A DNA stretch of 64,000 nucleotides from Nitrososphaerota archaeon (GTDB taxonomy: Archaea > Thermoproteota > EX4484-205 > JAAOZP01). Of the stretch, positions 1 through 64,000 are shown one piece after another (the stretch's first letter is position 1; every line of letters begins with the position of its first letter). A program made the translations under genes and the position numbers. The notes beneath the pieces were generated by a model. The model worked only from the letters and a program-made list of their open reading frames with translations. It ran no database searches and was not told the DNA's origin. The stretch is from NCBI GenBank assembly GCA_011605725.1, contig JAAOZP010000003.1, forward strand, positions 9,032-73,031, given 5' to 3'.

Positions 1-2
1 TG

Positions 3-329
3 TTGATCCACTGGTCAACCTTCGCCAGAGAAATCCTTGCCAAGTATAAGAGTCTTGTAGAATGGGCTAAGAAAGAGGCTCCGAAGGAAGTCGGCAGCGT
101 CATGAAAGGGTTAAAGTACGACATGCTTAAGCCAGACGAGAAGACGGGGAAAATGGTTGTGGAGGAAACTGGGAGAACATTCTTCGGCGGCAGGACGACT
201 GTTAAAACGTTAAGAATCTGGCATGACTCAGGCTCCAACAGAATATTCTTAACAGGCTACTCAGGTCCCAGGGATAGCATGACCGACCTTGAGGAGCTTG
301 AGAAAAGCATAGTGTTTAAGCCTGACTAG
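3..329 (+). CDS. Hypothetical protein, possibly 5'-truncated by the window edge.
   Basis: ORF of 108 codons at the window start. Its coding-like composition matches the downstream genes. No recognisable motif. Confidence 0.35.
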   Translation: MIHWSTFAREILAKYKSLVEWAKKEAPKEVGSVMKGLKYDMLKPDEKTGKMVVEETGRTFFGGRTTVKTLRIWHDSGSNRIFLTGYSGPRDSMTDLEELEKSIVFKPD

Positions 330-339
330 GTGAATAAGA

Positions 340-909
340 ATGCCTCTGTTTGGAAGAAAAAAGAAGGAGCCTCCAAGGGTTTCGCCGGAGAGGCTTTACA
401 GGAGCATACCTATCGTAAGCCCGGTGGTGAAGCATGAGGAGGATGCTGACGGCATCGTCACAATCCTTATTCCCATTCGAACCGGCGACCCTAAGAATCC
501 TGAAAGAACAGCGAGAATAAGGCTTGACGAAATAGGAAGCAAGGTTTGGAAGAAAATAGATGGGAAAACACCGCTTAACGAAATAGTCCAGTGGATGAAG
601 CAGGAATTCATGTTGACGGAGAGAGAGGCAGAGGTCTCGCTGTCAATGTTCATGAAAAGCCTTGTCGACAAGAAGCTTGTGGCACTCGCCCTGCCGCCGC
701 CAAAACCAGGAACACCCGAGGTTCAGGAGGAGATTGAAAGAATAAGGTTTGAAATAGAGGAGCTTGAAAAAGCCTTTAAAAAGAAGAAGGTTGATGAGAA
801 AACATTCAGAGAGCTTAAGGAGAAATACGAGCAGGCGATTAGAGAGCTTAAGGAGAAGGAGGCTGCTGAAACCAAGCCCCCGGATAAAACACAGGTTAAG
901 CCAAGCTGA
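340..909 (+). CDS. PqqD-like (RiPP recognition element-type) domain protein with a charged coiled-coil C-terminal tail.
   Basis: The N-terminal ~95 aa match the PqqD-family pattern (…LDEIGSKVWKKIDGKTPLNEIVQWMKQEF…EAEVSLSMFMKSLVDKKLV). The C-terminus is a K/E-rich heptad-like tail (EIERIRFEIEELEKAFKKKK…). Confidence 0.5.
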   Translation: MPLFGRKKKEPPRVSPERLYRSIPIVSPVVKHEEDADGIVTILIPIRTGDPKNPERTARIRLDEIGSKVWKKIDGKTPLNEIVQWMKQEFMLTEREAEVSLSMFMKSLVDKKLVALALPPPKPGTPEVQEEIERIRFEIEELEKAFKKKKVDEKTFRELKEKYEQAIRELKEKEAAETKPPDKTQVKPS

Positions 910-957
910 CGCGCTGCTTATCGAAGCGCTTATTTAGCTTTTCAACATTCCTCTACC

Positions 958-1974
958 GTGGTAAGAAGCCTACGACTATGGAACTTCAGAGGCGTGGAGA
1001 AGGGCGAAGTTAGGCTTGCCCCTTTCACAATTATTCTAGGCGGCAACAACTCGGGTAAGACAACTATTCTCGAAGCCCTGTTCCTCGCGCCAAATCCTTT
1101 CCGCAGAGCCCCCTATTCCGGGGTTGACGTTGCCGTCAAGATTCTTCAAGAAACACACAGGGTTTTTGAAAACACGGGCTACTTCTTCCTTTTCCACAAC
1201 TATACTTCGAGCGAGGCGAGAATCAAGTGCGACAGCCACGTCATAAGCTTCCTCAGGGATGATGAAACAATTTACGTCACTACGAACAAGAGTGACGCTG
1301 GCGAATGCTTAATGCTTAAAGGGAAGCCGGCTAATGTTTTAGGAAAACTGTCTTTCACGCTTACCAACATAGTCTCCATGTATGTTAACGATAAGGTGAC
1401 TAAGGAGGATTCTCTGCTTCTCAGCCCAAGCCTTACAAGAATGAGTTACGACTATGTGAGGATAAACTGGCCTCTCCTCGCCCACAGTAATGTTTGCAGC
1501 AGGATCGCTGAAGAACTGTCTCGACTCCCCGGTGGAAAATGCGTCGACATAACCATGGAGCCCTTCTTCAAAGGAGGAGTATCGATAAACCTCCTTCTTG
1601 AAGAAGAGAAGAGGATAAGGCTTAGCGATGCTGGAACAGGGGTTCAGAACTACGTTATAGCGAGAATTCTTTACGAGTTGAAGAAGCCGGAGATACTGCT
1701 CTGGGACGATGTGGATAATGGTCTTGACCCGGCTACGCTTTTAAGCGTTGCACGCTGGTTCTCCAGTCTCGTGGAAAAAGGCACCCAGGTAATCGTAACC
1801 ACCCGGAGCCCTGAAGCCGCGAGAAGGATTGCTGAAGCCGCCGGAGGCAGGCCGACAATACTTTTAAGCATCCTTAAGGAAGGCAAGCTTGAAACCAGAA
1901 GACTGCTGGAGACTGAGCTGGATGATGGAATACTGGAGGCGGAAAAACCGTCGAAAAGCCTGCGTGCCGCTTAG
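958..1974 (+). CDS. ABC/SMC-like P-loop ATPase of the AAA_21/AAA_15 type.
   Basis: Walker A GGNNSGKTTILEALF. Signature-like LSDAGTGVQ. Walker B ILLWDDVDNGLDP. H-loop region VIVTTRSPEA. GTG start in the ORF track. Confidence 0.6.
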   Translation: MVRSLRLWNFRGVEKGEVRLAPFTIILGGNNSGKTTILEALFLAPNPFRRAPYSGVDVAVKILQETHRVFENTGYFFLFHNYTSSEARIKCDSHVISFLRDDETIYVTTNKSDAGECLMLKGKPANVLGKLSFTLTNIVSMYVNDKVTKEDSLLLSPSLTRMSYDYVRINWPLLAHSNVCSRIAEELSRLPGGKCVDITMEPFFKGGVSINLLLEEEKRIRLSDAGTGVQNYVIARILYELKKPEILLWDDVDNGLDPATLLSVARWFSSLVEKGTQVIVTTRSPEAARRIAEAAGGRPTILLSILKEGKLETRRLLETELDDGILEAEKPSKSLRAA

Positions 1975-2296
1975 GCTTGAAACCTCACGACTTAGAATAA
2001 GTTTAGACAGGACAGGTTGCTCAAAAATGGGGGATAATTTCTTCCTGCGTTTACTCGGCGGTGAGACTCTCCACATCATTGAAAAACCATCAGCATACTC
2101 TTAAACTTAGTTTGCCAACTCCTCGGATGAAACTAGCGTGCGCTACGGGTCAACCGGTTGGTTTATTTTAGCGACACGACAGTAAGTCATGATATTTTAT
2201 TTCATTTTCTACACGATACTTGATACGTTTTTCCCCAGATTAAAAAACTTTAAAAGTTGCTCAAAGAGGGCACTATAACTTTGATGACGAGCTCTT

Positions 2297-3979
2297 ATGA
2301 AGCGTCAAGCATTGTCCTTTTTATCACTGATGTTCCTGGCAATAATGATTTCCTATTTCGTTTACTCATTGTGGAGGGTTGAGCATATGAAAGAGTCACA
2401 GACTTTAATAAGAAGAATCGAATTAATGCCTTCTACTCCTGAACCGTTTGTCATGAAAAACTGGAAGGAGCTTACTAAAGCATACATCCGTTTCGTCTTC
2501 AACTTCAACCTTACCGGTGAGTACTTGCCCTTAATAAGGCTAGATAAATCTGACCCGGACGCTATTTCCTTCGACCTGCCGTCTTACATCGGCGATTCTA
2601 GGATGCGTGAAGGCTCTGGAGAAGCAATTAATTGCGTAGCAGCAGTGTTGAGTGGCACGCTTATCGGTATTAACATGAGTAACTATAATGGTTATGACTG
2701 GGTTTCAATGTGTAAAAGCTGGTTCAGTAAGGAAGACGGTATATTTCTCAATGCTAAGAGAGGGCAAAGCGGAGGGTCTTTCTGGTATGACATATATCCA
2801 AACATATTGATTTTTTCCCTAGTATACTACTATCCGGAAGCAGCGCCTTCATGGAATTCGACTCTGTATAATGCGGCTGAAAGTTTTTACAAGGCTTCCC
2901 AAATTATTCGCACACGATACAATGATTCAGATTTTGACTTCACCGCGTTCGATTTCCGCGGAATGATACCCGTTAATAACGGAAGATGGGTGGAACCGGA
3001 TGCAGCGGCAGGAATCGCATGGCTGGAGTACATGGCTTACGTGAAATGGGGCAATCCGCGTTTTCTGGATGCTGCGAAGTGGAACATGCAGTTCCTCCAA
3101 GAGAGGAAAATTAATCCTTTCTACGAAGTGTTGCTTCCCTTCGGAGCCTATACTGCTGCACGCATGAATGCAGAGCTCAGAACAAACTACGATGTGCAAA
3201 AGCTTTTGAACTGGTGTTTTGACGGCGAGACCCCGATAGGCCCAAGACCCGGATGGGGTGTTATAGTCGGCAAGTGGGGTGATTACGATGTCAATGGATT
3301 AGTAGGTAGTCTTACAGACGGCGGCGGTTATGCTTTTGCAATGAATACCTTCGACATGGCTCTGCCACTGGTACCCCTAGTACGTTACAACACTAGTTTC
3401 GCCAAGGATATAGGCAAGTGGCTGCTTAATGCTGCGAACAATGCTCGATTGTTTTATCCGGATTCACTCCCGGAAAGCCATCAATCCTCCTCATCATGGA
3501 GATATAGCAACGTTGTTGCGTATGAAGGATTGCGATACATATGGAATGGGAAGAGTCCCTACGCGATGGGTGACCCCATTCTCCATGGCTGGGGCGCTAC
3601 TGACCTGGGTCTTTACGGGTCTTCCCATGTGGGAGTGTTCGGCGGAATCATTAGTCTTACTGATGATGAGAAAATACTTCAAATAGACCTCCTTAAAACA
3701 GATATGTATCACGGTCCTGCTTACCCAACATACCTTTATTATAATCCTTATGATGTTGAGAAAAGTGTAAAGATAGAAGTTGGTTCTGAGCCGGTGGACA
3801 TTTACTGCGCTGTTACACATAGGTTTTTAGGAAGGAGTGTAACAGGCACTGGGGTGATTACGCTTCCGCCGGACTCGGCTGCAGTGATTATACTAGTGCC
3901 GTCTGGGGGTCAGGTTGAATATTCTAACGGAAGAATGCTTGTGAACGGGATCATCGTAGACTATGAATGTGAAAGTTAA
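2297..3979 (+). CDS. Membrane-anchored hypothetical protein, likely extracytoplasmic, function unknown (possibly glycan-active).
   Basis: 560-aa ORF. N-terminal hydrophobic anchor LSFLSLMFLAIMISYFVYSLW followed by a large soluble domain rich in W/Y/G. No diagnostic catalytic motif recognised. Confidence 0.45.
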   Translation: MKRQALSFLSLMFLAIMISYFVYSLWRVEHMKESQTLIRRIELMPSTPEPFVMKNWKELTKAYIRFVFNFNLTGEYLPLIRLDKSDPDAISFDLPSYIGDSRMREGSGEAINCVAAVLSGTLIGINMSNYNGYDWVSMCKSWFSKEDGIFLNAKRGQSGGSFWYDIYPNILIFSLVYYYPEAAPSWNSTLYNAAESFYKASQIIRTRYNDSDFDFTAFDFRGMIPVNNGRWVEPDAAAGIAWLEYMAYVKWGNPRFLDAAKWNMQFLQERKINPFYEVLLPFGAYTAARMNAELRTNYDVQKLLNWCFDGETPIGPRPGWGVIVGKWGDYDVNGLVGSLTDGGGYAFAMNTFDMALPLVPLVRYNTSFAKDIGKWLLNAANNARLFYPDSLPESHQSSSSWRYSNVVAYEGLRYIWNGKSPYAMGDPILHGWGATDLGLYGSSHVGVFGGIISLTDDEKILQIDLLKTDMYHGPAYPTYLYYNPYDVEKSVKIEVGSEPVDIYCAVTHRFLGRSVTGTGVITLPPDSAAVIILVPSGGQVEYSNGRMLVNGIIVDYECES

Positions 3980-4027
3980 AGTGCTGAAAGCTTTATATTG
4001 CTGATAAAAAGAATCATATAGCCAAGA

Positions 4028-5335
4028 TTGCCAAAACAGATCAGGTTCGACGAGAAAGATAAAGTTATTCTCTCGATCCTGTATGAAGACGCTCGCCTTA
4101 AAAACAGGCAGATCGCTTTAAAAACCAATCTTAGCCAAGCCACTGTCGCCAGAAGAATCAATAAAATGAAAAAAATGCAGATTATAAAAAGGGTTGTTCC
4201 CATAATTGATTATAAAAAAATAGGCAAGACTTCTGCATGCTTCATCCTGCTCGATTTAAAGAACTGCGATGCCGACAGCTTGATGAAATACTTGGAAAAT
4301 GCTGAGGAAGTAATATGTTTGTACCTTCTTGAAGGAGAAAAAATGCTTTTAAAAACTGTTTTTGAAAACAGATCGGCTTTAAATAATTTTGTCGACAAGA
4401 TTAAAAGGTTTTTCGGAAGCAACATCGACAGTCTTTACGAGGTCAGATCCATCCTGATTGAGGAGAAATGTCCCTTCCAAGGCGTTTCAGAGTTGAGGGC
4501 TGAAACTCATTATGAGGATCAGTCGAAAATAACGCTAAGCAACAGTAGGATTAGGCTCACTGTAGATTTAGGCAAGGGTGGAATAATAGACGAAATAGTT
4601 CCCACGAACATGAGTAGCATAAACCTGGCTTTTCCCGAGCTTGGCCTGCTTTTCGACACTTTTATAGAAACCCAGTTTTGGCTGGACGAGCTTCAAATAA
4701 CTAAGCCCTACTACAATATAAAAAGGGATGAGAACTGGATGGAGCTAAACTTCAGAAAATCAGTTAAAGCGATTTCTGCGTTAAGAGGTTTAGAGATAAC
4801 TAAGACAATTCGTTTAGAAAAAAACTTGAACGAGGCTAAGATCAAGTATTTACTGGTCAATAATGGTGGAGCTGAAAAAACATTGACGCTTTGGGTTTGC
4901 AACTATCTTGACGCCTCACTATTCTCAGAGCTGATAATCCCGTCGGCTGACGGCGTTAAAAAAATAAAGGTTGTGAACGATTCGAGCAGAGGCTTTTTCA
5001 CAGTTTCGGAGAAAGAGCTGAATGAGCTGGTGGGGAAATACTGGCGGGATGAATGGGGCTTATTCGTCCACCCCGAGAAGCCTGTAGATAGAGCTGGCTA
5101 TTTCAGTAAGCTTTTAAAAATCATCCTAATGTTTCACTTCGACCCGAAGCAAGTGTGGGTTGTTAAGAGGTTTTGGGGAGAGAAATACGTTAGTCTAGAA
5201 CTACTGTTCAACCCAGCCTCCATGCGGCCGGGGGAGACTGCTCAATACGAATTCAACATCCGCTTGTTATCAAGCAGAAAAGACTATTCTGATGAGTTTC
5301 ACGGTAATTTGTTTCATTTTTCCCCGGATATTTGA
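4028..5335 (+). CDS. Lrp/AsnC-family transcriptional regulator (HTH plus RAM domain) fused to a ~285-aa C-terminal domain of unknown function.
   Basis: The N-terminus (DEKDKVILSILYEDARLKNRQIALKTNLSQATVARRINKM…) is a typical Lrp/AsnC HTH. Residues ~60-150 resemble the RAM/ACT-like ligand domain. The long C-terminal extension has no recognised motif. TTG start in the track. Confidence 0.55.
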   Translation: MPKQIRFDEKDKVILSILYEDARLKNRQIALKTNLSQATVARRINKMKKMQIIKRVVPIIDYKKIGKTSACFILLDLKNCDADSLMKYLENAEEVICLYLLEGEKMLLKTVFENRSALNNFVDKIKRFFGSNIDSLYEVRSILIEEKCPFQGVSELRAETHYEDQSKITLSNSRIRLTVDLGKGGIIDEIVPTNMSSINLAFPELGLLFDTFIETQFWLDELQITKPYYNIKRDENWMELNFRKSVKAISALRGLEITKTIRLEKNLNEAKIKYLLVNNGGAEKTLTLWVCNYLDASLFSELIIPSADGVKKIKVVNDSSRGFFTVSEKELNELVGKYWRDEWGLFVHPEKPVDRAGYFSKLLKIILMFHFDPKQVWVVKRFWGEKYVSLELLFNPASMRPGETAQYEFNIRLLSSRKDYSDEFHGNLFHFSPDI

Positions 5336-5351
5336 CACATTTTTTCCTTAA

Positions 5352-7427
5352 TTGAAAAAACTTAAAAAAACATCAAAAGTATTAACAACGGTAAAAATGA
5401 GCCAGGAAGCTGGCGTACAAACGTATGAGGAAGGGGGGGCAAAAACTGTTCTAGCAAAATTCCCGTTACGTGCCTTCATAATAGGCCTTATACTGGCAGT
5501 GATTTCGACCATGCTCTGGGTTGCGCATACTCGTGCCAACTTGACCTACAATATACCTTGGGCAGGCTTAGCTGCAGGAGGAATAGACTTCACACTGTTC
5601 ATAGGATACGGTTTCGCTTCCCTAATAGTTCTACCAATCATCCTGTCTAAAATCGGCGTAAAACTTACTCCTACGGAATACGCTATCATATACATAATGG
5701 TTCTAATCGGATGGACTGGGCCTGCTCTTTTCTGGATGTGGGGCGTCCAAATATGGACTGTCTGGACATGGAGCGGAGGAGTCGTGGCAAAAGAACTTGC
5801 ATTAACCGGGAAAATACCTGCCTACTGGTATGTTTTGAACGAGAAACAGGCAGAATGGTTCTTCTCAGGCGGGCCTTTCATATTGAGCGAAATCTCTAGT
5901 CCAATACTCTTCTGGAGCGTAATGGCCATATGTGAAGGACTCATGACGTTCTTCCTAGCTCTGATCTTCAGAAGGAAATGGGTTGAAACCGAAAGCCTAC
6001 CTTTCCCATTCGCCTCCTCAGCAGTAATGCTGGTAAACATGACTGAAGAAGCTCAAGACAAGCCCGGTATTAAAATGGCGAGAGAAAGGCTACTCTGGAT
6101 CGCGTTCCTAATCGCAGTGCTGGCTTACGGGTTCAACATAATACATGCTTTCATTCCAACAATACCGCGGATTCCAATAGATGAAATCGATCTGAATCCT
6201 TGGGGTGGGGGGAACATTGGAGTCAACCTGGATTTAACACCGACGTTTAAAGGCGCGATGATCGTTCTAAACTTCAATCCTCTGCTTATAGCAGCATTAT
6301 TCCTCCTGCCGCTCGACATCCTGTTAACCACGTGGGTAGCAATGGTTGTGTTTCAATGGATATGGCCTGCCGTCGGGATCTCTACAGGCTTGTTCCCAGA
6401 TATCTCGGCGCAAGGCGCTTGGAGCGTATGGTGGGCACTTGGAAACGAATGGTCCGGAGCAATCTGGTATTTACTTGGATATGGCTTTATACAGGGAGTG
6501 GCAATATGGGTGATAATATCGAGTCGAAAATACTTTTCCAGCCTAATCTCCTCAGCCATCAAGGGAGACGCTGAATCCCGCATCGGCCTCTTCGGCTTCA
6601 TAGGCATAACCGTGATATGGCTACTCATCATGTTTGCGCAAGGCGCTAATCCATTGGTTATAACACTTTCAGTAGTCTATTTCCTCCTCGTCTACTTGGG
6701 AATGATGAGGTACCGTACGGAGTCTTCCCCCGCCGGCGGCGGCTTCTGGTGGTGGAACTGGACTAACGGAGTCTTCTCAAAAATAGGTAACTGGCCGATA
6801 GGATCGCCTGAAGCATATGTAACAATGAACCTAACGTCTCCAATGGGTGCAGGCCCAGGCAATATACAGTATGCACTATTATCAACAGATATTGTGCATA
6901 TTTCATCACAGTTCAAGATGGATGTCAAACACCTGTGTTTAATCGTTGTCTTAACCACAGTGATCACCGTGATTTTCGGAGGCATATTCTATGCCTGGTG
7001 GGGCTACGCTGGTTTAAGAGGCCTCGGATGGCTTAACGACCAGCAAACCTTCGCGATAGACCTTGGGTATGCGATTTATAAGAGTGGAACATCGTTCAAA
7101 CTAACTGTCTGGGAGCCAACATACATTCCTTACATTGCTGGAGTCGTCTTGGCGGTGATACTCATGTGGCTTAAAGCGACTTTCGCAACAATCCCGTTCA
7201 ACCCGTTAGGTTTAATAATGGGCTGCATGTACATGTGGCCATGGGTTTTCACGTCAGTGCTGATAGCTTGGCTGGCAAAGTACATAATCTTCAAAACAGG
7301 AGGAACCCCATTATACCAGAGGCTTCTCCCCGGTGCAATAGGTTTCATAGGTGGTTATTGGTTTGTGAAACTAGTCATGTGGTTCATAGTCCGCCTCTTC
7401 ATAGGATTACAGCTACCGCCCCCATAG
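5352..7427 (+). CDS. Polytopic integral membrane protein (more than 12 predicted TM segments), first gene of the membrane operon.
   Basis: 691 aa. Many hydrophobic W/F/G-rich helices (e.g. GGGFWWWNWTNG). The next gene starts 56 bp downstream on the same strand. Confidence 0.5.
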   Translation: MKKLKKTSKVLTTVKMSQEAGVQTYEEGGAKTVLAKFPLRAFIIGLILAVISTMLWVAHTRANLTYNIPWAGLAAGGIDFTLFIGYGFASLIVLPIILSKIGVKLTPTEYAIIYIMVLIGWTGPALFWMWGVQIWTVWTWSGGVVAKELALTGKIPAYWYVLNEKQAEWFFSGGPFILSEISSPILFWSVMAICEGLMTFFLALIFRRKWVETESLPFPFASSAVMLVNMTEEAQDKPGIKMARERLLWIAFLIAVLAYGFNIIHAFIPTIPRIPIDEIDLNPWGGGNIGVNLDLTPTFKGAMIVLNFNPLLIAALFLLPLDILLTTWVAMVVFQWIWPAVGISTGLFPDISAQGAWSVWWALGNEWSGAIWYLLGYGFIQGVAIWVIISSRKYFSSLISSAIKGDAESRIGLFGFIGITVIWLLIMFAQGANPLVITLSVVYFLLVYLGMMRYRTESSPAGGGFWWWNWTNGVFSKIGNWPIGSPEAYVTMNLTSPMGAGPGNIQYALLSTDIVHISSQFKMDVKHLCLIVVLTTVITVIFGGIFYAWWGYAGLRGLGWLNDQQTFAIDLGYAIYKSGTSFKLTVWEPTYIPYIAGVVLAVILMWLKATFATIPFNPLGLIMGCMYMWPWVFTSVLIAWLAKYIIFKTGGTPLYQRLLPGAIGFIGGYWFVKLVMWFIVRLFIGLQLPPP

Positions 7428-7482
7428 AAGCAAACATGTTTTTTTCAAACATCTATTCTTTTTCCGCTTTCTCCACTAAAAG

Positions 7483-10400
7483 GTGGTCGGCTTGAATAAG
7501 ATGAGAATATTACTCCTCACAATTCTTCTCATAGTGTTTTCCATGATGTTCCCCCCGGGCCCTCTAAATCCGTCGGGATTAGGAGAGGAGAGAGAGGATA
7601 GTAGCGTTATGCACACGAGCCTCCACAGCGTCATGCAAAAAGTTGATTTAAACGCTGTGGTGAACCATGTTTCTTACCTTTCCAGTCTGGATTCACGCGT
7701 CACGGGTTATCCCGGGTATGAAAAAGCCTGTGAATATGTTTACAGCAGGTTTGTCGAATACGGTTTATCAAACGTCTCATACCACTTCTATAATGTTGCA
7801 GTTCCTATTGATTACGAGACATACGTATTTCTCCCCTCTAAAGGTGTTAAACTCAAAGCTTATGCACTTTGGCCCAACGGTATACAGGCTAGTTCAATAA
7901 ATTTAACGGCGCCACTCGTCTACTGTGGGGACGGCGAGTGGAGAGATTTTGACGGAAAGAAGATAAACGGAAGCATAGTTCTTCTCGAGTTCAACAGCCG
8001 TGATAACTGGTTGAAGGCTTCTGAACTGGGAGCTAGAGCCGTTATCTTCATAGAGCCGGACGATACTTCTACCTCAGAGGCTCAGCTTAAGAAGCTTAAT
8101 TATGTTCCCCTCGATTTCCCAAGGCTCTACGTGAACAAGACAGCAGCGAAAATAATCCTTGACGAGCTTAAGCTTGAAGATAGTCTCACAGTACAGGTTT
8201 TCTCAAACATGAAGTATGAAAACATACGTGCAAAGAATGTAGTTGGCTTCATAAACGGGGTTGACCCTGATCCAGCGATACGCGAGCAAATAGTGTTGAT
8301 AGTTTCTCATTTCGACTCGGCCTCAGTGGTGCCGGCGCTCTCACCTGGAGCGAGCGAGGCAATCGGAGTGGCGGCGCTTCTTGAGCTTGCAAAGTTTTTC
8401 GCCGAAAACCCTGCTCCACGCACATTAATGTTTATCGCATTTTCAGGACACGGGGAGAACCTGATGGGTGCAAGGGCTTTCATGGGGGACATCGTATGGT
8501 TCGAAAAGAATGTTTCTCTCGCATCGAAGTTTGTCAGCGTGCTGGATATAGACATAACTGCTGAAACGGACTCCTCGGGATTCATGTTCTCCTTCATTGG
8601 AAACCAGGAGTCAAACAATTGGTATTCTGCATACTATCAAAGTTTCATCGAAAATGTTTCACAACTCTGGGTAGATCTGTATGCGAAAACATACAGGATA
8701 GAAGGATATCCTGGCATGCTTCCCGTAATGATAAGCCCGCTGAGCATCAGCTCTGAAGGAAACATCTTCGGCAGTTGCGGAATATTCTCAACCATTCAAA
8801 TAACAGGCCACTCTTGGTATCGGTATAGGGGTACACCTATCGATACGCTGGATAAATATGATTTTAACAACGTTAGGCCACAGGTGCAGGTTTTCTTTTT
8901 AAACGCTTACCTTCTTGCTAACTCTCTACCCAAAAAGCCTTTGCAACCGTTCAGCATCAGTTTCGCAAGGTTTCCACAGGGTAGCACTGTTGTGCAGGGC
9001 GGCGGATTCGGGCTTCTAGTTGGGAAAGTCGTGGAGTATGACATGGCGAAAGGGGAATACGAGCCTGTTCCAAACAGTATCGTCTTAATCAGATCTTCAA
9101 CAGGCAGCGAGTTTCAAGTGACGTTTACTAACGCTGAGGGCGTTTTCATTTATCCTGGAGCACGTCCACTAGCCCGTCAAGGCTACCCGTATTTTGTAGA
9201 AGCGTACACGATTAACAGCTCTACCAATTCAATACTGTACGCTCCAGATTACGGTAGGTATGTAGCATCCTACAGCAATTACATACAGGTTCCGATGGAG
9301 GGGTATCTGGGCACTTTAGAGCATCCGAGGCCTTTTGTTGTTTTCAAAGCGGGAAGCCTAGTACAGTATGATGTCTTGGCCACTGAGCAACTACTGTCGA
9401 CGATTAGCTTTTACTCTCGCGAATTAGGAATAACAGCTGGAACAATATCTCCAACGATATATGTAAACGATATTGGAACGCATGCTCCGCCTGATCATTA
9501 CAGCTGGATTGCGGAGAGTGCTGTCAGCATTGTTTTCGCAACCTCTTCGAAGCCTATCGAGGTAATAATTAAAGTTGGCTCGTCACCATTAGGCATGCTG
9601 ATTAACGCTACTCAAGAACATCCAGAGGGTTCAGGCATCAGGTTAAGGATTGGCGAACAGTTAAAAATCACCCACACGCCTTTAAAACTTGCAAATGATC
9701 TTCTTCTCCTCAACACTGCCCGTTTATCCAGTGCTAACTTAAAAGGATTATACACTGGGGCTGAGGACTATCATAGTCAGGCGTCAGCTTCCTTGGAAAA
9801 CGCTAAGACCGCTCTCAACAGGAATGAATACTCGCTTTTCTATGCGGAATGTATCGAATCCTGGTCTTTAAGCAAACAGGTTTATCAACTTGTTATGGAT
9901 AACATTAATTCCTCAGCAAGCACCGCTTCATTCCTATTTGCCTTCCTGATCCCATTCACACTGATCTTCGAAGGACTCTTCTTCTCCAATGTTAAAGCCT
10001 CCGCTAAGACTAGGTTTCTCAGGATAGTTGTAATCTTCGTTTCGATTCTAATGATCCTAGTGTTTTTCCATCCGGGTTTCAGAATCGCTTCAAGCATTTA
10101 CGTCTCCCTGCTCGGATTAACTATTCTAACTTTCACTCTCCCGGTAACGATAATTCTAATCTTGAACGCGGAAAGATTTCTTAGAGAAGTCAGAGTCAAG
10201 CTTATAGGAGAACACTATACTCGAGTGGGCAGGACAGCAGCCGTTTCTTTATCTTTCAACATGGGGATTTCACAGATGAGAAAGAGGACTTTAAGGACCT
10301 TCTTAGTGTTATTCTCGTTAATAGTAATAACTACGAGCACAGTCATGTTCACCTCCGTCTACCCGCTTACGATTGTAGGTAAGTATCCGAAGACAGGGCA

Positions 10401-11913
10401 AGCCAACTATGCAGGCTTGTTCCTGAGAGACATAGGTTACTCCTCGCTTAACTTCTGGTTTGTTGACAGAATCGTGTCCGAATTCGGGGCTAACGCTAAT
10501 ATCTGTGCCAGAGCCGTACTATACCCGCCGAGCAGCTACATAAAAGACGGGTTTAAACTGTTTAACTCAAGCATGCATGAAACACGTGTCCTGGCTGTTT
10601 ACGGTTTATCTTCAGAAGAAGGAGGAATAACCGGATGGGCTGAAAAACTAATAAACGGCTCATGGTTTCCCACAGGGTCTCTGCGTGTCGCAGTATTGCC
10701 AGACTCGTTGGCGAAAACGTTGCGAGTGAAAGTCGGGGACACGGTCTTCCTAGAAGGACTGCCTTTAAGGGTTGTAGGAATACTTAATTCCAGTGAAGCC
10801 AACCGGATTGTCGACCTGGATCAGAACCCGGCGACACCTAGGGATTTAAGAGTCATAACTGGAATAGGGTTCTTCTCCACCGGCGACCTGATTTTTGTAC
10901 CGTATCAACTAGCCATAGACCTCGGGGGTAGCCTATACTCCATCGTAATCGGCTTTAGAGAAAGCAGTCAAGTGGCTGATGCTGCAGAGCGGCTGGCAAA
11001 GGAGACGCGGCTCGCTATTTACGCTGCAGAAAAAACAGGTGCGGATGGAAATATTTACTACTGTTCAATCGCAAAGGGGATCCAGTCTTATGGTTACACT
11101 ATGCTTCTACTCCCGTTAATAATATCCGGACTAGTAATATTCAACATGATTTTACGTGTTGTTTTTGAAAGGACGAGGGAAATAGGAATACTCGGGGCTG
11201 TTGGCGCATCACCGCTGCAGATAGCTGGAATGTTTCTCGGAGAAATTGTTACATACGCTATAGTTAGCGTCATCATCGGCTATGTAACCGGTATTGTTCT
11301 GCTTCAGACTTTAACAAGCATGGGTCTTTTCATCTTTGAAGGGTTCTTCCCAAACTATTCCTCAATGTTTGCAGCATTCGTTATAAGCTTGATTCTGCTT
11401 TCAGTGTTAATTCCAAGCCTATACCCTCTTTACAAGGCTTCCAGAATAGTTACGCCCTCTCTGGAAAGGAAGTGGAAGCTGCCTACAAAACCTGTCGGCG
11501 ACAAATGGCTTATCCCGCTTCCCTTCGTATTCGTGAGCGAGAGTGAAGCCCACGGTATGCTAATGTTTCTGAAAGAGTATCTCAGTACGTTTACGTTGGA
11601 AGGCTTCGGCGCACCATTCGTCACTAAAAGCATAGCCTACAGGGAGGGGGAAAAGGAAAAAATCCTATCCGTCACAATGCATATCGCGCCTTTTCCAGCA
11701 GGCATTCATCAGAAAGTGGATGTCAATATAAGGTTTGACCCCAGCATTAAACGTTGGGCATCGAGTCTTCAAATCACAAGAATAGTGGGCGAGTTAAACA
11801 TGTGGCAGAAGTCAAACTACATCGTTATAGATGCTTTAAGGAAGCAATTCCTCCAGTGGCGTGGCTTGCCTGAATCCGTGAAAAACAAGTATAAGGTGAT
11901 GAAAAATGAGTAA
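7483..11913 (+). CDS. Giant surface/membrane protein. It has a signal anchor, an M28-like peptidase domain with a variant active site, a beta-sandwich, and a MacB-type periplasmic core domain with a C-terminal FtsX-family permease.
   Basis: M28-like block: SHFDS…PGASEAIGVAALLELAKFF…FIAFSGHGENLMGARAFM. This is an HxD-containing M28 pattern, but the GAxD position reads GASE and the EE pair reads GE. MacB_PCD-like block: …LAKTLRVKVGDTVFLEGLPLRVVGILN…. FtsX motif: FERTREIGILGAVGASPLQIAGMFLGE plus C-terminal TM helices. Confidence 0.6.
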   Translation: MVGLNKMRILLLTILLIVFSMMFPPGPLNPSGLGEEREDSSVMHTSLHSVMQKVDLNAVVNHVSYLSSLDSRVTGYPGYEKACEYVYSRFVEYGLSNVSYHFYNVAVPIDYETYVFLPSKGVKLKAYALWPNGIQASSINLTAPLVYCGDGEWRDFDGKKINGSIVLLEFNSRDNWLKASELGARAVIFIEPDDTSTSEAQLKKLNYVPLDFPRLYVNKTAAKIILDELKLEDSLTVQVFSNMKYENIRAKNVVGFINGVDPDPAIREQIVLIVSHFDSASVVPALSPGASEAIGVAALLELAKFFAENPAPRTLMFIAFSGHGENLMGARAFMGDIVWFEKNVSLASKFVSVLDIDITAETDSSGFMFSFIGNQESNNWYSAYYQSFIENVSQLWVDLYAKTYRIEGYPGMLPVMISPLSISSEGNIFGSCGIFSTIQITGHSWYRYRGTPIDTLDKYDFNNVRPQVQVFFLNAYLLANSLPKKPLQPFSISFARFPQGSTVVQGGGFGLLVGKVVEYDMAKGEYEPVPNSIVLIRSSTGSEFQVTFTNAEGVFIYPGARPLARQGYPYFVEAYTINSSTNSILYAPDYGRYVASYSNYIQVPMEGYLGTLEHPRPFVVFKAGSLVQYDVLATEQLLSTISFYSRELGITAGTISPTIYVNDIGTHAPPDHYSWIAESAVSIVFATSSKPIEVIIKVGSSPLGMLINATQEHPEGSGIRLRIGEQLKITHTPLKLANDLLLLNTARLSSANLKGLYTGAEDYHSQASASLENAKTALNRNEYSLFYAECIESWSLSKQVYQLVMDNINSSASTASFLFAFLIPFTLIFEGLFFSNVKASAKTRFLRIVVIFVSILMILVFFHPGFRIASSIYVSLLGLTILTFTLPVTIILILNAERFLREVRVKLIGEHYTRVGRTAAVSLSFNMGISQMRKRTLRTFLVLFSLIVITTSTVMFTSVYPLTIVGKYPKTGQANYAGLFLRDIGYSSLNFWFVDRIVSEFGANANICARAVLYPPSSYIKDGFKLFNSSMHETRVLAVYGLSSEEGGITGWAEKLINGSWFPTGSLRVAVLPDSLAKTLRVKVGDTVFLEGLPLRVVGILNSSEANRIVDLDQNPATPRDLRVITGIGFFSTGDLIFVPYQLAIDLGGSLYSIVIGFRESSQVADAAERLAKETRLAIYAAEKTGADGNIYYCSIAKGIQSYGYTMLLLPLIISGLVIFNMILRVVFERTREIGILGAVGASPLQIAGMFLGEIVTYAIVSVIIGYVTGIVLLQTLTSMGLFIFEGFFPNYSSMFAAFVISLILLSVLIPSLYPLYKASRIVTPSLERKWKLPTKPVGDKWLIPLPFVFVSESEAHGMLMFLKEYLSTFTLEGFGAPFVTKSIAYREGEKEKILSVTMHIAPFPAGIHQKVDVNIRFDPSIKRWASSLQITRIVGELNMWQKSNYIVIDALRKQFLQWRGLPESVKNKYKVMKNE

Positions 11914-13786
11914 TAAGAAAACCACGTATGGGAAAGGGTTAACATTAAGGGTGATGCTTGTAATCCTGTATTCCGGCGTATTCCTAATGCCGGCAGTCAT
12001 ATTTTCCACCCTCACGTCTGGAGTAAGTGTTGGAGGAAGTGTTAGCTTCGTAGTTGCTTTTCTCGCGATCGAGCTTGCAGCACTCATGGGCTCGTCTTTA
12101 AGCAAGCAGGAAGTATTCATACTGTGGAGCTGCAGCGGGGTTGCTGCAACCGACGTGATCTTTCTCTCCCTGCTGCAGAACCTGTATTTCAGATCAATCT
12201 CTTCAGTAACCTGGCAGTTTAAATCCCTCGATACTTCTTTACCACTGCCTTTAGCTATTCCAGACTGGTTTGCACCCCCTCCGAACTCCCCGGTGCTCCT
12301 GCTCAGGACTTTCCTTCATCAAGACTGGTTGTTGCCGATAGCCGTAACACTAACAGGATGGATACTCTCCGGGAAAGTTATAGACTTAGCACTTGGCTTC
12401 CTATTCTTCAAAATATATTCCGACGAGGAAAAACTTCCTTTTCCAATGCAGGAAGTGACTGCTCAAATGATTCTCACCCTTCCCGAGGAGAAATCGAGCA
12501 AGAAGAGCATGCTGACCATCACGGCTCTAATAGCGTTTGTTTACAATATCCTGCTTTACGCAATACCCTTCGTAACATCTTTTTCAATAGTTCCGATTCC
12601 TATCCCCTGGATGGATTTCAGTAATGCTTTTGAATCCTTCCTACCGGGTGCCACGTTCGGCATCGCAACAGATCTGCTCACGTTCGCCTCAGGCTTTATA
12701 AGCCCTTTGAACGTGGTTGTCTCCATGTTCATCGGATCATTCTCATTCTTCTTTATAGGTAATTACTTTGCCACCAGATTAGGTTTGTTCGCGTGGACTC
12801 CAGGCATGAATCTAAGCATGCTTTACCAGCGTTCAATTCTCTACGTTTGGGCATATCCGAATATTGGTCTAGCTATAGCTGCAGCTTTAATACCTATAAT
12901 AACTAGGCCGAAGTATCTAGTAGGCGCGTTTAAAAGCCTCTCAAGGTTTTCATCCTTATCTAGCGAGAAGGGAGAACTATCCCTGTTAACGGTTTTCCTT
13001 CTCTACCTCGGTTCCAGCATTATAATAATTTTAATCGTAATGATGCTAACAGGGTTCCCACTGTATATCGCCATACCTTTCATACTCGGATGGTCCTTCA
13101 TATCGTCAATGATTTCAACTAGATCGGTTGCAGTCTCCGGGTTTCAAGTCACAGTGCCGTATGTCCGCGAGGCTTTAATCTTAGCCAGCGGATATAATCA
13201 TGTCGACATCTGGTTCGCCCCCATGGGGAGCTCAGGGGGTGCAGCATGGTGGGCAAGCTGGTTTAAGCTGAGCGACCTGTTGGAAACAAACTACAAGGAT
13301 ATTATTAAAGGACAAATATTTGCTTCAATCGTCGCCATAGTGTTCTCCTTTATTTACGTATCCTTGTTCTGGAGCATTTCTCCAATACCGTCACCCCTAT
13401 ACCCTGCTGTCGACATATACTGGCCGGTTAACATTTTAATGTCAGGCCTATGGATAACAGGCGCGATAAGCACTGGGAATGCTGTTCAAACAATTATCGG
13501 CACCACACTCGTAGCCACAGCGGTTTCCTTACTCACAGAGTTTCTTAAAATACCGTTCTCACTGATAGGTTTTCTCATCGGTACTTCTTCACCTATTCCG
13601 ACAAGCGTTACAGCAATTCTTGGAGCAATCTTCGGCGTAGCGCTCAGAAGGTTTAAGGGGGAAAACTGGTATAGGGAGAATAAGTCTGTTATTGGAGCAG
13701 GGCTCTTCCTCGGGTCCAGCCTAGCCATAACCATTGGTGTTGCCTCAGCAATGATATTAAAAGGCGGATGGTCTCTTCCATATTGA
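11906..13786 (+). CDS. Polytopic integral membrane protein, third gene of the membrane operon.
   Basis: 626 aa with many TM helices. Its start overlaps the stop of the upstream 1476-aa gene by 8 nt, suggesting translational coupling. Its C-terminal pattern (RFKGENWY…VIGAGLFLG) loosely parallels the C-terminus of the 691-aa protein. Confidence 0.5.
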   Translation: MSNKKTTYGKGLTLRVMLVILYSGVFLMPAVIFSTLTSGVSVGGSVSFVVAFLAIELAALMGSSLSKQEVFILWSCSGVAATDVIFLSLLQNLYFRSISSVTWQFKSLDTSLPLPLAIPDWFAPPPNSPVLLLRTFLHQDWLLPIAVTLTGWILSGKVIDLALGFLFFKIYSDEEKLPFPMQEVTAQMILTLPEEKSSKKSMLTITALIAFVYNILLYAIPFVTSFSIVPIPIPWMDFSNAFESFLPGATFGIATDLLTFASGFISPLNVVVSMFIGSFSFFFIGNYFATRLGLFAWTPGMNLSMLYQRSILYVWAYPNIGLAIAAALIPIITRPKYLVGAFKSLSRFSSLSSEKGELSLLTVFLLYLGSSIIIILIVMMLTGFPLYIAIPFILGWSFISSMISTRSVAVSGFQVTVPYVREALILASGYNHVDIWFAPMGSSGGAAWWASWFKLSDLLETNYKDIIKGQIFASIVAIVFSFIYVSLFWSISPIPSPLYPAVDIYWPVNILMSGLWITGAISTGNAVQTIIGTTLVATAVSLLTEFLKIPFSLIGFLIGTSSPIPTSVTAILGAIFGVALRRFKGENWYRENKSVIGAGLFLGSSLAITIGVASAMILKGGWSLPY

Positions 13787-13901
13787 TTTTCAGCTTTTAC
13801 CGTAATTATTTTTCATCTTTTCAAGCTGAAATGAAAAAAAATGTATTCAGCTTCACAAAAAATAAAAACGGATTTCTGCGGAAACGGGAATCGTAAGGAT
13901 A

Positions 13902-14954
13902 ATGACTGTGGAAGAGAGGCTCCTTAGAAAAGCACTTGATCACCTTGAAAAACATAGAGGCATGAGGAGAAACGAGACTGATGATATTTTTGAAAGAAAA
14001 GCGCTAATTGTTTCGGAACAAGACATTTTAATGAGAAACTACCCAAGAAAGCACCCGAAGCTCGCATTCAATCCAGGCGCTCTCCTTCAAGGAGAAGTTC
14101 TGCATGTTTTCCCGCGGCTAATTTTCGACTATTACACTTACACGTCAAGCATAGGCAGGTTCTCCATAAATGTGGAAAGCTTGATTAACGGTGGCCTCAG
14201 CCTTCCTGTTGAAACGGACATCGTGATGTGGCCGAAGCTCCTCTGGGAATTCAGGGGCTGCGAAGACCCTCGTGTTTTTAAACAAGATGGAAAAATGCTT
14301 ATGCTGTACACCGGTTATGGTTATTTCTTAGAAAAGGATACGCTGAACACAAGCATCGTGCAGGCGTTTGCAGAGTTTGATAACGGTTTCTCAATAACAA
14401 GTAGAAAATACTTTAAAATAAAATCTATGAATGAGGACTATTTCATTCCGAAAAGCAACAAGGATTCCGCCTTCTTAAAAGTGAATAGTGAAGAAGCCGT
14501 TATTCTGACCCGCCCCCTGATAGGAAGCGTTGAAGTAGGCTGGAGGGCTGATGCGAATTTGAATGAAGCCGTAATGTATGAAAAAACAATGGAACCGTCT
14601 CTGCCTTTCGAGAATTGGGAGTTTAAAGTAGGCTGGTCGACAAACGCTATCCGGCTTTCCTCTAACGAGTTCTTGGTTGGTTGGCACGGCATTGTTAAAG
14701 AAGACTATTCATACAGGAATGGTTTAGCAATTCTCGACAACGATGGTCGATTACTAGCTGTAAGCAATTACCTGCTTGCCCCAAAGGGAGTGAGTGAGGA
14801 GTATGGTGATAGGCCTCACGTGATATTTGGCAACGGGCTGGTTTCCTACAAGGAGAGCCTTATCTGGGTTGGTGGTGTCAGCGATTATGCAATAGGATTC
14901 TTCGTCACGGAGCTTGAGAGAGCCTTGGGAAAATTGAAATGGGTTAGCGGATAG
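13902..14954 (+). CDS. GH130/DUF377-type beta-propeller glycosidase or phosphorylase-like protein.
   Basis: NPGALLQGEVLHVFPR… and GCEDPRVFKQDGKMLMLYTGY resemble GH130 (G-x-EDPR-i … y-x-x-Y-t-a). Confidence 0.5.
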   Translation: MTVEERLLRKALDHLEKHRGMRRNETDDIFERKALIVSEQDILMRNYPRKHPKLAFNPGALLQGEVLHVFPRLIFDYYTYTSSIGRFSINVESLINGGLSLPVETDIVMWPKLLWEFRGCEDPRVFKQDGKMLMLYTGYGYFLEKDTLNTSIVQAFAEFDNGFSITSRKYFKIKSMNEDYFIPKSNKDSAFLKVNSEEAVILTRPLIGSVEVGWRADANLNEAVMYEKTMEPSLPFENWEFKVGWSTNAIRLSSNEFLVGWHGIVKEDYSYRNGLAILDNDGRLLAVSNYLLAPKGVSEEYGDRPHVIFGNGLVSYKESLIWVGGVSDYAIGFFVTELERALGKLKWVSG

Positions 14955-14967
14955 TCTACAATACGCG

Positions 14968-17328
14968 TCAGTTCAGAACAATCATGTAATACGTATCTCC
15001 ATGACCCATAAATTCCTGGGTTTTTCCGTCGAATAGGCTTGTATGAACCTCTTTCACCACCTTGCCCTCCTCGTTTAATTGTAAAATTTTCAAAGGCTGT
15101 TTCCTCTCATCGAGATAAATAATTCTTGCTTTGAAGGGATAGTCCTTCGTCCCGGATACTTTGAAGACAACCTTTCCGTTTTCTTCAGAATGAAAAACGA
15201 GAGGATACTCCGTATAAAGTATAACTTTCCCATTGTTGAAAACATTGTACAGCCCGGTTGCAATCTCTATCGGATACCCTGCGCCATATATTTCTTGGCC
15301 TACTTGACCTGATTTCTTCCAACCGAACATGAGGTCTTCAAACGGAATATACCAGGATGGAACAAGCTCGCCGCAAGCCGTTTTTTCAGCAATCATTTCT
15401 CCCGGATATTCTGGAGGCATGGTGTATTGCGCTTTATATTTCAGAAGCTCGGCTACGAGTTTTTTAACATGCTTTGGAAGACTTTTTTCACCATTAGTGA
15501 GATATTCAAGCATATATCTAAAAACCTTTCCCTCTTCGCATGCAGCTACGTAGGATTCCGGCATAGCCATAGTTGAGAAAAATGTTCTAAAGTATTTCCC
15601 ATAACCATATTCACACTCGAAGAATACGCTGTGCCTAATTATGTTGGCTAAGGGTATGTAACTGATTTTCAAATATTTCTCATCGTTTGTCAATTGATAC
15701 AGCATTAAGGCGGCAACCGCACCCTCAGGCGTAGCAGTCATTTCATATGCATACTCGAAGCCTCTTTCCCCAATCCTCTCCACTGCTTTCTCAGCCTCCT
15801 CCAGGAACTTCCTATCGCCTGTTAACCTGTAGTACTGCAACATTAAGTATGCATAGACGCCTGTGACGTCGTATTCGTAAACAGGTTTTCCAGTACCCAT
15901 AATATCGTGATACTCACCGGTTAAAATATCTACAAACTGGGGAAACACGTAGGAAACTTTTCTCCCCAGCATTGTAACAATGTTTCTACTCTTAAGAACC
16001 ATTTCTCTAGCTACAGAGTTTTCCTCTGCCAAGTGACTGGTCCAGAGAATGGGGCAAACGAAATACCATGCGTCAATTACCAGCGGCCTCTTGTTTTCTC
16101 CTAATACTAAGCTTTCAAGTATACATCCCTCCCCGTTTCCATCTACGTTGGGTTTAAAAAAGTCTTGAAGACCTTTTTCAAGCCTCTCTATCAAATCGAG
16201 CCCTCTTCCGAACTTCTTATAGTATTTCTTAAGAGGAACAAGCACGTCTAACAGGGTTATTAGCTCTGCGTTTGATGACCTGGAATCCTTTACGTATGCC
16301 CTAAGATACTGCTTACCATTAATAGTCACCCAATTTTCAGGATGAAGAAGGTTTTCAATTTCTTTCGGAACTATTCCGGTTGCCCAGTCCACATATGTTG
16401 TTTCAGGCTTATCGATTTCATCGTATATTTCAGAGAACATCTCCAGGAAAAGCTCGCAGCATTCCACGTTATTCTCCGGTTCTACGGGAGCAAGATATAG
16501 AAAACTGTCCAGAATCGTTACTTCCACACCGGGAGGGATTTCTTCACTGATCGGAATTTTATATCCAAACTTTAAAATGCTGTTGAAACTTTTATGGTCA
16601 AAATCGATGCGGCGAGTAGGGTAATAACTTATCCACGGATAGGATAAGTCAACAGTGTATGCAGCATCGGTCTTCGTAAGCTCGTAATACTTGTTTAAAG
16701 AGGATAGGTTTTGAAAGTAGAGAATAGTGCTTTTAACAACTTCCTCCTCGTAAAGGAAGCAAAACTGGTTATACACGTTTCTCAATCCCCAGGCAGACCT
16801 GTGGTCAACAGTTCCCCTTAAATAGTCTACCCCGCGCCCAGGGATAAGCTTGCCGCTTGAAACATCGTAAAACTTAATCTCCTGGTCAGTGGTGAGTCCC
16901 CACCCTTCTGCAGAAACCTGAGGGAAAAAGCGGTAGTAAGGGACTTTCTGCACTTCCTCTCTCCCCTTCGTTGAAAGGTCGACTTTCCAATTTATTAACC
17001 CAGGCTTATTTTTGAAAAATCTAATTCTCACGGTGAAATCAGCCCATTCATGTCTACTTTCCAGTAGAACTATGATTTCTCTATCGTTTTCACTGACAGT
17101 TATTTCCCTTACGCGTGTAAGTATTTCTAAAGCCGCATTATCTAGCCCGAAGTTCGTAACAAGCACCTTATTCCCAGGGTTCTTCAGGCTGTAAATGAAT
17201 ATGAAGCCGTTTGTTTTTTCCTTATGATATCGAACCTCGTATTCGCCGCTTATAACGGTGAAATACTCTTTCCCCCAAGAGACAGTTGAAACCTCTTTAC
17301 CATCATCTTTTTTTTCTCTACATTGCAT
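14968..17328 (-). CDS. Large cytoplasmic hypothetical protein, possibly an (alpha/alpha)6-barrel glycoside hydrolase-like enzyme.
   Basis: 786-aa ORF. The central region (YAYLMLQYYRLTGDRKFLEEAEKAVERIGERGFEYAYE…) resembles six-hairpin glycosidase repeats. No exact family assigned. Confidence 0.4.
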   Translation of the reverse strand: MQCREKKDDGKEVSTVSWGKEYFTVISGEYEVRYHKEKTNGFIFIYSLKNPGNKVLVTNFGLDNAALEILTRVREITVSENDREIIVLLESRHEWADFTVRIRFFKNKPGLINWKVDLSTKGREEVQKVPYYRFFPQVSAEGWGLTTDQEIKFYDVSSGKLIPGRGVDYLRGTVDHRSAWGLRNVYNQFCFLYEEEVVKSTILYFQNLSSLNKYYELTKTDAAYTVDLSYPWISYYPTRRIDFDHKSFNSILKFGYKIPISEEIPPGVEVTILDSFLYLAPVEPENNVECCELFLEMFSEIYDEIDKPETTYVDWATGIVPKEIENLLHPENWVTINGKQYLRAYVKDSRSSNAELITLLDVLVPLKKYYKKFGRGLDLIERLEKGLQDFFKPNVDGNGEGCILESLVLGENKRPLVIDAWYFVCPILWTSHLAEENSVAREMVLKSRNIVTMLGRKVSYVFPQFVDILTGEYHDIMGTGKPVYEYDVTGVYAYLMLQYYRLTGDRKFLEEAEKAVERIGERGFEYAYEMTATPEGAVAALMLYQLTNDEKYLKISYIPLANIIRHSVFFECEYGYGKYFRTFFSTMAMPESYVAACEEGKVFRYMLEYLTNGEKSLPKHVKKLVAELLKYKAQYTMPPEYPGEMIAEKTACGELVPSWYIPFEDLMFGWKKSGQVGQEIYGAGYPIEIATGLYNVFNNGKVILYTEYPLVFHSEENGKVVFKVSGTKDYPFKARIIYLDERKQPLKILQLNEEGKVVKEVHTSLFDGKTQEFMGHGDTYYMIVLN

Positions 17329-17542
17329 AAAACTTCTTCTTTCCTTCTAGCTACTTAAGAGTTTACTTTCAGTGAAAAAAACTCTCCTTATTCACCTAGC
17401 GAGTGAAACATATTAACACTCTTCCTACTCTTCAGCTTTTAAAGCAGGCAGAACCAAGTTAGGTCTAGTCGACAATTTCTCCCTCGGCAAACAGGGTTTA
17501 CGCGATTTACTTGAATCCTGGAAAGAAAACGATCGAAACATT

Positions 17543-18781
17543 TTACTTGTCTTTCTCAGCTTGAAGAGTAGGGTTTACTTTCTCACGGAGTTTTCCTCTT
17601 GATCTGGCGGCGAGGAGGCTAGCTGAAATCGTCGCGATAATCCCAGTGAGCGCACTGTAAGTAAAGGCTTGAGTTCTACCAGCGTTGTCCCATATAAACC
17701 CTACTAGCGACATGCCTGCTAGATTTGCCAGGCCTACTGTGATGTAGAATACTCCATAGGCTGTTCCCCTAAGTTCTGGAGGAGCATACTTCGGGACTAA
17801 GGCTTTTGAAACCGTTTCGTATATTCCGAAATACAGGCCGTAAAAAACAATAAGCAGAACAGTTGCGGAAAGCCCGCTTAAGTAAGCAAAGAAAAGGGAG
17901 GTTGATGAGAAAAGTAGGAAGGACGTTGCAAGAAGAGGCTCCCTCCCGATTCTGTCGGAAAGAACTCCGGCAGGATAACCTACGAGGGTGTGAAACAGGT
18001 TAATCGCCATGTAGACTAGCGGCACAAGTTCAGGAGTGATTCCCAGCTCGGTTGAACGGACAAGTATGAATGAAAAATCGTAATACCCGGCTCCAAACAC
18101 GGCTAGTGCTGCTAAAAGAATGAGGAAATCTCCCTTCACGATTTGAGACGCTCCCTTAAGGAGTTGCGATTTCCTGGGAGGAGTCTCCACATCCACTACG
18201 AAAAGCCATAGAATGAGCAGAGCAATCACACCGGGTATGAATGAGACTATAAAGAGGAGTCTTGAACCAATTAAGGGTAAAAGAACTGCTGCAAGCAGGG
18301 GTCCGAGAATAGCACCAAGCTGGTCGAGCGTCCTATGGAGCCCAAAAGCCCTACCGGTTACTTTCTCATCTACAGATTGGCTGAGAAGAGCGTCACGCGG
18401 AGAAGTTCTTATCCCCTTGCCTGTTCTGTCCATAACTCTGACTGAAAAAGCCTCCGCTGGCGTTGTTGAAACCGCGAAAAGAGGTTTTGAAAGAGTTGAG
18501 AAAGCATAGCCCGTGAAAACTAAAGGCTTTCTTTTTCCAAGCCTGTCTGAAAGAAAACCGCTTACCATTCTGAAGAAATTGTTAGCAAGCTCTCCAGCAC
18601 CCTCAATAAGCCCGAGAATCATCCTCGTCCCGCCTAAATCCCTAACTATAAAGACAGGCAAGTAGCCCATGATCATTTCCGTCGAAACATCAGTAAAGAA
18701 GCTTACAAGCCCCATCGCGTAGACGTTTCTGAAACCAGGTTTCTCCGGGTCCCCGTGGAAACCTTGATTTGTTTTCTCCAC
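17543..18781 (-). CDS. Major facilitator superfamily (MFS) transporter.
   Basis: 12-TM topology. Motifs GFLSDRLGKRKPLV and LSDRIGREPLL (MFS motif A-like, G-x-LaD-r-x-G-r-[KR]). Confidence 0.7.
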   Translation of the reverse strand: MEKTNQGFHGDPEKPGFRNVYAMGLVSFFTDVSTEMIMGYLPVFIVRDLGGTRMILGLIEGAGELANNFFRMVSGFLSDRLGKRKPLVFTGYAFSTLSKPLFAVSTTPAEAFSVRVMDRTGKGIRTSPRDALLSQSVDEKVTGRAFGLHRTLDQLGAILGPLLAAVLLPLIGSRLLFIVSFIPGVIALLILWLFVVDVETPPRKSQLLKGASQIVKGDFLILLAALAVFGAGYYDFSFILVRSTELGITPELVPLVYMAINLFHTLVGYPAGVLSDRIGREPLLATSFLLFSSTSLFFAYLSGLSATVLLIVFYGLYFGIYETVSKALVPKYAPPELRGTAYGVFYITVGLANLAGMSLVGFIWDNAGRTQAFTYSALTGIIATISASLLAARSRGKLREKVNPTLQAEKDK

Positions 18782-19187
18782 GCGTATACTGCTGCTACTA
18801 ATAATATTAAACCTTTACTATGAAAGTATCTAATGCTCAGAGTATTTCTTAGCGCAGCGCGCACCATCATGCGTCAGACTGGATAGTCGATGGGAAGACT
18901 GGGCACGGGCTACATTAACTGTGCATGCTGATGTCAAATACCTGGAGGAGCCTTACAGGCCTAAGCCTGTTCGGGCTACTGACAATGGAAAACGGCTTAG
19001 TATAGTGGGTCCGCAGGCTGATAAAAGTTGGCCATACCCGTCCTGATTAGAACCGAAAACCTCTGTAACCATAAATAATCATAAAGTTGTTTAATATCAA
19101 GCTTAAAGTATTCAATATTTATAAAATAATGCTGATAGCGAATACAAAAAGCTATATAGGAAGCCTGCACAACTTAAAGCGATAGAG

Positions 19188-19586
19188 TTGGCGAAAAAAG
19201 AGGTTAAGATGATAACGGAGTCTGCGTTAAAGAGAGAGGTCGAGCGGCTGGAGAGGAGTCTGACACAGATATCGGGCTATCTTAAGGAGATCCGTAGCGA
19301 ACTCAAATCAACCACTAAGAACATGGGGCAGATGGTCGATGCGCAGAAGCAGATGATTGAGATACAGAAGCAGCTTATCGCGTCTATGAAAACTATGAAG
19401 GCGGCAGCGCCAGGACAAGCCAGGAAACCACGTAAACTAACTGAGATGAACATCTTCGTTAGAGACCAGATAAGGTCTGGGAAAAGCTTTGCAGAGGCAA
19501 TAAAGGCTTGGAAGGAGTATAAGGCATCGAAGGCTGCTCAGGAGAAGGCTGAAACCAAACCCGTAAGCGGGTCAGCAGAAACCTAG
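19188..19586 (+). CDS. Small coiled-coil hypothetical protein.
   Basis: 132 aa, K/E/Q-rich heptad-like sequence. A TATA-like element (TTTATAAAATAATG) lies ~60 bp upstream. Confidence 0.4.
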   Translation: MAKKEVKMITESALKREVERLERSLTQISGYLKEIRSELKSTTKNMGQMVDAQKQMIEIQKQLIASMKTMKAAAPGQARKPRKLTEMNIFVRDQIRSGKSFAEAIKAWKEYKASKAAQEKAETKPVSGSAET

Positions 19587-19743
19587 CCCCAGCCTAAGCT
19601 GAGACAAAACAGACCGGAACGGCGTAAACGGGAACCTGAAAAATATAGGATGAATCTTAGCGCGCGCTACCTCATTCCTTAGCTCGCTTTTTAAACGTCT
19701 AACAGGCTTAAGCGTCAACTGTGCCACGCTCTTTAAGAGTGAG

Positions 19744-20700
19744 TCAGACCTCCGCTGCCGCTAACAGGGTCCACCTTCCAATCTGCTCGTCTCCCTGGCG
19801 GTCAAGTGGTAGTTGAGGCTCGATGATCACCCATCTCCCCTTGGCCAATCCGAATCTCGTCAGGTCTGGGAAGCTCCAATACCTGTATCCGGGCAATTCC
19901 TCAAGATGGACAAGCACCATGTAGTGACGGGCTCCAGTCGCATTCTTGAACGATCCCACGGCTGAGTCGATTCCAACAGCCTCGAAAAGCGAGGCGACGA
20001 GAATCGTATAATCGTCGCAGTCGCCAGACCTCAACCCCAGGGTCTCAACAGGAGCCCGGAAAACATCGTTAACCTCATACTCGTAGTGAACATACTTGCG
20101 TGTGAAGTTCAGTATTTTTCCAATCTTGACAACCGGCGGGTCGGACTCGCTTACGCCGATTATGAGAAGCACCTCGTTGATTTTACTTCTCGCAATATCA
20201 TAGCTCCGCCTTCCAACGATTCTTTCAAACTCAGCCTCCACATCCGGCAAGTATGGGTTGCCAAGATCGTGCTGCGCAAGCCTCGCCGCGAAGACAACCT
20301 GATCCTTAGCCGGGTTTGCACTCTCCCTTGTACCGTCCAACCCTTTAATCAGCCTCACCGCATCATAATACGATTGAAGACTGTTTCCAATCCTTAAAAC
20401 AGCCTCAACACCGAGTTCCCTCCTGAGAACACTGTAATTCCCCATCAGAGACATGTAGGCTGAGCTTAGGTCGGAGAAGCTTGTGTAAAGCGACTGATAA
20501 TTCTCCTCCATCTTCCGGTAGGAGGATGAGAGCTCAAAATAATTAGTCAGAAAGAGAGCGAACAGAATATTCTCCAAAACGATGAAAACAATCAAGCCTA
20601 TTAGAACCAGTCTTCCAGCCTTATGCTCCGGAGGCGGCGGGGGGAATGTAAAAACAATGTTTCTACTCATCTTTCCAACACCCCGTTTCTCAACAGTCAT
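19744..20700 (-). CDS. Membrane-anchored transglutaminase-like (Cys-His-Asp) cysteine protease-fold protein.
   Basis: N-terminal TM LVLIGLIVFIVLENILFALFL. SGDCDDYTILVASLFEAVGIDSAVG is the transglutaminase-like Cys motif. The later His/Asp (ARHYMVLVH…YWSFPD) fit the C-H-D triad spacing. Confidence 0.5.
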   Translation of the reverse strand: MTVEKRGVGKMSRNIVFTFPPPPPEHKAGRLVLIGLIVFIVLENILFALFLTNYFELSSSYRKMEENYQSLYTSFSDLSSAYMSLMGNYSVLRRELGVEAVLRIGNSLQSYYDAVRLIKGLDGTRESANPAKDQVVFAARLAQHDLGNPYLPDVEAEFERIVGRRSYDIARSKINEVLLIIGVSESDPPVVKIGKILNFTRKYVHYEYEVNDVFRAPVETLGLRSGDCDDYTILVASLFEAVGIDSAVGSFKNATGARHYMVLVHLEELPGYRYWSFPDLTRFGLAKGRWVIIEPQLPLDRQGDEQIGRWTLLAAAEV

Positions 20701-20802
20701 GCGTTAAAAAATCTTTCACACAGAACTGTGATTCCCCTCAGGCAGGAGACGCGCGTAAGCCTTTAAAACGTGTTGGACACGTTAAAACATTACTGCCGAT
20801 CC

Positions 20803-21630
20803 TTAGAAAAACATTAGAAAAACCTGTGCAGCCCATAGTGGAACAGCCACAGCAATCCAAGCAGTAATGCTCCACGACAGGATTTTCCTACCGTCTAAAC
20901 CTCCCAACGGAATCATGTTGAATGCTGCAAGCCACAGGTTCACTTGGAAGCCCACGGTACCGATTAGGCCAGTCAGACCGTTTAATCCACTCAGGAAGAG
21001 GAAAAGAATAGCCCAGGCAACGTTAGACAAGGGGCCTGCTAAAGACACTAGCCCAATCCTTCTTCTTTCAGACTTCTGGGGCAATTCGTAGACACTTACA
21101 CGTGGAGCCACGTATGTCGCGCCCGGGGCGGCGAAGATAAAAGACCCGGCTGTAAGCAGGGATGAGAATAAGGCAATGGCGAGCCCCATGGGCCATAGTC
21201 TGAATTCAGACCAGTAGCCGTATCTCTGGGCAGTAAACTTGTGCGCCAACTCGTGCGACACGAACCCTGTTCCGACAACGATCAGGTAGATGACGAGAAT
21301 AAGCGGCAATATTGAGCTGGGTTTGAGAACATATTTAATGGAGAAACATGTTGTTAAAACAACCCACGCGGCCAGCAGATGCGTAACCTCAGTCCAACTG
21401 GTGATTCTCGATATTCTAAGCCTCCGACTAGGCGGCGGAGGAGTCTCACTGTATATGATAGGGGTCTCGCTGCATGTTTGCCTCTGCATCCTCACCAGGT
21501 TCAGCATTCGGCAATTATGCGATTCAGGAAGCCTATGGCGGGAGCAGAAAGTACCCTTACAGTAGGAACAGGTGAAAGGCAGAATTAGCTCCTCGCCGCA
21601 AACCTCGCACTTCACCATTTGAAACACCAC
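20803..21630 (-). CDS. Fusion of an AN1-type zinc finger with a site-2 protease (M50-family intramembrane metalloprotease).
   Basis: CEVCGEELILPFTCSYCKGTFCSRHRLPESHNC matches the AN1 C-x2-C…C-x-C…C-x2-H-x5-H-x-C pattern. HELAHK is an HExxH in a TM helix. AAFNMIPLGGLDGRKIL is the S2P LDG motif. Confidence 0.65.
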   Translation of the reverse strand: MVFQMVKCEVCGEELILPFTCSYCKGTFCSRHRLPESHNCRMLNLVRMQRQTCSETPIIYSETPPPPSRRLRISRITSWTEVTHLLAAWVVLTTCFSIKYVLKPSSILPLILVIYLIVVGTGFVSHELAHKFTAQRYGYWSEFRLWPMGLAIALFSSLLTAGSFIFAAPGATYVAPRVSVYELPQKSERRRIGLVSLAGPLSNVAWAILFLFLSGLNGLTGLIGTVGFQVNLWLAAFNMIPLGGLDGRKILSWSITAWIAVAVPLWAAQVFLMFF

Positions 21631-22090
21631 CCTAATATGCTAATTCTATGCTCCCTAAGCCGTAATGCTGGAGCGCAGCTGCCGAGACAATAGGCTGTTG
21701 CCTTCACACTGTTCAAGTTCCACCAACCATGGATAAAGCAGTACTAAAAGCTTGCTGTTAACAGTAGGCGGCTTAAAAAACCGTTTAAGCAGAAGCATAG
21801 GGGTGTAGGCATACGGCGGAATATTGCTCTTTAACTATCATAAGGAATTATAAACAGGGTTGTGGGGAAACAGTTTAGAAACAGGATCCTGGTTCGAATC
21901 AGGCTGGAGAAAAACAGGGTTGAGAAAAAATCAGGGAAACAAGCGTGATAATCGTGCTCCTGGGCGCCGGCGGCCGGGGGCTGAGGCAGAGGAGAATGCT
22001 GAGGGACGAGTTGGCTTCTATGGGCATGATTGCACTAATACCTGAGGACGATTTCCCGGGGAAGTAGCACCGTCCCTGGTTGAGGAAGCG

Positions 22091-22405
22091 ATGCTGTCCA
22101 AGGGGGATGTGGAGCTAGTGTTCATTAACGTTGAATCATGGGGAACTGTCACGGAGTTCACCCAGTTTCACAGAAACAGGAGGATAACTCCGAAGCTGAG
22201 GGTTCTAGTTAGGCATGAGCATCATCCATTGTACGGAGGCTCCGGAAGCTACTTGACTGATGTTTATCTAACTCACCTCGCTGTCTTCGGACATGTTTAC
22301 GCGATAGATGATTCGCGTAGAACCCTTTTTCCAACTGCGCGTGAAACCGTGGTTAAGCTGGCTGATAGATACAGGTTGTGTAAAGCATTAGGTTTTATCA
22401 GATAA
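22091..22405 (+). CDS. Hypothetical protein.
   Basis: 104-aa ORF with no recognised motif. Weak support. Confidence 0.25.
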   Translation: MLSKGDVELVFINVESWGTVTEFTQFHRNRRITPKLRVLVRHEHHPLYGGSGSYLTDVYLTHLAVFGHVYAIDDSRRTLFPTARETVVKLADRYRLCKALGFIR

Positions 22406-22442
22406 AGATTTTTATACCTGAAACAGTTAATAATGATGAGGA

Positions 22443-22763
22443 ATGAGCATTGAAGAAGTGCGACGCCGGCTCCAAGCCTATAGGGCTTTAGGTAACGGAG
22501 TAAGGCTGAACGCTTTCCTAGAGATCAGCAGGCGGCCCGGCGTTTCGTTCAACAGCCTCTCGAGAAAAATCGGGGTTGAAAGGGGGCTGCTGGCTTATCA
22601 TCTGGCTGTTTTAAAGGCCGCGGGCATAGTTAAGGTCAGCTACGAGAGGAGGAGCAGGCAGACGTCAAAATATGAGTTGACACCTGAAGGAGAGAAGCTT
22701 GCTCAAGAACTATGCTCCGGCGGGAGGAGAACCAGTCGGCTGAAAAAGCGGGTTAATAAGTAG
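22443..22763 (+). CDS. ArsR/SmtB-family winged-helix transcriptional regulator.
   Basis: …RLNAFLEISRRPGVSFNSLSRKIGVERGLLAYHLAVLKAAGIV… is a typical ArsR HTH. Confidence 0.6.
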   Translation: MSIEEVRRRLQAYRALGNGVRLNAFLEISRRPGVSFNSLSRKIGVERGLLAYHLAVLKAAGIVKVSYERRSRQTSKYELTPEGEKLAQELCSGGRRTSRLKKRVNK

Positions 22764-22935
22764 AAAAACCTTATCCAAGTCTCACGCATCGTCATCACAT
22801 CGTGTATAAGGAAATTGGTTTCCCTCTTTAAAGAACCATAGCGCCTAGTGAAACCAGTGGGTTCAACCAGAAAGCTATGTATCCAAAAAGATTAAAATAG
22901 GAATACTTTTTACATGTAAGTATGGTGAAAAAAGC

Positions 22936-23174
22936 TTGAGTTATACTATTACTGAGAAGGGTACGGTAACAATCCCGGCTGAGGTTAAAAAAAATATGGG
23001 TTGAAAAAGGGCTCCCGTGTTAAGTTCGTGGAGACCGACGGAGGAATCCTGCTTGTCCCAGTAATCCCTTTTGAAGAGCTTTTCGGCGCGGATAAGAACG
23101 TTAAGGAAACAGTGTATCAAATGATTAAAGAGCTTCAGGAGGAAAGGAGGAGGGAAGCATCTGAAGAAGGATAG
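22936..23174 (+). pseudogene. vapB: vapB-like AbrB/SpoVT-fold antitoxin, frameshifted.
   Basis: SYTITEKGTVTIPAEVKKNMG* continues in another frame as LKKGSRVKFVETDGGILLVPVIPFEEL…. This indicates a single-base loss in the A-run near 22990-23000. Confidence 0.5.
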
Positions 23175-23566
23175 GCTTGTCTTCGACGTAGGCCCACTCC
23201 TCCTCTATTTCGCTGAAGATAATCGTGTCAAGGTTTTTTCGAAGAGGTCATGGCGAGTAAGGCAGAGGGCTATACGTGTGAAATCAACATTGCAGAACTC
23301 TATTGTAAAACGTGTGAGAAACTCGGTCGAGAAGCTGCTGAAGTTAGGAACGCATCCATCAGACACTCAAAATCACAATATTGCCGTTGGATGAAAGGCT
23401 TACGCACGTTGCAGGAGGCTTGAAGTGTATTCACAGGGGGAAGCTTTCTCTGGCAGACGCCTATATCTTGGCGGCTGCAAAAATGCTTGGAGGAACTCTG
23501 ATAACAACAGATTCCCGGCTTGCAGAGCTTAAAACAGTACCAGCCAGATTGATTGAAATCCCTTAG
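23165..23566 (+). pseudogene. vapC: vapC-like PIN-domain toxin, broken by at least two frameshifts.
   Basis: PIN-like segments sit in three frames. Frame a: KDRLVFDVGPLLLYFAEDNRVKVF. Frame b: MASKAEGYTCEINIAELYCKTCEKLGREAAEVRNASIRHSKSQ. Frame c: LDERLTHVAGGLKCIHRGKLSLADAYILAAAKMLGGTLITTDSRLAE (the 61-aa ORF at 23381..23566). Confidence 0.5.
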
Positions 23567-23760
23567 CATATCGTACGCCACCTTGAGCGTTTTCAGAATC
23601 GCGTCTAAATATTCTAGCATGCCCACCAGTTTCATCTGAAGCATTGTTTAAAGGCAGCTGGAGCGCCTGCTTTTAGGAAGACAAGGCGCGTTCTGGGCAA
23701 TTCTGAGAAGAGTAGGATTAAAAAGGTTGATGTGCGGGTGCTCCCAGCATTACACGCCAT

Positions 23761-24450
23761 CTAGATCTTTGAAAGAATGTTTGAATATTTCTCCATCCTC
23801 ATAACTTTCCCCTCGGGCTGTATAAGCCAGGTCATCCAGCAGAGCTCTATCGGCCTGTATCCGCATGCTAATGCAACCTTCTCGGCTTCCCTGATGAACT
23901 CCATGTCTTTCTCCACGGGTTTTAAGCCGGCTTTAACCAGAATCCTGTTAACCACTCTTTTAACAATCTTATCCGGCATGACTGTGTCAATGCCTCCCAT
24001 CATTCTCAAGTATTGGAAGGTTATTAAGCCAACACCTTTAATTCTCCCGACCGGGTCCCTCCTCCAGTTTTCAAGACTAGCTTTCCCAGCCCAGGTTCTA
24101 AGAGCCTCCCTATCATTATTGCTCAATGTTGAAAGATAGGAGGCAATCTTCCTAGCAACACTCCAAGACCTTTTATTCCTCCATACTGTCCTCAGCCTCC
24201 TCACATCAGCCCCGGCAAGGTCTTTCAAACTCCTTATCTCACCGTTTTCAACAAACCTCTTGTTGAACTCCTCAACCTTAGGGACGACTGCAGTGAAATA
24301 GTTTAAGCCTATTGAGGTGAAGGCAGCGTCAACAATCATCAGGACAACACTCCCACCCCACCTCTCAGTCTTAAGACACCTGTCGCAATGCTCCTTAAGA
24401 CCCGGAACACTCCGCATATAACTGTCAACCACTTCCTTCAACGAAAGCAT
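23761..24450 (-). CDS. Helix-hairpin-helix DNA glycosylase-like protein, possibly an archaeal AGOG/Ogg-type N-glycosylase/DNA lyase.
   Basis: HhH-like element IKGVGLITFQYLRMMGGIDTVMPDKIVKRV in a 229-aa protein. The subfamily cannot be fixed by eye. Confidence 0.4.
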   Translation of the reverse strand: MLSLKEVVDSYMRSVPGLKEHCDRCLKTERWGGSVVLMIVDAAFTSIGLNYFTAVVPKVEEFNKRFVENGEIRSLKDLAGADVRRLRTVWRNKRSWSVARKIASYLSTLSNNDREALRTWAGKASLENWRRDPVGRIKGVGLITFQYLRMMGGIDTVMPDKIVKRVVNRILVKAGLKPVEKDMEFIREAEKVALACGYRPIELCWMTWLIQPEGKVMRMEKYSNILSKI

Positions 24451-24510
24451 ATTACCTCTGAGAAGGACGATAGTTTACTTATTTTTATTTATAATCCTGA
24501 ACCTTAGCGT

Positions 24511-25056
24511 ATGGCAAAATTTTTAAACGAGGGTTTAAGCTTCGACTCGATGGAAATACTTTTCGTCTGTGAAGGAAACATATTTAGGAGCACTATGGCA
24601 GAGGCTTTGTTCAACAGGATTATCGATGATGCAGGATATAGCAAGGAGATACGTGTCTCGTCCGCCGGAACCATAGCTGTTGACGGAAGCCCTGCCTCAC
24701 CCTATGCGGTTTTCGTAATGGGGAAAAGAGGGATTAGCTTGGAGAGTTTCAGGGCTAGGCGGTTAACACCAGAGCTTGTTCAGAGGGCAGACCTAATATT
24801 GACGATGGAGGAGAAGCATAGGCGCTACGTGCTTGAGCTCGTCCCAGAGGCTGTGGGAAAGACACATACGTTGAAAACTTTCTGCGGGCAGGAGGGCGAG
24901 ATATACGACCTCAGGGGAGGAGGGTTTGAAGGGGCGGAGAAGATTGCTCAGAAGATTGAGGATTGCATCAAGGCGAGTCTTCCACGAATAATTGATAGGG
25001 TGGAAAAAGCAAAGGATGTTAACCGAATATTGAGAAAGGTCTCGTGTGTTCAGTAG
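24511..25056 (+). CDS. Low-molecular-weight protein-tyrosine phosphatase or ArsC-family enzyme.
   Basis: P-loop C-x5-R motif ILFVCEGNIFRSTMAEALF near the N-terminus. Confidence 0.7.
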   Translation: MAKFLNEGLSFDSMEILFVCEGNIFRSTMAEALFNRIIDDAGYSKEIRVSSAGTIAVDGSPASPYAVFVMGKRGISLESFRARRLTPELVQRADLILTMEEKHRRYVLELVPEAVGKTHTLKTFCGQEGEIYDLRGGGFEGAEKIAQKIEDCIKASLPRIIDRVEKAKDVNRILRKVSCVQ

Positions 25057-25082
25057 AGCATTATCCGGAAGGATTTGATTGT

Positions 25083-25625
25083 TTAAACGGTATTTCCCTT
25101 TTCAACTTCTTCGAATTTTTTCATAGCGTATTCGACGATTTTCATCGCTTCTTTCGCGTCCTTCCACTCTTTAAACCTAACCCACTTATGCGGTTCGAGA
25201 CGCTTATAGGTTTCGAAAAACTCTTGAATCTCCCTAAGCTTGTGAGGGTGAACGTCGTTAATATCCCTGTAACCGTTGAACCTTGCATCGTCGACAAGCA
25301 CTGACAGGATTTTCGGGTCTTCCCCCTTCTCGTCTTCGATTATAAGTGCACCTATGACTCTAACCCTGACTAAACATCCCACTTCAAGGGGCTCGTAGCT
25401 TAACGCCATTATGTCCAAAGGGTCTTCATCATCGAACCATGTTTGAGGAACAAAACCGTATTCAACTGGGAAAACCACGGACGAGGGTATTATGCGGTCT
25501 AGGACAAAAGTTTCCAGTTTAACGTTATACTCATACTTGTCTCTCGAGCCACTAATAACCTCGATAACCATGTTTAAAATTTCCGGAGGCTTATCTCCAC
25601 ACGGAATATCCCGCCAGAGATTCAT
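25083..25625 (-). CDS. ppa: Inorganic pyrophosphatase (family I).
   Basis: DKYEYNVKLETFVLDRIIPSSVVFPVEYGFVPQTWFDDEDPLDIMAL… matches the soluble PPase core. Length 180 aa. Confidence 0.85.
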   Translation of the reverse strand: MNLWRDIPCGDKPPEILNMVIEVISGSRDKYEYNVKLETFVLDRIIPSSVVFPVEYGFVPQTWFDDEDPLDIMALSYEPLEVGCLVRVRVIGALIIEDEKGEDPKILSVLVDDARFNGYRDINDVHPHKLREIQEFFETYKRLEPHKWVRFKEWKDAKEAMKIVEYAMKKFEEVEKGNTV

Positions 25626-25763
25626 GAGTAAAGCCGTTGGTGAACTGCTGCTTAGTTATTTAAGCCTTTCAAAATTAACCACTACAGCGCGCGCTATCCT
25701 ATGCTCTAATAAGCATGCTCGCTAAGCTTTTTAAACAACCAGTGCACGCTAAGCAGTAGCCAT

Positions 25764-26849
25764 TTGAAAACTCTACTCTATAAGGAGGATTGGGAAAGGG
25801 TTTCAGAGACATACGAGGCTTGGTGGGAGGGTGAGCTAAGCAGGCCGTTAATACATTTAACGTACATACCGCCCAATGTAGACGTTAACGATTACTATCT
25901 AACGTTAAGCTGGGCTTTCATGAGGTTTCCTCCTGAAAAGGCTTTAACAGCTATGTTCGAATGCTTCTCTAAAACATTATTCATGTGCGAAGCCTATCCG
26001 AACGTGTGGGTGAACATTGGGCCCGGCGCCCTGTCGGCTTTCCTAGGCTCTGAAGTAGATTTCAAACCTGAGTCAGGAACCTCATGGTTTAAAGGCTCAT
26101 TCTCCCTAGACGAGCTTTTAAACGTCGAGCTGAACCCGGAGAATAAATGGTGGCGTTACGTAAACGAATGCACCGAGAAGGCTTCAAAAATATGCAGGGA
26201 CAAGGCGATAGTTGCCTTCACAGACCTTTTAGATGTAGCCACGAGCCTAGCCCACCTTAGGGGCGGTGCTTTAAAACTGGTTAAAGACGTTTTCCACGAG
26301 CCTTCTAAAGTCAAGATGGTTTTAAACCATCTGCATAAAATCTGGTTCAACTGCTTTGAAAAGTTCTCAAACATCATAGATACGGATTTTTACGGTTTTT
26401 CGAACTGGGCTACACTATGGAGCAGACGCAAATCATTCATACTTCAATGCGACTTCAGCGTATATCTTTCACCAAAACTATTCAGCGTATTCATACTCCC
26501 ACTGGTGGAGGAGGAATGTAGATTCTTCGAAAGAAGCTTCTGGCATTTAGACGGGCCTCTTGAACTCCCGCATCTTGACAAGCTTCTAAGCTTAAGCGGG
26601 CTCAACGGTATTCAATGGATCCCTGGAGCCGGGAACCCGGATCCGGGTGAAAGCTGCTGGGTTCCGCTGTACAGGAGAATACAGGAGGCTGGGAAGCTTC
26701 TTCAAATAACCGGAATCCCAATATCTAAAATAATACCTGTTTTAAGCCAAATATCGTCTAAAGGCGTTTTCATCCAAGCTTCAACCTCAAGCCTTGAAAC
26801 AGCTGAAACCCTCCTTGGAAAAATGTCTGAGAAGTACGGTTTAGCTTGA
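25764..26849 (+). CDS. Hypothetical protein, possibly a URO-D/methyltransferase-like TIM-barrel fold.
   Basis: 361-aa ORF with coding-like composition. Only weak resemblance to the uroporphyrinogen-decarboxylase-like family. Confidence 0.35.
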   Translation: MKTLLYKEDWERVSETYEAWWEGELSRPLIHLTYIPPNVDVNDYYLTLSWAFMRFPPEKALTAMFECFSKTLFMCEAYPNVWVNIGPGALSAFLGSEVDFKPESGTSWFKGSFSLDELLNVELNPENKWWRYVNECTEKASKICRDKAIVAFTDLLDVATSLAHLRGGALKLVKDVFHEPSKVKMVLNHLHKIWFNCFEKFSNIIDTDFYGFSNWATLWSRRKSFILQCDFSVYLSPKLFSVFILPLVEEECRFFERSFWHLDGPLELPHLDKLLSLSGLNGIQWIPGAGNPDPGESCWVPLYRRIQEAGKLLQITGIPISKIIPVLSQISSKGVFIQASTSSLETAETLLGKMSEKYGLA

Positions 26850-26988
26850 AATGTAGCGCGCTATTCTTCAAGGTGAAGGTTTTTCGAAAAGGCTAACATT
26901 AGACTGTGGGGGAGAATGAAACATTAGCGGATAAGGGTGGGCAAGTATAGAATACTATTTGAACCGCTTCCGATGAAGCGCGTGCTTT

Positions 26989-28269
26989 TTATTCTCTGCG
27001 CGTAATCAACCACTTCCATAGTGGAGTGAATTTAATTTTTTCATTTTCAATTTCTAATTCATCATCATAACCCCAAGTTATTACGAGTAAATCTTTGCAT
27101 CTGAGTTCTACACAAGCCTTAAGCAACGCCCTTATCTTGCGTCTCTCGATTTCATCTCTACCATTAGCATAAGTAACCTGGATGAGTTGTTTAATTTTTG
27201 GGCCCTCCTTCAAGACGAAATCCACCTCATTTTGTTGACGATCCTTCCAGTAAAAGATTTCAAGCAAAGGATTATCATTTATCTTCCTCATCTCTTCTAT
27301 GAATACGGTGTTCTCCATCAGCCTTCCAAAATCCTCTGAAAACCGGACTACCTTTGAAATCCCCGTATCGCATATGTAAACCTTCCTTGGCCAAGATTCC
27401 CTCAGGGAGATTTTTTCCGAGTATTTTTTAACAAAGAAAACGGCCAGCGTATCCTGCAATTTTTCAACGTAATCGTAGACGGTGTTTTTACCCATTCTTA
27501 TACCGTTCGACTTAAGCAGGTTTACAAGCCTATTTACGCTAAACTCGTGCGAGAAACTTTGAAGTACTTGAGAAAAAACGAACTTTGCCACTTCAACGCT
27601 TTTAAGTTCATGTCTTTCTACAAAGTCTTTAAAGAAAATCATGTCCTGATACTCCTTCAAAATCTTCTCCTTATCCTCCTTCAACACGATTTCCGGAAAG
27701 CTGCCGAATTCAAGGAATTCTCTCAACAAGTTCCTTATTTTTGCTTTCTCCAGCCCGCTTAGGACTTCCTCCAACTCAACTCCTTTGGCTTTTAGAAATT
27801 CTCTGAACGAAAAGCCGAACAAAAGATAGGTTAAAGACCTCCCCCTCAGTTGAGTAGCCACTTCCCTGCTTAAGAGCTTGGAGGAGGAACCAGTAGCAAA
27901 AATTCTATAACCCCCTCTATTCAAGAGGGTTCTTACCATGGTTTCCCATTTCTCTACCCTTTGAACCTCGTCTAGAAAGATATCCGTTGGAACCCTGCCA
28001 GTTGTTTCGGTGAAGAGGTTTATCACATCCAGCACCTCATCAAACTTAACGTCTATCAAAGCGGAGTCTTCAAAATCTAGGTAGAGACAGCTTTCCTTAT
28101 TCCCCCTCATCAGCTGGTAGAAATAGAAGGTTTTACCAGCCCTCCGAGGCCCTACTATTGAAATAACTTTGTCTTTTACCGGCTTTACGGAGAGCTCTCT
28201 TTCCACTAGGGGTGGGAGATTTTTCGTGTACCAGTCTTCGATGTAGCTTCTCACCCTTGCTTCTTTCAT
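26989..28269 (-). CDS. AAA+ ATPase of the COG1373 / AAA_14 plus DUF4143 family.
   Basis: Walker A IVGPRRAGKTFYFYQL. Walker B IFLDEVQ. The C-terminal DUF4143-like region is present. Paralog of 35897..37192. Confidence 0.75.
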   Translation of the reverse strand: MKEARVRSYIEDWYTKNLPPLVERELSVKPVKDKVISIVGPRRAGKTFYFYQLMRGNKESCLYLDFEDSALIDVKFDEVLDVINLFTETTGRVPTDIFLDEVQRVEKWETMVRTLLNRGGYRIFATGSSSKLLSREVATQLRGRSLTYLLFGFSFREFLKAKGVELEEVLSGLEKAKIRNLLREFLEFGSFPEIVLKEDKEKILKEYQDMIFFKDFVERHELKSVEVAKFVFSQVLQSFSHEFSVNRLVNLLKSNGIRMGKNTVYDYVEKLQDTLAVFFVKKYSEKISLRESWPRKVYICDTGISKVVRFSEDFGRLMENTVFIEEMRKINDNPLLEIFYWKDRQQNEVDFVLKEGPKIKQLIQVTYANGRDEIERRKIRALLKACVELRCKDLLVITWGYDDELEIENEKIKFTPLWKWLITRRE

Positions 28270-28571
28270 AATGTAATAGTTGTTGAGACAATTGCTTATA
28301 AAATTTTCTCAGTCATAGAGAAATACGATATTAGCATCTGAAAGCCCGCAATATGGTTAAAAGGCCACTCTTAAACCAGAAATCGAATTTTGAGGAAAAG
28401 ATAGGCAGAATCAGGGTAGCGCGCGATTTTCTCTTAAATCCGAGAGACATGATGTGGCAAATCGACTTAACCGAAAAGTTCTTTTTGTTCACCTGAAACT
28501 ACTTGAACAGCTTGGAGTGTCGTCGTTACTTGCTTTAGCGCGCTCTACGGATTATCCCTCGGAATATTGCT

Positions 28572-28700
28572 TCAGCAGAAGACGCATCTCAGATTACAGC
28601 CAACGCAGTCAGCCGTCGCTGTACCCCCGTACCATCTGCCTCCCTCTGAACCTGTAGTACTTCCCCACACCCTCTTTCTCCACCATTCTTCTCGTCGCCT
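28572..28700 (-). pseudogene. 5' fragment of a QueE-like radical SAM gene, ending in a stop immediately after the CxxxCxxC motif.
   Basis: The C-terminal ~35 aa of the 81-aa ORF read …TTGSEGGRWYGGTATADCVGCNLRCVFC*. This matches the QueE N-terminal pattern (QGEG … f-v-R … GCNLRCxxC). No continuation exists in any frame downstream. Confidence 0.4.
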
Positions 28701-28840
28701 CAGCGAGAGCAACCTGGTCGTAACCCCTCTCCACAGGTAAACCTTGAGAATGGGCGCCATATAAACACCATGCTTGCAAACCCCCTGCCGGCTTATGATG
28801 CTTATTGCAACATTCATTGTAGAAGAGTAGAAATGCTATT

Positions 28841-29260
28841 CTAAACCTTAACGCCCCACGTGTTTCTAACCCTGTTCAGCAGCTTCTCCACAGCATCCTG
28901 GCTCCTCAGACTGTTCAAGCCTGCTCTGACGCTAACGTTAAGATCCTTGACAGGGATTTTACCTGTCTCCCACTTATCCTCGCTTAACACGAACAGTGGC
29001 TTGAACAGTATCCTGTAGGGGTATATGGCTCTTCCAACAACAGCCTCGTCGCGCCAGAGAATACTCTCCTCCATAGCTTTACCCTCGACGGATGCGAGGC
29101 CAACAATGCCGCGGACAGGGCTCGTAACGTAGAGGAAAAGCAGGTCTCCGCTAGCAACTTTTTCCCAAGTTTTCTTAAGCCTCTTGTTAACGCCCCACTT
29201 CCCTTTCTCCAGAGAAGTCTTCAGGTTGAGCGAAGACCCGGTTGCAACCCAAACATTCAT
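28841..29260 (-). CDS. EVE (PUA-like) domain protein, a predicted modified-base reader.
   Basis: …KGKWGVNKRLKKTWEKVASGDLLFLYVTSPVRGIVGLASVEGKA…YPYRILFKP… fits the EVE consensus (w-G … GDlvffY … givGiaev … R-i-f). Confidence 0.55.
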   Translation of the reverse strand: MNVWVATGSSLNLKTSLEKGKWGVNKRLKKTWEKVASGDLLFLYVTSPVRGIVGLASVEGKAMEESILWRDEAVVGRAIYPYRILFKPLFVLSEDKWETGKIPVKDLNVSVRAGLNSLRSQDAVEKLLNRVRNTWGVKV

Positions 29261-29453
29261 AAGCCTATTTACAATGCTTCCAAGATATAAAAAGCTTGAG
29301 TCTTAAGAAGCTTGTGTACACTATAAGTGCTGGCGCTATTCGAAACGGGTCCAGAATAATGGAGAAATGATTCTTGGCATCTCGCTGGCTGAAGGGTCGT
29401 TCGGAATACTGCTAGAAATGATCATCTTCACTACAAAACCAGAAAAACATGCT

Positions 29454-30305
29454 TCAAACATTGTTTGCTATTTCCCTTAGCTTTTCTCCAACAACTTTGA
29501 GGAAATCTTCAAAATCCCTTTGAGGAAGCTCTATTAATAGCCTTCTTTCGAAAGGGTCTTCAAGAAATCCCTCTACTATTTCCAATCCTTTTCTATTCCT
29601 CTCAAGGTTGCTTCTATACTTCCTGTAATAGAGCGATGCTCTTACTTTCTCAAGAATTTCTTTAGCTAAGTCCTCTATTTTGTAACCGTGTTTTGAGAGC
29701 ATGAATAAATCATAGAAGTCTCTGAGTTTTTGAGCTCTCCTCGTCAGTATAGCTCTTACTTTTTCACACAGGATTTCTCTTTCGTCGTAAGCCATTATTT
29801 GAAGAGGCTTATAGAAGTCTATGAATTCTTCGAAATATGCTTTTTCATCTGTTGATAATTTAGCCCCGTCCAACAAGGTTTTCACAGTGATTTTCTTTAT
29901 CGGGAAAAGCAATTTCTCTATGAAGTTTACTTGAATCTTTATCAGCTCCGAGTTCTTCCAGAGCTTGAACGTCACCATTCTACCTCCACCACCAAACTCG
30001 ATGAAATTCCTGTTTTTAAGCTCGGCTTCAAACCTAAGGCCTAATTTCTCTGAAACTGTTTTCAAAAAAGAGGCGAAATCCTTTATCTCAGCTAAGAGCT
30101 TTCTCCTCAACTTTTTCTCCCCTAAACCGGCCCACATTTCCTGCTCTCTCCATGTAAAGTCTAGGTCAACGCTAAACCTGTAGTAGCCGAAGTAACATTT
30201 AGTTAAACAGCTACCTCCCTTGAAAAGGTATTTATTGAAGAGGGGTGAGGAGCAGAAATCTTTAAGCACTCTATGCAGTATTATGTCTGATTCTATTAAG
30301 CTCAC
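29454..30305 (-). CDS. AbiEii/DUF1814-family nucleotidyltransferase (type IV TA / abortive-infection toxin).
   Basis: FKGGSCLTKCYFGYYRFSVDLDFTW matches the AbiEii motif (GGTAL…RFSEDiDf). Confidence 0.65.
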   Translation of the reverse strand: MSLIESDIILHRVLKDFCSSPLFNKYLFKGGSCLTKCYFGYYRFSVDLDFTWREQEMWAGLGEKKLRRKLLAEIKDFASFLKTVSEKLGLRFEAELKNRNFIEFGGGGRMVTFKLWKNSELIKIQVNFIEKLLFPIKKITVKTLLDGAKLSTDEKAYFEEFIDFYKPLQIMAYDEREILCEKVRAILTRRAQKLRDFYDLFMLSKHGYKIEDLAKEILEKVRASLYYRKYRSNLERNRKGLEIVEGFLEDPFERRLLIELPQRDFEDFLKVVGEKLREIANNV

Positions 30306-30344
30306 ATCCTTGATACCCGATTTTCAATTATGAATGAAACAAAC

Positions 30345-30974
30345 TCAGATAAGCCGGGCATTCCTAATAACCCTTTCAACACTCTTTGGATACAGTTTAA
30401 GATACGCTTCGATTTTCCTTCTATCCAGGTTCCTTGCATATTCGCGTATTGTTGAAATTATTTTCTCCTCCGGTAAACCACGGTATCTGAAGACATAAGT
30501 AAAGTCTAGAAGAGTCTTCTCCGCGTCGGAGAACCTAATGCCGTCTCTATCTACCACCCCTAGGCTGAGAAGCCTGCTCTTAAGCTTAAGAAACTTCACC
30601 TTTTCACCGGCTATCTCTATTTCCTTAGGCCGATAGATCTCATTATTCACCACGAAGATCGTCCTGAAAAACTCATGAGTAAGACCATTAAGCCTGAGCG
30701 CAGTGTAGAGCCCGAAGTACCAGTTAAGCCCAAGCCTGTTCAACCCTAGAGAGATAACCCTATAAGGGTCTACGGATTTCTTGAGTTTAAACTCCTCGAT
30801 AGTCTTCACATAATATAGGCCTCTCAGGATCCTGATGAAATACCCATAGGATATCATGAAATTAATCGTATTAACATGGTTCACCCGGAACCTTTTACAG
30901 TTTTTCTCCACCTCCTCTCTAGTAATAACGCTGCCTCCGAACCTCGATAAAAGGAACTTCGTTACAATTCTCAT
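30345..30974 (-). CDS. AbiEi-like antitoxin / transcriptional regulator partner of AbiEii.
   Basis: Sits immediately upstream of AbiEii on the same strand with a 40-bp gap. Length 209 aa with a predicted N-terminal wHTH-like region. Assignment is by gene context. Confidence 0.4.
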   Translation of the reverse strand: MRIVTKFLLSRFGGSVITREEVEKNCKRFRVNHVNTINFMISYGYFIRILRGLYYVKTIEEFKLKKSVDPYRVISLGLNRLGLNWYFGLYTALRLNGLTHEFFRTIFVVNNEIYRPKEIEIAGEKVKFLKLKSRLLSLGVVDRDGIRFSDAEKTLLDFTYVFRYRGLPEEKIISTIREYARNLDRRKIEAYLKLYPKSVERVIRNARLI

Positions 30975-31266
30975 GATAGTTATTCATGTAACAACCTTTA
31001 AAAATCTTTCTGATTGTTACACAAGTCGTTAGGTCCGATGACAAAGGAAGTCTTCATCAAGCATCACAAGCTTCCCGATGCGCGCGTACGTCAGTTATAT
31101 GGATTCCCCGATGAAAATTAAATATACGTATGTTATGCACCGCCCATGAAGCATAAGGCAATCGCGCGCTGTTCTCAAACCTCTTAGCTCGCGCTAAGGC
31201 ACCAGGGAGAGCTGCCTTTAACCTGTCCAATAAGTTTATGAATACTTTTACTACTTCCTTAAACAG

Positions 31267-32244
31267 ATGAATAAGACGCCAGAGTATTTTCTAGTCTCCG
31301 TGTCCACTCGAGAAAACCTTGAACTGTGCGAAAAGCATGCTTTAGCCGGTTTCACAAACAGCGTCAACGGGCTCTGGACGTTCTTAGACATTGACGAGGG
31401 GGATTTCATATCTTTCCTTTACGGCGCAAGAGTGTATAACCTTTACAGGGTCTTAAGGAAAGAGGCTTTCAAGAATGCGGACAGGCTTCCCCCGTGGCCT
31501 CCTGTCACGTTCAAGATGTCGGGCAAAACCTATTACTTTCCCTTCAGGCTGCATCTTGAGCAGGAGAGGGTTTTAAACGAGCCTATGGTGAGGCCTGAAT
31601 TCGCATATGTTGCTGAAAACCTGCTTTTAAGAGGAGGATATAGGAAGACGCATTTCCAGGCGGATACAGTAACCCTGTATAATGTTTCCAACATGGGTTC
31701 TCGTTTCGAAGGTGAAAACGAGCAGCTTCATCTAGGAAAGGAGGTTTTTCAGCCCAAGATCGTTTTTAGAAAAGGGAAGGAGGATTCAGAAAGGTTTCGC
31801 TTCCATGAACTTGTTTTACAGAGCTTGGTTAGAAAGAAGATTAGAGACGGGGCGCTGAGCATGATTCTGGAACACTTTGAAGTAAGCCACCCGCCCGGTG
31901 AGTTCGAGGTTCTGGGGGAAAAGGCGCTGCCAGAGGGGTTCGTAGATATTTTCATTAAAATGAAGCATCCGGAGGGAGGCAATTTATACCTTGTGATTGA
32001 AGTTAAAACAGGTGGAGCAAGCCCTCAGGAAGTGGCTCAACTCGAGTCATACATAAATGAGCTTGGAAGCGAATGTAAAGGGGGAGTCCTAGTGGCGAAA
32101 AGCTTTTCCAAGAGGACAATGGCTGATTGTAAATCTAAGAGGATTCTGCCGGTTAAATACTATTTTAAAAACTTGGATGAGGAAAAAGAGTATGCTTATG
32201 AGGAATTATTGGGTGCCTTACGGTTGGAACCGATGAACCTCTAA
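31267..32244 (+). CDS. PUA-like (EVE/ASCH-type) domain fused to a Mrr-like PD-(D/E)xK nuclease. A putative modification-dependent endonuclease.
   Basis: The N-terminus ([23 protein letters not shown]…[18 protein letters not shown]) is PUA/EVE-like. The C-terminus ([38 protein letters not shown]) carries a D…E-V-K nuclease core. Confidence 0.45.
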
Positions 32245-32300
32245 GTTCCAAAAACGTTTTAAACATCAATCGTATAGGGGATCTTTAGGGGTGAAGGAAG

Positions 32301-32543
32301 ATGCCTGAAGTAGAATCCAGCATCATTTCCAAAATCATAAAATGCAAAGGGTATCATAAGCATGTACCGGAATACGGAGAAAGAGCTTGGATTGCTGAAG
32401 GGGAAACGGTGAATGTCATTTACTGGGATGCGGGAAACACTTGGTGCGACATAATGGACGTGGTTCCTAAAAAAGGAAGGGGACAGAAAGAGGTCGTAGA
32501 ATTTTATAGAAAGCTCAGGAAGGCAGTAAGGAAATATTACTGA
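32301..32543 (+). CDS. Small hypothetical protein.
   Basis: 80-aa ORF between the nuclease and vapBC. No motif recognised. Confidence 0.3.
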   Translation: MPEVESSIISKIIKCKGYHKHVPEYGERAWIAEGETVNVIYWDAGNTWCDIMDVVPKKGRGQKEVVEFYRKLRKAVRKYY

Positions 32544-32704
32544 ACGTTGATTTCGAACTCCTGTCTTTATTAGCACGCGCTGTAGGCGCGCGCGGCTCTT
32601 CAGGGTCTTTCTATCGGTGAGGATGCTGATTTAACCTAGCGTGCGCTCGAGAAAAGAAGTTGGATTGGTAAAACTTTAAATACTAGTAAAACTTTTCCAA
32701 AAAC

Positions 32705-32968
32705 GTGGAAGAAATAGAAGACGTTACAAAGGTTTCTTCAAAGGGTCAGGTCGTGATTCCGAAAGAGATAAGGGAGAGGCTTGGAATTCTTCCTGGAGAA
32801 AAAATCATAGTAATGACTAGGGATGATGAAATAGTTTTGAAGAAGGCGAGAAAGCTACGCTTAGAAGAGTTATCTGAAAAAATAGTCGGCGTCGCTGAAA
32901 GAAACAAGATAGATGCGGAAAAGCTTATAGACGAGGCCATAAAATGGGCAAGATCAAAGCGGTCTTAG
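32705..32968 (+). CDS. vapB: VapB-type antitoxin (AbrB/SpoVT fold).
   Basis: SSKGQVVIPKEIRERLGILPGEKIIVMTRDDEIVLKK. Its end overlaps the start of the downstream PIN gene. Confidence 0.7.
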   Translation: MEEIEDVTKVSSKGQVVIPKEIRERLGILPGEKIIVMTRDDEIVLKKARKLRLEELSEKIVGVAERNKIDAEKLIDEAIKWARSKRS

Positions 32969-33375
32969 ACACGAACATTCTCGTATCGCTTCTGTTTAAA
33001 AAAGGTTTGGCAAAGGAATTCTCCAAGCTAATGGAGAAGGGGAGCGTTGAATTCTACTCTTCAGAAGAAATACTGGGAGAGTTGGCCAGAGTACTGACTT
33101 ACCTGAAAATCGAACAGGTGTTTAAAAAGGCGGGGATAAATAAAACAACAGCATTAGAATCCATAGTAGAAATATTAAAGATAGTGAATCCCAAAGTTAA
33201 GGTTGACGCCGTAAAAAGTGACCCGTTAGATAATAAGGTTTTAGAGTGTGCGCTCGAAGCAGGAGCAAACTACGTAGTTAGTGGGGACAGGCATTTGCTC
33301 GAGTTGAGAAGATTCAGAAAAATAGAAATATTGACAGCAAGAGAATTTTTGGAAGAAACAAGTTCATCCTCATAG
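32944..33375 (+). CDS. vapC: VapC-type PIN-domain toxin.
   Basis: AVLDTNILVSLL… gives the N-terminal acidic PIN residue. DPLDNKVLECALEAGANYVVSGDRHLL is typical of PIN family PF13470. Confidence 0.7.
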   Translation: MGKIKAVLDTNILVSLLFKKGLAKEFSKLMEKGSVEFYSSEEILGELARVLTYLKIEQVFKKAGINKTTALESIVEILKIVNPKVKVDAVKSDPLDNKVLECALEAGANYVVSGDRHLLELRRFRKIEILTAREFLEETSSSS

Positions 33376-33388
33376 AGTCGTTTCAAGA

Positions 33389-33982
33389 TCACGTGTTTAA
33401 AGCTCGCGCGCTTGAAACCAGTTTCTCAAGTTTCTTGAAATCTTCCTCCATCTTCCTCCTGATGCTTGGGAACCTCATTCCCGCAGCCGGGTGGAAAGTT
33501 GGAAAACAGGTTACTTGCCCCTTCCTCATAAGCTTCCCATGGCTTTTCGATATGGAGACTTTTTCGTTGGGAAACAATGCTTTAAGGGCAACATTTCCAA
33601 GAACCACGATTAACCTTGGCTTGATGATTTCGATTTGCTCGAGGAAAAACGGTTTGCAGGCTTCAACCTCGTCTTTCACAGGCGGCCTGTTTTTAGGCGT
33701 GTGACACTTAACTACTCCAGTTATAAAGACTTCACTCCTTTCTAGGCCTATTTGGCTCAGAAGCTTTTCAAAAAATTTCCCAGACATTCCTACGAATGGT
33801 TTTCCTTGAGCATCCTCGTTTCTCCCAGGATTCTGCCCAAGAAACATTATCTTCGCGTTAGAAGGGCCTTCTCCAGGAACAGCGTTAACCCTTATCCTCC
33901 AAAGCCTGCATCTTCTACACTCCTTTATTCTTTTTTCAAGCTTAAGCAGTTTCCTATGCTTCTCCATTCTTAATCTTCCCAA
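33389..33982 (-). CDS. udg: Family-4 (thermostable) uracil-DNA glycosylase.
   Basis: PGEGPSNAKIMFLGQNPGRNEDAQGKPFVGMSGKFF is the family-4 UDG signature. CRRCRLW is the Fe-S cysteine cluster region. Confidence 0.8.
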   Translation of the reverse strand: MGRLRMEKHRKLLKLEKRIKECRRCRLWRIRVNAVPGEGPSNAKIMFLGQNPGRNEDAQGKPFVGMSGKFFEKLLSQIGLERSEVFITGVVKCHTPKNRPPVKDEVEACKPFFLEQIEIIKPRLIVVLGNVALKALFPNEKVSISKSHGKLMRKGQVTCFPTFHPAAGMRFPSIRRKMEEDFKKLEKLVSSARALNT

Positions 33983-34177
33983 TGTTTTTCAAGCCTCCTC
34001 CGCCTCTTATTACTTTCGCATTTTTCAAGCTGAGAAGGGCTTTCACCAGCGCTGCTTCATACAAATCCTTTTTCAAATCGAAAGCGATTCATCCTCGCGC
34101 TTGCCCGTAAGCCCTGTTGGCAGGTAATCTTTTTAAATCATGCGCGTAACCAAGGGGTTTCAGCCTGATGAGTAAGC

Positions 34178-35437
34178 ATGGATGCGAGCAGCGTGCAGCA
34201 GACCGAGCTTAAGCCTTCCCTAGGTCTGTTTGACGCCACTGCCATCAGCATTGGCGCGATTATTGGAGCAGGCATTTTCATCGTTACAGGTATTGCTGCG
34301 GGCTTAGCCGGTTCAGCCCTAGTGGTTTCAATGCTCATAGCAGCAGTAATCGCGTTGTTAACTGCTTTAAGCATAGCGGAGCTCACGGCCTGGCAACCCT
34401 TAGAGGGAAGCATCTATGAATATGCTTACCGATTAATCTCGCCGTTCGCGGGTTTTCTAGCAGGATGGATATGGGTTTTGTCAAACACTTTTGCGGGAGC
34501 AGCTGTCTCACTGGGCTTCGCGTATTACCTTGCGGCGCTAGCTCCAGTTCTGCCTACTAATCTTATTGCAGCAATAGTCTGCCTGGGTTTCACGACGCTG
34601 AACTTCATCGGGATCCGTCAGTCAGCTTTCACCAACAATATTCTCGTCGCTGCAAAACTGCTCATACTGGTGTTCTTCATCGTAACCGGTTTCTGCTTCA
34701 TAAGGGTGGAGAACTTCTCGCGGTTTGAGCCTTTTAAAGCCGGGGTACTCTATGGAGCATTCTACATTTTCTTCGCCTACGGCGGCTTCGCCAGAGTAGC
34801 CGTTGTAGCGGAGGAGGTTAGAAACGCTAGGAAAAATGTTCCAAGAGCAATACTTCTATCCCTAGTAATATCCACGCTGGTTTACATTCTCGTTGGAACC
34901 GTAGCCGTCGGGCTTGCAGGAGCCTCAGGTCTTTCAAGCTCGAAATCGCCGTTGACGGATGCAATAAGCGTGACAGGCAGCACGGCCGCGGTCTACATAG
35001 TTTCCGCCGGAGGGCTTGTCGCAACCGCGAGTGTCCTGCTCACATCAATCCTAGGCGTGTCTCGCATGGTTTATGCGATGGCGAGGAGAAGAGACCTGCC
35101 TCAAGCCATGAGCAAGCTGCACGCTAGATTCGGCACACCATATTACTCCATCTGGATAATTGGTGTTTTAATGACGGTTCTCGCTCTATTCATAGACCTC
35201 AGCAGGATTATCGCCATAAGCACTTTCGCACTGCTTTTCTACTATGCTCTGGCAAACATGTCTGCGTTAAGATTGAGAATTGAGAAACGGCTTTACCCCA
35301 GTGTTATCCCAGTCCTAGGCTTAGCCACCTGCCTAATCCTAATGGTTTTTATCCCGCTTGAAGCATGGATAATGGGTTCTGCAGGGTTAGCAGCAGGCGT
35401 AGCCTTCCACTGGATGAAAAGACGCTTCTCGACATAG
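34178..35437 (+). CDS. APC-superfamily amino acid/polyamine permease.
   Basis: 12-TM protein with an N-terminal pattern typical of amino acid permeases (…FDATAISIGAIIGAGIFIVTG…). Confidence 0.7.
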   Translation: MDASSVQQTELKPSLGLFDATAISIGAIIGAGIFIVTGIAAGLAGSALVVSMLIAAVIALLTALSIAELTAWQPLEGSIYEYAYRLISPFAGFLAGWIWVLSNTFAGAAVSLGFAYYLAALAPVLPTNLIAAIVCLGFTTLNFIGIRQSAFTNNILVAAKLLILVFFIVTGFCFIRVENFSRFEPFKAGVLYGAFYIFFAYGGFARVAVVAEEVRNARKNVPRAILLSLVISTLVYILVGTVAVGLAGASGLSSSKSPLTDAISVTGSTAAVYIVSAGGLVATASVLLTSILGVSRMVYAMARRRDLPQAMSKLHARFGTPYYSIWIIGVLMTVLALFIDLSRIIAISTFALLFYYALANMSALRLRIEKRLYPSVIPVLGLATCLILMVFIPLEAWIMGSAGLAAGVAFHWMKRRFST

Positions 35438-35612
35438 TTGGGGAATGCAGTCTTTCGCCGACACTAGCCCGTATTCATCACTGCCACTATGCTTTCCCTC
35501 TCAGGTTTAAAGACCGATGAAGCTAACCCTACAATCATAGTGGGTAGGCGCGCTAAAGGTTGTTGTCAAGTGAAGAAGTGTTATCGAGGAAAAGCAGCGC
35601 GTTAGCGCGCGC

Positions 35613-35680
35613 GTTGAGACTGTAAAGCCTAGGGAGAAACTGTTAATAGTAATGAGTGAAATCATCGAGGTCATAACCTA
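35613..35680. repeat. Direct repeat copy 1: a 68-bp perfect repeat, with ~25 bp of additional flanking similarity.
   Basis: gttgagactgtaaagcctagggagaaactgttaatagtaatgagtgaaatcatcgaggtcataaccta is identical to the stretch at 37486..37553. Confidence 0.85.
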
Positions 35681-35896
35681 GAAGATTCTTCAAGCGTGCG
35701 AGGTTAGGGAGAACAGGGTTATCTGACCCTATGGGTTCGAGTTCGATGTTACCTGCTGCCTGCCGAAGGAAGCATGGGAGAGTGGAGGCTATGCGTGCTA
35801 GAGTTGAATAATCTGCTTCAAAGAGCGCGCTCTTTATGATTGAGAGCAAATCTCAGCATAGTCAATGAATATTTCCATCTTTAAAACATAGTTGGA

Positions 35897-37192
35897 TCAT
35901 GATTCGAGTAGCCATTTCCACAAGGGTAGGAACCTAATCCTCCTGCCATCATGCTTCTCCACTCCTTCATAGTCCCAAGTGATCACGGTTAGGTCGCTAC
36001 AGTCCAGCTCCTTAGAAGCCTTCACTAGCGCGCTTATTTCCCTCTCCTTCGTATCGAAATCCTCTATATTGTAGCATACTTGTATTAATTGCTTAATCTT
36101 TCCACCGCTCTTTATAATGAAGTCCACCTCCTTATTATTGGAGCTGAAATAGAACAAGTTTTCGTTTGGAGTGAAACCTTTCTTCAAGAGTTCTGAGAAA
36201 ACCAGGTTCTCCATAAGCCTGCTCGTGCTTTCAACTCCATTGACGATGAGCAGGCCATTATCCACCAAGTATATCTTTGGAATAGTCTGCTCCACTTCCT
36301 TATAGGACCTAGAATACTTCCTTAAAGTGCATAAAACTAACGAGTCTGAAAAATACTCAACATAGTTGTAAAGAGTGTTCTTACTAACCTTCATCCCCAA
36401 GGATTTAATATAGTTATAAAACTTATGGATTGAAAAATACGTGGACGACACTAAACTCTTAACCATTAATCTAAGGACTCTTATGTTCTTAACCTTGAAC
36501 CTCTCTATTATGTCCCTATAGATAGTAACCTCAAATATTTCCTTCAAGATCTTTTCCCTTTCATTTTCGAATAGTACTACTTCAGGATAGCTTCCCCTCA
36601 TGTATTTCTGAAGGAGATTCAGAAGCATAGCTTTCTTTAAAGAGGAAAGATATTTTTCCGCTTCGAAGCCCTTTGCTCTCAAGAACTCTTTGAAGTTAAA
36701 AGGATAAATGTAGTAGGGAAGAGTCCTTCCCCTTAGACTTGTCGCGACCTCCATGGATAGAAGCTTGGAGGAAGACCCGCTGACATACACTTGAATTCTC
36801 TCGCTATCTACAACGCTGCGCACAAACCTTTCCCAATAAGGGACGTTCTGAACCTCGTCTAGGAAAAGGTAAACCTTTTGCCTCTTATTTTCGGGGTAAA
36901 TCTCGTAAAAAATATTGAGCATGCTCCTTAAATCCTCTATGGTGCAGCCGATTAGCAAGTCGCTTTCAAGGTTAACGTAAAGTATTCTGCTTTTATCAAT
37001 ATTGTTACGCAGTAATTCCCCTATAACCTGAAACATGAAGAACGTTTTACCTGCTCTCCTCGGCCCAATTATAGATATGGCTCTTCTTATCGGAAGATCA
37101 GCTTCAATCCTAAGGTCTCTTTTCACAAGTTTAGGTAACTCGGATTCTTGGAAATCTTTTATCATTCTTATCCAGGTCTCTCGCGTTACCAT
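35897..37192 (-). CDS. AAA+ ATPase of the COG1373 / AAA_14 plus DUF4143 family, paralog of 26989..28269.
   Basis: Walker A IIGPRRAGKTFFMFQV. Walker B LFLDEVQ. Shares its C-terminal region with the paralog (…KQLIQV…ITW.Y…PLWKWL). Confidence 0.75.
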   Translation of the reverse strand: MVTRETWIRMIKDFQESELPKLVKRDLRIEADLPIRRAISIIGPRRAGKTFFMFQVIGELLRNNIDKSRILYVNLESDLLIGCTIEDLRSMLNIFYEIYPENKRQKVYLFLDEVQNVPYWERFVRSVVDSERIQVYVSGSSSKLLSMEVATSLRGRTLPYYIYPFNFKEFLRAKGFEAEKYLSSLKKAMLLNLLQKYMRGSYPEVVLFENEREKILKEIFEVTIYRDIIERFKVKNIRVLRLMVKSLVSSTYFSIHKFYNYIKSLGMKVSKNTLYNYVEYFSDSLVLCTLRKYSRSYKEVEQTIPKIYLVDNGLLIVNGVESTSRLMENLVFSELLKKGFTPNENLFYFSSNNKEVDFIIKSGGKIKQLIQVCYNIEDFDTKEREISALVKASKELDCSDLTVITWDYEGVEKHDGRRIRFLPLWKWLLES

Positions 37193-37485
37193 CGTATCAT
37201 GTATAGGGAAACTAATTTAAAAAGTTTCCCTCTTTAGAGAACCATCCCATCTATCTCGACGAATCATTCACATATGCCGTCTGAGTGCTTTATTAAATTA
37301 AGTCCTCTGTTTTATGCGTCTTAAGAATCCGTAATTGTTGTACTTCTAGCGCGCTAGTATCCTTCTGGGAGAATTTCCTTCACCCTATCTATGTTCCAGC
37401 CGTCTCTTTTCATCAACACAAAATCACAACCCCTTGTAGCGCGCTAAGAATCTTTAGCTCAGAGCAAGAAACATAAAAAGAAGTC

Positions 37486-37553
37486 GTTGAGACTGTAAAG
37501 CCTAGGGAGAAACTGTTAATAGTAATGAGTGAAATCATCGAGGTCATAACCTA
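37486..37553. repeat. Direct repeat copy 2, identical over 68 bp to 35613..35680.
   Basis: Same 68-mer. The downstream ~25 bp are similar with a 2-bp indel. Confidence 0.85.
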
Positions 37554-37671
37554 ACATTCTTCAAGCGCGCGAGGTTAGAATTATACTCTGCTCCGCGCTC
37601 GCTACAGGCTTTCTAGTAAATACTGCTGCATTAGGATTTCTAGCTATCATGTTCTGTTTCATATTCACCAC

Positions 37672-37929
37672 TCAATAAATTTTCTTCCTGTGCCCCACAT
37701 CTATTAGTATAACTTGTTTATCTTTTTCATTAATCGAGTATATTATCCTATAGTCTCCTACGCGTATTCTCCAGAGACCTGAAAGCTCGCCGCTAAGCTT
37801 AGTCCCTGCATGGGGTTTTTCCATCAGTTCTGATAGAATATCAAATACTCTTTCTTGAACGCTTTTTTCAACATTTTTAAAACTTCTCCTAAACCTATTC
37901 GTAACTATCAGCGAGTATTTAGCTTTCAA
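37672..37929 (-). CDS. relE: RelE/ParE-family toxin.
   Basis: …WRIRVGDYRIIYSINEKDKQVILIDVGHRKKIY is the RelE-family C-terminal signature. Confidence 0.7.
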   Translation of the reverse strand: MKAKYSLIVTNRFRRSFKNVEKSVQERVFDILSELMEKPHAGTKLSGELSGLWRIRVGDYRIIYSINEKDKQVILIDVGHRKKIY

Positions 37930-38152
37930 ACAGGGTTCTCCTCAATTCTTCAACGTCCTTTGCAACCACATAGTTTTTCTCCTCGTAATCCTTCAACCCT
38001 TCTCTAATCCTCTTCAACCCTTCTTCATCTAGGAGTTCCTCGAGAGTAGATAAGACTGAGTTTACGCCATCCAGATGCTTTATCAAGTCTTCGAGCAGAT
38101 GCCTAGGTAGAGTAATGGTTTCAACCATAATTCTGATAAAGTCAACTCCCAA
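37919..38152 (-). CDS. Cognate antitoxin of the RelE-like toxin.
   Basis: 77-aa ORF immediately upstream of relE, overlapping it by 11 nt. Acidic, helical-looking protein. Confidence 0.45.
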   Translation of the reverse strand: MGVDFIRIMVETITLPRHLLEDLIKHLDGVNSVLSTLEELLDEEGLKRIREGLKDYEEKNYVVAKDVEELRRTLFES

Positions 38153-38210
38153 TTTAAACCTTTACTCTCTACGCGTCAAAAGTAGAGTTGTAGTACAAGA
38201 CGCTACCGCA

Positions 38211-38626
38211 TTATCGCGAAATCTTAGCGAGCGCGCGCTCTTTAAGTTTTAGCTCTCCAGACTCGTCTCTCAGATTTAGCAAATCCATGTCAAAAGTAAT
38301 GATGCAACTTGCCTTAGCCTCATAGGCGACATTGAGGAACTTGTCATCATCAGGGTCTCTGCAAAGCTTAAATTCCTCTTTTGGTGCAGTCTTCAAAGCA
38401 CTTCTATAGATCTTATCCAGAATAAGATAGACTCTGGAAAAATCGATTCTATCAGAAACCTTGTTGAATTGGATGGCTTTCAAATACTCCTTAAAAAATG
38501 CTGTCTGAAAATAGCCACTATTAGTTCGCCATTAAGCACCCTGATGAGAATATCCTTCGACGCTCTGCTATCGATGAGTCCAGCTATTAATACAGAAGTA
38601 TCTAAAACTATTTTATCCTCGCCCAC
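38211..38626 (-). pseudogene. vapC: PIN-domain (VapC-like) toxin gene with a frameshift.
   Basis: The N-terminal part (GTG start ~38626) reads VGEDKIVLDTSVLIAGLIDSRASKDILIRVLNGELIVAIF… and stops. The C-terminal part continues in another frame as the 38211..38483 ORF (…DPDDDKFLNVAYEAKASCIITFDMDLL). Confidence 0.5.
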
Positions 38627-38814
38627 TTTTTAGCCTCCAGGGCCATTCTCTGCTTTTCTTCTTCAGACAGATCCTTAAACCTTCCACCCATCCTCTCTAA
38701 GATTCGAGCATAGTCAAGCTTCTCCACTATAAAAACATCGCCAACCCTTATGAAAACCAGTTCGTCCTCAGGATCGAATAATTCCTTAACCTTAGCTACA
38801 ATCACCTCGGTCAA
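38608..38814 (-). CDS. Small antitoxin-like protein upstream of the frameshifted PIN gene.
   Basis: 68 aa, VFIRVGDVFIVEKLD resembles a swapped-hairpin-type antitoxin. It overlaps the start of the PIN gene. Confidence 0.4.
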   Translation of the reverse strand: MTEVIVAKVKELFDPEDELVFIRVGDVFIVEKLDYARILERMGGRFKDLSEEEKQRMALEAKKWARIK

Positions 38815-39158
38815 CTTCCCCTACCATTCTGAAGACCAATTCCCCTTATAAATCTATGGTTAAAAAGTAATAAAGATGTTGCTGGGGAACTTAGATAGAA
38901 TCCGGAAGAATGTTAGAGAAAACACGTTGAATAAACTCTTACCCAAGAATACCAAGAAATTTAGATTACTCGCTTTCTAGGTCGAGCAGGTCCCAGTCGG
39001 GCGCACGCTAAAATCTTCAATAAAACTAAGCGCTTTAGAGGAGCAAAAAGATTGAATAATCTACTTAAAAACTGTAAACAAACCTTATTCTATAAAACCT
39101 GCATCTCCATTAGACATATTATTAGCCATCCAAAATAGGTCCACGCGCGCTATCAAGT

Positions 39159-39166
39159 CTTATATA
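39159..39166 (+). promoter_or_regulatory. TATA-like box (TTATATAT) upstream of the methyltransferase gene, preceded by a GCGCGC element.
   Basis: ccacGCGCGCtatcaagtcTTATATATttgtgtc… lies ~23 bp upstream of the ATG at 39189. This fits the archaeal -26 TATA spacing for a leaderless mRNA. Confidence 0.4.
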
Positions 39167-39188
39167 TTTGTGTCATGAGAAAACTCGT

Positions 39189-40070
39189 ATGTTTCAAACC
39201 ATTCATAAGATGTTCCTAGGAGATTCTAGGAGCATGGATAATGTTGACGACGAGTCTGTGCATCTCATCCTAACCTCCCCGCCCTATTGGAATATTAAGA
39301 AGTATCCTGAGAACCCATGTCAGCTTGGAAACATTTCTGATTACCATCTGTTCCTGTCTGAGCTTAAGAGGGTTGTTGAAGAGTGCTTCAGGGTTCTTGT
39401 TAAAGGCGGGAGGCTGTGCATGGTTGTCGGCGACATCTGCGTGGCTAGGAAGCAGGGTCGCCACCGCGTCATACCCTTTCACTCCCACGTTACCCAGCTA
39501 TGCTTGGACGCTGGTCTAGACTACTTGTCTCCAATAATCCTCTACAAGATTGCTAACGTTACCACTGAGGCTAAGCGGGAAACATATGCTCTAGGAAGAT
39601 ACTTGGGCCCGAACTCGATAATAAAAAACGATATTGAGTACGTGCTCATCTTCAGGAAGCCCGGCGCCTATAGGAGGGTTAACAAGCGTCTCGCAGCTCT
39701 AAGCAGGCTTAGGAAAAACGAGTTTACAGAGTATTTCCGCCAAGTCTGGTGGGTTAACGGTTGCCGCGTAAGCAGCCACCCGGCTCCGTTTTCACTAGAG
39801 CTAGCCAAAAGGCTGGTCAGAATGTTCTCCTATGTTGGAGACACTGTTTTAGACCCGTTCCTAGGCTCCGGGACAACCAGTCTGGCAGCCATCTGTACGC
39901 TTAGAAACTCGATAGGGTATGAGGTTGAGCCCTCATACGTCAAGTCGGCTAGGGATAGGGTTAGAAGAATGCTGGCGAGGAACAATATTCCGCACGCCAT
40001 GGTTAATGAGGAGTATCCTGAGTCGGGGATAGTCTTCAAGGTTAATGGGGTTCCGCTCAGGCCAGGCTAA
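39189..40070 (+). CDS. Beta-class DNA amino-methyltransferase (N4-cytosine or N6-adenine).
   Basis: Motif IV LILTSPPYWN comes before motif I VLDPFLGSGTT, which is the beta-class order. The track starts at TTG 39168, but ATG 39189 fits the TATA spacing better. Confidence 0.8.
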   Translation: MFQTIHKMFLGDSRSMDNVDDESVHLILTSPPYWNIKKYPENPCQLGNISDYHLFLSELKRVVEECFRVLVKGGRLCMVVGDICVARKQGRHRVIPFHSHVTQLCLDAGLDYLSPIILYKIANVTTEAKRETYALGRYLGPNSIIKNDIEYVLIFRKPGAYRRVNKRLAALSRLRKNEFTEYFRQVWWVNGCRVSSHPAPFSLELAKRLVRMFSYVGDTVLDPFLGSGTTSLAAICTLRNSIGYEVEPSYVKSARDRVRRMLARNNIPHAMVNEEYPESGIVFKVNGVPLRPG

Positions 40071-40109
40071 TCCAGTTTTCAAATTTAATTCAACCTAATA
40101 TTTTTTAAT

Positions 40110-41657
40110 GTGAAAACGCTTAATACTGGTGTGAACGGTGAGGAGGATAAGGTTAAGTTATTGGAGAGCAGGCTGGGGGAGCTTGAGCTCGTCGGCTTAA
40201 CTGGAAGCACAACCAAGGTTACAGAGGCCCCGCTGATCCTCCTGGAGAACATGGAGACAAGGGTTAGGGAGGAGGACATAGTGCTCATAGTCAACCGAAG
40301 CTCCTCCGATTATATTCTTGCTGTTTGCAGGAGCGGCATGGGTATTAACGAGAACCTGAGGGTCGGGGGATACAGCCCGGGAATAGCCTACGTGCGCTCG
40401 AAAGGCCAGCCGCCGTCAACAGCCAAGGAGTCCTACCATTTCACACTATCCTTCATAGGATTGCTCACGAGCAGGGGTGTGAAGACTAACAACATAATTG
40501 TTGCACCAGGCTCGAAAGTATATCTTTTCAAGAAGGAGGCGTTGGAGATGAACCCGTTAACGTTCCTAGAACCTAAGGAGCATGTTGAAGGCGGGTACCT
40601 GGCGAATTCCGAGGGAAACTGGCTGATACCATTCGACAAGAAGTATATTCCTTACCATATTGGTGTCTTCGGAGCCACCGGCTCTGGGAAATCGATGCTT
40701 GCAAGGTATCTCTTAATCCCGCTTCTCACGCAGGCTGGCTACGGAGTGCTGGTTTTCGACTGGGAGGGCGTTGACTATTCACCGTTTTTCAAAAACAATA
40801 CCCTATCTATCTGCGATTTCAAAATGGATGTTAATATGGCGGTGGAGTTCCTCATGAGAAACACTGATCACTTTGGCTACGGAGACGAGAACAAACCCGT
40901 TCCCTCAGCAGTTGTAAAAGTAATGTCGAGAAAGCTGAACGACAAGACTTGGTGGGACGAGGTTCCAAAAACCCTGAACAGCGGTGAAGAGCTGCGTGAG
41001 AAACTGAGGGAGGATGCTTTAAGCGAGCTGCGTGAAAGAAGCGGCTGGGAGAGTTACGGCCCCTCTTGGGAGCTTAAACTCAACTATGGTCTCGACCGGG
41101 TTTCGAAGGAAAACTGGGAGCTGCTCTACAGGTCTAGCAAAGGAGTCTCCATCGAGGAGTTCAGGTTTCCAAGCCCAGGGGAGCTTATCGTAATAGATAT
41201 GAGCGAGGTGAGTGGAGAGAGGAAGCTGTCTTTCTTCTCAGAGCTCTGCAGCAGGCTGATATCAATGATGCAGGAGAGAGGCGTGAAGCTTAACCTGGCG
41301 GTGGTGATAGATGAGGCGCCGCAGTACTGTCCATCCGAGCCCAAGGGATTGCAGGGGAAGACGACGGAGCAGTTGAAAGACCTGTGCGCCCTAGGCAGGA
41401 AGCGAAACATGTGCGTAGTGCTCCTCTCCCAGGGAATGGCTGGTGAAATAGGGATTAACGCTGCCGTCAGGAGGAATCTTAACACGCTCTTCATAGGGCA
41501 GATTCATCCTTTGGATATTGAGGAGGCTGGGAAGAGGCTGATGCCCTACGGCGTTAGGCCTGAGGAACTGCTCTTCCTCGAGCCCGGGAAATTCTATCTC
41601 ACGGGCAAGATGAACCCTTCGCCAACACCCCTGCTGATATCGTTCAAAATAGAATAG
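40110..41657 (+). CDS. herA: HerA-like (DUF87/FtsK-HerA superfamily) hexameric ATPase/translocase.
   Basis: Walker A IGVFGATGSGKSM. Walker B LAVVIDEAPQY. Arginine-finger region RKRNMCVVLLSQGMAGEIGINAAVRRNLNTLFIGQ. N-terminal HAS-barrel-like region. The start lies 40 bp after the methyltransferase stop. Confidence 0.7.
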   Translation: MKTLNTGVNGEEDKVKLLESRLGELELVGLTGSTTKVTEAPLILLENMETRVREEDIVLIVNRSSSDYILAVCRSGMGINENLRVGGYSPGIAYVRSKGQPPSTAKESYHFTLSFIGLLTSRGVKTNNIIVAPGSKVYLFKKEALEMNPLTFLEPKEHVEGGYLANSEGNWLIPFDKKYIPYHIGVFGATGSGKSMLARYLLIPLLTQAGYGVLVFDWEGVDYSPFFKNNTLSICDFKMDVNMAVEFLMRNTDHFGYGDENKPVPSAVVKVMSRKLNDKTWWDEVPKTLNSGEELREKLREDALSELRERSGWESYGPSWELKLNYGLDRVSKENWELLYRSSKGVSIEEFRFPSPGELIVIDMSEVSGERKLSFFSELCSRLISMMQERGVKLNLAVVIDEAPQYCPSEPKGLQGKTTEQLKDLCALGRKRNMCVVLLSQGMAGEIGINAAVRRNLNTLFIGQIHPLDIEEAGKRLMPYGVRPEELLFLEPGKFYLTGKMNPSPTPLLISFKIE

Positions 41658-41667
41658 GTGTTTAGGA

Positions 41668-42858
41668 ATGTCTTCAGAGGAGAACCCGCTTCTCACTCTT
41701 CCAAGACCCATAGTGGACGCGCTTTTCTCAAGCGCTGAGAAAGAGGCTGGGAACGTGAAGGAAAGAATCCTAATGCTTGAGAAGATGGCTAGAAAGGTTT
41801 CAGAAGGCTTCAGGTTTAACAGGATTGCTGGAAGCAGAAAAGGCTGTATTGCTGTTGCAGACGGCTCCATGTCTGTCGCGCCCAGCAACCGTATAGGCTC
41901 GCTGTTCGCAATATACTCGGCTGGATACATGGTTTTCGACGACGGTAGGCTTATGGATGAGAACTATTACGCCGGATCCCTAAGCTGGCCCTACGGGGGA
42001 GCCAGAGATTTCAAGACGCTGCTCAAGCTCCTGATGGCTTACGCTGAGAGGAAAGCCGCGTTAGAAGCCTACTGGAAGCATAATCCTGACCTAATCCTGC
42101 TGGACGGCCCGTTCTTCTTCTTCAGGGGATACTGCAGGTATATTCATGCTGTCCAGGTTGAAACGCCTGAGCTTAAAACAGGCCTAGACCTCGTAAGGGA
42201 GGTTAGGGACAAGACCCTGACGCTGATGGAGACGGGTAGAGCAGTATGCGTAATAAGGCGGAGCGGCATCAGAGCTGTAGACGGCTGGCTGATCTACAAT
42301 CAGGGCGAGGAAGCCTGCCTGAGGATTAACGATAAGCATCTTCTCACAATGGTCATGCCGCCGATGACAACATGGTCGTACAGGGACCTATGCGAGGACC
42401 CGCTTCTATACGCTACCTTCTACCGGTTCTACAGGAGGTGGAGGCAAGCCGGAAGGAGGCCTGAAGAACTTGACAAGGAGAAAATCCTTTCACAGTGCCT
42501 GGAGGACTGGAGGAGAAAGTTCCTGAGCGATTTAGACATTGAGTTTGAAAAAGTGCCGAGGTTAGAGAGGCATTACGTAAGGTATACGGGTGCGGCGCCG
42601 CCTTTCGAGATAGAGACACTAGCAAACATGAAGCCGGAGGGCTTCGCCGAGTACTTCGTCGAATTCCACAATCCCGCTACCGGGCTCCCGTACCCGATAG
42701 ACATGGTTGACGAGGCTGTTACACTGCCCAGGGGCTCGACAACAGCCTTCACCGAGGAGGTTGAGGCAAGGCTCATCAAAGACCAGGACATAGAGAATAA
42801 GACGGCAATATCAGACTACTTCACGGTCCTAAACCCACAGAAGAAAGAATACATATAG
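41668..42858 (+). CDS. nurA: NurA-like nuclease (RNase H-like fold).
   Basis: NurA motif I CIAVADGSMSV (the DGS motif). A second aspartate motif, PDLILLDGPFFFF. Size 396 aa. Starts 11 bp after herA. Confidence 0.6.
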   Translation: MSSEENPLLTLPRPIVDALFSSAEKEAGNVKERILMLEKMARKVSEGFRFNRIAGSRKGCIAVADGSMSVAPSNRIGSLFAIYSAGYMVFDDGRLMDENYYAGSLSWPYGGARDFKTLLKLLMAYAERKAALEAYWKHNPDLILLDGPFFFFRGYCRYIHAVQVETPELKTGLDLVREVRDKTLTLMETGRAVCVIRRSGIRAVDGWLIYNQGEEACLRINDKHLLTMVMPPMTTWSYRDLCEDPLLYATFYRFYRRWRQAGRRPEELDKEKILSQCLEDWRRKFLSDLDIEFEKVPRLERHYVRYTGAAPPFEIETLANMKPEGFAEYFVEFHNPATGLPYPIDMVDEAVTLPRGSTTAFTEEVEARLIKDQDIENKTAISDYFTVLNPQKKEYI

Positions 42859-43012
42859 CGTGCCATTATGCGCTACCACTTCGAGAATCCAGCGCTACGT
42901 GTGAGCTGAAGATTTCTAACATGCGCTTTCAGAAAAAAAGTTAAATAGATTGCTTACTACATTTTCACCGGTTAAACTATTAAAGTGACAATTGAAAGAG
43001 GGGTGAGTTCGC

Positions 43013-43687
43013 ATGAGATATGCGGAACTAGTTAAGGGCATTATAAATTTTGAGAGTTCTTTCTGGTTCGGTGAATATGTATATTTTAAGGCTCTTGAAA
43101 ATCTAGAGAACGTTAGGGCTGACTTAAGTAAGTTAGAAACAAAGGAGCATGTAGAAAGAATAATTAAGATGTTTCTCATTCAATGGGGTAGAATGGGAAG
43201 AACTGTGGATAGGAGAGATTTAAATTGGGAACAACTTACTAAACAATTACGTAGCTCTAAAGAAGCTTTCCAAAAACTACAGGGTAAAAGTATACTAGAT
43301 ATTAATCTTGACGATGAGGAAGTAAGAGATGCTATTAAAAGAACTTATGAGGCAGCAAGCATTAAATACATTGGGGCAACTGCAATCTCAAAGATTTTAC
43401 ATCTGCTAAATCCTGAAATCTACGTAATGTGGGATGAAGATATTAGGATGAAATATAAGGTTGCAAAAAGTGTGAAAGGTTATCTAGATTTTCTAAAGCA
43501 AATGAAGGTGGAAGTAAAAGAGGCATTAGGAGAAGGGGTTAAAGAGAAAGGATGTAGCGAAAAGGAAATCGTGGAAGAAATTTGTAGAGAGCTTCCAAGT
43601 AAAAAGCTTGGCCAAGAATATAGTAGAAAAACTTTGGCTAAACTTATTGATGAATACAACTGGTGGTTGGTCCATTACGGATTTTGA
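43013..43687 (+). CDS. Hypothetical protein encoded in an AT-rich patch.
   Basis: 224-aa ORF. Markedly lower GC than its neighbours. No recognised motif. Confidence 0.4.
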   Translation: MRYAELVKGIINFESSFWFGEYVYFKALENLENVRADLSKLETKEHVERIIKMFLIQWGRMGRTVDRRDLNWEQLTKQLRSSKEAFQKLQGKSILDINLDDEEVRDAIKRTYEAASIKYIGATAISKILHLLNPEIYVMWDEDIRMKYKVAKSVKGYLDFLKQMKVEVKEALGEGVKEKGCSEKEIVEEICRELPSKKLGQEYSRKTLAKLIDEYNWWLVHYGF

Positions 43688-43794
43688 TAAATTATCGATT
43701 CATGTTAAGGAGACGGTGAAGAATGGAGTCTAAAAGCAAGTAACGATAACAGTGCTTTTAAAATAATTTTAAGATGCAGTCGTTTTCGTGTTTT

Positions 43795-44724
43795 CTAGGT
43801 TCCTACTGCTAATTTTTCTTGGCCTCCGCTAAGCCTCCGTATAATGTTCTCTAAGTCCTCGGGCTTGATGGCTTCAATCTTCTCCTTTGTTTCTTCAATG
43901 GCGGAAACCCAGCGTTGAGAACCACTAGTCTTCCTAACAGCTACTATCATATAATAGTAGAATCTATAGGGTGATTTTACCTTAATAGGTATCGTAACCT
44001 CTCTATGCTCTCTGATCTTCTCTAAGTAAAGCTCGAATAGAGCATCTTCATTCTCGCATGCTTTCCACTCATCTGTTCCAAAGAAACGTTGCAGCGTTTC
44101 TATTTCCGCAGAAGTCTTATTTTCTTTTAGAGCACTTCTAGAAACCCCGGTAGATTGATAGTTTATAATAAGATCCCCGGTAAGATTGAAGAGATGTTGC
44201 AGAGTTTCCCACTCTATTTCTAATCCCTCAGGATCTACAAAAGCAAGAAAATGAACGGAGCCAGCTTCTAAACGAGCTTTAGTCATGGCTTTAAATTCTG
44301 GGCCGTTGACATCTTCTTTCCTCACTTTTGCATTCGGAAGTAAATGTCTTAATGCTTCTGCATATTTTTCTTTCTTCTCAAACAGAATCAGCTCGTCGAA
44401 TTTCTTCCTTGGAACCCGGTCTGTGATGAGAGGCGAGCCAAACACGATGAGATTGTTCAAATCGCTTATTCTATCTAAGCCTGGCCCAGCGAAAAGGTCG
44501 ATATAATACGCCTTATCAAAATGGGCTTTAATTATGGCCGTATATATGTCGGCGTAATATGCTAGAATGGCGAGCTTTAAAATAGCCCAGCTTTTACATG
44601 AATAAGCCTCCTTAGTTTTTTGAAATAATTGACTGGCCTCCTGACTCTGACCCCTTAAGGTTTCTATTCTGCGAACCCACCATTCGGAAGGTGTAATTTT
44701 TCTTCTCCGACCAGACGGATTCAT
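43795..44724 (-). CDS. TcmP/RlmJ-like methyltransferase-fold protein (three-Cys-motif partner-like).
   Basis: YYIDLFAGPGLD resembles RlmJ motif I (YLDTHAGAGRY). HFLAFVDPEGLE resembles RlmJ motif IV (LILIDPPYE). Lies 7 bp downstream of a radical SAM gene on the same strand. Confidence 0.5.
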   Translation of the reverse strand: MNPSGRRRKITPSEWWVRRIETLRGQSQEASQLFQKTKEAYSCKSWAILKLAILAYYADIYTAIIKAHFDKAYYIDLFAGPGLDRISDLNNLIVFGSPLITDRVPRKKFDELILFEKKEKYAEALRHLLPNAKVRKEDVNGPEFKAMTKARLEAGSVHFLAFVDPEGLEIEWETLQHLFNLTGDLIINYQSTGVSRSALKENKTSAEIETLQRFFGTDEWKACENEDALFELYLEKIREHREVTIPIKVKSPYRFYYYMIVAVRKTSGSQRWVSAIEETKEKIEAIKPEDLENIIRRLSGGQEKLAVGT

Positions 44725-44730
44725 TTGGAT

Positions 44731-45840
44731 TCACTTAGAGTAGCAATTACAAGTGCCTCGCCTATATGGGATGCCTAGTTTTTCAAGCATCGATACCGTC
44801 TCCTTACAAATACTTACTTTATCATCACCGTAGCCAAAAGCAGAGAGCTTATCCAGCATATACTCATATATCCTTCTCCTTAGTTCAGACGGTAATTTCT
44901 TTCCCCAACCAGTATCTTCTTTAAAGAACTTAGCCCAGCCCATATCTACCCCTGCTTTTTTAGCGTAGTATATTGTTTTCTTTAACCCCCTTGGCGTCCC
45001 AAGTATTATCTTAGCAGGTTCCACCTCAGACATGATTCTGTATAAAATATCTTCATAATGCGTTTCCCAGTCTTCTATAGGGAATATTGGGTCGATCCTT
45101 ATCCTCACCTCATACCCTGTTTCGTAAACCATTTTCGCAGCCTGTATCCTTTGTTCCGGCGGAGCTGCTTTTTTCTCCCAGATTTTTGCAACCTCTACGG
45201 CGTTAATACTCCAAGCGCATACAACCTGTTTCTTAACATGATCAGGCTTATTTAGCAAAAATTTAATACTGTTTGCCCCCGCTTTACTTAGCAGAACGAT
45301 CCTGTGCTTATGCTGCTCTCCAAACTTGTCAACTATTTCACTCATTAAGGGAGGGTTCATCAGGGAATCAGATAATTCGCCGCTGTTGAATAAAGCAGGC
45401 TTGCCACCGTTAAAATGAGGATCGTTAAATGCCTCGTCCAACGCATTGAATACGTAATGTAGTTTCACGTAGCTGGGTTTCATGTTCCCTTTCTTTGTTC
45501 CTCTCAAATAGCAATAAGAGCAATCGAAAGGACAGCCGAAAGCCCATCTCAACTCCCAGAAGGGGCCGCATGCTATGTCTGGAGGAGTTTTCGCGAATAA
45601 TTTCACTATGCCTTGACCGTATTCGGTTCGAAACGGCTTACGAACAGGCTCTTTCACTACGGCTTCAGGATGAGTGATCGACGCAATAATCTTCGGGGGG
45701 AAGAAATCAGGAATCCTCCTGCTCGACTTAGCGATTATTTCCGCCTCTTTCTTCCTTATTGTTCGCCAAGCCTTTAAAGCTGCTTCTCTATGTTTCTCCT
45801 TCTCTGTAAGCATCTTCCCCCTTCCTTTACTGTCTGCCAC
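44731..45840 (-). CDS. Radical SAM protein of the COG1533 (SplB-like 'DNA repair photolyase') type.
   Basis: GCPFDCSYCYL is CxxxCxxC followed by Tyr, as in COG1533 (GC-x-h-x-C-x-YCY). Length 369 aa. Confidence 0.6.
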   Translation of the reverse strand: MADSKGRGKMLTEKEKHREAALKAWRTIRKKEAEIIAKSSRRIPDFFPPKIIASITHPEAVVKEPVRKPFRTEYGQGIVKLFAKTPPDIACGPFWELRWAFGCPFDCSYCYLRGTKKGNMKPSYVKLHYVFNALDEAFNDPHFNGGKPALFNSGELSDSLMNPPLMSEIVDKFGEQHKHRIVLLSKAGANSIKFLLNKPDHVKKQVVCAWSINAVEVAKIWEKKAAPPEQRIQAAKMVYETGYEVRIRIDPIFPIEDWETHYEDILYRIMSEVEPAKIILGTPRGLKKTIYYAKKAGVDMGWAKFFKEDTGWGKKLPSELRRRIYEYMLDKLSAFGYGDDKVSICKETVSMLEKLGIPYRRGTCNCYSK

Positions 45841-45925
45841 TGTCCTTATAAGAACCTACACGGGAAGTTTTTAATCTTTGATTTTTCATTGGAACTTTTA
45901 AATAGCATGAGTTGGTGACTTATGT

Positions 45926-46915
45926 GTGGCTGAACTAGTTGAAAAGAGGGAATCGCCAGAAAAATCCTTATCCATCGGGATATACGTGGGTTTCAAGGCT
46001 GTTAAGACAGGCAACTTATGTTATGATACCCGGGTTTTCGCTCCTCCTGAAGTAAGGGTGGATAGCTATAGAATATCGTATCCGCTCATTAAACCGTCGA
46101 AGCTGACATCAAAAAGCCGTGGAGGCGTCGGTAAGGAGCTGTCGAACGGCTGGGCTTTGAACTTCGCAGTAGGCTGCACCCATGGATGCATCTTCTGTTA
46201 CGTCGACTCGATTCATAAGAGATTTGGAAGACACAGGTATGGGGCGGAGGTGGATGAGAAATGGGGGAACTATTTTCTGATTCCGAATAATATTGAGGAG
46301 GCGGTTGAAAAAACTCCTTGGCACAGGTGGAGGAACCGAGAGGTTCTTTTAAGCTCCACGCATGACCCCTATCTTCCTCAATTAGCGCCTGTTACGAGAA
46401 GAATTCTGGAAAGAGCACTGCCTGCTGGAGTGAAATTCTGCATTCAAACAAGGTCTCCGCTAGTAATGAAGGACTTCGACTTGTTAGCGAAATATGCGAA
46501 AAGCATAAGACTACAGGTGTCGATAGCTACGATGAACGAGGATTTCTCCAGACTGATTGAGCCCAGAGTATCTCCTCCGATGGCTAGGCTAAGCGTGATA
46601 AGAAATGCTAAGGAAGTTGGATTAGAAACCGGAGTCATTTTAGCGCCGATATTCCCACCGACAAGAATGAGGCCAAATGTAGGAGAGGACCTGGATGAAA
46701 TCATGAGGCAACTCGCCTTGATAAAACCAGACCACATATACGGCGAATCCCTGCATATAAGAGGAGGAAACATAAGGCTCATAAAACAAATCCTTGGAGA
46801 AGATTTCAACGATTTAAAGCCATTCGAATCTGAAATAAGGCGCTTGTTCAAATCAAAACTAAAGGAGTACGGTTTGAAGGGAACATGGTGGCTAGAACAC
46901 AGATATTTCAAATAG
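45926..46915 (+). CDS. Second radical SAM protein of the COG1533 (SplB-like) type, transcribed divergently from the first.
   Basis: LNFAVGCTHGCIFCYV is CxxxCxxC-Y. GTG start in the track. Length 329 aa. Confidence 0.6.
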   Translation: MAELVEKRESPEKSLSIGIYVGFKAVKTGNLCYDTRVFAPPEVRVDSYRISYPLIKPSKLTSKSRGGVGKELSNGWALNFAVGCTHGCIFCYVDSIHKRFGRHRYGAEVDEKWGNYFLIPNNIEEAVEKTPWHRWRNREVLLSSTHDPYLPQLAPVTRRILERALPAGVKFCIQTRSPLVMKDFDLLAKYAKSIRLQVSIATMNEDFSRLIEPRVSPPMARLSVIRNAKEVGLETGVILAPIFPPTRMRPNVGEDLDEIMRQLALIKPDHIYGESLHIRGGNIRLIKQILGEDFNDLKPFESEIRRLFKSKLKEYGLKGTWWLEHRYFK

Positions 46916-47111
46916 TTAACAGCTAGATCTCCTTTGTTTCTGGATTTTTCCTCAAATTCAAAAAGTACAATAATGATAAATTAACTTAACCGGGAAATGA
47001 GTTCTTCTCTAGGTGTAGCGTGTGCTCTGAGGATGGTTATTGCATGCAACTCATTATTGTGCAGAGATATTAACGAATTCTGACACTAATTCCTCTATAA
47101 CATTCGGCGCG

Positions 47112-47564
47112 CTAGTGTAGTCCTAGCTTACTTTCAAAGCTCCTAAATTCCTTCTTTTTCTCATAAAGAGCGTTAATCTCTTCCAAAGTTATTATTTTAA
47201 GCTCATCAATTATTTCTTGAATCACTCCAGAAGCAATGTTATAAGCAACACTAGTTTGATCTCTTGTTGTTTCTAAAATTGGTTTTGCATTCCACATATC
47301 CCTGGCATGCTTAAGTTTTGTTAAAGCTTCTTCAAGGTTCCCGCGAATATGCACTTCAAAGACAATGTAAGGATCTGCTCTTTGAAGCCTTTTCCATGCA
47401 ACGTCAATCTTGTAGCCATCAAGCTCTATTTCTTTTATGCTAATCTTTTCTTGAAGTAACCCTATCTGGTGAATTAAGTCTTTAACTGTTTCATGATCCA
47501 GTTCCGTTTTATATGGTATCTTTTTATTCCTTGCTTCATAATTCTCTTCAATTCTCTTGAACAT
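47112..47564 (-). CDS. Hypothetical protein in an AT-rich patch, possibly a small PD-(D/E)xK-like fold.
   Basis: 150 aa. DGYKIDVAWKR…IVFEVHIRG loosely resembles a D…E-x-K arrangement. Weak. Confidence 0.35.
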   Translation of the reverse strand: MFKRIEENYEARNKKIPYKTELDHETVKDLIHQIGLLQEKISIKEIELDGYKIDVAWKRLQRADPYIVFEVHIRGNLEEALTKLKHARDMWNAKPILETTRDQTSVAYNIASGVIQEIIDELKIITLEEINALYEKKKEFRSFESKLGLH

Positions 47565-47636
47565 TTCAGCGCGCGCGCTACTCCGTTGCTTTAAATAAAT
47601 GGCTACTTAAAATATTTAAATGTCGGCTAAAGATAT

Positions 47637-49373
47637 ATGAGTATTATGAGCATCCAAGATCAATTGGGTGAACCCGAGAGTAAGTCTTTTAACATCAGGA
47701 AAATTCTGAACCTTATTAATGAACATGAGTGGAGCCTTTATTTACCTTCTTTTCAAAGATCTTTTCTTTGGGATGAAGAAGATATTAAAAAGTTTCTTGA
47801 ATCAATGCTAAACGGGTATCCTGCTGGATCTATTCTTTTATGGCATCCTAGCAACAAAGGTATTGATCCATTTGCCAGAAAGTTTATAGATACTCGTCCA
47901 GAGCCTGATCACTCTGAAGTTTATTATATTCTGGACGGTCAACAAAGATTAACGGCACTCATGCTTCTCGCAAATGGCTGGAAGCTGGAAAGAGGCAGAA
48001 AAACAATTTCAAGATCTCCGATATCCTACAATCCATCTAAGCAAGGAGGAGAACTTATTAAAGGAATGAAAAGAGGAATCGATCTCTCTAGAGGGATTAA
48101 AGACCGATTAGGTGATGTTAAGGAAAGTCTCAGGCTAAAAAGGGAACTAGGGAGTAATTATAATGATTTCATACGCGCGATAGATAAAATTCTTAATTAC
48201 GAAATGCCTATTTATGTTGTTAAAACTTTTAACGAAACACCAAATATTCTTGGGAAAATGGCAAATATCTTTATAATGGTTAATAGAGCTGGACAGAGAA
48301 TTACCAACGTAGAATTACTCTTATCTTATGCTGCTGGAGTTTTTGATCAAGAAATCGTTAATAATCTAAGAAATTATTATGATGAGATTCAAGAAAAATA
48401 TGGTGAAGAAATCAGTATACAACCTTTCCTAAGATTTGCATTTTCTACTCCTCTAGTTGGGCTTAAGCAACAGGACATAGAAAATGTAGAAAGATTCAAG
48501 GCTTCTGTGAATAAAATAAAAGGGCAATTAACTCTTGATCGTAAAAAGATGTTGAATGAGAAGATTCAAAATGCATCTAAGTCGTTTGGCATAGCCTTAG
48601 ACCTCGTTTTAGAGATTTTCGGGAAGGCAGCCATCGAGCTCTTACCATCGCACATATCGTTAATTCCCATAGCTTGCTATCTTCATATAAATGACATAAG
48701 TAGCGTAAAGGAGCTTAATGAAAATGAGAAAGCATTGATTAAAAAATGGCTTTTGTTGGTGAATTTTAATGGATATTATTCGACAAGACCCTCTGTTAAG
48801 CTTCAGAAAGATATTGAGACTTTAGATCAATCTGGAAGATTTCCATTTCGAGAGTTTCTTGAAAACATTAAAGGAAATAAGCCCTCGGCAATCCGGATAT
48901 CCAAGGATAGCATTGTGGAAGGCTGTAACAAAGACATTCTAAGGAAGCCGAATCTCTCGTATCTTTTCCTACTTTATGTAGCACTAGTAGATAATGAGGC
49001 AAACGATTTGACTGGAAGATTAATAAGGAATCTTAATTTTGAAGAACTTGCTAGGCATCATATATTTCCAAGAGATAAACTCAAAAAAGAATTCAATATT
49101 CCGGAGGAGATATCTGAAGAAGATTATCCTATAAAGGGCATAAATGGGCTCGGAAATATCACTTTAGTACATACAGATGCAAATAGCGAAATATCTGACG
49201 AAGAACCGAAAGAGTATTTTAATAGGTATCGGCGCGAAGACCTTACTAAGCATTTTATTCCCATTAATGACGATAAGCTATGGGATCTTAAAAAGTTTGA
49301 TGATTTTGTTGAAAAAAGAATAGAGAAGATTTATGACTTCCTTAAAGAACGATATCAGGACATAATTGAATAA
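47637..49373 (+). CDS. GmrSD-family type IV (modification-dependent) restriction endonuclease, DUF262 plus DUF1524.
   Basis: DUF262 signature LPSFQRSFLWDEEDIKKF…GSILLW…YILDGQQRLTAL. C-terminal His-Me/HNH-like DUF1524 HHIFPRDKL…GNITLV. Confidence 0.75.
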   Translation: MSIMSIQDQLGEPESKSFNIRKILNLINEHEWSLYLPSFQRSFLWDEEDIKKFLESMLNGYPAGSILLWHPSNKGIDPFARKFIDTRPEPDHSEVYYILDGQQRLTALMLLANGWKLERGRKTISRSPISYNPSKQGGELIKGMKRGIDLSRGIKDRLGDVKESLRLKRELGSNYNDFIRAIDKILNYEMPIYVVKTFNETPNILGKMANIFIMVNRAGQRITNVELLLSYAAGVFDQEIVNNLRNYYDEIQEKYGEEISIQPFLRFAFSTPLVGLKQQDIENVERFKASVNKIKGQLTLDRKKMLNEKIQNASKSFGIALDLVLEIFGKAAIELLPSHISLIPIACYLHINDISSVKELNENEKALIKKWLLLVNFNGYYSTRPSVKLQKDIETLDQSGRFPFREFLENIKGNKPSAIRISKDSIVEGCNKDILRKPNLSYLFLLYVALVDNEANDLTGRLIRNLNFEELARHHIFPRDKLKKEFNIPEEISEEDYPIKGINGLGNITLVHTDANSEISDEEPKEYFNRYRREDLTKHFIPINDDKLWDLKKFDDFVEKRIEKIYDFLKERYQDIIE

Positions 49374-49425
49374 TAGATTATTACATACTGGCTAAGGCTA
49401 TATGGCTCTTTCGCGCGCCAACGTA

Positions 49426-49905
49426 CTATTCGCGATGTTCAGTAGGGGGTGTGGCTCCACCAATAACGCATAGGGCGTTGATCACCCTTAACCCACTGGT
49501 TTCCTTGCTGACTAACCCTAGAAACTTGCTCGTCCAGAACCATACTTCCTCAGGCGTGCACGACATTAGGTATCTCATGGTTTTCTCCGCCGTTTCATCC
49601 GTCTCGGCGTAAGCTAATGTTGCTGTCGCTAAACCTATTCTATACGCGTCCACCATGGCCTCCATGCTCTTCGGTGGAAAGTCTATGCGGAAACCTGTAC
49701 GTGTCCTTCTGCTCCCATATTTAGCCACCAGCTCTTTTATATGAGGGCGAATCATTATTACGCGGCTGCCCTTCAATGAACCGATGATGAAGCTTGGACG
49801 CCTGAGCTCGTGTGGTAGGGCCAGCTCCCTTGATTTCGGCCAAGCCTCTACAGACACCTTTTCATTTTTTCCCTTCGAATATTTCAACACGTATTTGTAG
49901 GTCAA
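49426..49905 (-). CDS. Small accessory protein co-transcribed with the DUF499 ATPase. Function unknown.
   Basis: 159-aa ORF starting 3 bp after the DUF499 stop on the same strand. No motif recognised. Confidence 0.4.
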   Translation of the reverse strand: MTYKYVLKYSKGKNEKVSVEAWPKSRELALPHELRRPSFIIGSLKGSRVIMIRPHIKELVAKYGSRRTRTGFRIDFPPKSMEAMVDAYRIGLATATLAYAETDETAEKTMRYLMSCTPEEVWFWTSKFLGLVSKETSGLRVINALCVIGGATPPTEHRE

Positions 49906-49907
49906 GC

Positions 49908-52856
49908 CTATGCACCTACATTTGCCTCGAGGCCTGCCACTATATCCTTACCAAGGCTTCTAAGCACCCCTGCAGCATCCTCTGGCTTAACCGGCTCACC
50001 CCATTTAAGCTCAAGCCGCACCTGTAGCGAATCTATTCCCTTAAGCCTCCAGAGGAGATCCAGCATGCTCTTACCCTCCTCTTTCTGCAAATCCTCCTTA
50101 TTAATTTCGAAAGAGATCGTGTAACTAGGAGACCTAGGCCTAGTAATCGACCCCGATAACCTTATGTTGCAATTTCTCTCCGGGCCTAGGCGGGTGAGAA
50201 GGTTTTTAATCTCAAGAAGCTGTCCAGCATCATTAGAGGAAATCTTTAAAATCACACTATTAACTTTAGTAAAACGGTCCCGAATAGCTCTCTTCTCTAT
50301 GTCGTTCGCCAAAGTTTCAACAGAGGATTCTGCAAGCACTATTAAGGTTGGACGCACCTTTTCCTCGGTGGGTTCAATTCCCCTCTTTTCCCCAGTATCT
50401 TTAGACACCTTTTCTTTTCCTCGGAGAAGCTTGTCGGCTTCTTCTGGCGTTAGTAACTCGGTGCGCTCATCCATTAAAATAGACTTCGGAGGATTATCCT
50501 TAGTATATATCATGTCTCCACACTTCAGAACCCATACCCCGTTTTCAACACCTCTTCTAACAGTTTCCAGAAACTTATCCTTAGACGACGAAATTATCAT
50601 ACCGGGTTTCCTGTAGAATTGCTCAAACAGCATCCTTATGCTTACGCTTTCTGCCCCCGCTGGCCAAACATTGGAGAACACGTATACAGGGTCAAGAGGC
50701 TCGTCCTTTACCCTGCCAAGCACGTTAACCAGTATATGCTTAAGCATATCGTAGCCACTGGCACCGGAAGCATAGCCGCTTCCATCTCTTACAGGTATTA
50801 CTTTAACTCCCTCCGCATCATAATATACGAAGTTAGAAAAGGCTCCTCTGATGTAGTCGTGAAGATTCTTTTCCTGTCTTGCCAAATACTCTTCAACATC
50901 GTTTTTTCTATCCTCACTTATACCATACTTCTTTAGGTCTCCCTTCACCATCCTCGCCGCCACTACCTTCCTAGCCACTTGCTTCATGGGTTCAATCCTG
51001 TCTTGAGCAGCAACCAGCAGAAACGTGGAGTTGGTGAACATCCTTGCATGTTGACCATGATCATCCCTATGTTCTAGAAACCTTCTAACTCGCTCTGGAA
51101 CAGTTCTGTCTGATATTACGTATTCATTGGGGTTAAGTATTGCGACTTGAATTACGGGCTCGTCGTCAAAGACTTTGCTTGGAGATGATGGGAAGAGCTC
51201 TACATCTATCCAGTCGGGCGATGAAGGAGTTCGTTTGAAAAGCTCATTCCGCAGCTTCTCCTTGATAACCTCTAGAGTTTCGCTCTCAGTTATGTCCCTC
51301 GACAGAAGGTCGATAACCCTTATTGGCGTCGGCTCTCTAACGAAGACAAATCTCTCGCCTTGCCTGTCGACAAAATGGAAGTTTTCTGAAAGATAATCCA
51401 GCACGATGTCACGTACCCTCATAAAGTGTTCCCTCCTGGCCGGCGTGACTAGTAGCGAAACCAGAAGCTCCGACCTAATGCCTTTATCCCCCTCCTTTCC
51501 AGCAGTTAAGCTATAAAGGTAAATCGTATTACAAGCTCTCCTAACGAGCGGTACTCCCCAGTTTTCCTTAGCCTGCTCATCCAGTTTTTCAGCAACAGCA
51601 GTACCGTCACCCTTCCAAACATCGGCTTCCACAGCATTTCTGAGCTTCTGCTCTCCGATATGCGTGGATAATTCGGCAAGCACATCTCGGTCAGCTAGGT
51701 CCACATGGAAAGGATGGATTAAGGTAGCGTCTTCCTCTTTTTCCGACCACATCTTGCGAACAACCTTAACGAGGAGCCGTAAAGCCCCCCTTGTTCTCTG
51801 AAACCTGTCGAGGGTAGCAACCCTCTCGTACAGGACTCTTATTAGATGAGGGTGAAAAGGATAATAATCCCTTATCATATCTCTGTAAGACTTGCTCTTA
51901 AACTCGTCTGGAACCGTTAGACTCTGGTAGAGCTCGTGATAAGCATCAGCCACATCCTCCGCCACCTTACTGTTAATCTTCTTAAACAGGCGTCTCTTCA
52001 AAATGTGGACGGCATCCTCCTCTTCTATCGGGACTAAGACAAGTTCTTTTCTCGCTACATGGGCCCTCGTCTCAGCCATCGCATTCCTAACAGCATCTGA
52101 AACCGCTTGCCTAGCCTTCTCAGCCTCAGACCTGTAAACGTCCTCAGCAATCGCCATCACTAGGACAGCGTCATCCTTCTCGGACACGGCTAGCACAAGC
52201 CTCTGAATCCACATTATAGTCTTATCAAGCATATCCTTCTCGAGGGCTACGAGCTTCAAGTAGGACGGCAACTCGTCGAGAAGAATCAGGACAGGTCCTC
52301 CCTCAAGAACCTTCTTAATGTCGTCGATACCGGGGACCTTTGCTTCCCGGTCAATACCAGCATAGTCATCATATTTGCCCAACTGCCAGAAGAGGTCGCC
52401 CCATATCGTTCTGATTCTGGTGCCGTCCCTAGTTATGCCATCACTCTTATAGTCCTCACCACTGATAGTCACAACCTTCACGTTCCGAGGAAACCTTAGG
52501 TTCCCCAAGAATTCCGAAACCTCGCTTCTGCCACTGTATTTGGCTGCATAATAGAGAGTGGCAAGAGTATGAGTCTTACCGCCGCCGAAGCCAACGTCGA
52601 GGACGATAACCGGGTTTACACCCTTCTTAGTGCCCGACAGCCTCCCGGCTACACTCTCCAATATCAGCCTCATGTTGCTAGTTAAGTGCGTCGCGGATAG
52701 AAATGAAACAGGGTTATCGTAAGGTGGCTTAGCAGTTCCTGAGACAATCGTGGAGAGCCTGAGAGCCAGGTCGGCATCTGTTAACGAGCCTGATAAAACC
52801 TCTTCCCTGGGAATACAAGCCTCCTCATCCCAGACCCGGGGAACATGTTCCGACAT
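49908..52856 (-). CDS. DUF499-family P-loop ATPase (BrxC/PglY-like).
   Basis: P-loop VIVLDVGFGGGKTHTLATLYY near residue 90 of a 982-aa protein. Its size and the N-terminal position of the P-loop fit DUF499. Confidence 0.6.
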   Translation of the reverse strand: MSEHVPRVWDEEACIPREEVLSGSLTDADLALRLSTIVSGTAKPPYDNPVSFLSATHLTSNMRLILESVAGRLSGTKKGVNPVIVLDVGFGGGKTHTLATLYYAAKYSGRSEVSEFLGNLRFPRNVKVVTISGEDYKSDGITRDGTRIRTIWGDLFWQLGKYDDYAGIDREAKVPGIDDIKKVLEGGPVLILLDELPSYLKLVALEKDMLDKTIMWIQRLVLAVSEKDDAVLVMAIAEDVYRSEAEKARQAVSDAVRNAMAETRAHVARKELVLVPIEEEDAVHILKRRLFKKINSKVAEDVADAYHELYQSLTVPDEFKSKSYRDMIRDYYPFHPHLIRVLYERVATLDRFQRTRGALRLLVKVVRKMWSEKEEDATLIHPFHVDLADRDVLAELSTHIGEQKLRNAVEADVWKGDGTAVAEKLDEQAKENWGVPLVRRACNTIYLYSLTAGKEGDKGIRSELLVSLLVTPARREHFMRVRDIVLDYLSENFHFVDRQGERFVFVREPTPIRVIDLLSRDITESETLEVIKEKLRNELFKRTPSSPDWIDVELFPSSPSKVFDDEPVIQVAILNPNEYVISDRTVPERVRRFLEHRDDHGQHARMFTNSTFLLVAAQDRIEPMKQVARKVVAARMVKGDLKKYGISEDRKNDVEEYLARQEKNLHDYIRGAFSNFVYYDAEGVKVIPVRDGSGYASGASGYDMLKHILVNVLGRVKDEPLDPVYVFSNVWPAGAESVSIRMLFEQFYRKPGMIISSSKDKFLETVRRGVENGVWVLKCGDMIYTKDNPPKSILMDERTELLTPEEADKLLRGKEKVSKDTGEKRGIEPTEEKVRPTLIVLAESSVETLANDIEKRAIRDRFTKVNSVILKISSNDAGQLLEIKNLLTRLGPERNCNIRLSGSITRPRSPSYTISFEINKEDLQKEEGKSMLDLLWRLKGIDSLQVRLELKWGEPVKPEDAAGVLRSLGKDIVAGLEANVGA

Positions 52857-52907
52857 ACGATAATAAGAACCCAGGCAAGCTATTTAAATAGTTAGCCTCA
52901 GTACATT
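52857..52907. promoter_or_regulatory. Bidirectional promoter region with a palindromic TATA-like element (TATTTAAATA, 52881..52890).
   Basis: A 51-bp divergent intergenic region lies between the DUF499 ATPase gene (minus strand) and the DUF1156 methyltransferase gene (plus strand). The palindromic A/T box sits ~24 bp and ~17 bp from the two start codons. Confidence 0.35.
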
Positions 52908-55718
52908 ATGCTGAAAATGCCGGAGAAAATCGGCGCACCGGCTGAAAGAAGGGTTCTGATAGACGACTGGTTCCCAGCCGGAGAGGCTAGCGTCGAAAGC
53001 GTGAGAGAGAGGAGTGTAGGTCAGAATCCGCCAATAAACAGAATGCATGTCTGGTTTGCACGCCGACCGTTAGTTGCATCCAGGGCCGCGGTCCTAGCCT
53101 CCATCCTCCCGCCTGATACGACGAGAGAGTCTTTCCTGAGGCTTCTAGGAATCCCGCCGGATAAGGATGTTGTCGGGGCAAGCGAACAGCTGGAGAGGGC
53201 GAAGGCTATGGGAACAAGGCTTGAGCAAAATCCGCTCAGCTGGCCCCGGGCCTTCAAATACACTCCTACTAGGCAACAGCTGGCTGAGCTTAAACAGAGC
53301 ATCTCAAAGTTTTGGGGCAAGAGTGAAGTAACTGTCTTAGACCCAATGGCGGGCGGAGGCAGCATACCCTACGAGGCTCTTCGCCTAGGTCTGAACGTTG
53401 TGGCGATGGACCTGAATCCCGTGGCATTCCTATGCCTAAAGACGACGCTAGAATACCCTACGAGGTTCAGGGGCAAGCTCATACCTGCTGTTAGAGATTT
53501 TTGCGAGAAAATACATGAAAAAGCAAAACTAGAATTGGAAAAATACTTTCCAAAAGGAAAGTCAGAGAACGTATATGCCTACCTCTGGGCAAGAACCATA
53601 AAGTGTCCTTCATGCGGCCTGGTAATTCCGCTCTCTCCCAACTGGTGGATTGTCAGGCAGGGTGACAAGAACGATAAGGCCGTAAAGCTAACCGTCAGTA
53701 ACTCTTCAAATACCTGTTCCTTCGAAATAGTTGAAAACCCGCGCAAGCATGGAATTAATCCGGACGAGGGAACTGACATCGGTAAGGCTGCGAGGTGCCC
53801 GAGGTGCAAGACGACCATCAGCTCAACCGAGGTCAAGAGACAGGCTCAAGAGGGCTCCATGGGTCATCAGCTCTACGCAGTATCAACAAAGACTTTTTTG
53901 AATTTCAAGGAAGTCGAATGGGTCTTCAGGCCTCCTACTCCAGGGGAGATCGAGGCGGTTAGGGAAGCAGAGGAAAGGCTGAGGGAGAAACTGCCAGACT
54001 GGGAATCAAAAGGCCTTGTTCCCGTGGAAGTTATACCTGAAGGGCTAAAGACAAGAGAACCACTGAATTTCGGTCTACGCCGATGGTGCGACCTCTTTAA
54101 TCCTCGCCAACTCCTTACGCACCTGACCTATCTTGAGAAGTTCCTTGAGGCCAAGAAGGAGCTCTTGGAGAAGGCTACAAACGAGGAAGAAAGAGAATTT
54201 GCAAAGGCCGTAGTAACATACGGTGCTCTAGTCTTTGATACTAGTGTTGACTATAATTCGGTTCTTACTAGGTGGGGACCCACAAGACAGGGTATACGGG
54301 GTTCAATGGCTGTCCAGGCATTTCCGTTCAAGACGAGCTACGCTGAGTGGAATCAGCTGGTTCCTAAGGGTGGTTACGAGTGGGCCTTGGAGAAGGTGCT
54401 TGATGCCCTTGAGGAGATCGTGAAGCTTCTCCCCGAAGAGGCTGGCGATGTTAAGGTCTTCTGCGGGGACGCTGCTTCCATCCCGCTGCCTGATGGGAGT
54501 GTGGACTGCATTGTCGTTGACCCTCCCTACTACGAGAACGTTATGTATGGCGAGGTCAGCGACTTCTTCTACGTGTGGTTGAAGAGGCTCGTCGGGGATC
54601 TTTACCCTGAGGAGTTTTCAGGCGAGCTGTCGAACAAGGAGGATGAGGCTGTTGCCAACCCGGCGATGTTCAGAGGCATGGGGGGAAGAGCGAAGAGGTT
54701 AGCGAGCCAGCATTACGAGTCGAAGATGGAGGCCTGCTTCAGAGAGATGAGGAGGGTTCTCAGGGATGATGGGGTTATGGTTGTGATGTTCACGCATAGG
54801 AAGGCGGAGGCCTGGGCCAGCTTGGCAACGGCTTTGATGAACGCAGGCTTCACGTTCAGGGCCTCCTGGCCGGTTGCAACCGAGCCCGGCCAGAAGTTCG
54901 GCAAGGCGGAGAAGGGCGTTCTCAGGATCACCGTTCTCCTGAGGTGTCAGAAGCGCGCCGCCGAGAAGAGGGGACTGTGGGAGGAGGTTAGGAGGGAGCT
55001 TCTGGAGGAGGCGGAGAGGAAGGTTAGGGAGCATGACTCTAAGGGGATAAGGGGCCCGGACCTCTTGGTCAGCGTCTACGGTCCTGTCTTAGGCAGGTTC
55101 GCCGACTACTCTATGGTTAAGGATGCTGCTGGTAACATTAAGACTCCTAGCGACGCCTTGGAAGTGGTGGCTGAAGCTGTTAACAGGTTCCTGACGGAGG
55201 ATATACAGAGTGCGGATGTGGAGACGCTTGCCTACCTCAACCTTCTCAGGAACTTTCCCAATCTGACTGTTGAGTATGACTTGGCTAGGATAACGACGGT
55301 CTTCGGGGGCAACGTCAGCCTGGACCTCCTAGACGTTAAGGGGGGAAGTGGGCTGGTTTGGAAGGAGAAGGGGAAGGTCAGTATTCTGCTCTCTAAGGAT
55401 AGGCTTGCCAACGGTATAATTAATCCTGCGAAGCCTGAGAGGCTCAAGACGCTTATAGACGTGGTTCACGCTGCGCTCATACAGTATGAGAGAGTAGGAA
55501 TGCTGGCGGTGAAAAACCTGTTGAAGGAGAAGGGGAGGGACTACAGGGATTCAGGCTTCATCTCAGCCTTAAGGGCTATCGCGCAACTAGGCTATGATGA
55601 AAACGGGTCTAAGAAGCTTCGTGAAGAAGCGAGGACGGCCAGCACGCTTTTGGAGGCGCTTGGATACAGGCCTGAATCCTTCCTGAGGAAGGGGGAAAAG
55701 ATAACTCATTTCACTTGA
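52908..55718 (+). CDS. DUF1156-containing adenine-specific DNA methyltransferase with a Zn-ribbon (COG1743-type).
   Basis: The N-terminal DUF1156-like block is …NPPINRMHVWFARRPLVASRA…. Zn-ribbon cysteines are IKCPSCGLV…AARCPRCKTT. Catalytic DPPY-type motif VVDPPYYENVMY. Length 936 aa. Confidence 0.7.
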   Translation: MLKMPEKIGAPAERRVLIDDWFPAGEASVESVRERSVGQNPPINRMHVWFARRPLVASRAAVLASILPPDTTRESFLRLLGIPPDKDVVGASEQLERAKAMGTRLEQNPLSWPRAFKYTPTRQQLAELKQSISKFWGKSEVTVLDPMAGGGSIPYEALRLGLNVVAMDLNPVAFLCLKTTLEYPTRFRGKLIPAVRDFCEKIHEKAKLELEKYFPKGKSENVYAYLWARTIKCPSCGLVIPLSPNWWIVRQGDKNDKAVKLTVSNSSNTCSFEIVENPRKHGINPDEGTDIGKAARCPRCKTTISSTEVKRQAQEGSMGHQLYAVSTKTFLNFKEVEWVFRPPTPGEIEAVREAEERLREKLPDWESKGLVPVEVIPEGLKTREPLNFGLRRWCDLFNPRQLLTHLTYLEKFLEAKKELLEKATNEEEREFAKAVVTYGALVFDTSVDYNSVLTRWGPTRQGIRGSMAVQAFPFKTSYAEWNQLVPKGGYEWALEKVLDALEEIVKLLPEEAGDVKVFCGDAASIPLPDGSVDCIVVDPPYYENVMYGEVSDFFYVWLKRLVGDLYPEEFSGELSNKEDEAVANPAMFRGMGGRAKRLASQHYESKMEACFREMRRVLRDDGVMVVMFTHRKAEAWASLATALMNAGFTFRASWPVATEPGQKFGKAEKGVLRITVLLRCQKRAAEKRGLWEEVRRELLEEAERKVREHDSKGIRGPDLLVSVYGPVLGRFADYSMVKDAAGNIKTPSDALEVVAEAVNRFLTEDIQSADVETLAYLNLLRNFPNLTVEYDLARITTVFGGNVSLDLLDVKGGSGLVWKEKGKVSILLSKDRLANGIINPAKPERLKTLIDVVHAALIQYERVGMLAVKNLLKEKGRDYRDSGFISALRAIAQLGYDENGSKKLREEARTASTLLEALGYRPESFLRKGEKITHFT

Positions 55719-55752
55719 GGCATGGAACATAGATGTATAAGCTTGATTAGCA

Positions 55753-56277
55753 TTAGGAATGGATGTCGGAAATTTCCACGGCTTCTATTCTAGACTCTCC
55801 CAGGATGCCCTGTCTCCAAGAGGCTAGGTATTGCTCCAGCTTCTCAAGCCTTACAAGGATCTTCTCAGCCTGCTCCATCTCCCTGCGGCCGTTTCCCTCT
55901 AAGAGCCCTACAGCCTTGGATCCGTGTCTCAAGATGCCTCTGAGCAGCCTGTCATGGTCAACTGATTCACGTTGCCTCTCCACCAGGTGCATGTTTTCTT
56001 GAACGAATTTTCTGAGCGGGGCGTTCATGCTCGTAAGCCTTTTTTCAAGCGCCATCCTTACTTGATTTGTTGAAGGCCTTCTTTCTAAATCATGGTCTAG
56101 TGAGGCGAAATATACGCCAGCCTTATAGATGTGCCTAGCGATAAGCTCATGAGCGCCTTCAACCATGTTTCTCCTGAAGGATTCAAGTCTTCTTTCCTGC
56201 TCGGCGTCAATAATCCTTCCCCTGCTTCTGGCTGAGACCAGTGCTTGCTCAATGCTCTTCCTACAGCTGCACGTCAT
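55753..56277 (-). CDS. Small accessory protein co-transcribed with the PLD-SNF2 helicase. Function unknown.
   Basis: 174-aa ORF whose start overlaps the helicase stop by 4 nt (ATGA), suggesting translational coupling. Confidence 0.4.
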   Translation of the reverse strand: MTCSCRKSIEQALVSARSRGRIIDAEQERRLESFRRNMVEGAHELIARHIYKAGVYFASLDHDLERRPSTNQVRMALEKRLTSMNAPLRKFVQENMHLVERQRESVDHDRLLRGILRHGSKAVGLLEGNGRREMEQAEKILVRLEKLEQYLASWRQGILGESRIEAVEISDIHS

Positions 56278-59200
56278 GCTGATTCCTCCATGCTTAACAG
56301 TTCATCCACTAATTGGATTACCTTTTCTCTGTCGCTTAAAACTTCGGGAACAGCGTCTCCTTCCCTTATTACTCGGAGAGACCCTAATCCATCATGCTCC
56401 TTTATTAGATAGATGCTTTTCGAGGCTTTTAAACCCTTGTTCCCCGTCTTGGAGATTATATTGTCGCAGAGCCATTGAACTATGGGGTGTGCAGGAGTCA
56501 ACACGTTAGGCCTCCCAACTTCGAGACTGGCATTGTTCCATCTTCTCAATTCCTCGGGCAGCTGCTTTTCATCGATCTCCAAACCATTGTCTTTAACGCA
56601 CGCCTTTAATCCCAGTGCTTTCGCTGCTTTTAGTGTGAAGTCTGCTATTCTGTTTATAACGTCTTCATCCGCGGTCTTAGCGCCCTCCCATGACGCTCCG
56701 GTAATAGTTCCCGCGATCCTGGCTGCGCGTTCTTTAACCTCGTCGACTTTCTGTAATGTTTCTGAGACTATCATCCTTATTTTCTCAGTTGTCTCTCCCT
56801 CATCCAGCGCTTTACGCAAACCCTCGCTGATTATTTCTTGAGCCGGACCCACTACTAACCCGTAGATCTCTCTCCTCTGGAAGAGAACACGGTACATCTC
56901 TGCCTCTATGCTTTCAGGGTACCAGATATTCTTCACGAGCACAACGCTGGCTTTCTGCCCCAGCCTATCTGCCCTACCGATCCTCTGCTCAACCTTAGCC
57001 GGGTTCCACGGCATATCAACGTTAATTACCACGTTTGCTGCTTGAAGGTTAAGGCCTTCGCGCGCAGCGTCGCTGCAAACCAGAACCCTTACATTTCCAT
57101 CGGTGAGTTCCCGACTGACCTCGTCCTTGTCTACTGGAACATAAGTGTCTTTCTCCCTATCGTAGACCATGCCGCCTGCACCAGTATAGATGGCGATCTC
57201 CGATTTTGAAAGATACTTGCTTTCTCTTGCAAGGAATCTTGAAACGGCATCAACAGTATCAGTATACTTGCTGAAAATCAGAATCTTATGGCCTTTAGAA
57301 AGCAGGTCGTCTACTACTGAAACCACCTTGCGGAGTTTCGGGTCACCTCTGGAGAGGATGTCCGGAGAATAGTCTCCAAGCTCATTCTCCAACTCTCTTA
57401 GCTTCTGAATCTCTCGCCGTATTAGTTCACCAGCCCCGCTGGCAAGAAGCTCCTGCATGGCCTCTATAATATCCTCCTCATCCCCCTCCCACTCCGGTTC
57501 TTCTATAAACCTGGAGGCTGCAGCGAGGAGCGCGTCTCTATCACCTTTCAAGAGGGCTTCTAAAAATTCCCTCCTATTCTTTACGGTCAGGTATGCTGCC
57601 GTGAAACTGCTTACAAACCTCTGATGGTAGATGCATTTAACAAACCCTATTATCGACTTACTTTCTCCTTTCAGTATTCTCTCATATTGCCCATATTCGT
57701 TTCTAAGATAACTGTCCAGTTTCCTTAGCAACTCCATGTGTTTAGCATCTAGTTCAACCGGCTCCTCCGCAATATGTCTCTCGGGAAAAGAGTATCCTAA
57801 CTCCTTCAGTTTGCTCCTCGTGTTCCGAACCATGAACCATTGCACGGGGTTAAGGGCGAGAAGCAGCTTCCTCAACCGTTCGATCCCATGGTGTTGTACT
57901 ACGTCCACGATTTTTTCCAAACCCTCTCCGGACAGTATGCGTTCAGTTATTGTTTCAGCCGTGTGCTGATCGCCGAAAATCTTTTCAAGAATCTCTTGAA
58001 GCTCTTTCCTGTCAACATATTGACCAGCTATCCACGATGCTAATCTTAGGCAGAATTCCCATTCCGACTTGGTGATGGTAGCCGGGTCGGAGGACAGTGC
58101 TCTGAAATATCTTTGAAAATCCTCCTCGTGAACCCAGGGTCCGCTTAGCCCAAGTATCTGAAGCAGATCCATGGCTTCAGCCTCGTAGAGCTGAACCGGC
58201 GTCGCAGTGACGAGCAGTATGTGAGGAGCTGTAACACTGAGCTCCGCAAGCAGGTCGTTAAGCAGGGTTGGCTCTATCTTCCCAGGGCTCCTCTTCTTCC
58301 TCGCATGGTGGGCTTCGTCAACCACTATTAGGTCGAAGAACTTCCCGGTGTTAAGAAGCTCTGGAGGCCTGTTTCTAGATCCTCGAGCATAATGCCAGGA
58401 GGCTATCATTAAATCAATACCCTGCTTGTCAAAAGGGTTTTCACCGTGCCCTATGGGTATCAACCTGCCTTCAACATCAACGAATTCTTTCCTAAAGGTG
58501 TCGAGCAACCAGAAGCGGAGGCCGAAGTGGCTCCACATCTCCTCCATCCATTGTCTCGCAACATTCTTAGGGGACAGTATTAGGATTCTTTGTGCCCGAC
58601 CCAGCGACACTAGCCTCTTGATTATGGCTCCCGCCTCAATCGTTTTCCCCAGTCCAACCTCGTCGGCAAGCAACACTCTGTGAGGATACCTGGACAGGGC
58701 GAAGTCGACGGCGTAAGCCTGATACGGGTGGAGAGCCACGGGCCCGAGACCCAGGTGGGCGAATTGCCTTATGTTCCCGATTTCTCTAACGAGTCTAGCA
58801 GCCGGGACCAATAATTGGCAGGCAGCAAAATTAGGTATACCCACCCCTTCTATAACCGTTTCGTCTTCCAAAGGGTCTGTTTCAGGAGGCTTTGCACCAT
58901 AATATTTTTCCCTAAGCTTTTTCTCAACCACCTCAGGCAGGGGAAACACGAAATAATCGGGATGCTTATCCTCCCAGAGAACATCAAACCTCTCTGTATA
59001 CCTCTTAATATACTCCTCGTGCCCAGGTTTCCAAGACATGTGAACAGTCAGGTTTTCACCGTTTATCTCGTATGCAGCCCGGGTTTCATTCGCGCTTCCA
59101 GCGGCGGCGATAGTGCAGCCATCAAAATCCCTGAATATCATCAGTTTTTCATGAAAAATGCCATTGCCCAGCCCAAGGAAAGTCTTCTTCGGCAGCGCTA

Positions 59201-59600
59201 CCCTGACTTCAAGCGTGCCGTTCACCAGCATCCAGGCTAAGGCTTCAATCCTTCTCCGAGCTATTATATCCTCAGCCTTTTCAAGTCCAGCAGCTATTCT
59301 CTCCCCGATCTCGCGGATCAGTTCCTCAGCCCTTTCCCTACTCATCCTGTATGCCTCTACGAGATCCGGCTCCACATCGTGAAGCCCAACTATCAGCTTC
59401 ATCCGCCCATTGTTCCTCAGGAGACCAGCTATGCCGGCGGCCACAACAATAAGGGAGTCTGCGCTGAAAAAGCCCGACAGCCTCTCGTAATAGCAACATC
59501 TTTTAAGAACAGGAATGTAAAAGCGCTGGGCTATAATATTTCCATCACCCTCATACATTATCTCGAGACTGGAGCCGAGTTCCTCATAGAGGCATCCCAT
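56274..59600 (-). CDS. SNF2-family helicase with an N-terminal PLD-type (HKD) nuclease domain.
   Basis: HKD-like GNGIFHEKLMIFRD. Helicase motif I LLADEVGLGKTIEAG. Motif II DLIVVDEAHHARK. C-terminal helicase domain (…VLVCSDAAREGLNLQ…, arginine motif QRIGRADRLGQ). Confidence 0.75.
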   Translation of the reverse strand: MGCLYEELGSSLEIMYEGDGNIIAQRFYIPVLKRCCYYERLSGFFSADSLIVVAAGIAGLLRNNGRMKLIVGLHDVEPDLVEAYRMSRERAEELIREIGERIAAGLEKAEDIIARRRIEALAWMLVNGTLEVRVALPKKTFLGLGNGIFHEKLMIFRDFDGCTIAAAGSANETRAAYEINGENLTVHMSWKPGHEEYIKRYTERFDVLWEDKHPDYFVFPLPEVVEKKLREKYYGAKPPETDPLEDETVIEGVGIPNFAACQLLVPAARLVREIGNIRQFAHLGLGPVALHPYQAYAVDFALSRYPHRVLLADEVGLGKTIEAGAIIKRLVSLGRAQRILILSPKNVARQWMEEMWSHFGLRFWLLDTFRKEFVDVEGRLIPIGHGENPFDKQGIDLMIASWHYARGSRNRPPELLNTGKFFDLIVVDEAHHARKKRSPGKIEPTLLNDLLAELSVTAPHILLVTATPVQLYEAEAMDLLQILGLSGPWVHEEDFQRYFRALSSDPATITKSEWEFCLRLASWIAGQYVDRKELQEILEKIFGDQHTAETITERILSGEGLEKIVDVVQHHGIERLRKLLLALNPVQWFMVRNTRSKLKELGYSFPERHIAEEPVELDAKHMELLRKLDSYLRNEYGQYERILKGESKSIIGFVKCIYHQRFVSSFTAAYLTVKNRREFLEALLKGDRDALLAAASRFIEEPEWEGDEEDIIEAMQELLASGAGELIRREIQKLRELENELGDYSPDILSRGDPKLRKVVSVVDDLLSKGHKILIFSKYTDTVDAVSRFLARESKYLSKSEIAIYTGAGGMVYDREKDTYVPVDKDEVSRELTDGNVRVLVCSDAAREGLNLQAANVVINVDMPWNPAKVEQRIGRADRLGQKASVVLVKNIWYPESIEAEMYRVLFQRREIYGLVVGPAQEIISEGLRKALDEGETTEKIRMIVSETLQKVDEVKERAARIAGTITGASWEGAKTADEDVINRIADFTLKAAKALGLKACVKDNGLEIDEKQLPEELRRWNNASLEVGRPNVLTPAHPIVQWLCDNIISKTGNKGLKASKSIYLIKEHDGLGSLRVIREGDAVPEVLSDREKVIQLVDELLSMEESA

Positions 59601-59965
59601 TAGTTATCTTAGAAACCATGCAGCGGTATTTAAAAATTGATTCGTATTTTCATCCACATTAAAACTGTAGGCATGCTGCTTAAATAGCTCTTTATTCGCA
59701 CTTGACGAAAAATAACAATGAGTGAAAAGCTTGCCGAGCTCAGCATGGTACGTGGTTAAACAAGTTCTTACGCGCGTAGGGATGAAGGAATCAGAGGTAT
59801 TGCAAAATATGTGAAGAACTTTATGTTCTCCAAAAGGAATTTGAGTGTAAAGATTATTCTTTCAGGTAGCGTGCGCTAAAAACTGGTTTAAACTTTTTAA
59901 ATACGGCTAATTCTTATATATTGCAACTGGAAAGTGTTTTATTAATAAGCGTGGCACGCGCTAAA

Positions 59966-59973
59966 CTTATATT
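59966..59973 (+). promoter_or_regulatory. TATA-like box (CTTATATT) upstream of the 59998 ORF, preceded by a GCGCGC-type element.
   Basis: gtggcaCGCGCtaaaCTTATATTgcctg… sits ~25 bp ahead of ATG 59998. Confidence 0.35.
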
Positions 59974-59997
59974 GCCTGATTGGTTTAAAATATTGGA

Positions 59998-60921
59998 ATG
60001 AGGGAAGAACGGCTGTATGATCCGGTGGGGGAATGGCTTATCAGGGAGAAGGGTTGTCAGCGGGATAAATATTCTCAAGGTTATTTGAAGGACGCGCAGA
60101 TCGGAAATTTTAGATTCGACGTACTTGGTATAAGGTATGAGGTAGTACATGAATGCATAAATCATCTGGATTTTCACGGCTATATCGTCGAGGTGAAGGG
60201 TGATGAAACCGGTCTGGATGAACTCATCGGTAAAGTAATGATGGTTAAGGAAGGTATTAAAGGTCACTCTATAATAGAGCACTTTAGTGGATTGGATACC
60301 GTTGAATTATACATAGCCTACCCGACAGAACAGGTGAAAACCGAAATACTCAGAATATGTGAAAGAGAGGGAATCGGCATCCTAAGGCTTCAAATCGTTG
60401 ACGAGAAAACCGTGCACGTATATAACGTAGGCGTAAAACCTGAACTGATTTATATCTGTGGAATATCGCATGAAGCTCAAAAATCCCCTGGAAACTTTGA
60501 AAGTGCTATGAATGAATTCGGTTATCTGAGGCAGATGTTTCAGAGGCCCTCGGACATGTTTGAAGACCTCATTAGGCCAAGTAAAGAAGAATACAACGCT
60601 CAACTGAAACTAAAAGAACTTCAAGGCTATGTTAGGAACAAGGAGAGCGAAGAGGCGCTGGATTTCCTCATCGAAAAAATCCAAGAGAAACTTCCACAAG
60701 TCAATATCACAAGTGCTGGAGGAAAGATAGCGTTCATACTACATGGAACCGAGTTGCTTAACATCGTCCCTACTACTAAGTATTTTTACGTGCAGTTAGG
60801 CGAAGGAGAAAGATATAGAATTCTATCTAGAAATGAGATAATAGGATTCGAAGGTAGTGTTGATAATCTGATAGACTCTGTAATAATACCATACATAAAT
60901 GATAAGATTAAAAAGAGATAA
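59998..60921 (+). CDS. Hypothetical protein in an AT-rich patch, possibly a PD-(D/E)xK nuclease-like protein.
   Basis: RFDVLGIRYE…HGYIVEVKG gives a D…E-V-K arrangement near the N-terminus. 307 aa. Confidence 0.35.
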   Translation: MREERLYDPVGEWLIREKGCQRDKYSQGYLKDAQIGNFRFDVLGIRYEVVHECINHLDFHGYIVEVKGDETGLDELIGKVMMVKEGIKGHSIIEHFSGLDTVELYIAYPTEQVKTEILRICEREGIGILRLQIVDEKTVHVYNVGVKPELIYICGISHEAQKSPGNFESAMNEFGYLRQMFQRPSDMFEDLIRPSKEEYNAQLKLKELQGYVRNKESEEALDFLIEKIQEKLPQVNITSAGGKIAFILHGTELLNIVPTTKYFYVQLGEGERYRILSRNEIIGFEGSVDNLIDSVIIPYINDKIKKR

Positions 60922-61033
60922 AAATTAGGACTCATAGTAGTGTGCACTAATAGAATAAGCAAGAGGAAAATTTACCCTAAAAATGGAAGGCCTAGTAGTT
61001 TAGGAACCAACATGACTATAAAGTGTTCGAAGT

Positions 61034-61660
61034 TCAGATAGGACTAAGCTTCATGAATAACTCTCTGTGCGATTTTATGACATTTTTAATTTCGTTTGCC
61101 AGCTTCTTTTCTTTTCCCTCTTTAAAGCATAACCACTGCCCATATAGCCAAAGGTACTCATCCATCTGTTTGTAGGTTATTGACAAACCAGATTCTGATA
61201 TTAACCTATCTATGCCGGATTTGAATTCACGATATCCCACTAGTTTTTCTCCTAACAGCTTGCTTAACGCATACTTTGCAAAAGAGTCATATATAGGGAA
61301 TTTATGTGGTTGGTGAAAGTGGCAATATTTGCTCGTAAAGACTAACCCCAGTCTTTTCCCTCCTTGGACGTAAAGCTTAGAGATGTCCTCAACTATATCA
61401 ACCGGGTCCTCTTTTTCCAACCTGTCATCTATGTTAGCGTGAACAAGCACCTCAGCAACCTTCTGCACATCCATTTTAAGGTTGCAATTGTACAACTTAT
61501 CCAAAAGAACAACTTTATACGCTACATCCCGCACATTATCATTTTTATTGTACGTTTTAAATTCACGGTAAAGCAATTCATCTATCCGTCCCCAAGTTAG
61601 TACCTTATCAAGTATCTGCTTTGCCACGCTAAAAATTTCGCTCGTGAGCATCTTTATCAT
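61034..61660 (-). CDS. Hypothetical protein in an AT-rich patch.
   Basis: 208-aa ORF. No motif recognised. Confidence 0.4.
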   Translation of the reverse strand: MIKMLTSEIFSVAKQILDKVLTWGRIDELLYREFKTYNKNDNVRDVAYKVVLLDKLYNCNLKMDVQKVAEVLVHANIDDRLEKEDPVDIVEDISKLYVQGGKRLGLVFTSKYCHFHQPHKFPIYDSFAKYALSKLLGEKLVGYREFKSGIDRLISESGLSITYKQMDEYLWLYGQWLCFKEGKEKKLANEIKNVIKSHRELFMKLSPI

Positions 61661-62379
61661 TACAACTTCGCCAATCCTAATAAGTTTTTCGCTGGTAGGG
61701 CACGCTAAAGACGTTTATGTTAGAGTATTGTTTCTACTCTTCAACTATGAATCCTTCTTCAATCAGGATTCTTCTGCAATCCTTGCAGAGCGACTTCAAC
61801 CATTTGGCAAGTAGTCTTCTCTCCTGTTCCGCAGACTTTATTTTAACGCTGAAGATCCTGTCGAACCTCCTCTGCACTCTTTGCACACGAGGTCATACTC
61901 TGAGGAGCGCATTCCTTGAGATAGAAGGTAGGGATAATTTAAGCGTTTGTTGTCAAAAACAACAACATGTTGCACCCAGCGTCATAAGCCTTTTTAACAC
62001 GGTTTGAATTAGCACGCGCTTCTCCTCCTAGCTTAAGGAAGGTTAGCGTAGCTAAACTTAAGAGTGTGACAAAAGGTTCAAAATTTTGGTAGACGTGGTT
62101 AAAGATAAGAATACATTGCGTTTATGCAGATTTGCTTAATTTCAAAAATGAAAAAGAAGCTTGAAACAGTGTTTAAGGAAGCGCGCGCGCTCTGACGCTC
62201 TAAAATAGCAATGAGTGGTAAATGGATGTAATCGCAGCGTGCTTTCGCTGACTTTAAAAATCAGGCTGTTCACGACCCTTTTTCAGAGACCTCTGATAGG
62301 CTTGAATTGGATAACGGAAGTACGGTATGATTTATTCTTAAGGCAAAGCTTAAAAGTAGTATGTAAGGCTTATAGTTGG

Positions 62380-62607
62380 ATGAGAAAAATTATTCAGGTG
62401 AGGGTTTACAAGGGGGAGAAATACTACGTTGCTGAGTGTGTTGACCTGCCTGTTGTCAGCCAGGGGAAAACGCTGGACGAGGCTGTGGAGAACATAAGGG
62501 AAGCGATAAGCCTCCATCTTGAAGGAGAGGATTTAAGCGAATGGGACATACTTCCAGATTTTTCCATACTGATTAGCATGGAAGTCCCTCCTCATGTCGA
62601 GGCTTAA
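62380..62607 (+). CDS. hicB: HicB-like antitoxin (UPF0150 / RNase H-like fold).
   Basis: MRKIIQVRVYKGEKYYVAECVDLPVVSQGKTLDEAVENIREAISLHLE is the HicB N-domain pattern. The ORF-track extension upstream to 62215 is probably not translated. Confidence 0.6.
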   Translation: MRKIIQVRVYKGEKYYVAECVDLPVVSQGKTLDEAVENIREAISLHLEGEDLSEWDILPDFSILISMEVPPHVEA

Positions 62608-62836
62608 AGTATTAAGCGGGAAAGACGTAGTTAAAATACTTTCAAGGTTTGGATTCATACCAGTGTCTCAAAAAGGAAGCCATGTGAAGCTAAGGAGAAC
62701 CCTGCCTAGCGGGACGATACAGTCTTTAACAATTCCTCTACACGAAGAGTTAGACAAGGGAACTTTAAAGGCAATCTATAGGCAAGCCTTAAGATTCATC
62801 CCTGAAGAGGAGTTGAAGCCTTATTTTTACGATTAA
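62594..62836 (+). CDS. hicA: HicA-like mRNA interferase toxin.
   Basis: LSGKDVVKILSRFGFIPVSQKGSHVKL is the HicA (YcfA-like) motif with its catalytic His. It overlaps the hicB stop. Confidence 0.65.
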   Translation: MSRLKVLSGKDVVKILSRFGFIPVSQKGSHVKLRRTLPSGTIQSLTIPLHEELDKGTLKAIYRQALRFIPEEELKPYFYD

Positions 62837-63176
62837 TTATGAAGCGTTGAAATAGGTCTTCGCTTAAATCAACAAAAAAGGAGAGCTTCAAAACACGATT
62901 CTAGAATCGGGCTACGAGTTACGAGCCTCAGAAAACTATTCCTAAGGAGGAAGCTTAGCGACTAAGGTTCTCAGCTGCAGCAACCATGTAGTGCGCGCTA
63001 GTATAGTTGTTGTGTGAAGAATAACTCGTGGAATGCCTTTAGCGCACGTGAAGTTTTTAAACGGGTTTTCTAAGACTGCTGCATTCTTTTGCATGCTTAC
63101 TTTCACTCAACCCTCTCCCTCAAGCGTTTACTTTCCTAAGATTCCTGCATGGTTGGAAAACCTTTATCTTAAGCCT

Positions 63177-64000
63177 ATGCACACTATATATGGAATGGTT
63201 GGGCGCGCCTTTCTGAGAGGCCTGTTCTACACCATATTCTCCTCCTCAATCCTCATGCCCCTCCTCTTCTCCAGCCTAATTCCTCAATCAAGTAGGCCAA
63301 CGGCCTCGGCAACCCCATCATCCTACTCCTGGAGCAGCCTTAGGGTAGACTCAGTAAGCATAGCTTACTCTGTGGATGAAAGAGCCTGGTACGGCGGTAC
63401 AGGATACCTCCACATCAAAACCAATGGCCAAGGAGTCTACAGCGACACGAAGACTGCCACGGCAGTAGTGACTATACCTGAAGGCCTCTCCGCAAGCGTT
63501 TACGTCTGCGGTGACGATAGGTTTCCGCCTCCGGACGGATGGACTGTTTTAGAGAAATATCTGAGGCTCTACGTTGACGGGGCTAAGGTTTACGAGCTTG
63601 GCAAGGAGTACTGGTGGGCCAAATGCTACAGGAGGGCTGCCACCATCGGTCAAGGAACGCATGAGGTCAGGCTGACTGTGGGCATCACGATTAACGTTTC
63701 TTCAAACGCCTACTTGGAGTGCGACCTAGCTTACGCAAGCATGGACATTAGGCTTGAGGGAAGCGGAACAATAATGGCTGAATCTCATGCTGCTGAAGCA
63801 GCCCTAGACGGGGAAACAAACCATGTCTTCACTTTCAGGCTTCCCCAAGTTAGCGGCGTTAGAAACATGAGCTGGAGGGCAGTATGGAGAGGCGTTGAGA
63901 AAACCGGTTATGGAACACCGGGAAGTGTTCAGAAAGCGGTTTTTCAAGATGTAAACAGAGACTGCTGGTCGTTCACCAGTCCGGTTGTGATCAGAGTTGG
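63177..64000 (+). CDS. Secreted/surface hypothetical protein, 3'-truncated by the window edge.
   Basis: The ORF is open from ATG 63177 to the end of the window. N-terminal hydrophobic signal-like segment GLFYTIFSSSILMPLLFSSLIP, then an S/T-rich linker. Coding-like composition. Confidence 0.4.
   Translation, partial: MHTIYGMVGRAFLRGLFYTIFSSSILMPLLFSSLIPQSSRPTASATPSSYSWSSLRVDSVSIAYSVDERAWYGGTGYLHIKTNGQGVYSDTKTATAVVTIPEGLSASVYVCGDDRFPPPDGWTVLEKYLRLYVDGAKVYELGKEYWWAKCYRRAATIGQGTHEVRLTVGITINVSSNAYLECDLAYASMDIRLEGSGTIMAESHAAEAALDGETNHVFTFRLPQVSGVRNMSWRAVWRGVEKTGYGTPGSVQKAVFQDVNRDCWSFTSPVVIRV

Follow-up and report, generated by a model that had tools for sequence, protein, structure and literature searches.

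A mobile radical SAM–TcmP cassette with a possible DNA-marking role in a Nitrososphaerota archaeon

Three-Cys-motif partner proteins (TcmP) and the radical SAM (rSAM) enzymes paired with them have so far formed a named, functionless database family. The version of this pairing that involves DUF5131 is a computational defence candidate only, listed in PADLOC as the phage-defence candidates PDC-M30 and PDC-M41 (PMC9477430). Many bacterial phyla have COG1533 "splB" genes under LexA/SOS regulation (PMC4951493), and COG1533 also figures among the hosts of inteins, which are typical of DNA-metabolism proteins (PMC4760082). A full-text literature search turned up no work on the function of TcmP, DUF5131, PDC-M30/M41 or of rSAMs resembling spore photoproduct lyase (SPL) in defence, in agreement with a first-pass annotation that had called the TcmP/three-Cys-motif pairing catalogued yet functionally uncharacterised. 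The search also returned no experiment or paper on the cassette described below, and for this reason its chemistry and phenotype are inferred.

Here, we have analysed 64,000 nt of a Nitrososphaerota archaeon (GCA_011605725.1, contig JAAOZP010000003.1, positions 9,032-73,031 of the forward strand), hereafter the window. The three ORFs singled out by the first-pass annotation are all present (Table 1), as are the motifs it quoted: WAFGCPFDCSYCYLRG in rSAM-A, AVGCTHGCIFCYVDS in rSAM-B, and YYIDLFAGPG (residues 73-82) and FVDPEG (162-167) in the 309-aa protein. Their homologs number in the hundreds, at 55-97% identity, so these are real genes and not chance ORFs. The TGA stop of rSAM-A is followed on the same strand, after 6 nt, by the ATG of the TcmP gene, and the two are predicted to be co-transcribed. 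The starts of the two divergent rSAM genes are separated by 85 bp holding TATA-like A/T-rich elements, TTTAAATA some 20 nt ahead of the start codon of rSAM-B and TTATAAG on the opposite strand, which suggests a putative promoter region. No tRNA genes, Rfam families or meaningful repeats were found in the 64-kb window.

Table 1. Features of the cassette and its immediate surroundings (positions in the window).
Feature	Position	Strand	Description
TcmP (three-Cys-motif partner protein)	43795..44724	-	309 aa, RlmJ-like class I SAM-binding Rossmann protein
rSAM-A	44731..45840	-	369 aa, SPL-fold radical SAM enzyme; conserved anchor of the cassette
Divergent intergenic region rSAM-A/rSAM-B	45841..45925	.	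85 bp; sequence read directly
rSAM-B	45926..46915	+	329 aa, COG1533/"MJ0683-like" radical SAM enzyme, divergent from rSAM-A
Synteny break	46916..47636	.	predicted site of the lost rSAM-B-associated TcmP (A1 HMM and DNA alignment)
150-aa ORF	47112-47564	-	unrelated to TcmP; within the synteny break, then GmrSD

The 309-aa protein is a TcmP, as had been proposed, scoring 89.2 bits against TIGR04474 (cut-off 53) over model positions 2-258 of 263. In a profile alignment it shares with RlmJ the N-terminal Lys and the D-x-x-A-G-x-G, G-S-P-L-I-A and D-P motifs, and the structural matches agree on an RlmJ-like fold: the best is RlmJ itself, with TM-scores of about 0.45-0.5, and the best matches in general are nucleic-acid N-methyltransferases. 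TcmP thus combines a class I Rossmann fold with the RlmJ-type N-terminal motif and SAM-binding motifs I-III. Membership of the RlmJ/DUF519 sequence family was not reached (E=0.02 for the profile against RlmJ chains), and no Pfam family matched at E<=0.01. The invariant residues of alignment A1 are motif I DLFAGPG, then GSPL, E116, D138/N140 and D164-P165, with motifs I-III conserved across 50 family members. Motif IV, V-D-P-E-G in this protein, had been read as a degeneration particular to this copy; its variation is instead family-wide, with a consensus D-P-(E/F/Y/H)-(G/S) in which only D-P is invariant among the 50 members. The RlmJ motif IV is D-P-P/S-Y, its aromatic stacking on the target adenine, and only "IDP" of it is visible in our alignment. 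Since the stacking aromatic of the (D/N/S)PP(Y/F/W) motif is missing from TcmP, methyl transfer by this protein is uncertain. The protein also matches the PADLOC models PDC-M41A (4e-19, 67 bits) and PDC-M30A (3e-4), and the TcmP profile had no matches in phages.

Both rSAM proteins had been described as COG1533-like, a label that suits rSAM-B but not rSAM-A, which is SPL-like (PF20903, 49.5 bits, threshold 27) and reaches only 19 bits on PF04055, below the cut-off of 29.5. rSAM-A has the SPL fold and a C-x3-C-x-Y-C-Y cluster motif; its top fold matches are all rSAM enzymes, and the best, well ahead of the others, is SPL, which acts on DNA. Besides the invariant cluster motif C103-x3-C107-x2-C110, 100-118 representatives show four further invariant cysteines (C91, C345, C364 and C366), which probably form an auxiliary cluster. 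Glu155 aligns with the catalytic H-donor Cys140 of SPL (G. thermodenitrificans, FEAACTSD), and Glu stands at this position in 118 of 123 family representatives. Could rSAM-A then be a genuine SPL ortholog, next to TcmP by coincidence? The above-threshold Pfam SPL match and the JGI label "spore photoproduct lyase" on its homologs would point that way, and the first-pass annotation had named such orthology as what would refute its proposal. We regard it as effectively ruled out: the scores lie below the SPL equivalog cut-offs (62.8 vs 400 for TIGR04070, 32.2 vs 437.6 for TIGR03886), Glu stands in for the catalytic Cys, and TcmP is adjacent in every locus with full flanks (see below); the four extra invariant cysteines and the archaeal, non-sporulating hosts also speak against it.

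The cassette is conserved, mobile and uncharacterised. The analysis, which included a metagenome scan with alignment A2, drew on 63 non-redundant loci anchored on rSAM-A, 25 of which have at least 2.5 kb on both sides of this gene. TcmP lies within 8 kb of rSAM-A in 54 of the 63 and adjoins it in all 25 full-flank loci, where the triad is completed by a second Megacluster-5 rSAM in 19 cases and by DUF5131 in 3. The co-occurrence of the cassette genes is almost obligatory, and the pairing of TcmP with a three-Cys-motif rSAM, already proposed for the window, is genuine. The gap between rSAM-A and TcmP is 0-11 nt in the window and in four other loci (L001, L015, L018, L026). In about 10 of the 63 loci, DUF5131 stands where the second rSAM would be. 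The other neighbour families vary, with only ParB_N recurring (8 loci), and the neighbourhoods are heterogeneous: many loci sit amid housekeeping genes and a minority beside restriction-modification (R-M) or defence genes. rSAM-A is 55-60% identical across archaeal phyla, and five members of its family carry inteins. TcmP and the second rSAM change far more rapidly, the divergence of TcmP tracking that of rSAM-A (Spearman 0.50-0.67) more than that of the second rSAM (0.23). Isolated phages and plasmids gave essentially no matches to rSAM-A; viral contigs gave three loci, two of them duplicates of metagenome loci.

rSAM-B has a different history. It carries the C84-x3-C88-x2-C91 motif, an invariant C172 and, at the position aligned with the SPL catalytic Cys, a Glu (E139). 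It scores 68.8 bits on PF04055 (above 29.5), and stays far below the curated cut-offs for PA0069 (90.0 vs 360), Rv2578c (80.1 vs 430), mobile-pair-B (85.5 vs 410) and the SPL model TIGR03886 (18.6 against 437.6). It matches phrog_13321 at 2.5e-81, and a solo homolog, ORF301 of the virus ATV, is 55% identical. The four cellular homologs examined all have an adjacent TcmP and no rSAM-A, and both rSAM-B plus TcmP and DUF5131 plus TcmP also occur as independent pairs. The rSAM-B plus TcmP version is present on plasmids of cultured haloarchaea and is therefore directly testable. In three close relatives of the locus (L005, L011 and L012, with rSAM-A 94-97% identical), a second TcmP follows rSAM-B where the window has the 150-aa ORF and GmrSD. 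This second TcmP is split in two ORFs; in L011 the A1 HMM matches at 7843-8205 (57 bits) and 8258-8851 (78 bits). The same TcmP model found no match in positions 46800-47800 of the window, and DNA homology to the relatives ends about 80 bp past the rSAM-B stop. The comparison indicates that the locus is a composite in which the TcmP of rSAM-B was lost on replacement by a GmrSD segment. The 150-aa ORF was considered as a TcmP remnant and rejected, having no HMM signal. Two divergent rSAMs are thus present, as the first-pass annotation had it, but they are no simple pair: they are members of two different rSAM plus TcmP units.

What does the cassette act on? Among 149 rSAM-A-like representatives, we found 4 full TcmP-rSAM fusions (TIGR04474, 113-194 bits), 11 fusions of ParB_N and HTH_ParB to rSAM (TIGR00180, up to 127 bits) and one HsdS-rSAM fusion (PF01420 55 bits, MAD5 134 bits). 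The fusion proteins are relatives about 40% identical to rSAM-A, not rSAM-A itself. Because these relatives are fused to TcmP, to ParB or to a type I specificity subunit, their architecture argues for a physical rSAM-TcmP complex that would act on DNA at defined sites. A nucleic-acid target, which had been suggested from gene placement, is thus likely and better supported than before, with DNA indicated by all three kinds of fusion. RNA could be the target if TcmP, like RlmJ, acted on rRNA or tRNA and the rSAMs installed a radical-dependent RNA modification. This is very unlikely, given the fusion of rSAM to the DNA-binding modules ParB_N, HTH_ParB and HsdS, the DNA enzyme that is by far the best structural match of rSAM-A, and a patchy, mobile distribution atypical of enzymes that modify the translation apparatus.

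We propose that the locus is a mobile "radical SAM + TcmP" cassette acting on double-stranded DNA, composed of an rSAM-A to TcmP operon and an rSAM-B bereft of its TcmP, with R-M-like DNA marking as its most likely role; our confidence in this whole is evenly balanced. rSAM-A and TcmP would form a complex, which TcmP (or the ParB or HsdS module in relatives) would bring to particular DNA sites. TcmP would flip out or present a base and might also act as a methyltransferase in its own right, and the 5'-deoxyadenosyl radical of the rSAM, together with the probable auxiliary Fe-S or metal site, would make a covalent change to the presented base. The second rSAM (rSAM-B in the window; another SPL-like rSAM or DUF5131 elsewhere) could carry out a second radical step, or the same job with another specificity. 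The role would most likely be to mark DNA, in an epigenetic-like way, for discriminating self from non-self or for counter-defence. Such an R-M-like role would explain the horizontal movement of the cassette and its frequent place among defence genes. We counted for this proposal the triad, the operon structure, the fusions, the SAM motifs of TcmP, its co-divergence with rSAM-A, the PADLOC candidacy, the defence island and the inteins. We counted against it the high conservation of rSAM-A, which would be expected of a housekeeping or repair enzyme with a fixed substrate more than of a protein caught in an arms race; the heterogeneous neighbourhoods, with no conserved nuclease or "reader", and the near absence from isolated phages and plasmids; the motif IV of TcmP without its aromatic; and the limitation of the fusions to the more distant relatives.

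The conservation of rSAM-A and the many loci amid ordinary genes would also suit DNA repair, in which TcmP would recognise and flip a lesion and the SPL-like rSAMs would reverse it as SPL does, an O2-independent direct reversal of an alkylated, cross-linked or dimerised base. The SPL fold and the LexA/SOS control of COG1533 "splB" genes agree with this; the solo homolog of ATV could mend the viral genome, and the hosts, mostly anaerobes by their organism labels, cannot draw on O2-dependent AlkB or photolyase chemistry. Still, the HsdS and ParB fusions imply a sequence- or site-directed action that lesion repair does not need, the SPL catalytic Cys has given way to Glu, the cassette is mobile and patchily distributed and its partners evolve fast, and the sister pair of TcmP and DUF5131 lies near defence genes often enough to have become a PADLOC candidate. 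Furthermore, archaea make no spores, so the spore photoproduct lesion itself is unlikely. Taken together, we consider repair unlikely.

The surroundings of the cassette bear on defence. The window is a defence island, with Hma, GmrSD, PDC-S01, toxin-antitoxin modules and a methyltransferase-HerA-NurA unit. The first-pass annotation had cast GmrSD as the reader of the cassette product, which did not hold up: its position is that of the second TcmP in the three close relatives, beyond the point where homology ends, and only about 4 of the 63 locus groups have a GmrSD-like neighbour. The suggested link to the methyltransferase-HerA-NurA unit is weak, since the same domain trio adjoins the cassette in one other lineage only (L015), with proteins not detectably homologous to those of the window. 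Nor does any dedicated nuclease or "reader" accompany the cassette in a conserved way. A connection to MADS was rejected, as the "mad2" matches to ParB proteins (mad2 is the MADS methylase) and the "mad8" match to HerA reflect shared domains; Ophion (rSAM+PHP+PRTase) is unrelated to the cassette. A restriction-like system, where TcmP methylates and protects host DNA and the rSAM(s) chemically damage unmethylated invader DNA, would fit the defence island, the PADLOC candidacy of TcmP plus DUF5131 and a TcmP in which every SAM-binding motif and the motif IV D-P are retained; the TcmP-rSAM fusions would be an analogue of type IIG enzymes, and together with the HsdS-rSAM fusion they mirror type IIG and type I architectures. 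We find it quite improbable. Radical SAM enzymes are slow, prone to single turnover and in need of a reductant, which fits rapid restriction poorly, and the motif IV lacks the stacking aromatic; many loci also lie outside defence contexts.

Returning to DNA marking, the analysis extends the TcmP pairing across a single radical-SAM megacluster, to no fewer than three of its branches (SPL-like, COG1533-like and DUF5131). One member of the triad is an SPL-like enzyme, tightly conserved and equipped with an additional 4-Cys site, that occurs across hundreds of genomes, archaeal and in some cases bacterial; natural fusions link it physically with TcmP and with modules that recognise DNA sites. Should the cassette prove to modify DNA, its product would represent a new type of epigenetic or defence chemistry, would give the widespread COG1533 annotation "DNA repair photolyase" a function and would supply biotechnology with a new DNA-modifying enzyme. 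More tentatively, and with less than even confidence, the cassette could represent a new R-M-like class in archaea and bacteria, in which an SPL-fold rSAM with an auxiliary 4-Cys site, guided by TcmP, ParB or HsdS, replaces the methyltransferase or nuclease and makes a novel radical-derived DNA base modification or lesion for self/non-self discrimination.

How does the cassette compare with the known systems? TcmP shares its fold and its N-terminal Lys, SAM and D-P motifs with RlmJ, the 23S rRNA m6A2030 methyltransferase, but, unlike RlmJ, is always paired with or fused to a radical SAM enzyme, in a context that indicates DNA and not rRNA. rSAM-A is 17% identical to SplB (PDB 4FHC), from which it differs by an extra N-terminal helix, a C-terminal CKE...CNC tail, four invariant cysteines absent from the aligned SPL core, an obligatory TcmP partner and its non-sporulating archaeal hosts. 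rSAM-B resembles the COG1533 proteins (PA0069, Rv2578c, the SOS-regulon "splB" and the SFLD "MJ0683-like" group), with its core matched at 80-90 bits. The "radical SAM mobile pair" A/B (TIGR04471/TIGR04470) is likewise made up of two rSAM genes that move jointly on mobile DNA; some of these COG1533 and mobile-pair relatives bear inteins and are regulated by DNA damage; no TcmP partner is described for them in the sources compared, and mobile pair protein A had no match among the cassette proteins. The pair of TcmP and DUF5131 (PF07505, "Gp37/Gp68") has the same TcmP family, above the TIGR04474 cut-off, and DUF5131 is, like the rSAMs of the cassette, a Megacluster-5 radical-SAM-type protein with a C...C-x2-C-Y motif. 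This functionally uncharacterised pair differs from the triad of the window, which lacks DUF5131 and has as partners the SPL-fold rSAM-A, which has a 4-Cys auxiliary site and is covered by no PADLOC model, and the COG1533-type rSAM-B; component B (PDC-M41B/M30B) matches neither of them, whereas the true DUF5131 of L021 matches both models at about 1e-104. Finally, in relatives of rSAM-A the rSAM takes the place that the DNA methyltransferase has in ParB-methyltransferase and type I/IIG R-M proteins, fused to ParB_N/HTH_ParB or HsdS. The proteins of the window are unfused, and catalysis falls to a radical SAM enzyme where those systems use an SN2 methyltransferase or a nuclease.

The genes for TcmP (the three-Cys-motif partner protein of 309 aa) and for the radical SAM enzymes rSAM-A and rSAM-B are real: public data contain numerous homologs of all three (156, 749, and 648 proteins, respectively, at E<=1e-3), with identities typically of 55-60% for the two radical SAM proteins. 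The nearest relatives are in MAGs labelled Nitrososphaerota or Bathyarchaeia, which makes an archaeal origin of the window most probable. The positions read in the first-pass annotation are exact, and its motifs (GCPFDCSYCYL, GCTHGCIFCYV, YIDLFAGPG, and VDPEG) were all found. As it had noticed, TcmP follows rSAM-A closely on the same strand, with 6 nt between the rSAM-A stop codon and its start. The divergent genes rSAM-A and rSAM-B are separated by an A/T-rich spacer of 85 bp.

These genes belong to a recurrent neighborhood. We anchored 80 metagenome loci and some others on rSAM-A, dereplicated them to 63 (<90% identity), and clustered all neighbors within 8 kb into families. Radical SAM proteins were present in every locus (101 proteins), TcmP in 54/63, DUF5131 in 10 (PF07505, 322 bits), and a ParB_N family in 8; no further recurrent family was found within this distance in the 63 loci. 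When at least 2.5 kb was available on both sides (25 loci), TcmP was always present, accompanied by a second radical SAM protein in 19 cases and by DUF5131 in 3. The second radical SAM protein can be SPL-like (~320 aa), rSAM-B-like, or a short 250-aa form matching both PF04055 and DUF5131. The latter family is PADLOC PDC-M41B/M30B, the catalogued TcmP partner. TcmP similarity follows rSAM-A (Spearman 0.50-0.67) more than the second radical SAM protein (0.23).

The assignment of the 309-aa protein to TcmP was borne out by the curated model TIGR04474 (89.2 bits, cut-off 53). The protein also matches the PADLOC candidate PDC-M41A, and a Pfam search found no domain in it. Among 50 aligned family members, K50, G80/G82 (D-L-F-A-G-x-G), G96-S97, D164-P165, and D184 are invariant, and E116 and D138/N140 nearly so; these residues correspond to SAM-binding motifs I-III and a D-P motif IV. 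Since the D-P motif is conserved family-wide, VDPEG is the norm and not a local degeneration. The likeness to RlmJ belongs to TcmP, whose profile aligns weakly (E=0.02) yet colinearly through K50, motifs I-III, and the D-P motif. One could imagine a restriction-like system in which TcmP is the protective methylase, which we regard as quite improbable.

Both radical SAM proteins had been described as COG1533-type. This holds for rSAM-B as a likeness below cut-offs; rSAM-A is SPL-like, passing Pfam SPL with 49.5 bits (threshold 27). Their kinship is limited to the barrel core (hhalign probability 96%). There is virtually no chance that rSAM-A is a true SPL: it widely misses the SPL equivalog cut-off (62.8 vs 400), and the catalytic Cys of wild-type SPL (FEAACTSD) aligns with Glu155, which is invariant in the rSAM-A family. 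Four further cysteines, C91, C345, C364, and C366, are invariant wherever aligned in 124 representatives of 30-60% identity, which suggests an auxiliary Fe-S or metal site. The SPL fold would suit anaerobic DNA repair by the cassette (rSAM-A, TcmP, and a second radical SAM protein or DUF5131), as would the SOS regulation of COG1533 genes (PMC4951493), the many loci in non-defense contexts, and the strong conservation of rSAM-A, far above that of TcmP and the second radical SAM protein (mean normalized bit score of 0.60 vs 0.26 and 0.29). We consider this role unlikely.

The relatives of rSAM-B extend beyond the cassette. The protein matches PF04055 (68.8 bits) and, strongly, phrog_13321, and its resemblance to the COG1533 families (PA0069, Rv2578c, mobile pair B) is sub-threshold. 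ORF301/gp44 of Acidianus two-tailed virus (NC_007409.1, 22197-23102; L093) is 55% identical to it. In this crenarchaeal virus the homolog is solo, flanked by hypothetical genes and a transposase and without TcmP. TcmP adjoins the rSAM-B homolog, without rSAM-A, in all four cellular homologs on long contigs, and haloarchaeal megaplasmids (Halocatena salina; Haloarcula taiwanensis pNYT1) likewise carry TcmP and rSAM-B-like genes without rSAM-A. These cultured haloarchaea could be experimental models. Megacluster-5 of RadicalSAM.org unites SPL, "MJ0683-like" (COG1533), and DUF5131 proteins (PMC9477430). As rSAM-B and TcmP pairs exist without rSAM-A, the basic unit is a Megacluster-5 radical SAM protein plus TcmP, upon which the conserved triad marked by rSAM-A is built. 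In L097-L099 (2548-6873), DUF5131 and a 426-aa weak TcmP-like protein lie side by side with rSAM-B and TcmP, an arrangement that echoes the two-unit layout in the window's clade.

The window itself is a composite from which one TcmP was lost. Three independent assemblies with rSAM-A 94-97% identical to that of the window (L005, L011, L012) have a second TcmP beyond rSAM-B, split into two ORFs (L011, 7843-8851) covering HMM positions 5-95 and 129-308; this second copy could be frameshifted or a pseudogene. In the window, the TcmP HMM has no match beyond rSAM-B. DNA homology to the relatives ends ~80 bp past the rSAM-B stop, and a 150-aa ORF and GmrSD stand where they carry the second TcmP, so GmrSD is a lineage-specific insertion and not the functional partner that had been envisaged. 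GmrSD-like genes also adjoin the cassette elsewhere (L079/L082, L058, L055).

The proposed link to the MTase-HerA-NurA genes is suggestive: in the window's clade they adjoin the cassette, and in L003/L015 TcmP is directly followed by a NurA-HerA-MmeI-type MTase-PLD set that is not homologous to them. The association is not general, and these genes could be a defense unit in their own right. The adjacent 224-aa gene is missing from a 99%-identical locus (L010); in L027, a portion of a 457-aa protein shares 38% identity with its product. The window copy of the cassette lies in a defense island with Hma, GmrSD, PDC-S01, toxin-antitoxin, and MTase-HerA-NurA genes. At the equivalent place L011 has a divergent Hma (26-31% identity). 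Farther away, and unrelated to the cassette, a 1476-aa protein is adjoined by DUF6785/DUF6784 and OPT-transporter-like genes.

Features of the window and of two haloarchaeal megaplasmids
Feature	Position	Strand	Remarks
1476-aa protein	7483-11913		Peptidase_M28, MacB-like periplasmic, and FtsX permease domains
AAA_14 + DUF4143 ATPase	35897-37192		PADLOC single-gene candidate PDC-S01, 3e-99
Small ORFs after PDC-S01 gene	37672-37929, 38211-38483		RelE/ParE-type toxin-like, PIN-like (by eye only)
MTase-HerA-NurA	39168-42858	co-directional	N6/N4 DNA methyltransferase 300 aa, HerA 515 aa (PADLOC mad8-like), NurA 396 aa
224-aa ORF	43013-43687		Between NurA and TcmP; no match in Pfam, NCBIfam, PADLOC, PHROGs
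TcmP, 309 aa	43795-44724	-	ORF read
rSAM-A, 369 aa	44731-45840	-	ORF read
rSAM-B, 329 aa	45926-46915	+	ORF read
150-aa ORF + GmrSD	47112-49373		150-aa ORF without family match; GmrSD DUF262/DUF1524, PADLOC HEC-05 4e-45
Hma (helicase-methylase-ATPase)	49908-59600		Complete system
HmaC/DUF499	49908-52856	-	PADLOC 1.5e-86
HmaB/DUF1156 methylase	52908-55718	+	PADLOC 2e-79
HmaA/DrmD-like SNF2+PLD helicase	56274-59600	-	
TcmP + rSAM-B-like, Halocatena salina (L100)	NZ_CP096021.1 114994-117132		
TcmP + rSAM-B-like, Haloarcula taiwanensis pNYT1 (L101)	CP019156.1 34889-38458		Two divergent rSAM-B-like genes

Gene fusions provide the strongest functional evidence on the cassette. With rSAM-A as the query, an exhaustive HMMER search found 1293 representatives (E<=1e-3), of which 80 reached E<=1e-30. 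Among the 149 proteins retrieved, 4 are full fusions with TcmP (TIGR04474, 113-194 bits), 11 are fused to ParB (some with ParB_N and HTH_ParB; TIGR00180, 127 bits vs a cut-off of 58), and 1 to HsdS (Methylase_S, 55 bits; MAD5, 134 bits). The first imply that TcmP and the rSAM-A-type enzyme work as one unit, and in the others the radical SAM protein is repeatedly tied to modules binding specific DNA sites. Five of the 149 contain inteins (P0370, P0390, P0402, P0418, P0431), inserted in several cases at or just after the CxxxCxxC motif; only P0390 has a LAGLIDADG-like match (22.0 bits, slightly under the Pfam cut-off of 22.5).

The analysis establishes what each protein is and which fold it has, that the genes occur together almost without exception, that fused forms exist, that the catalytic Cys of SPL is missing, that there is an extra Cys set, and that this copy is set in a defense island. 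We propose, with the balance about even, that TcmP and the radical SAM protein form a complex on double-stranded DNA at defined sites. TcmP would flip or present a base, possibly also methylating it, and the radical SAM protein would perform radical chemistry, for R-M-like marking or counter-defense. A role in RNA modification is very unlikely.

The TcmP pairing was rightly described as catalogued (TIGR04474; PADLOC PDC-M30/M41) and functionally uncharacterized: full-text literature searches found no functional study of it, and no description of the rSAM-A family, which is SPL-like and has an auxiliary Cys set, of the triad, or of radical SAM fusions to ParB, HsdS, and TcmP. We tentatively see in the cassette a possible radical-SAM-based R-M-like DNA modification system. 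Relative to known systems, SPL has no counterpart of the auxiliary Fe-S or metal site suggested for the rSAM-A family, and architectures with ParB or HsdS usually carry a DNA methyltransferase where the fused relatives have a radical SAM protein.

Follow-up and report, generated by a model that had tools for sequence, protein, structure and literature searches.

The five genes between 49426 and 59600 of the window, a 64,000-nt stretch of a Nitrososphaerota archaeon (GCA_011605725.1 JAAOZP010000003.1:9032-73031), very probably (we would put it at about 85%) make up an intact archaeal representative, divergent in sequence, of the type-2 BREX-related (BR) systems centred on DUF499 (Gao_RL, MANTIS), and would provide ATP-dependent, restriction-modification-like defence. 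Type-2 systems have been catalogued in 1120 taxa, 119 of them archaea (NAR 2026, PMC12839542). In MANTIS the four components are an ATPase (MtsA), a co-activator (MtsB), an N6-adenine methyltransferase (MtsC) and a PLD-helicase nuclease (MtsD)(bioRxiv 10.64898/2026.09.23.753747). The combination of the three large genes is already known as a named, experimentally studied anti-virus system. The initial annotation, to which no experimental characterisation was known, is out of date here: the combination was analysed earlier as Gao_RL/Gao_29, which restricts a subset of DNA phages, and MtsABCD has been studied by genetics, biochemistry and structure in a September 2026 preprint (both bioRxiv 10.64898/2026.09.23.753747). 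What is new here is a DUF7680-type small partner in the MtsB slot and an extra 174-aa gene; the composition of the named system is matched by the three large genes, and probably by the 159-aa gene, but not by the 174-aa gene. The appropriate label for the locus is MANTIS/type-2 BREX-related system, not novel candidate.

Locus layout and cassette conservation

An ORF list reproduces all five genes with exact coordinates, and with them the compact unit, the 51-bp divergent spacer and the coupling of the helicase and 174-aa genes described in the initial annotation. The locus comprises three transcription units. On the minus strand, the gene for an MtsA-like DUF499 AAA+ ATPase (982 aa, 49908-52856) is followed by that for the DUF7680-type small protein in the MtsB slot (159 aa, 49426-49905), with just 2 nt between the TAG stop of the former and the TTG start of the latter. 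The ATPase gene diverges from that of an MtsC-like DUF1156 N6-adenine DNA methyltransferase with a Zn-ribbon in its target-recognition insert (936 aa, plus strand, 52908-55718). The common 51-bp spacer (52857-52907) is a putative promoter region, in which a palindrome search located the palindromic TATA-like element CTATTTAAATAG at 52880-52891; its core TTTAAATA is kept in five of six aligned loci, the window counted. Converging on the methylase gene, the third unit lies on the minus strand and encodes an MtsD-like effector with an N-terminal HKD (PLD) nuclease and a Swi2/Snf2 helicase (1108 aa, 56274-59600), followed by an all-helical protein (174 aa, 55753-56277); the helicase stop and the start of this fifth gene share a 4-nt ATGA overlap, and a 34-bp gap separates the fifth gene from the methylase gene. 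The region upstream of the helicase gene (minus strand, 59601-59640) carries the TATA-like TTTTTAAATA at 59627-59636 and marks where the conserved cassette ends on this side.

The same five genes are found in the same order and orientation in seven further archaeal contigs, with dN/dS values of 0.06-0.11 across all five; because of this recurrence and of the purifying selection acting on every gene, the cluster is not a chance arrangement. Loci L001, L010 and L011 share with the window a single colinear stretch of 10.2 kb (window 49454-59640) whose flanking sequences are unrelated, and nucleotide homology with these loci stops at 59638-59640. The boundaries are sharp and enclose only the five genes, which travel as a single 10.2-kb cassette in defence-island surroundings. 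The 64,000-nt window yielded no tRNA gene, and no direct or inverted repeats flank the cassette to mark an integration site.

Catalytic motifs and family matches of the large proteins

The domain calls made earlier (DUF499, DUF1156 with Zn-ribbon cysteines, PLD-SNF2) were recovered by Pfam search and motif reading, and the proposal that these three proteins form the core of a defence cluster agrees with their matches to NCBIfam anti-phage models, which run over the full length or nearly so, and to PADLOC models, the named ones being the NCBIfam 'anti-phage' set NF042961-64 and DUF499, DUF1156_MTase and PLD_Helicase of PADLOC. The ATPase matches Pfam DUF499 (5e-46) and NCBIfam DUF499_antiphage (6e-58; 197 bits, cut-off 1200), and in PADLOC HmaC (1.5e-86, best) and DUF499 (4e-39); its P-loop (GFGGGKTH, residues 89-96) and Walker B motif (LILLDE, 190-195) are both intact. 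For the methylase, Pfam returns DUF1156 (1.8e-14) and N6_N4_Mtase, NCBIfam returns DUF1156_antiphage (1.8e-71; 241 bits, cut-off 1000), and PADLOC returns HmaB (2e-79, best), DUF1156_MTase (8.5e-52) and, weakly, PglXI (3e-17). Its motifs, all intact, run in the order MAGGG147 (motif I), the Zn-ribbon cysteines CPSC233 and CPRC297, and DPPY538 (motif IV).

The helicase-nuclease matches Pfam PLDc_2 (3e-06), SNF2-rel_dom (5e-17) and Helicase_C (2e-20), as well as NCBIfam phospholipD_antiphage over most of its length (1.2e-97, residues 23-940 on profile 13-850 of 895; 328 bits, cut-off 1100). PADLOC matches are to PLD_Helicase (9e-65), DrmD (6e-65), BrxHI/BrxHII (4e-56) and HmaA (2.3e-55). Both the HKD nuclease motifs (H150-E-K and GSAN168) and the helicase motifs (GLGKT316, DEAH428, QRIGRADRLGQ872) are intact, and an N-terminal HKD nuclease on an Snf2 helicase is the synapomorphy stated for type-2 BR systems in PMC12839542. 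By BLASTP, residues 27-915 are 25% identical (E 1e-53) to the anti-phage PLD-helicase of Acinetobacter baumannii, whose canonical DUF499-DUF3780-DUF1156-PLD-helicase locus carries an anti-phage annotation. PDB sequence and profile searches with the window helicase returned no MtsB or MtsD entry. Since the bit scores of the three large proteins come nowhere near the equivalog cut-offs of NCBIfam (NF042962-64), the locus belongs to a divergent lineage and not to the canonical equivalog group.

The two small proteins

The 159-aa protein gives a sub-threshold but full-length match to Pfam DUF7680 (E 0.019, residues 5-140 on profile 1-136 of 141), and precomputed matches to PF24728 exist for homologues at 51-53% identity. 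Neither Pfam DUF3780 nor NCBIfam DUF3780_antiphage (NF042961) matches it, and nor does any PADLOC model. Loci of Aminobacter, Picosynechococcus, Rhodococcus and Haloplanus that have the same three large genes carry a DUF7680 protein in exactly this place, and the 159-aa protein shares with DUF3780 its position, a similar small size, a make-up of four strands and five helices and a C-terminal PEExWxWxSK motif. When hhalign aligns the DUF7680 and DUF3780 profiles, it pairs the PEExWxWxSK...AL region near the C-terminus at E 0.019, a score attained by one column shuffle in 300. Kinship in sequence between the DUF7680-type partner and DUF3780 is statistically weak and only suggestive; the archaeal 159-aa family aligned against the single A. 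baumannii DUF3780 sequence gave no significant result. An exhaustive search of 1.84 billion representatives with the archaeal family profile recovered 39 clusters only, with no bacterial DUF7680 or DUF3780 among them, and PDB sequence and profile searches with the family found no MtsB or MtsD entry. A match of P0179 to this profile was discarded as a low-complexity repeat artefact. The gene is under purifying selection (dN/dS 0.07-0.11).

The 174-aa protein has no Pfam or PADLOC match at E up to 10, and its sole NCBIfam match is short (SE1832_fam, 20 bits vs. a cut-off of 45); no family or fold match was found. The family is very rare: 5.8 billion proteins contain 17 clusters of it, and 185,579 species genomes a single locus. 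In the loci found, it is invariably encoded by the next gene downstream of that for the HKD-SNF2 helicase. The family was not found in the bacterial and haloarchaeal loci inspected, and PDB sequence and profile searches with it returned no MtsB or MtsD entry. A hypothetical gene of Haloplanus likewise encodes 174 aa and likewise follows the helicase gene, but its product, an acidic alpha/beta protein, is unrelated (hhalign probability 0.06%).

This raises the question as to whether both small ORFs are hitch-hikers, for example of a regulatory, toxin-antitoxin or anti-defence kind, with the three large proteins acting alone. Such a reading could appeal to the lack of a confident family match for either protein, to the absence of the 174-aa family from the inspected bacterial and haloarchaeal loci and to the existence of MtsR, an accessory repressor in some MANTIS operons (bioRxiv 10.64898/2026.09.23.753747). 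We nevertheless consider it unlikely. Both genes are tightly linked to the large gene upstream, through the 2-nt gap and the 4-nt overlap respectively, and none of the related cassettes lacks either of them, even at 46-47% identity; they evolve under constraint as strong as that on the large genes. Moreover, neither HTH nor Arc/CopG features are present in the 174-aa protein, and in MANTIS neither methylation nor restriction proceeds without the protein in the MtsB slot (bioRxiv 10.64898/2026.09.23.753747). The 174-aa protein is most likely a lineage-specific MtsD-associated subunit acting as a regulator or adaptor.

A more far-reaching proposal, which we put forward tentatively and regard as possible but somewhat doubtful, is that the 174-aa protein is an undescribed fifth subunit of archaeal MANTIS that sits on MtsD and either restrains it or couples it to the MtsABC-like complex, and that DUF7680 is a second widespread family of MtsB co-activators with a shared C-terminal PEExWxWxSK element, which may be the counterpart of the MtsB dimer interface. 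In the model system, MtsD cleavage has not yet been reconstituted and contacts between MtsD and MtsABC have not been detected (bioRxiv 10.64898/2026.09.23.753747). With both elusive in MANTIS, a lineage with a dedicated, co-translated MtsD partner could hint at how the effector is controlled; if the 174-aa protein did couple MtsD to the MtsABC-like complex, it would supply the link that has escaped biochemical detection in the bacterial four-gene system. The source archaeon is probably thermophilic, and its system might be biochemically tractable.

Comparison with named defence systems

The best PADLOC matches of the ATPase and the methylase, HmaC and HmaB, together with the HmaA match of the helicase, could suggest a type-1 BR/Hma system (HmaA helicase-nuclease, HmaB methylase, HmaC ATPase), the version shown to protect Halomonas against phage T4. 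Hma (PADLOC, PMC8565338; Halomonas HmaA, PMC11232893) does share with the window locus a homologous ATPase and methylase, the same Snf2 core and a restriction-modification-like logic. However, the HmaA model covers the helicase core only (residues 605-912 on profile 324-641 of 1176). Type-1 helicases have an N-terminal TUDOR domain and an active C-terminal PD-(D/E)XK nickase, and Hma has no MtsB-slot gene, whereas the window helicase starts with an HKD/PLD domain with intact HxK and GSxN motifs and the locus contains the type-2-specific small gene in the MtsB slot, making the Hma assignment very improbable. Assignment to DISARM, BREX type 3 or a type-3 BR system, whole or as a fragment, has in its favour the DrmD and BrxHI/BrxHII matches of the helicase, the weak PglXI match of the methylase and the BrxC-like nature of a DUF499 ATPase, but is scarcely credible given that PglZ, BrxA, BrxB, iSTAND, DrmA, DrmB and DrmC are all missing from the cassette and scanned neighbours (BREX/DISARM-like logic without PglZ, DrmA or DrmB had been the initial annotation's own description), that the sharp cassette edges enclose five genes only, that helicase and nuclease form one protein, which is not so in type-3 BR, and that similarity to DISARM is limited to a DrmD-like Snf2 core.

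The type-2/MANTIS assignment also provides a framework for how the archaeal system would work. Pseudomonas MANTIS hemimethylates asymmetric 6-bp sites, which needs MtsA, MtsB and MtsC; its restriction activity depends on all four proteins, MtsA-D, and is stronger where sites are inverted (bioRxiv 10.64898/2026.09.23.753747). We infer the activities and target sites of the window system, and what its two small proteins do, along the same lines: the MtsA-like DUF499 ATPase would put the MtsC-like methyltransferase onto short asymmetric sites, where the methylase, aided by the DUF7680-type partner, would mark self DNA on one strand, and incoming DNA with unmodified sites, especially in inverted pairs, would trigger translocation and cutting by an MtsD-like dimer. 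The 174-aa protein, made from the MtsD transcript by translational coupling, would act as a lineage-specific regulator or adaptor of this effector.

The window locus and MANTIS of Pseudomonas aeruginosa AZPAE15024 have in common a DUF499 ATPase of the ORC/Cdc6 clade of AAA+ proteins with a small partner gene immediately downstream, a DUF1156-type N6-adenine methylase ordered as motif I, target-recognition insert and DPPY, a single-HKD PLD nuclease joined to an SF2/Snf2 motor, and the absence of PglZ. They differ in organisation, the window locus having a divergent A/C promoter and three transcription units, and MANTIS one colinear mtsABCD operon, and in host, the window locus being archaeal with TATA-type promoters. 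The MtsR (Arc/CopG) gene of some MANTIS operons was not seen in the window locus, which has the extra MtsD-coupled 174-aa gene relative to the four genes of MANTIS; no description of a helicase-coupled fifth gene was found in PMC12839542. The small partner is DUF3780 in MANTIS (spelled 'DUF3870' in the preprint) and in 98% of type-2 BR taxa (PMC12839542), but DUF7680-type in the window and DUF7680 on several bacterial and haloarchaeal plasmids. DUF7680 is not mentioned in the main or supplementary text of PMC12839542, and the sequence motifs considered here are likewise absent from its supplementary text. As DUF7680 also takes the place of MtsB in loci of bacteria and haloarchaea, annotation that insists on DUF3780 may miss loci of this kind. 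The window proteins are about 25-30% identical to bacterial MANTIS members and, as they also score below the equivalog cut-offs, site length, hemimethylation and orientation dependence may differ in the archaeal lineage. Finally, the window helicase has the same domain order as SauUSI, of which MtsD is a structural relative, forming a dimer that has two SF2 motors and a single, shared PLD active site (bioRxiv 10.64898/2026.09.23.753747). SauUSI is autonomous and targets modified DNA, whereas the window effector is predicted to depend on an MtsABC-like complex and to target unmodified DNA.

Identity of the five-gene cassette

We recovered all five genes of the cluster with an ORF scan, at the positions given in the initial annotation. 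A 982-aa DUF499 ATPase gene (49908-52856, minus strand) is followed after 2 nt by a 159-aa gene with a TTG start (49426-49905, minus strand) and is divided by a 51-bp spacer (52857-52907) from a divergent 936-aa DUF1156 methylase gene (52908-55718, plus strand). The 1108-aa PLD-SNF2 helicase gene (56274-59600, minus strand) and a 174-aa gene (55753-56277, minus strand) share an ATGA that holds the stop of the former and the start of the latter. The divergence from a shared region and the overlap behind the translational coupling proposed earlier are thus both confirmed. Pfam likewise returned the expected domains, with DUF499 (5e-46) in the ATPase, DUF1156 and N6_N4_Mtase in the methylase, and PLDc_2, SNF2-rel_dom and Helicase_C in the helicase. 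Motifs are intact in the ATPase (GFGGGKTH 89-96, LILLDE 190-195), the methylase (MAGGG147, DPPY538 and the anticipated Zn-ribbon cysteines CPSC233 and CPRC297) and the helicase-nuclease (HEK150, GSAN168, GLGKT316, DEAH428, QRIGRADRLGQ872).

Four NCBIfam models (NF042961-64) describe 'anti-phage-associated' DUF3780, DUF499 and DUF1156 proteins and a 'phospholipase D-like anti-phage protein', and an A. baumannii plasmid carries the canonical operon DUF499-DUF3780-DUF1156-PLD-helicase annotated under these names. Our ATPase, methylase and helicase match three of the models over most of their length, at 197, 241 and 328 bits against equivalog cut-offs of 1200, 1000 and 1100. [quoted passage not shown] This system, formerly Gao_RL/Gao_29, was renamed MANTIS by Shaw et al. 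in September 2026 (bioRxiv 10.64898/2026.09.23.753747). According to that preprint, the AAA+ ATPase MtsA loads MtsC onto DNA, the small dimer MtsB is needed to activate hemimethylation at asymmetric 6-bp sites, and restriction requires all of MtsA-D, prefers inverted unmodified sites and has the dimeric PLD-helicase MtsD as effector. This literature settles the identity of the core as a named, experimentally studied system, and the cluster is a divergent archaeal variant of this known kind (Gao_RL / type-2 BR / MANTIS). The earlier belief that no experimental characterisation existed is therefore outdated. PADLOC models, proposed earlier as a check, match the three large proteins (ATPase: HmaC and DUF499; methylase: HmaB and DUF1156_MTase; helicase: PLD_Helicase, DrmD and HmaA). 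Assignment to a type-1 BR/Hma system is not supported, failing against the defining features of that type, and the same is true of BREX type 3 or type-3 BR. DISARM, set against its own defining features, is not supported either.

The helicase's best plasmid match (36% identity), on a Haladaptatus sp. DYSN1 plasmid (L015 12729-18752), is not within a DUF499/DUF1156 locus and adjoins a DEAD/DEAH helicase, a DUF1998 protein and a PLD protein, a DISARM-like DrmA/DrmB/DrmC set, so this clade of HKD-Snf2 helicases is also represented in other types of system.

DUF7680 in the MtsB slot

Along its entire length the 159-aa protein aligns with Pfam DUF7680, below threshold (E 0.019), and homologues 51-53% identical to it carry a precomputed PF24728 match. 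In loci with the same large genes, a DUF7680 protein directly follows DUF499 on Aminobacter pMET2 (E 4e-44), Picosynechococcus pAQ6 (E 7e-46) and a Rhodococcus plasmid (E 5e-28). On the Haloplanus sp. GDY1 plasmid NZ_CP098516.1, a 213-aa ORF (12300-12941, plus strand; DUF7680 E 7e-35) lies between the DUF499 and DUF1156 genes and is unannotated, so that the public annotation misses the MtsB-slot gene. Since strong matches follow DUF499 in these loci, DUF7680 is a widespread alternative in the MtsB/DUF3780 slot; the accessible text of PMC12839542 does not mention it.

AF2 models the 159-aa protein (pLDDT 90) with four strands plus five helices, the make-up described for DUF3780 in PMC12839542. 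Comparison of a mixed DUF7680 alignment with a DUF3780 alignment by hhalign covers the C-terminal region only (E 0.019), pairing PEEvWFWTSK...AL with PEErWWLYSK...AL. Its score of 21.9 compares with a column-shuffle null of 13.3 ± 2.5 and was reached by 1/300 shuffles. Remote homology is thus probable but unproven. At the MtsB dimer interface, E156, W159 and S167, named in the MANTIS preprint (bioRxiv 10.64898/2026.09.23.753747), may be the counterparts of the shared E...W...S residues. The archaeal branch of the family is rare, with 39 clusters at 50% identity (1.84 billion representatives searched). Some relatives (P0012-P0015, P0153, P0155) have C-terminal extensions of 70-140 aa (total 227-290 aa), and in L018-L020 the 227-aa form precedes a 220-aa gene whose product faintly matches a SAM-methyltransferase (L018 986-2368).

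The fifth gene and the travelling unit

The 174-aa protein matched nothing in Pfam or PADLOC and gave one short NCBIfam match, far under cut-off. Its family comprises only 17 clusters at 90% identity among 5.8 billion proteins. Across 185,579 species genomes it occurs at a single locus, which belongs to a Crenarchaeota MAG. In every contig with visible context the gene directly follows the one for the HKD-Snf2 helicase, overlapping it by 1-4 nt in L001, L005, L006, L007, L010, L011 and L023; in L009 the helicase gene is cut by the contig end. It was not found in the bacterial and haloarchaeal loci inspected, and a Haloplanus gene of the same size proved unrelated on comparison. Among the conserved positions are a CxC at the N-terminus, H49, the motif GLLEGNG and, at the C-terminus, D171-x-H173; a terminal metal clasp is conceivable. 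Neither PMC12839542 nor bioRxiv 10.64898/2026.09.23.753747 describes a helicase-coupled fifth gene in its accessible text.

By blastn, 49454-59640 is a single colinear block with 75-84% identity to three related contigs (L001, L010, L011) whose flanks are unrelated, so the five genes and the helicase promoter travel as one 10.2-kb cassette. The window is a JGI metagenome contig (3300029625, Ga0311297_1014352), and among named relatives a Thermoproteota MAG is the closest. All five genes have dN/dS of 0.06-0.11, and both small ORFs are therefore real, constrained genes. The conservation check suggested earlier thus found both under constraint and inside the shared block; the reading that they merely hitch-hike with the large genes, set against its defining features, is not supported. 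A palindromic CTATTTAAATAG element lies in the divergent spacer, its TTTAAATA core kept in 5/6 aligned loci (the window included), and TTTTTAAATA precedes the helicase ATG by ~30 nt; both are consistent with archaeal promoters of the TATA type, whose transcripts would have a short leader or none.

In two related metagenome cassettes, L006 (10572-13322) and L011 (10561-13359), the DUF1156 methylase is spread over two or three ORFs, with ATPase, helicase and small genes intact. Possible causes are a frameshift or pseudogene, an assembly error, or phase variation. In the related L007 cassette an additional 379-aa gene (10556-11695, minus strand), which matches no family, is inserted between a 183-aa gene and the methylase, and a tyrosine integrase and IS110-type transposase fragment (1-6568) adjoin the cassette, suggesting that an integrated element carries it.

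Defence island and comparison with MANTIS

The cassette lies in a defence island. A GmrSD/HEC-05 type IV, modification-dependent restriction gene (47637-49373, plus strand; 578 aa, DUF262/DUF1524; Pfam GmrSD_N 6e-25 and GmrSD_C; PADLOC HEC-05 4e-45) converges on the 159-aa gene, outside the conserved cassette and in a low-GC stretch (0.36). A GC-rich (~0.51) three-gene run (39168-42858, plus strand) encodes a type II DNA methyltransferase (PADLOC MTase_II 9e-64), a HerA/DUF87 ATPase that also matches mad8 weakly and a 396-aa ORF for which no match was found. The run is a possible further defence module, either linked to methylation or based on HerA. The island count includes two PDC-S01 (PADLOC candidate) ATPases, AAA_14 + DUF4143 paralogues at 26989-28269 and 35897-37192 (both minus strand; 3e-99 for the second). 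Within 43795-46915, a gene for a 309-aa PDC-M41A candidate (4e-19) adjoins spore-photoproduct-lyase-like and radical-SAM genes. The stretches 47110-47470 and 61737-61998, outside the cassette, are recurrent small island genes, 67-76% identical to genes flanking the cassette in L001, L010 and L011, where positions and orientations differ. A 130-aa ORF (62215-62607, plus strand) weakly matches HicB-like antitoxins (E 5e-4), an indication that a toxin-antitoxin pair lies close to the island.

By analogy with MANTIS, on which each step is modelled, the MtsA-like and MtsB-slot proteins would load the MtsC-like methylase and activate it, so that the host's own DNA is marked; where foreign DNA is unmodified, this recognition complex would license an MtsD-like dimer to translocate and to cut via a single shared PLD site. 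We propose that the 174-aa protein acts as a lineage-specific regulator or adaptor bound to MtsD. Interest now centres on this fifth gene and on the DUF7680/DUF3780 relationship: compared with MANTIS / type-2 BR, the cassette is set apart by its DUF7680-type partner, its extra helicase-coupled gene and its split transcriptional layout.
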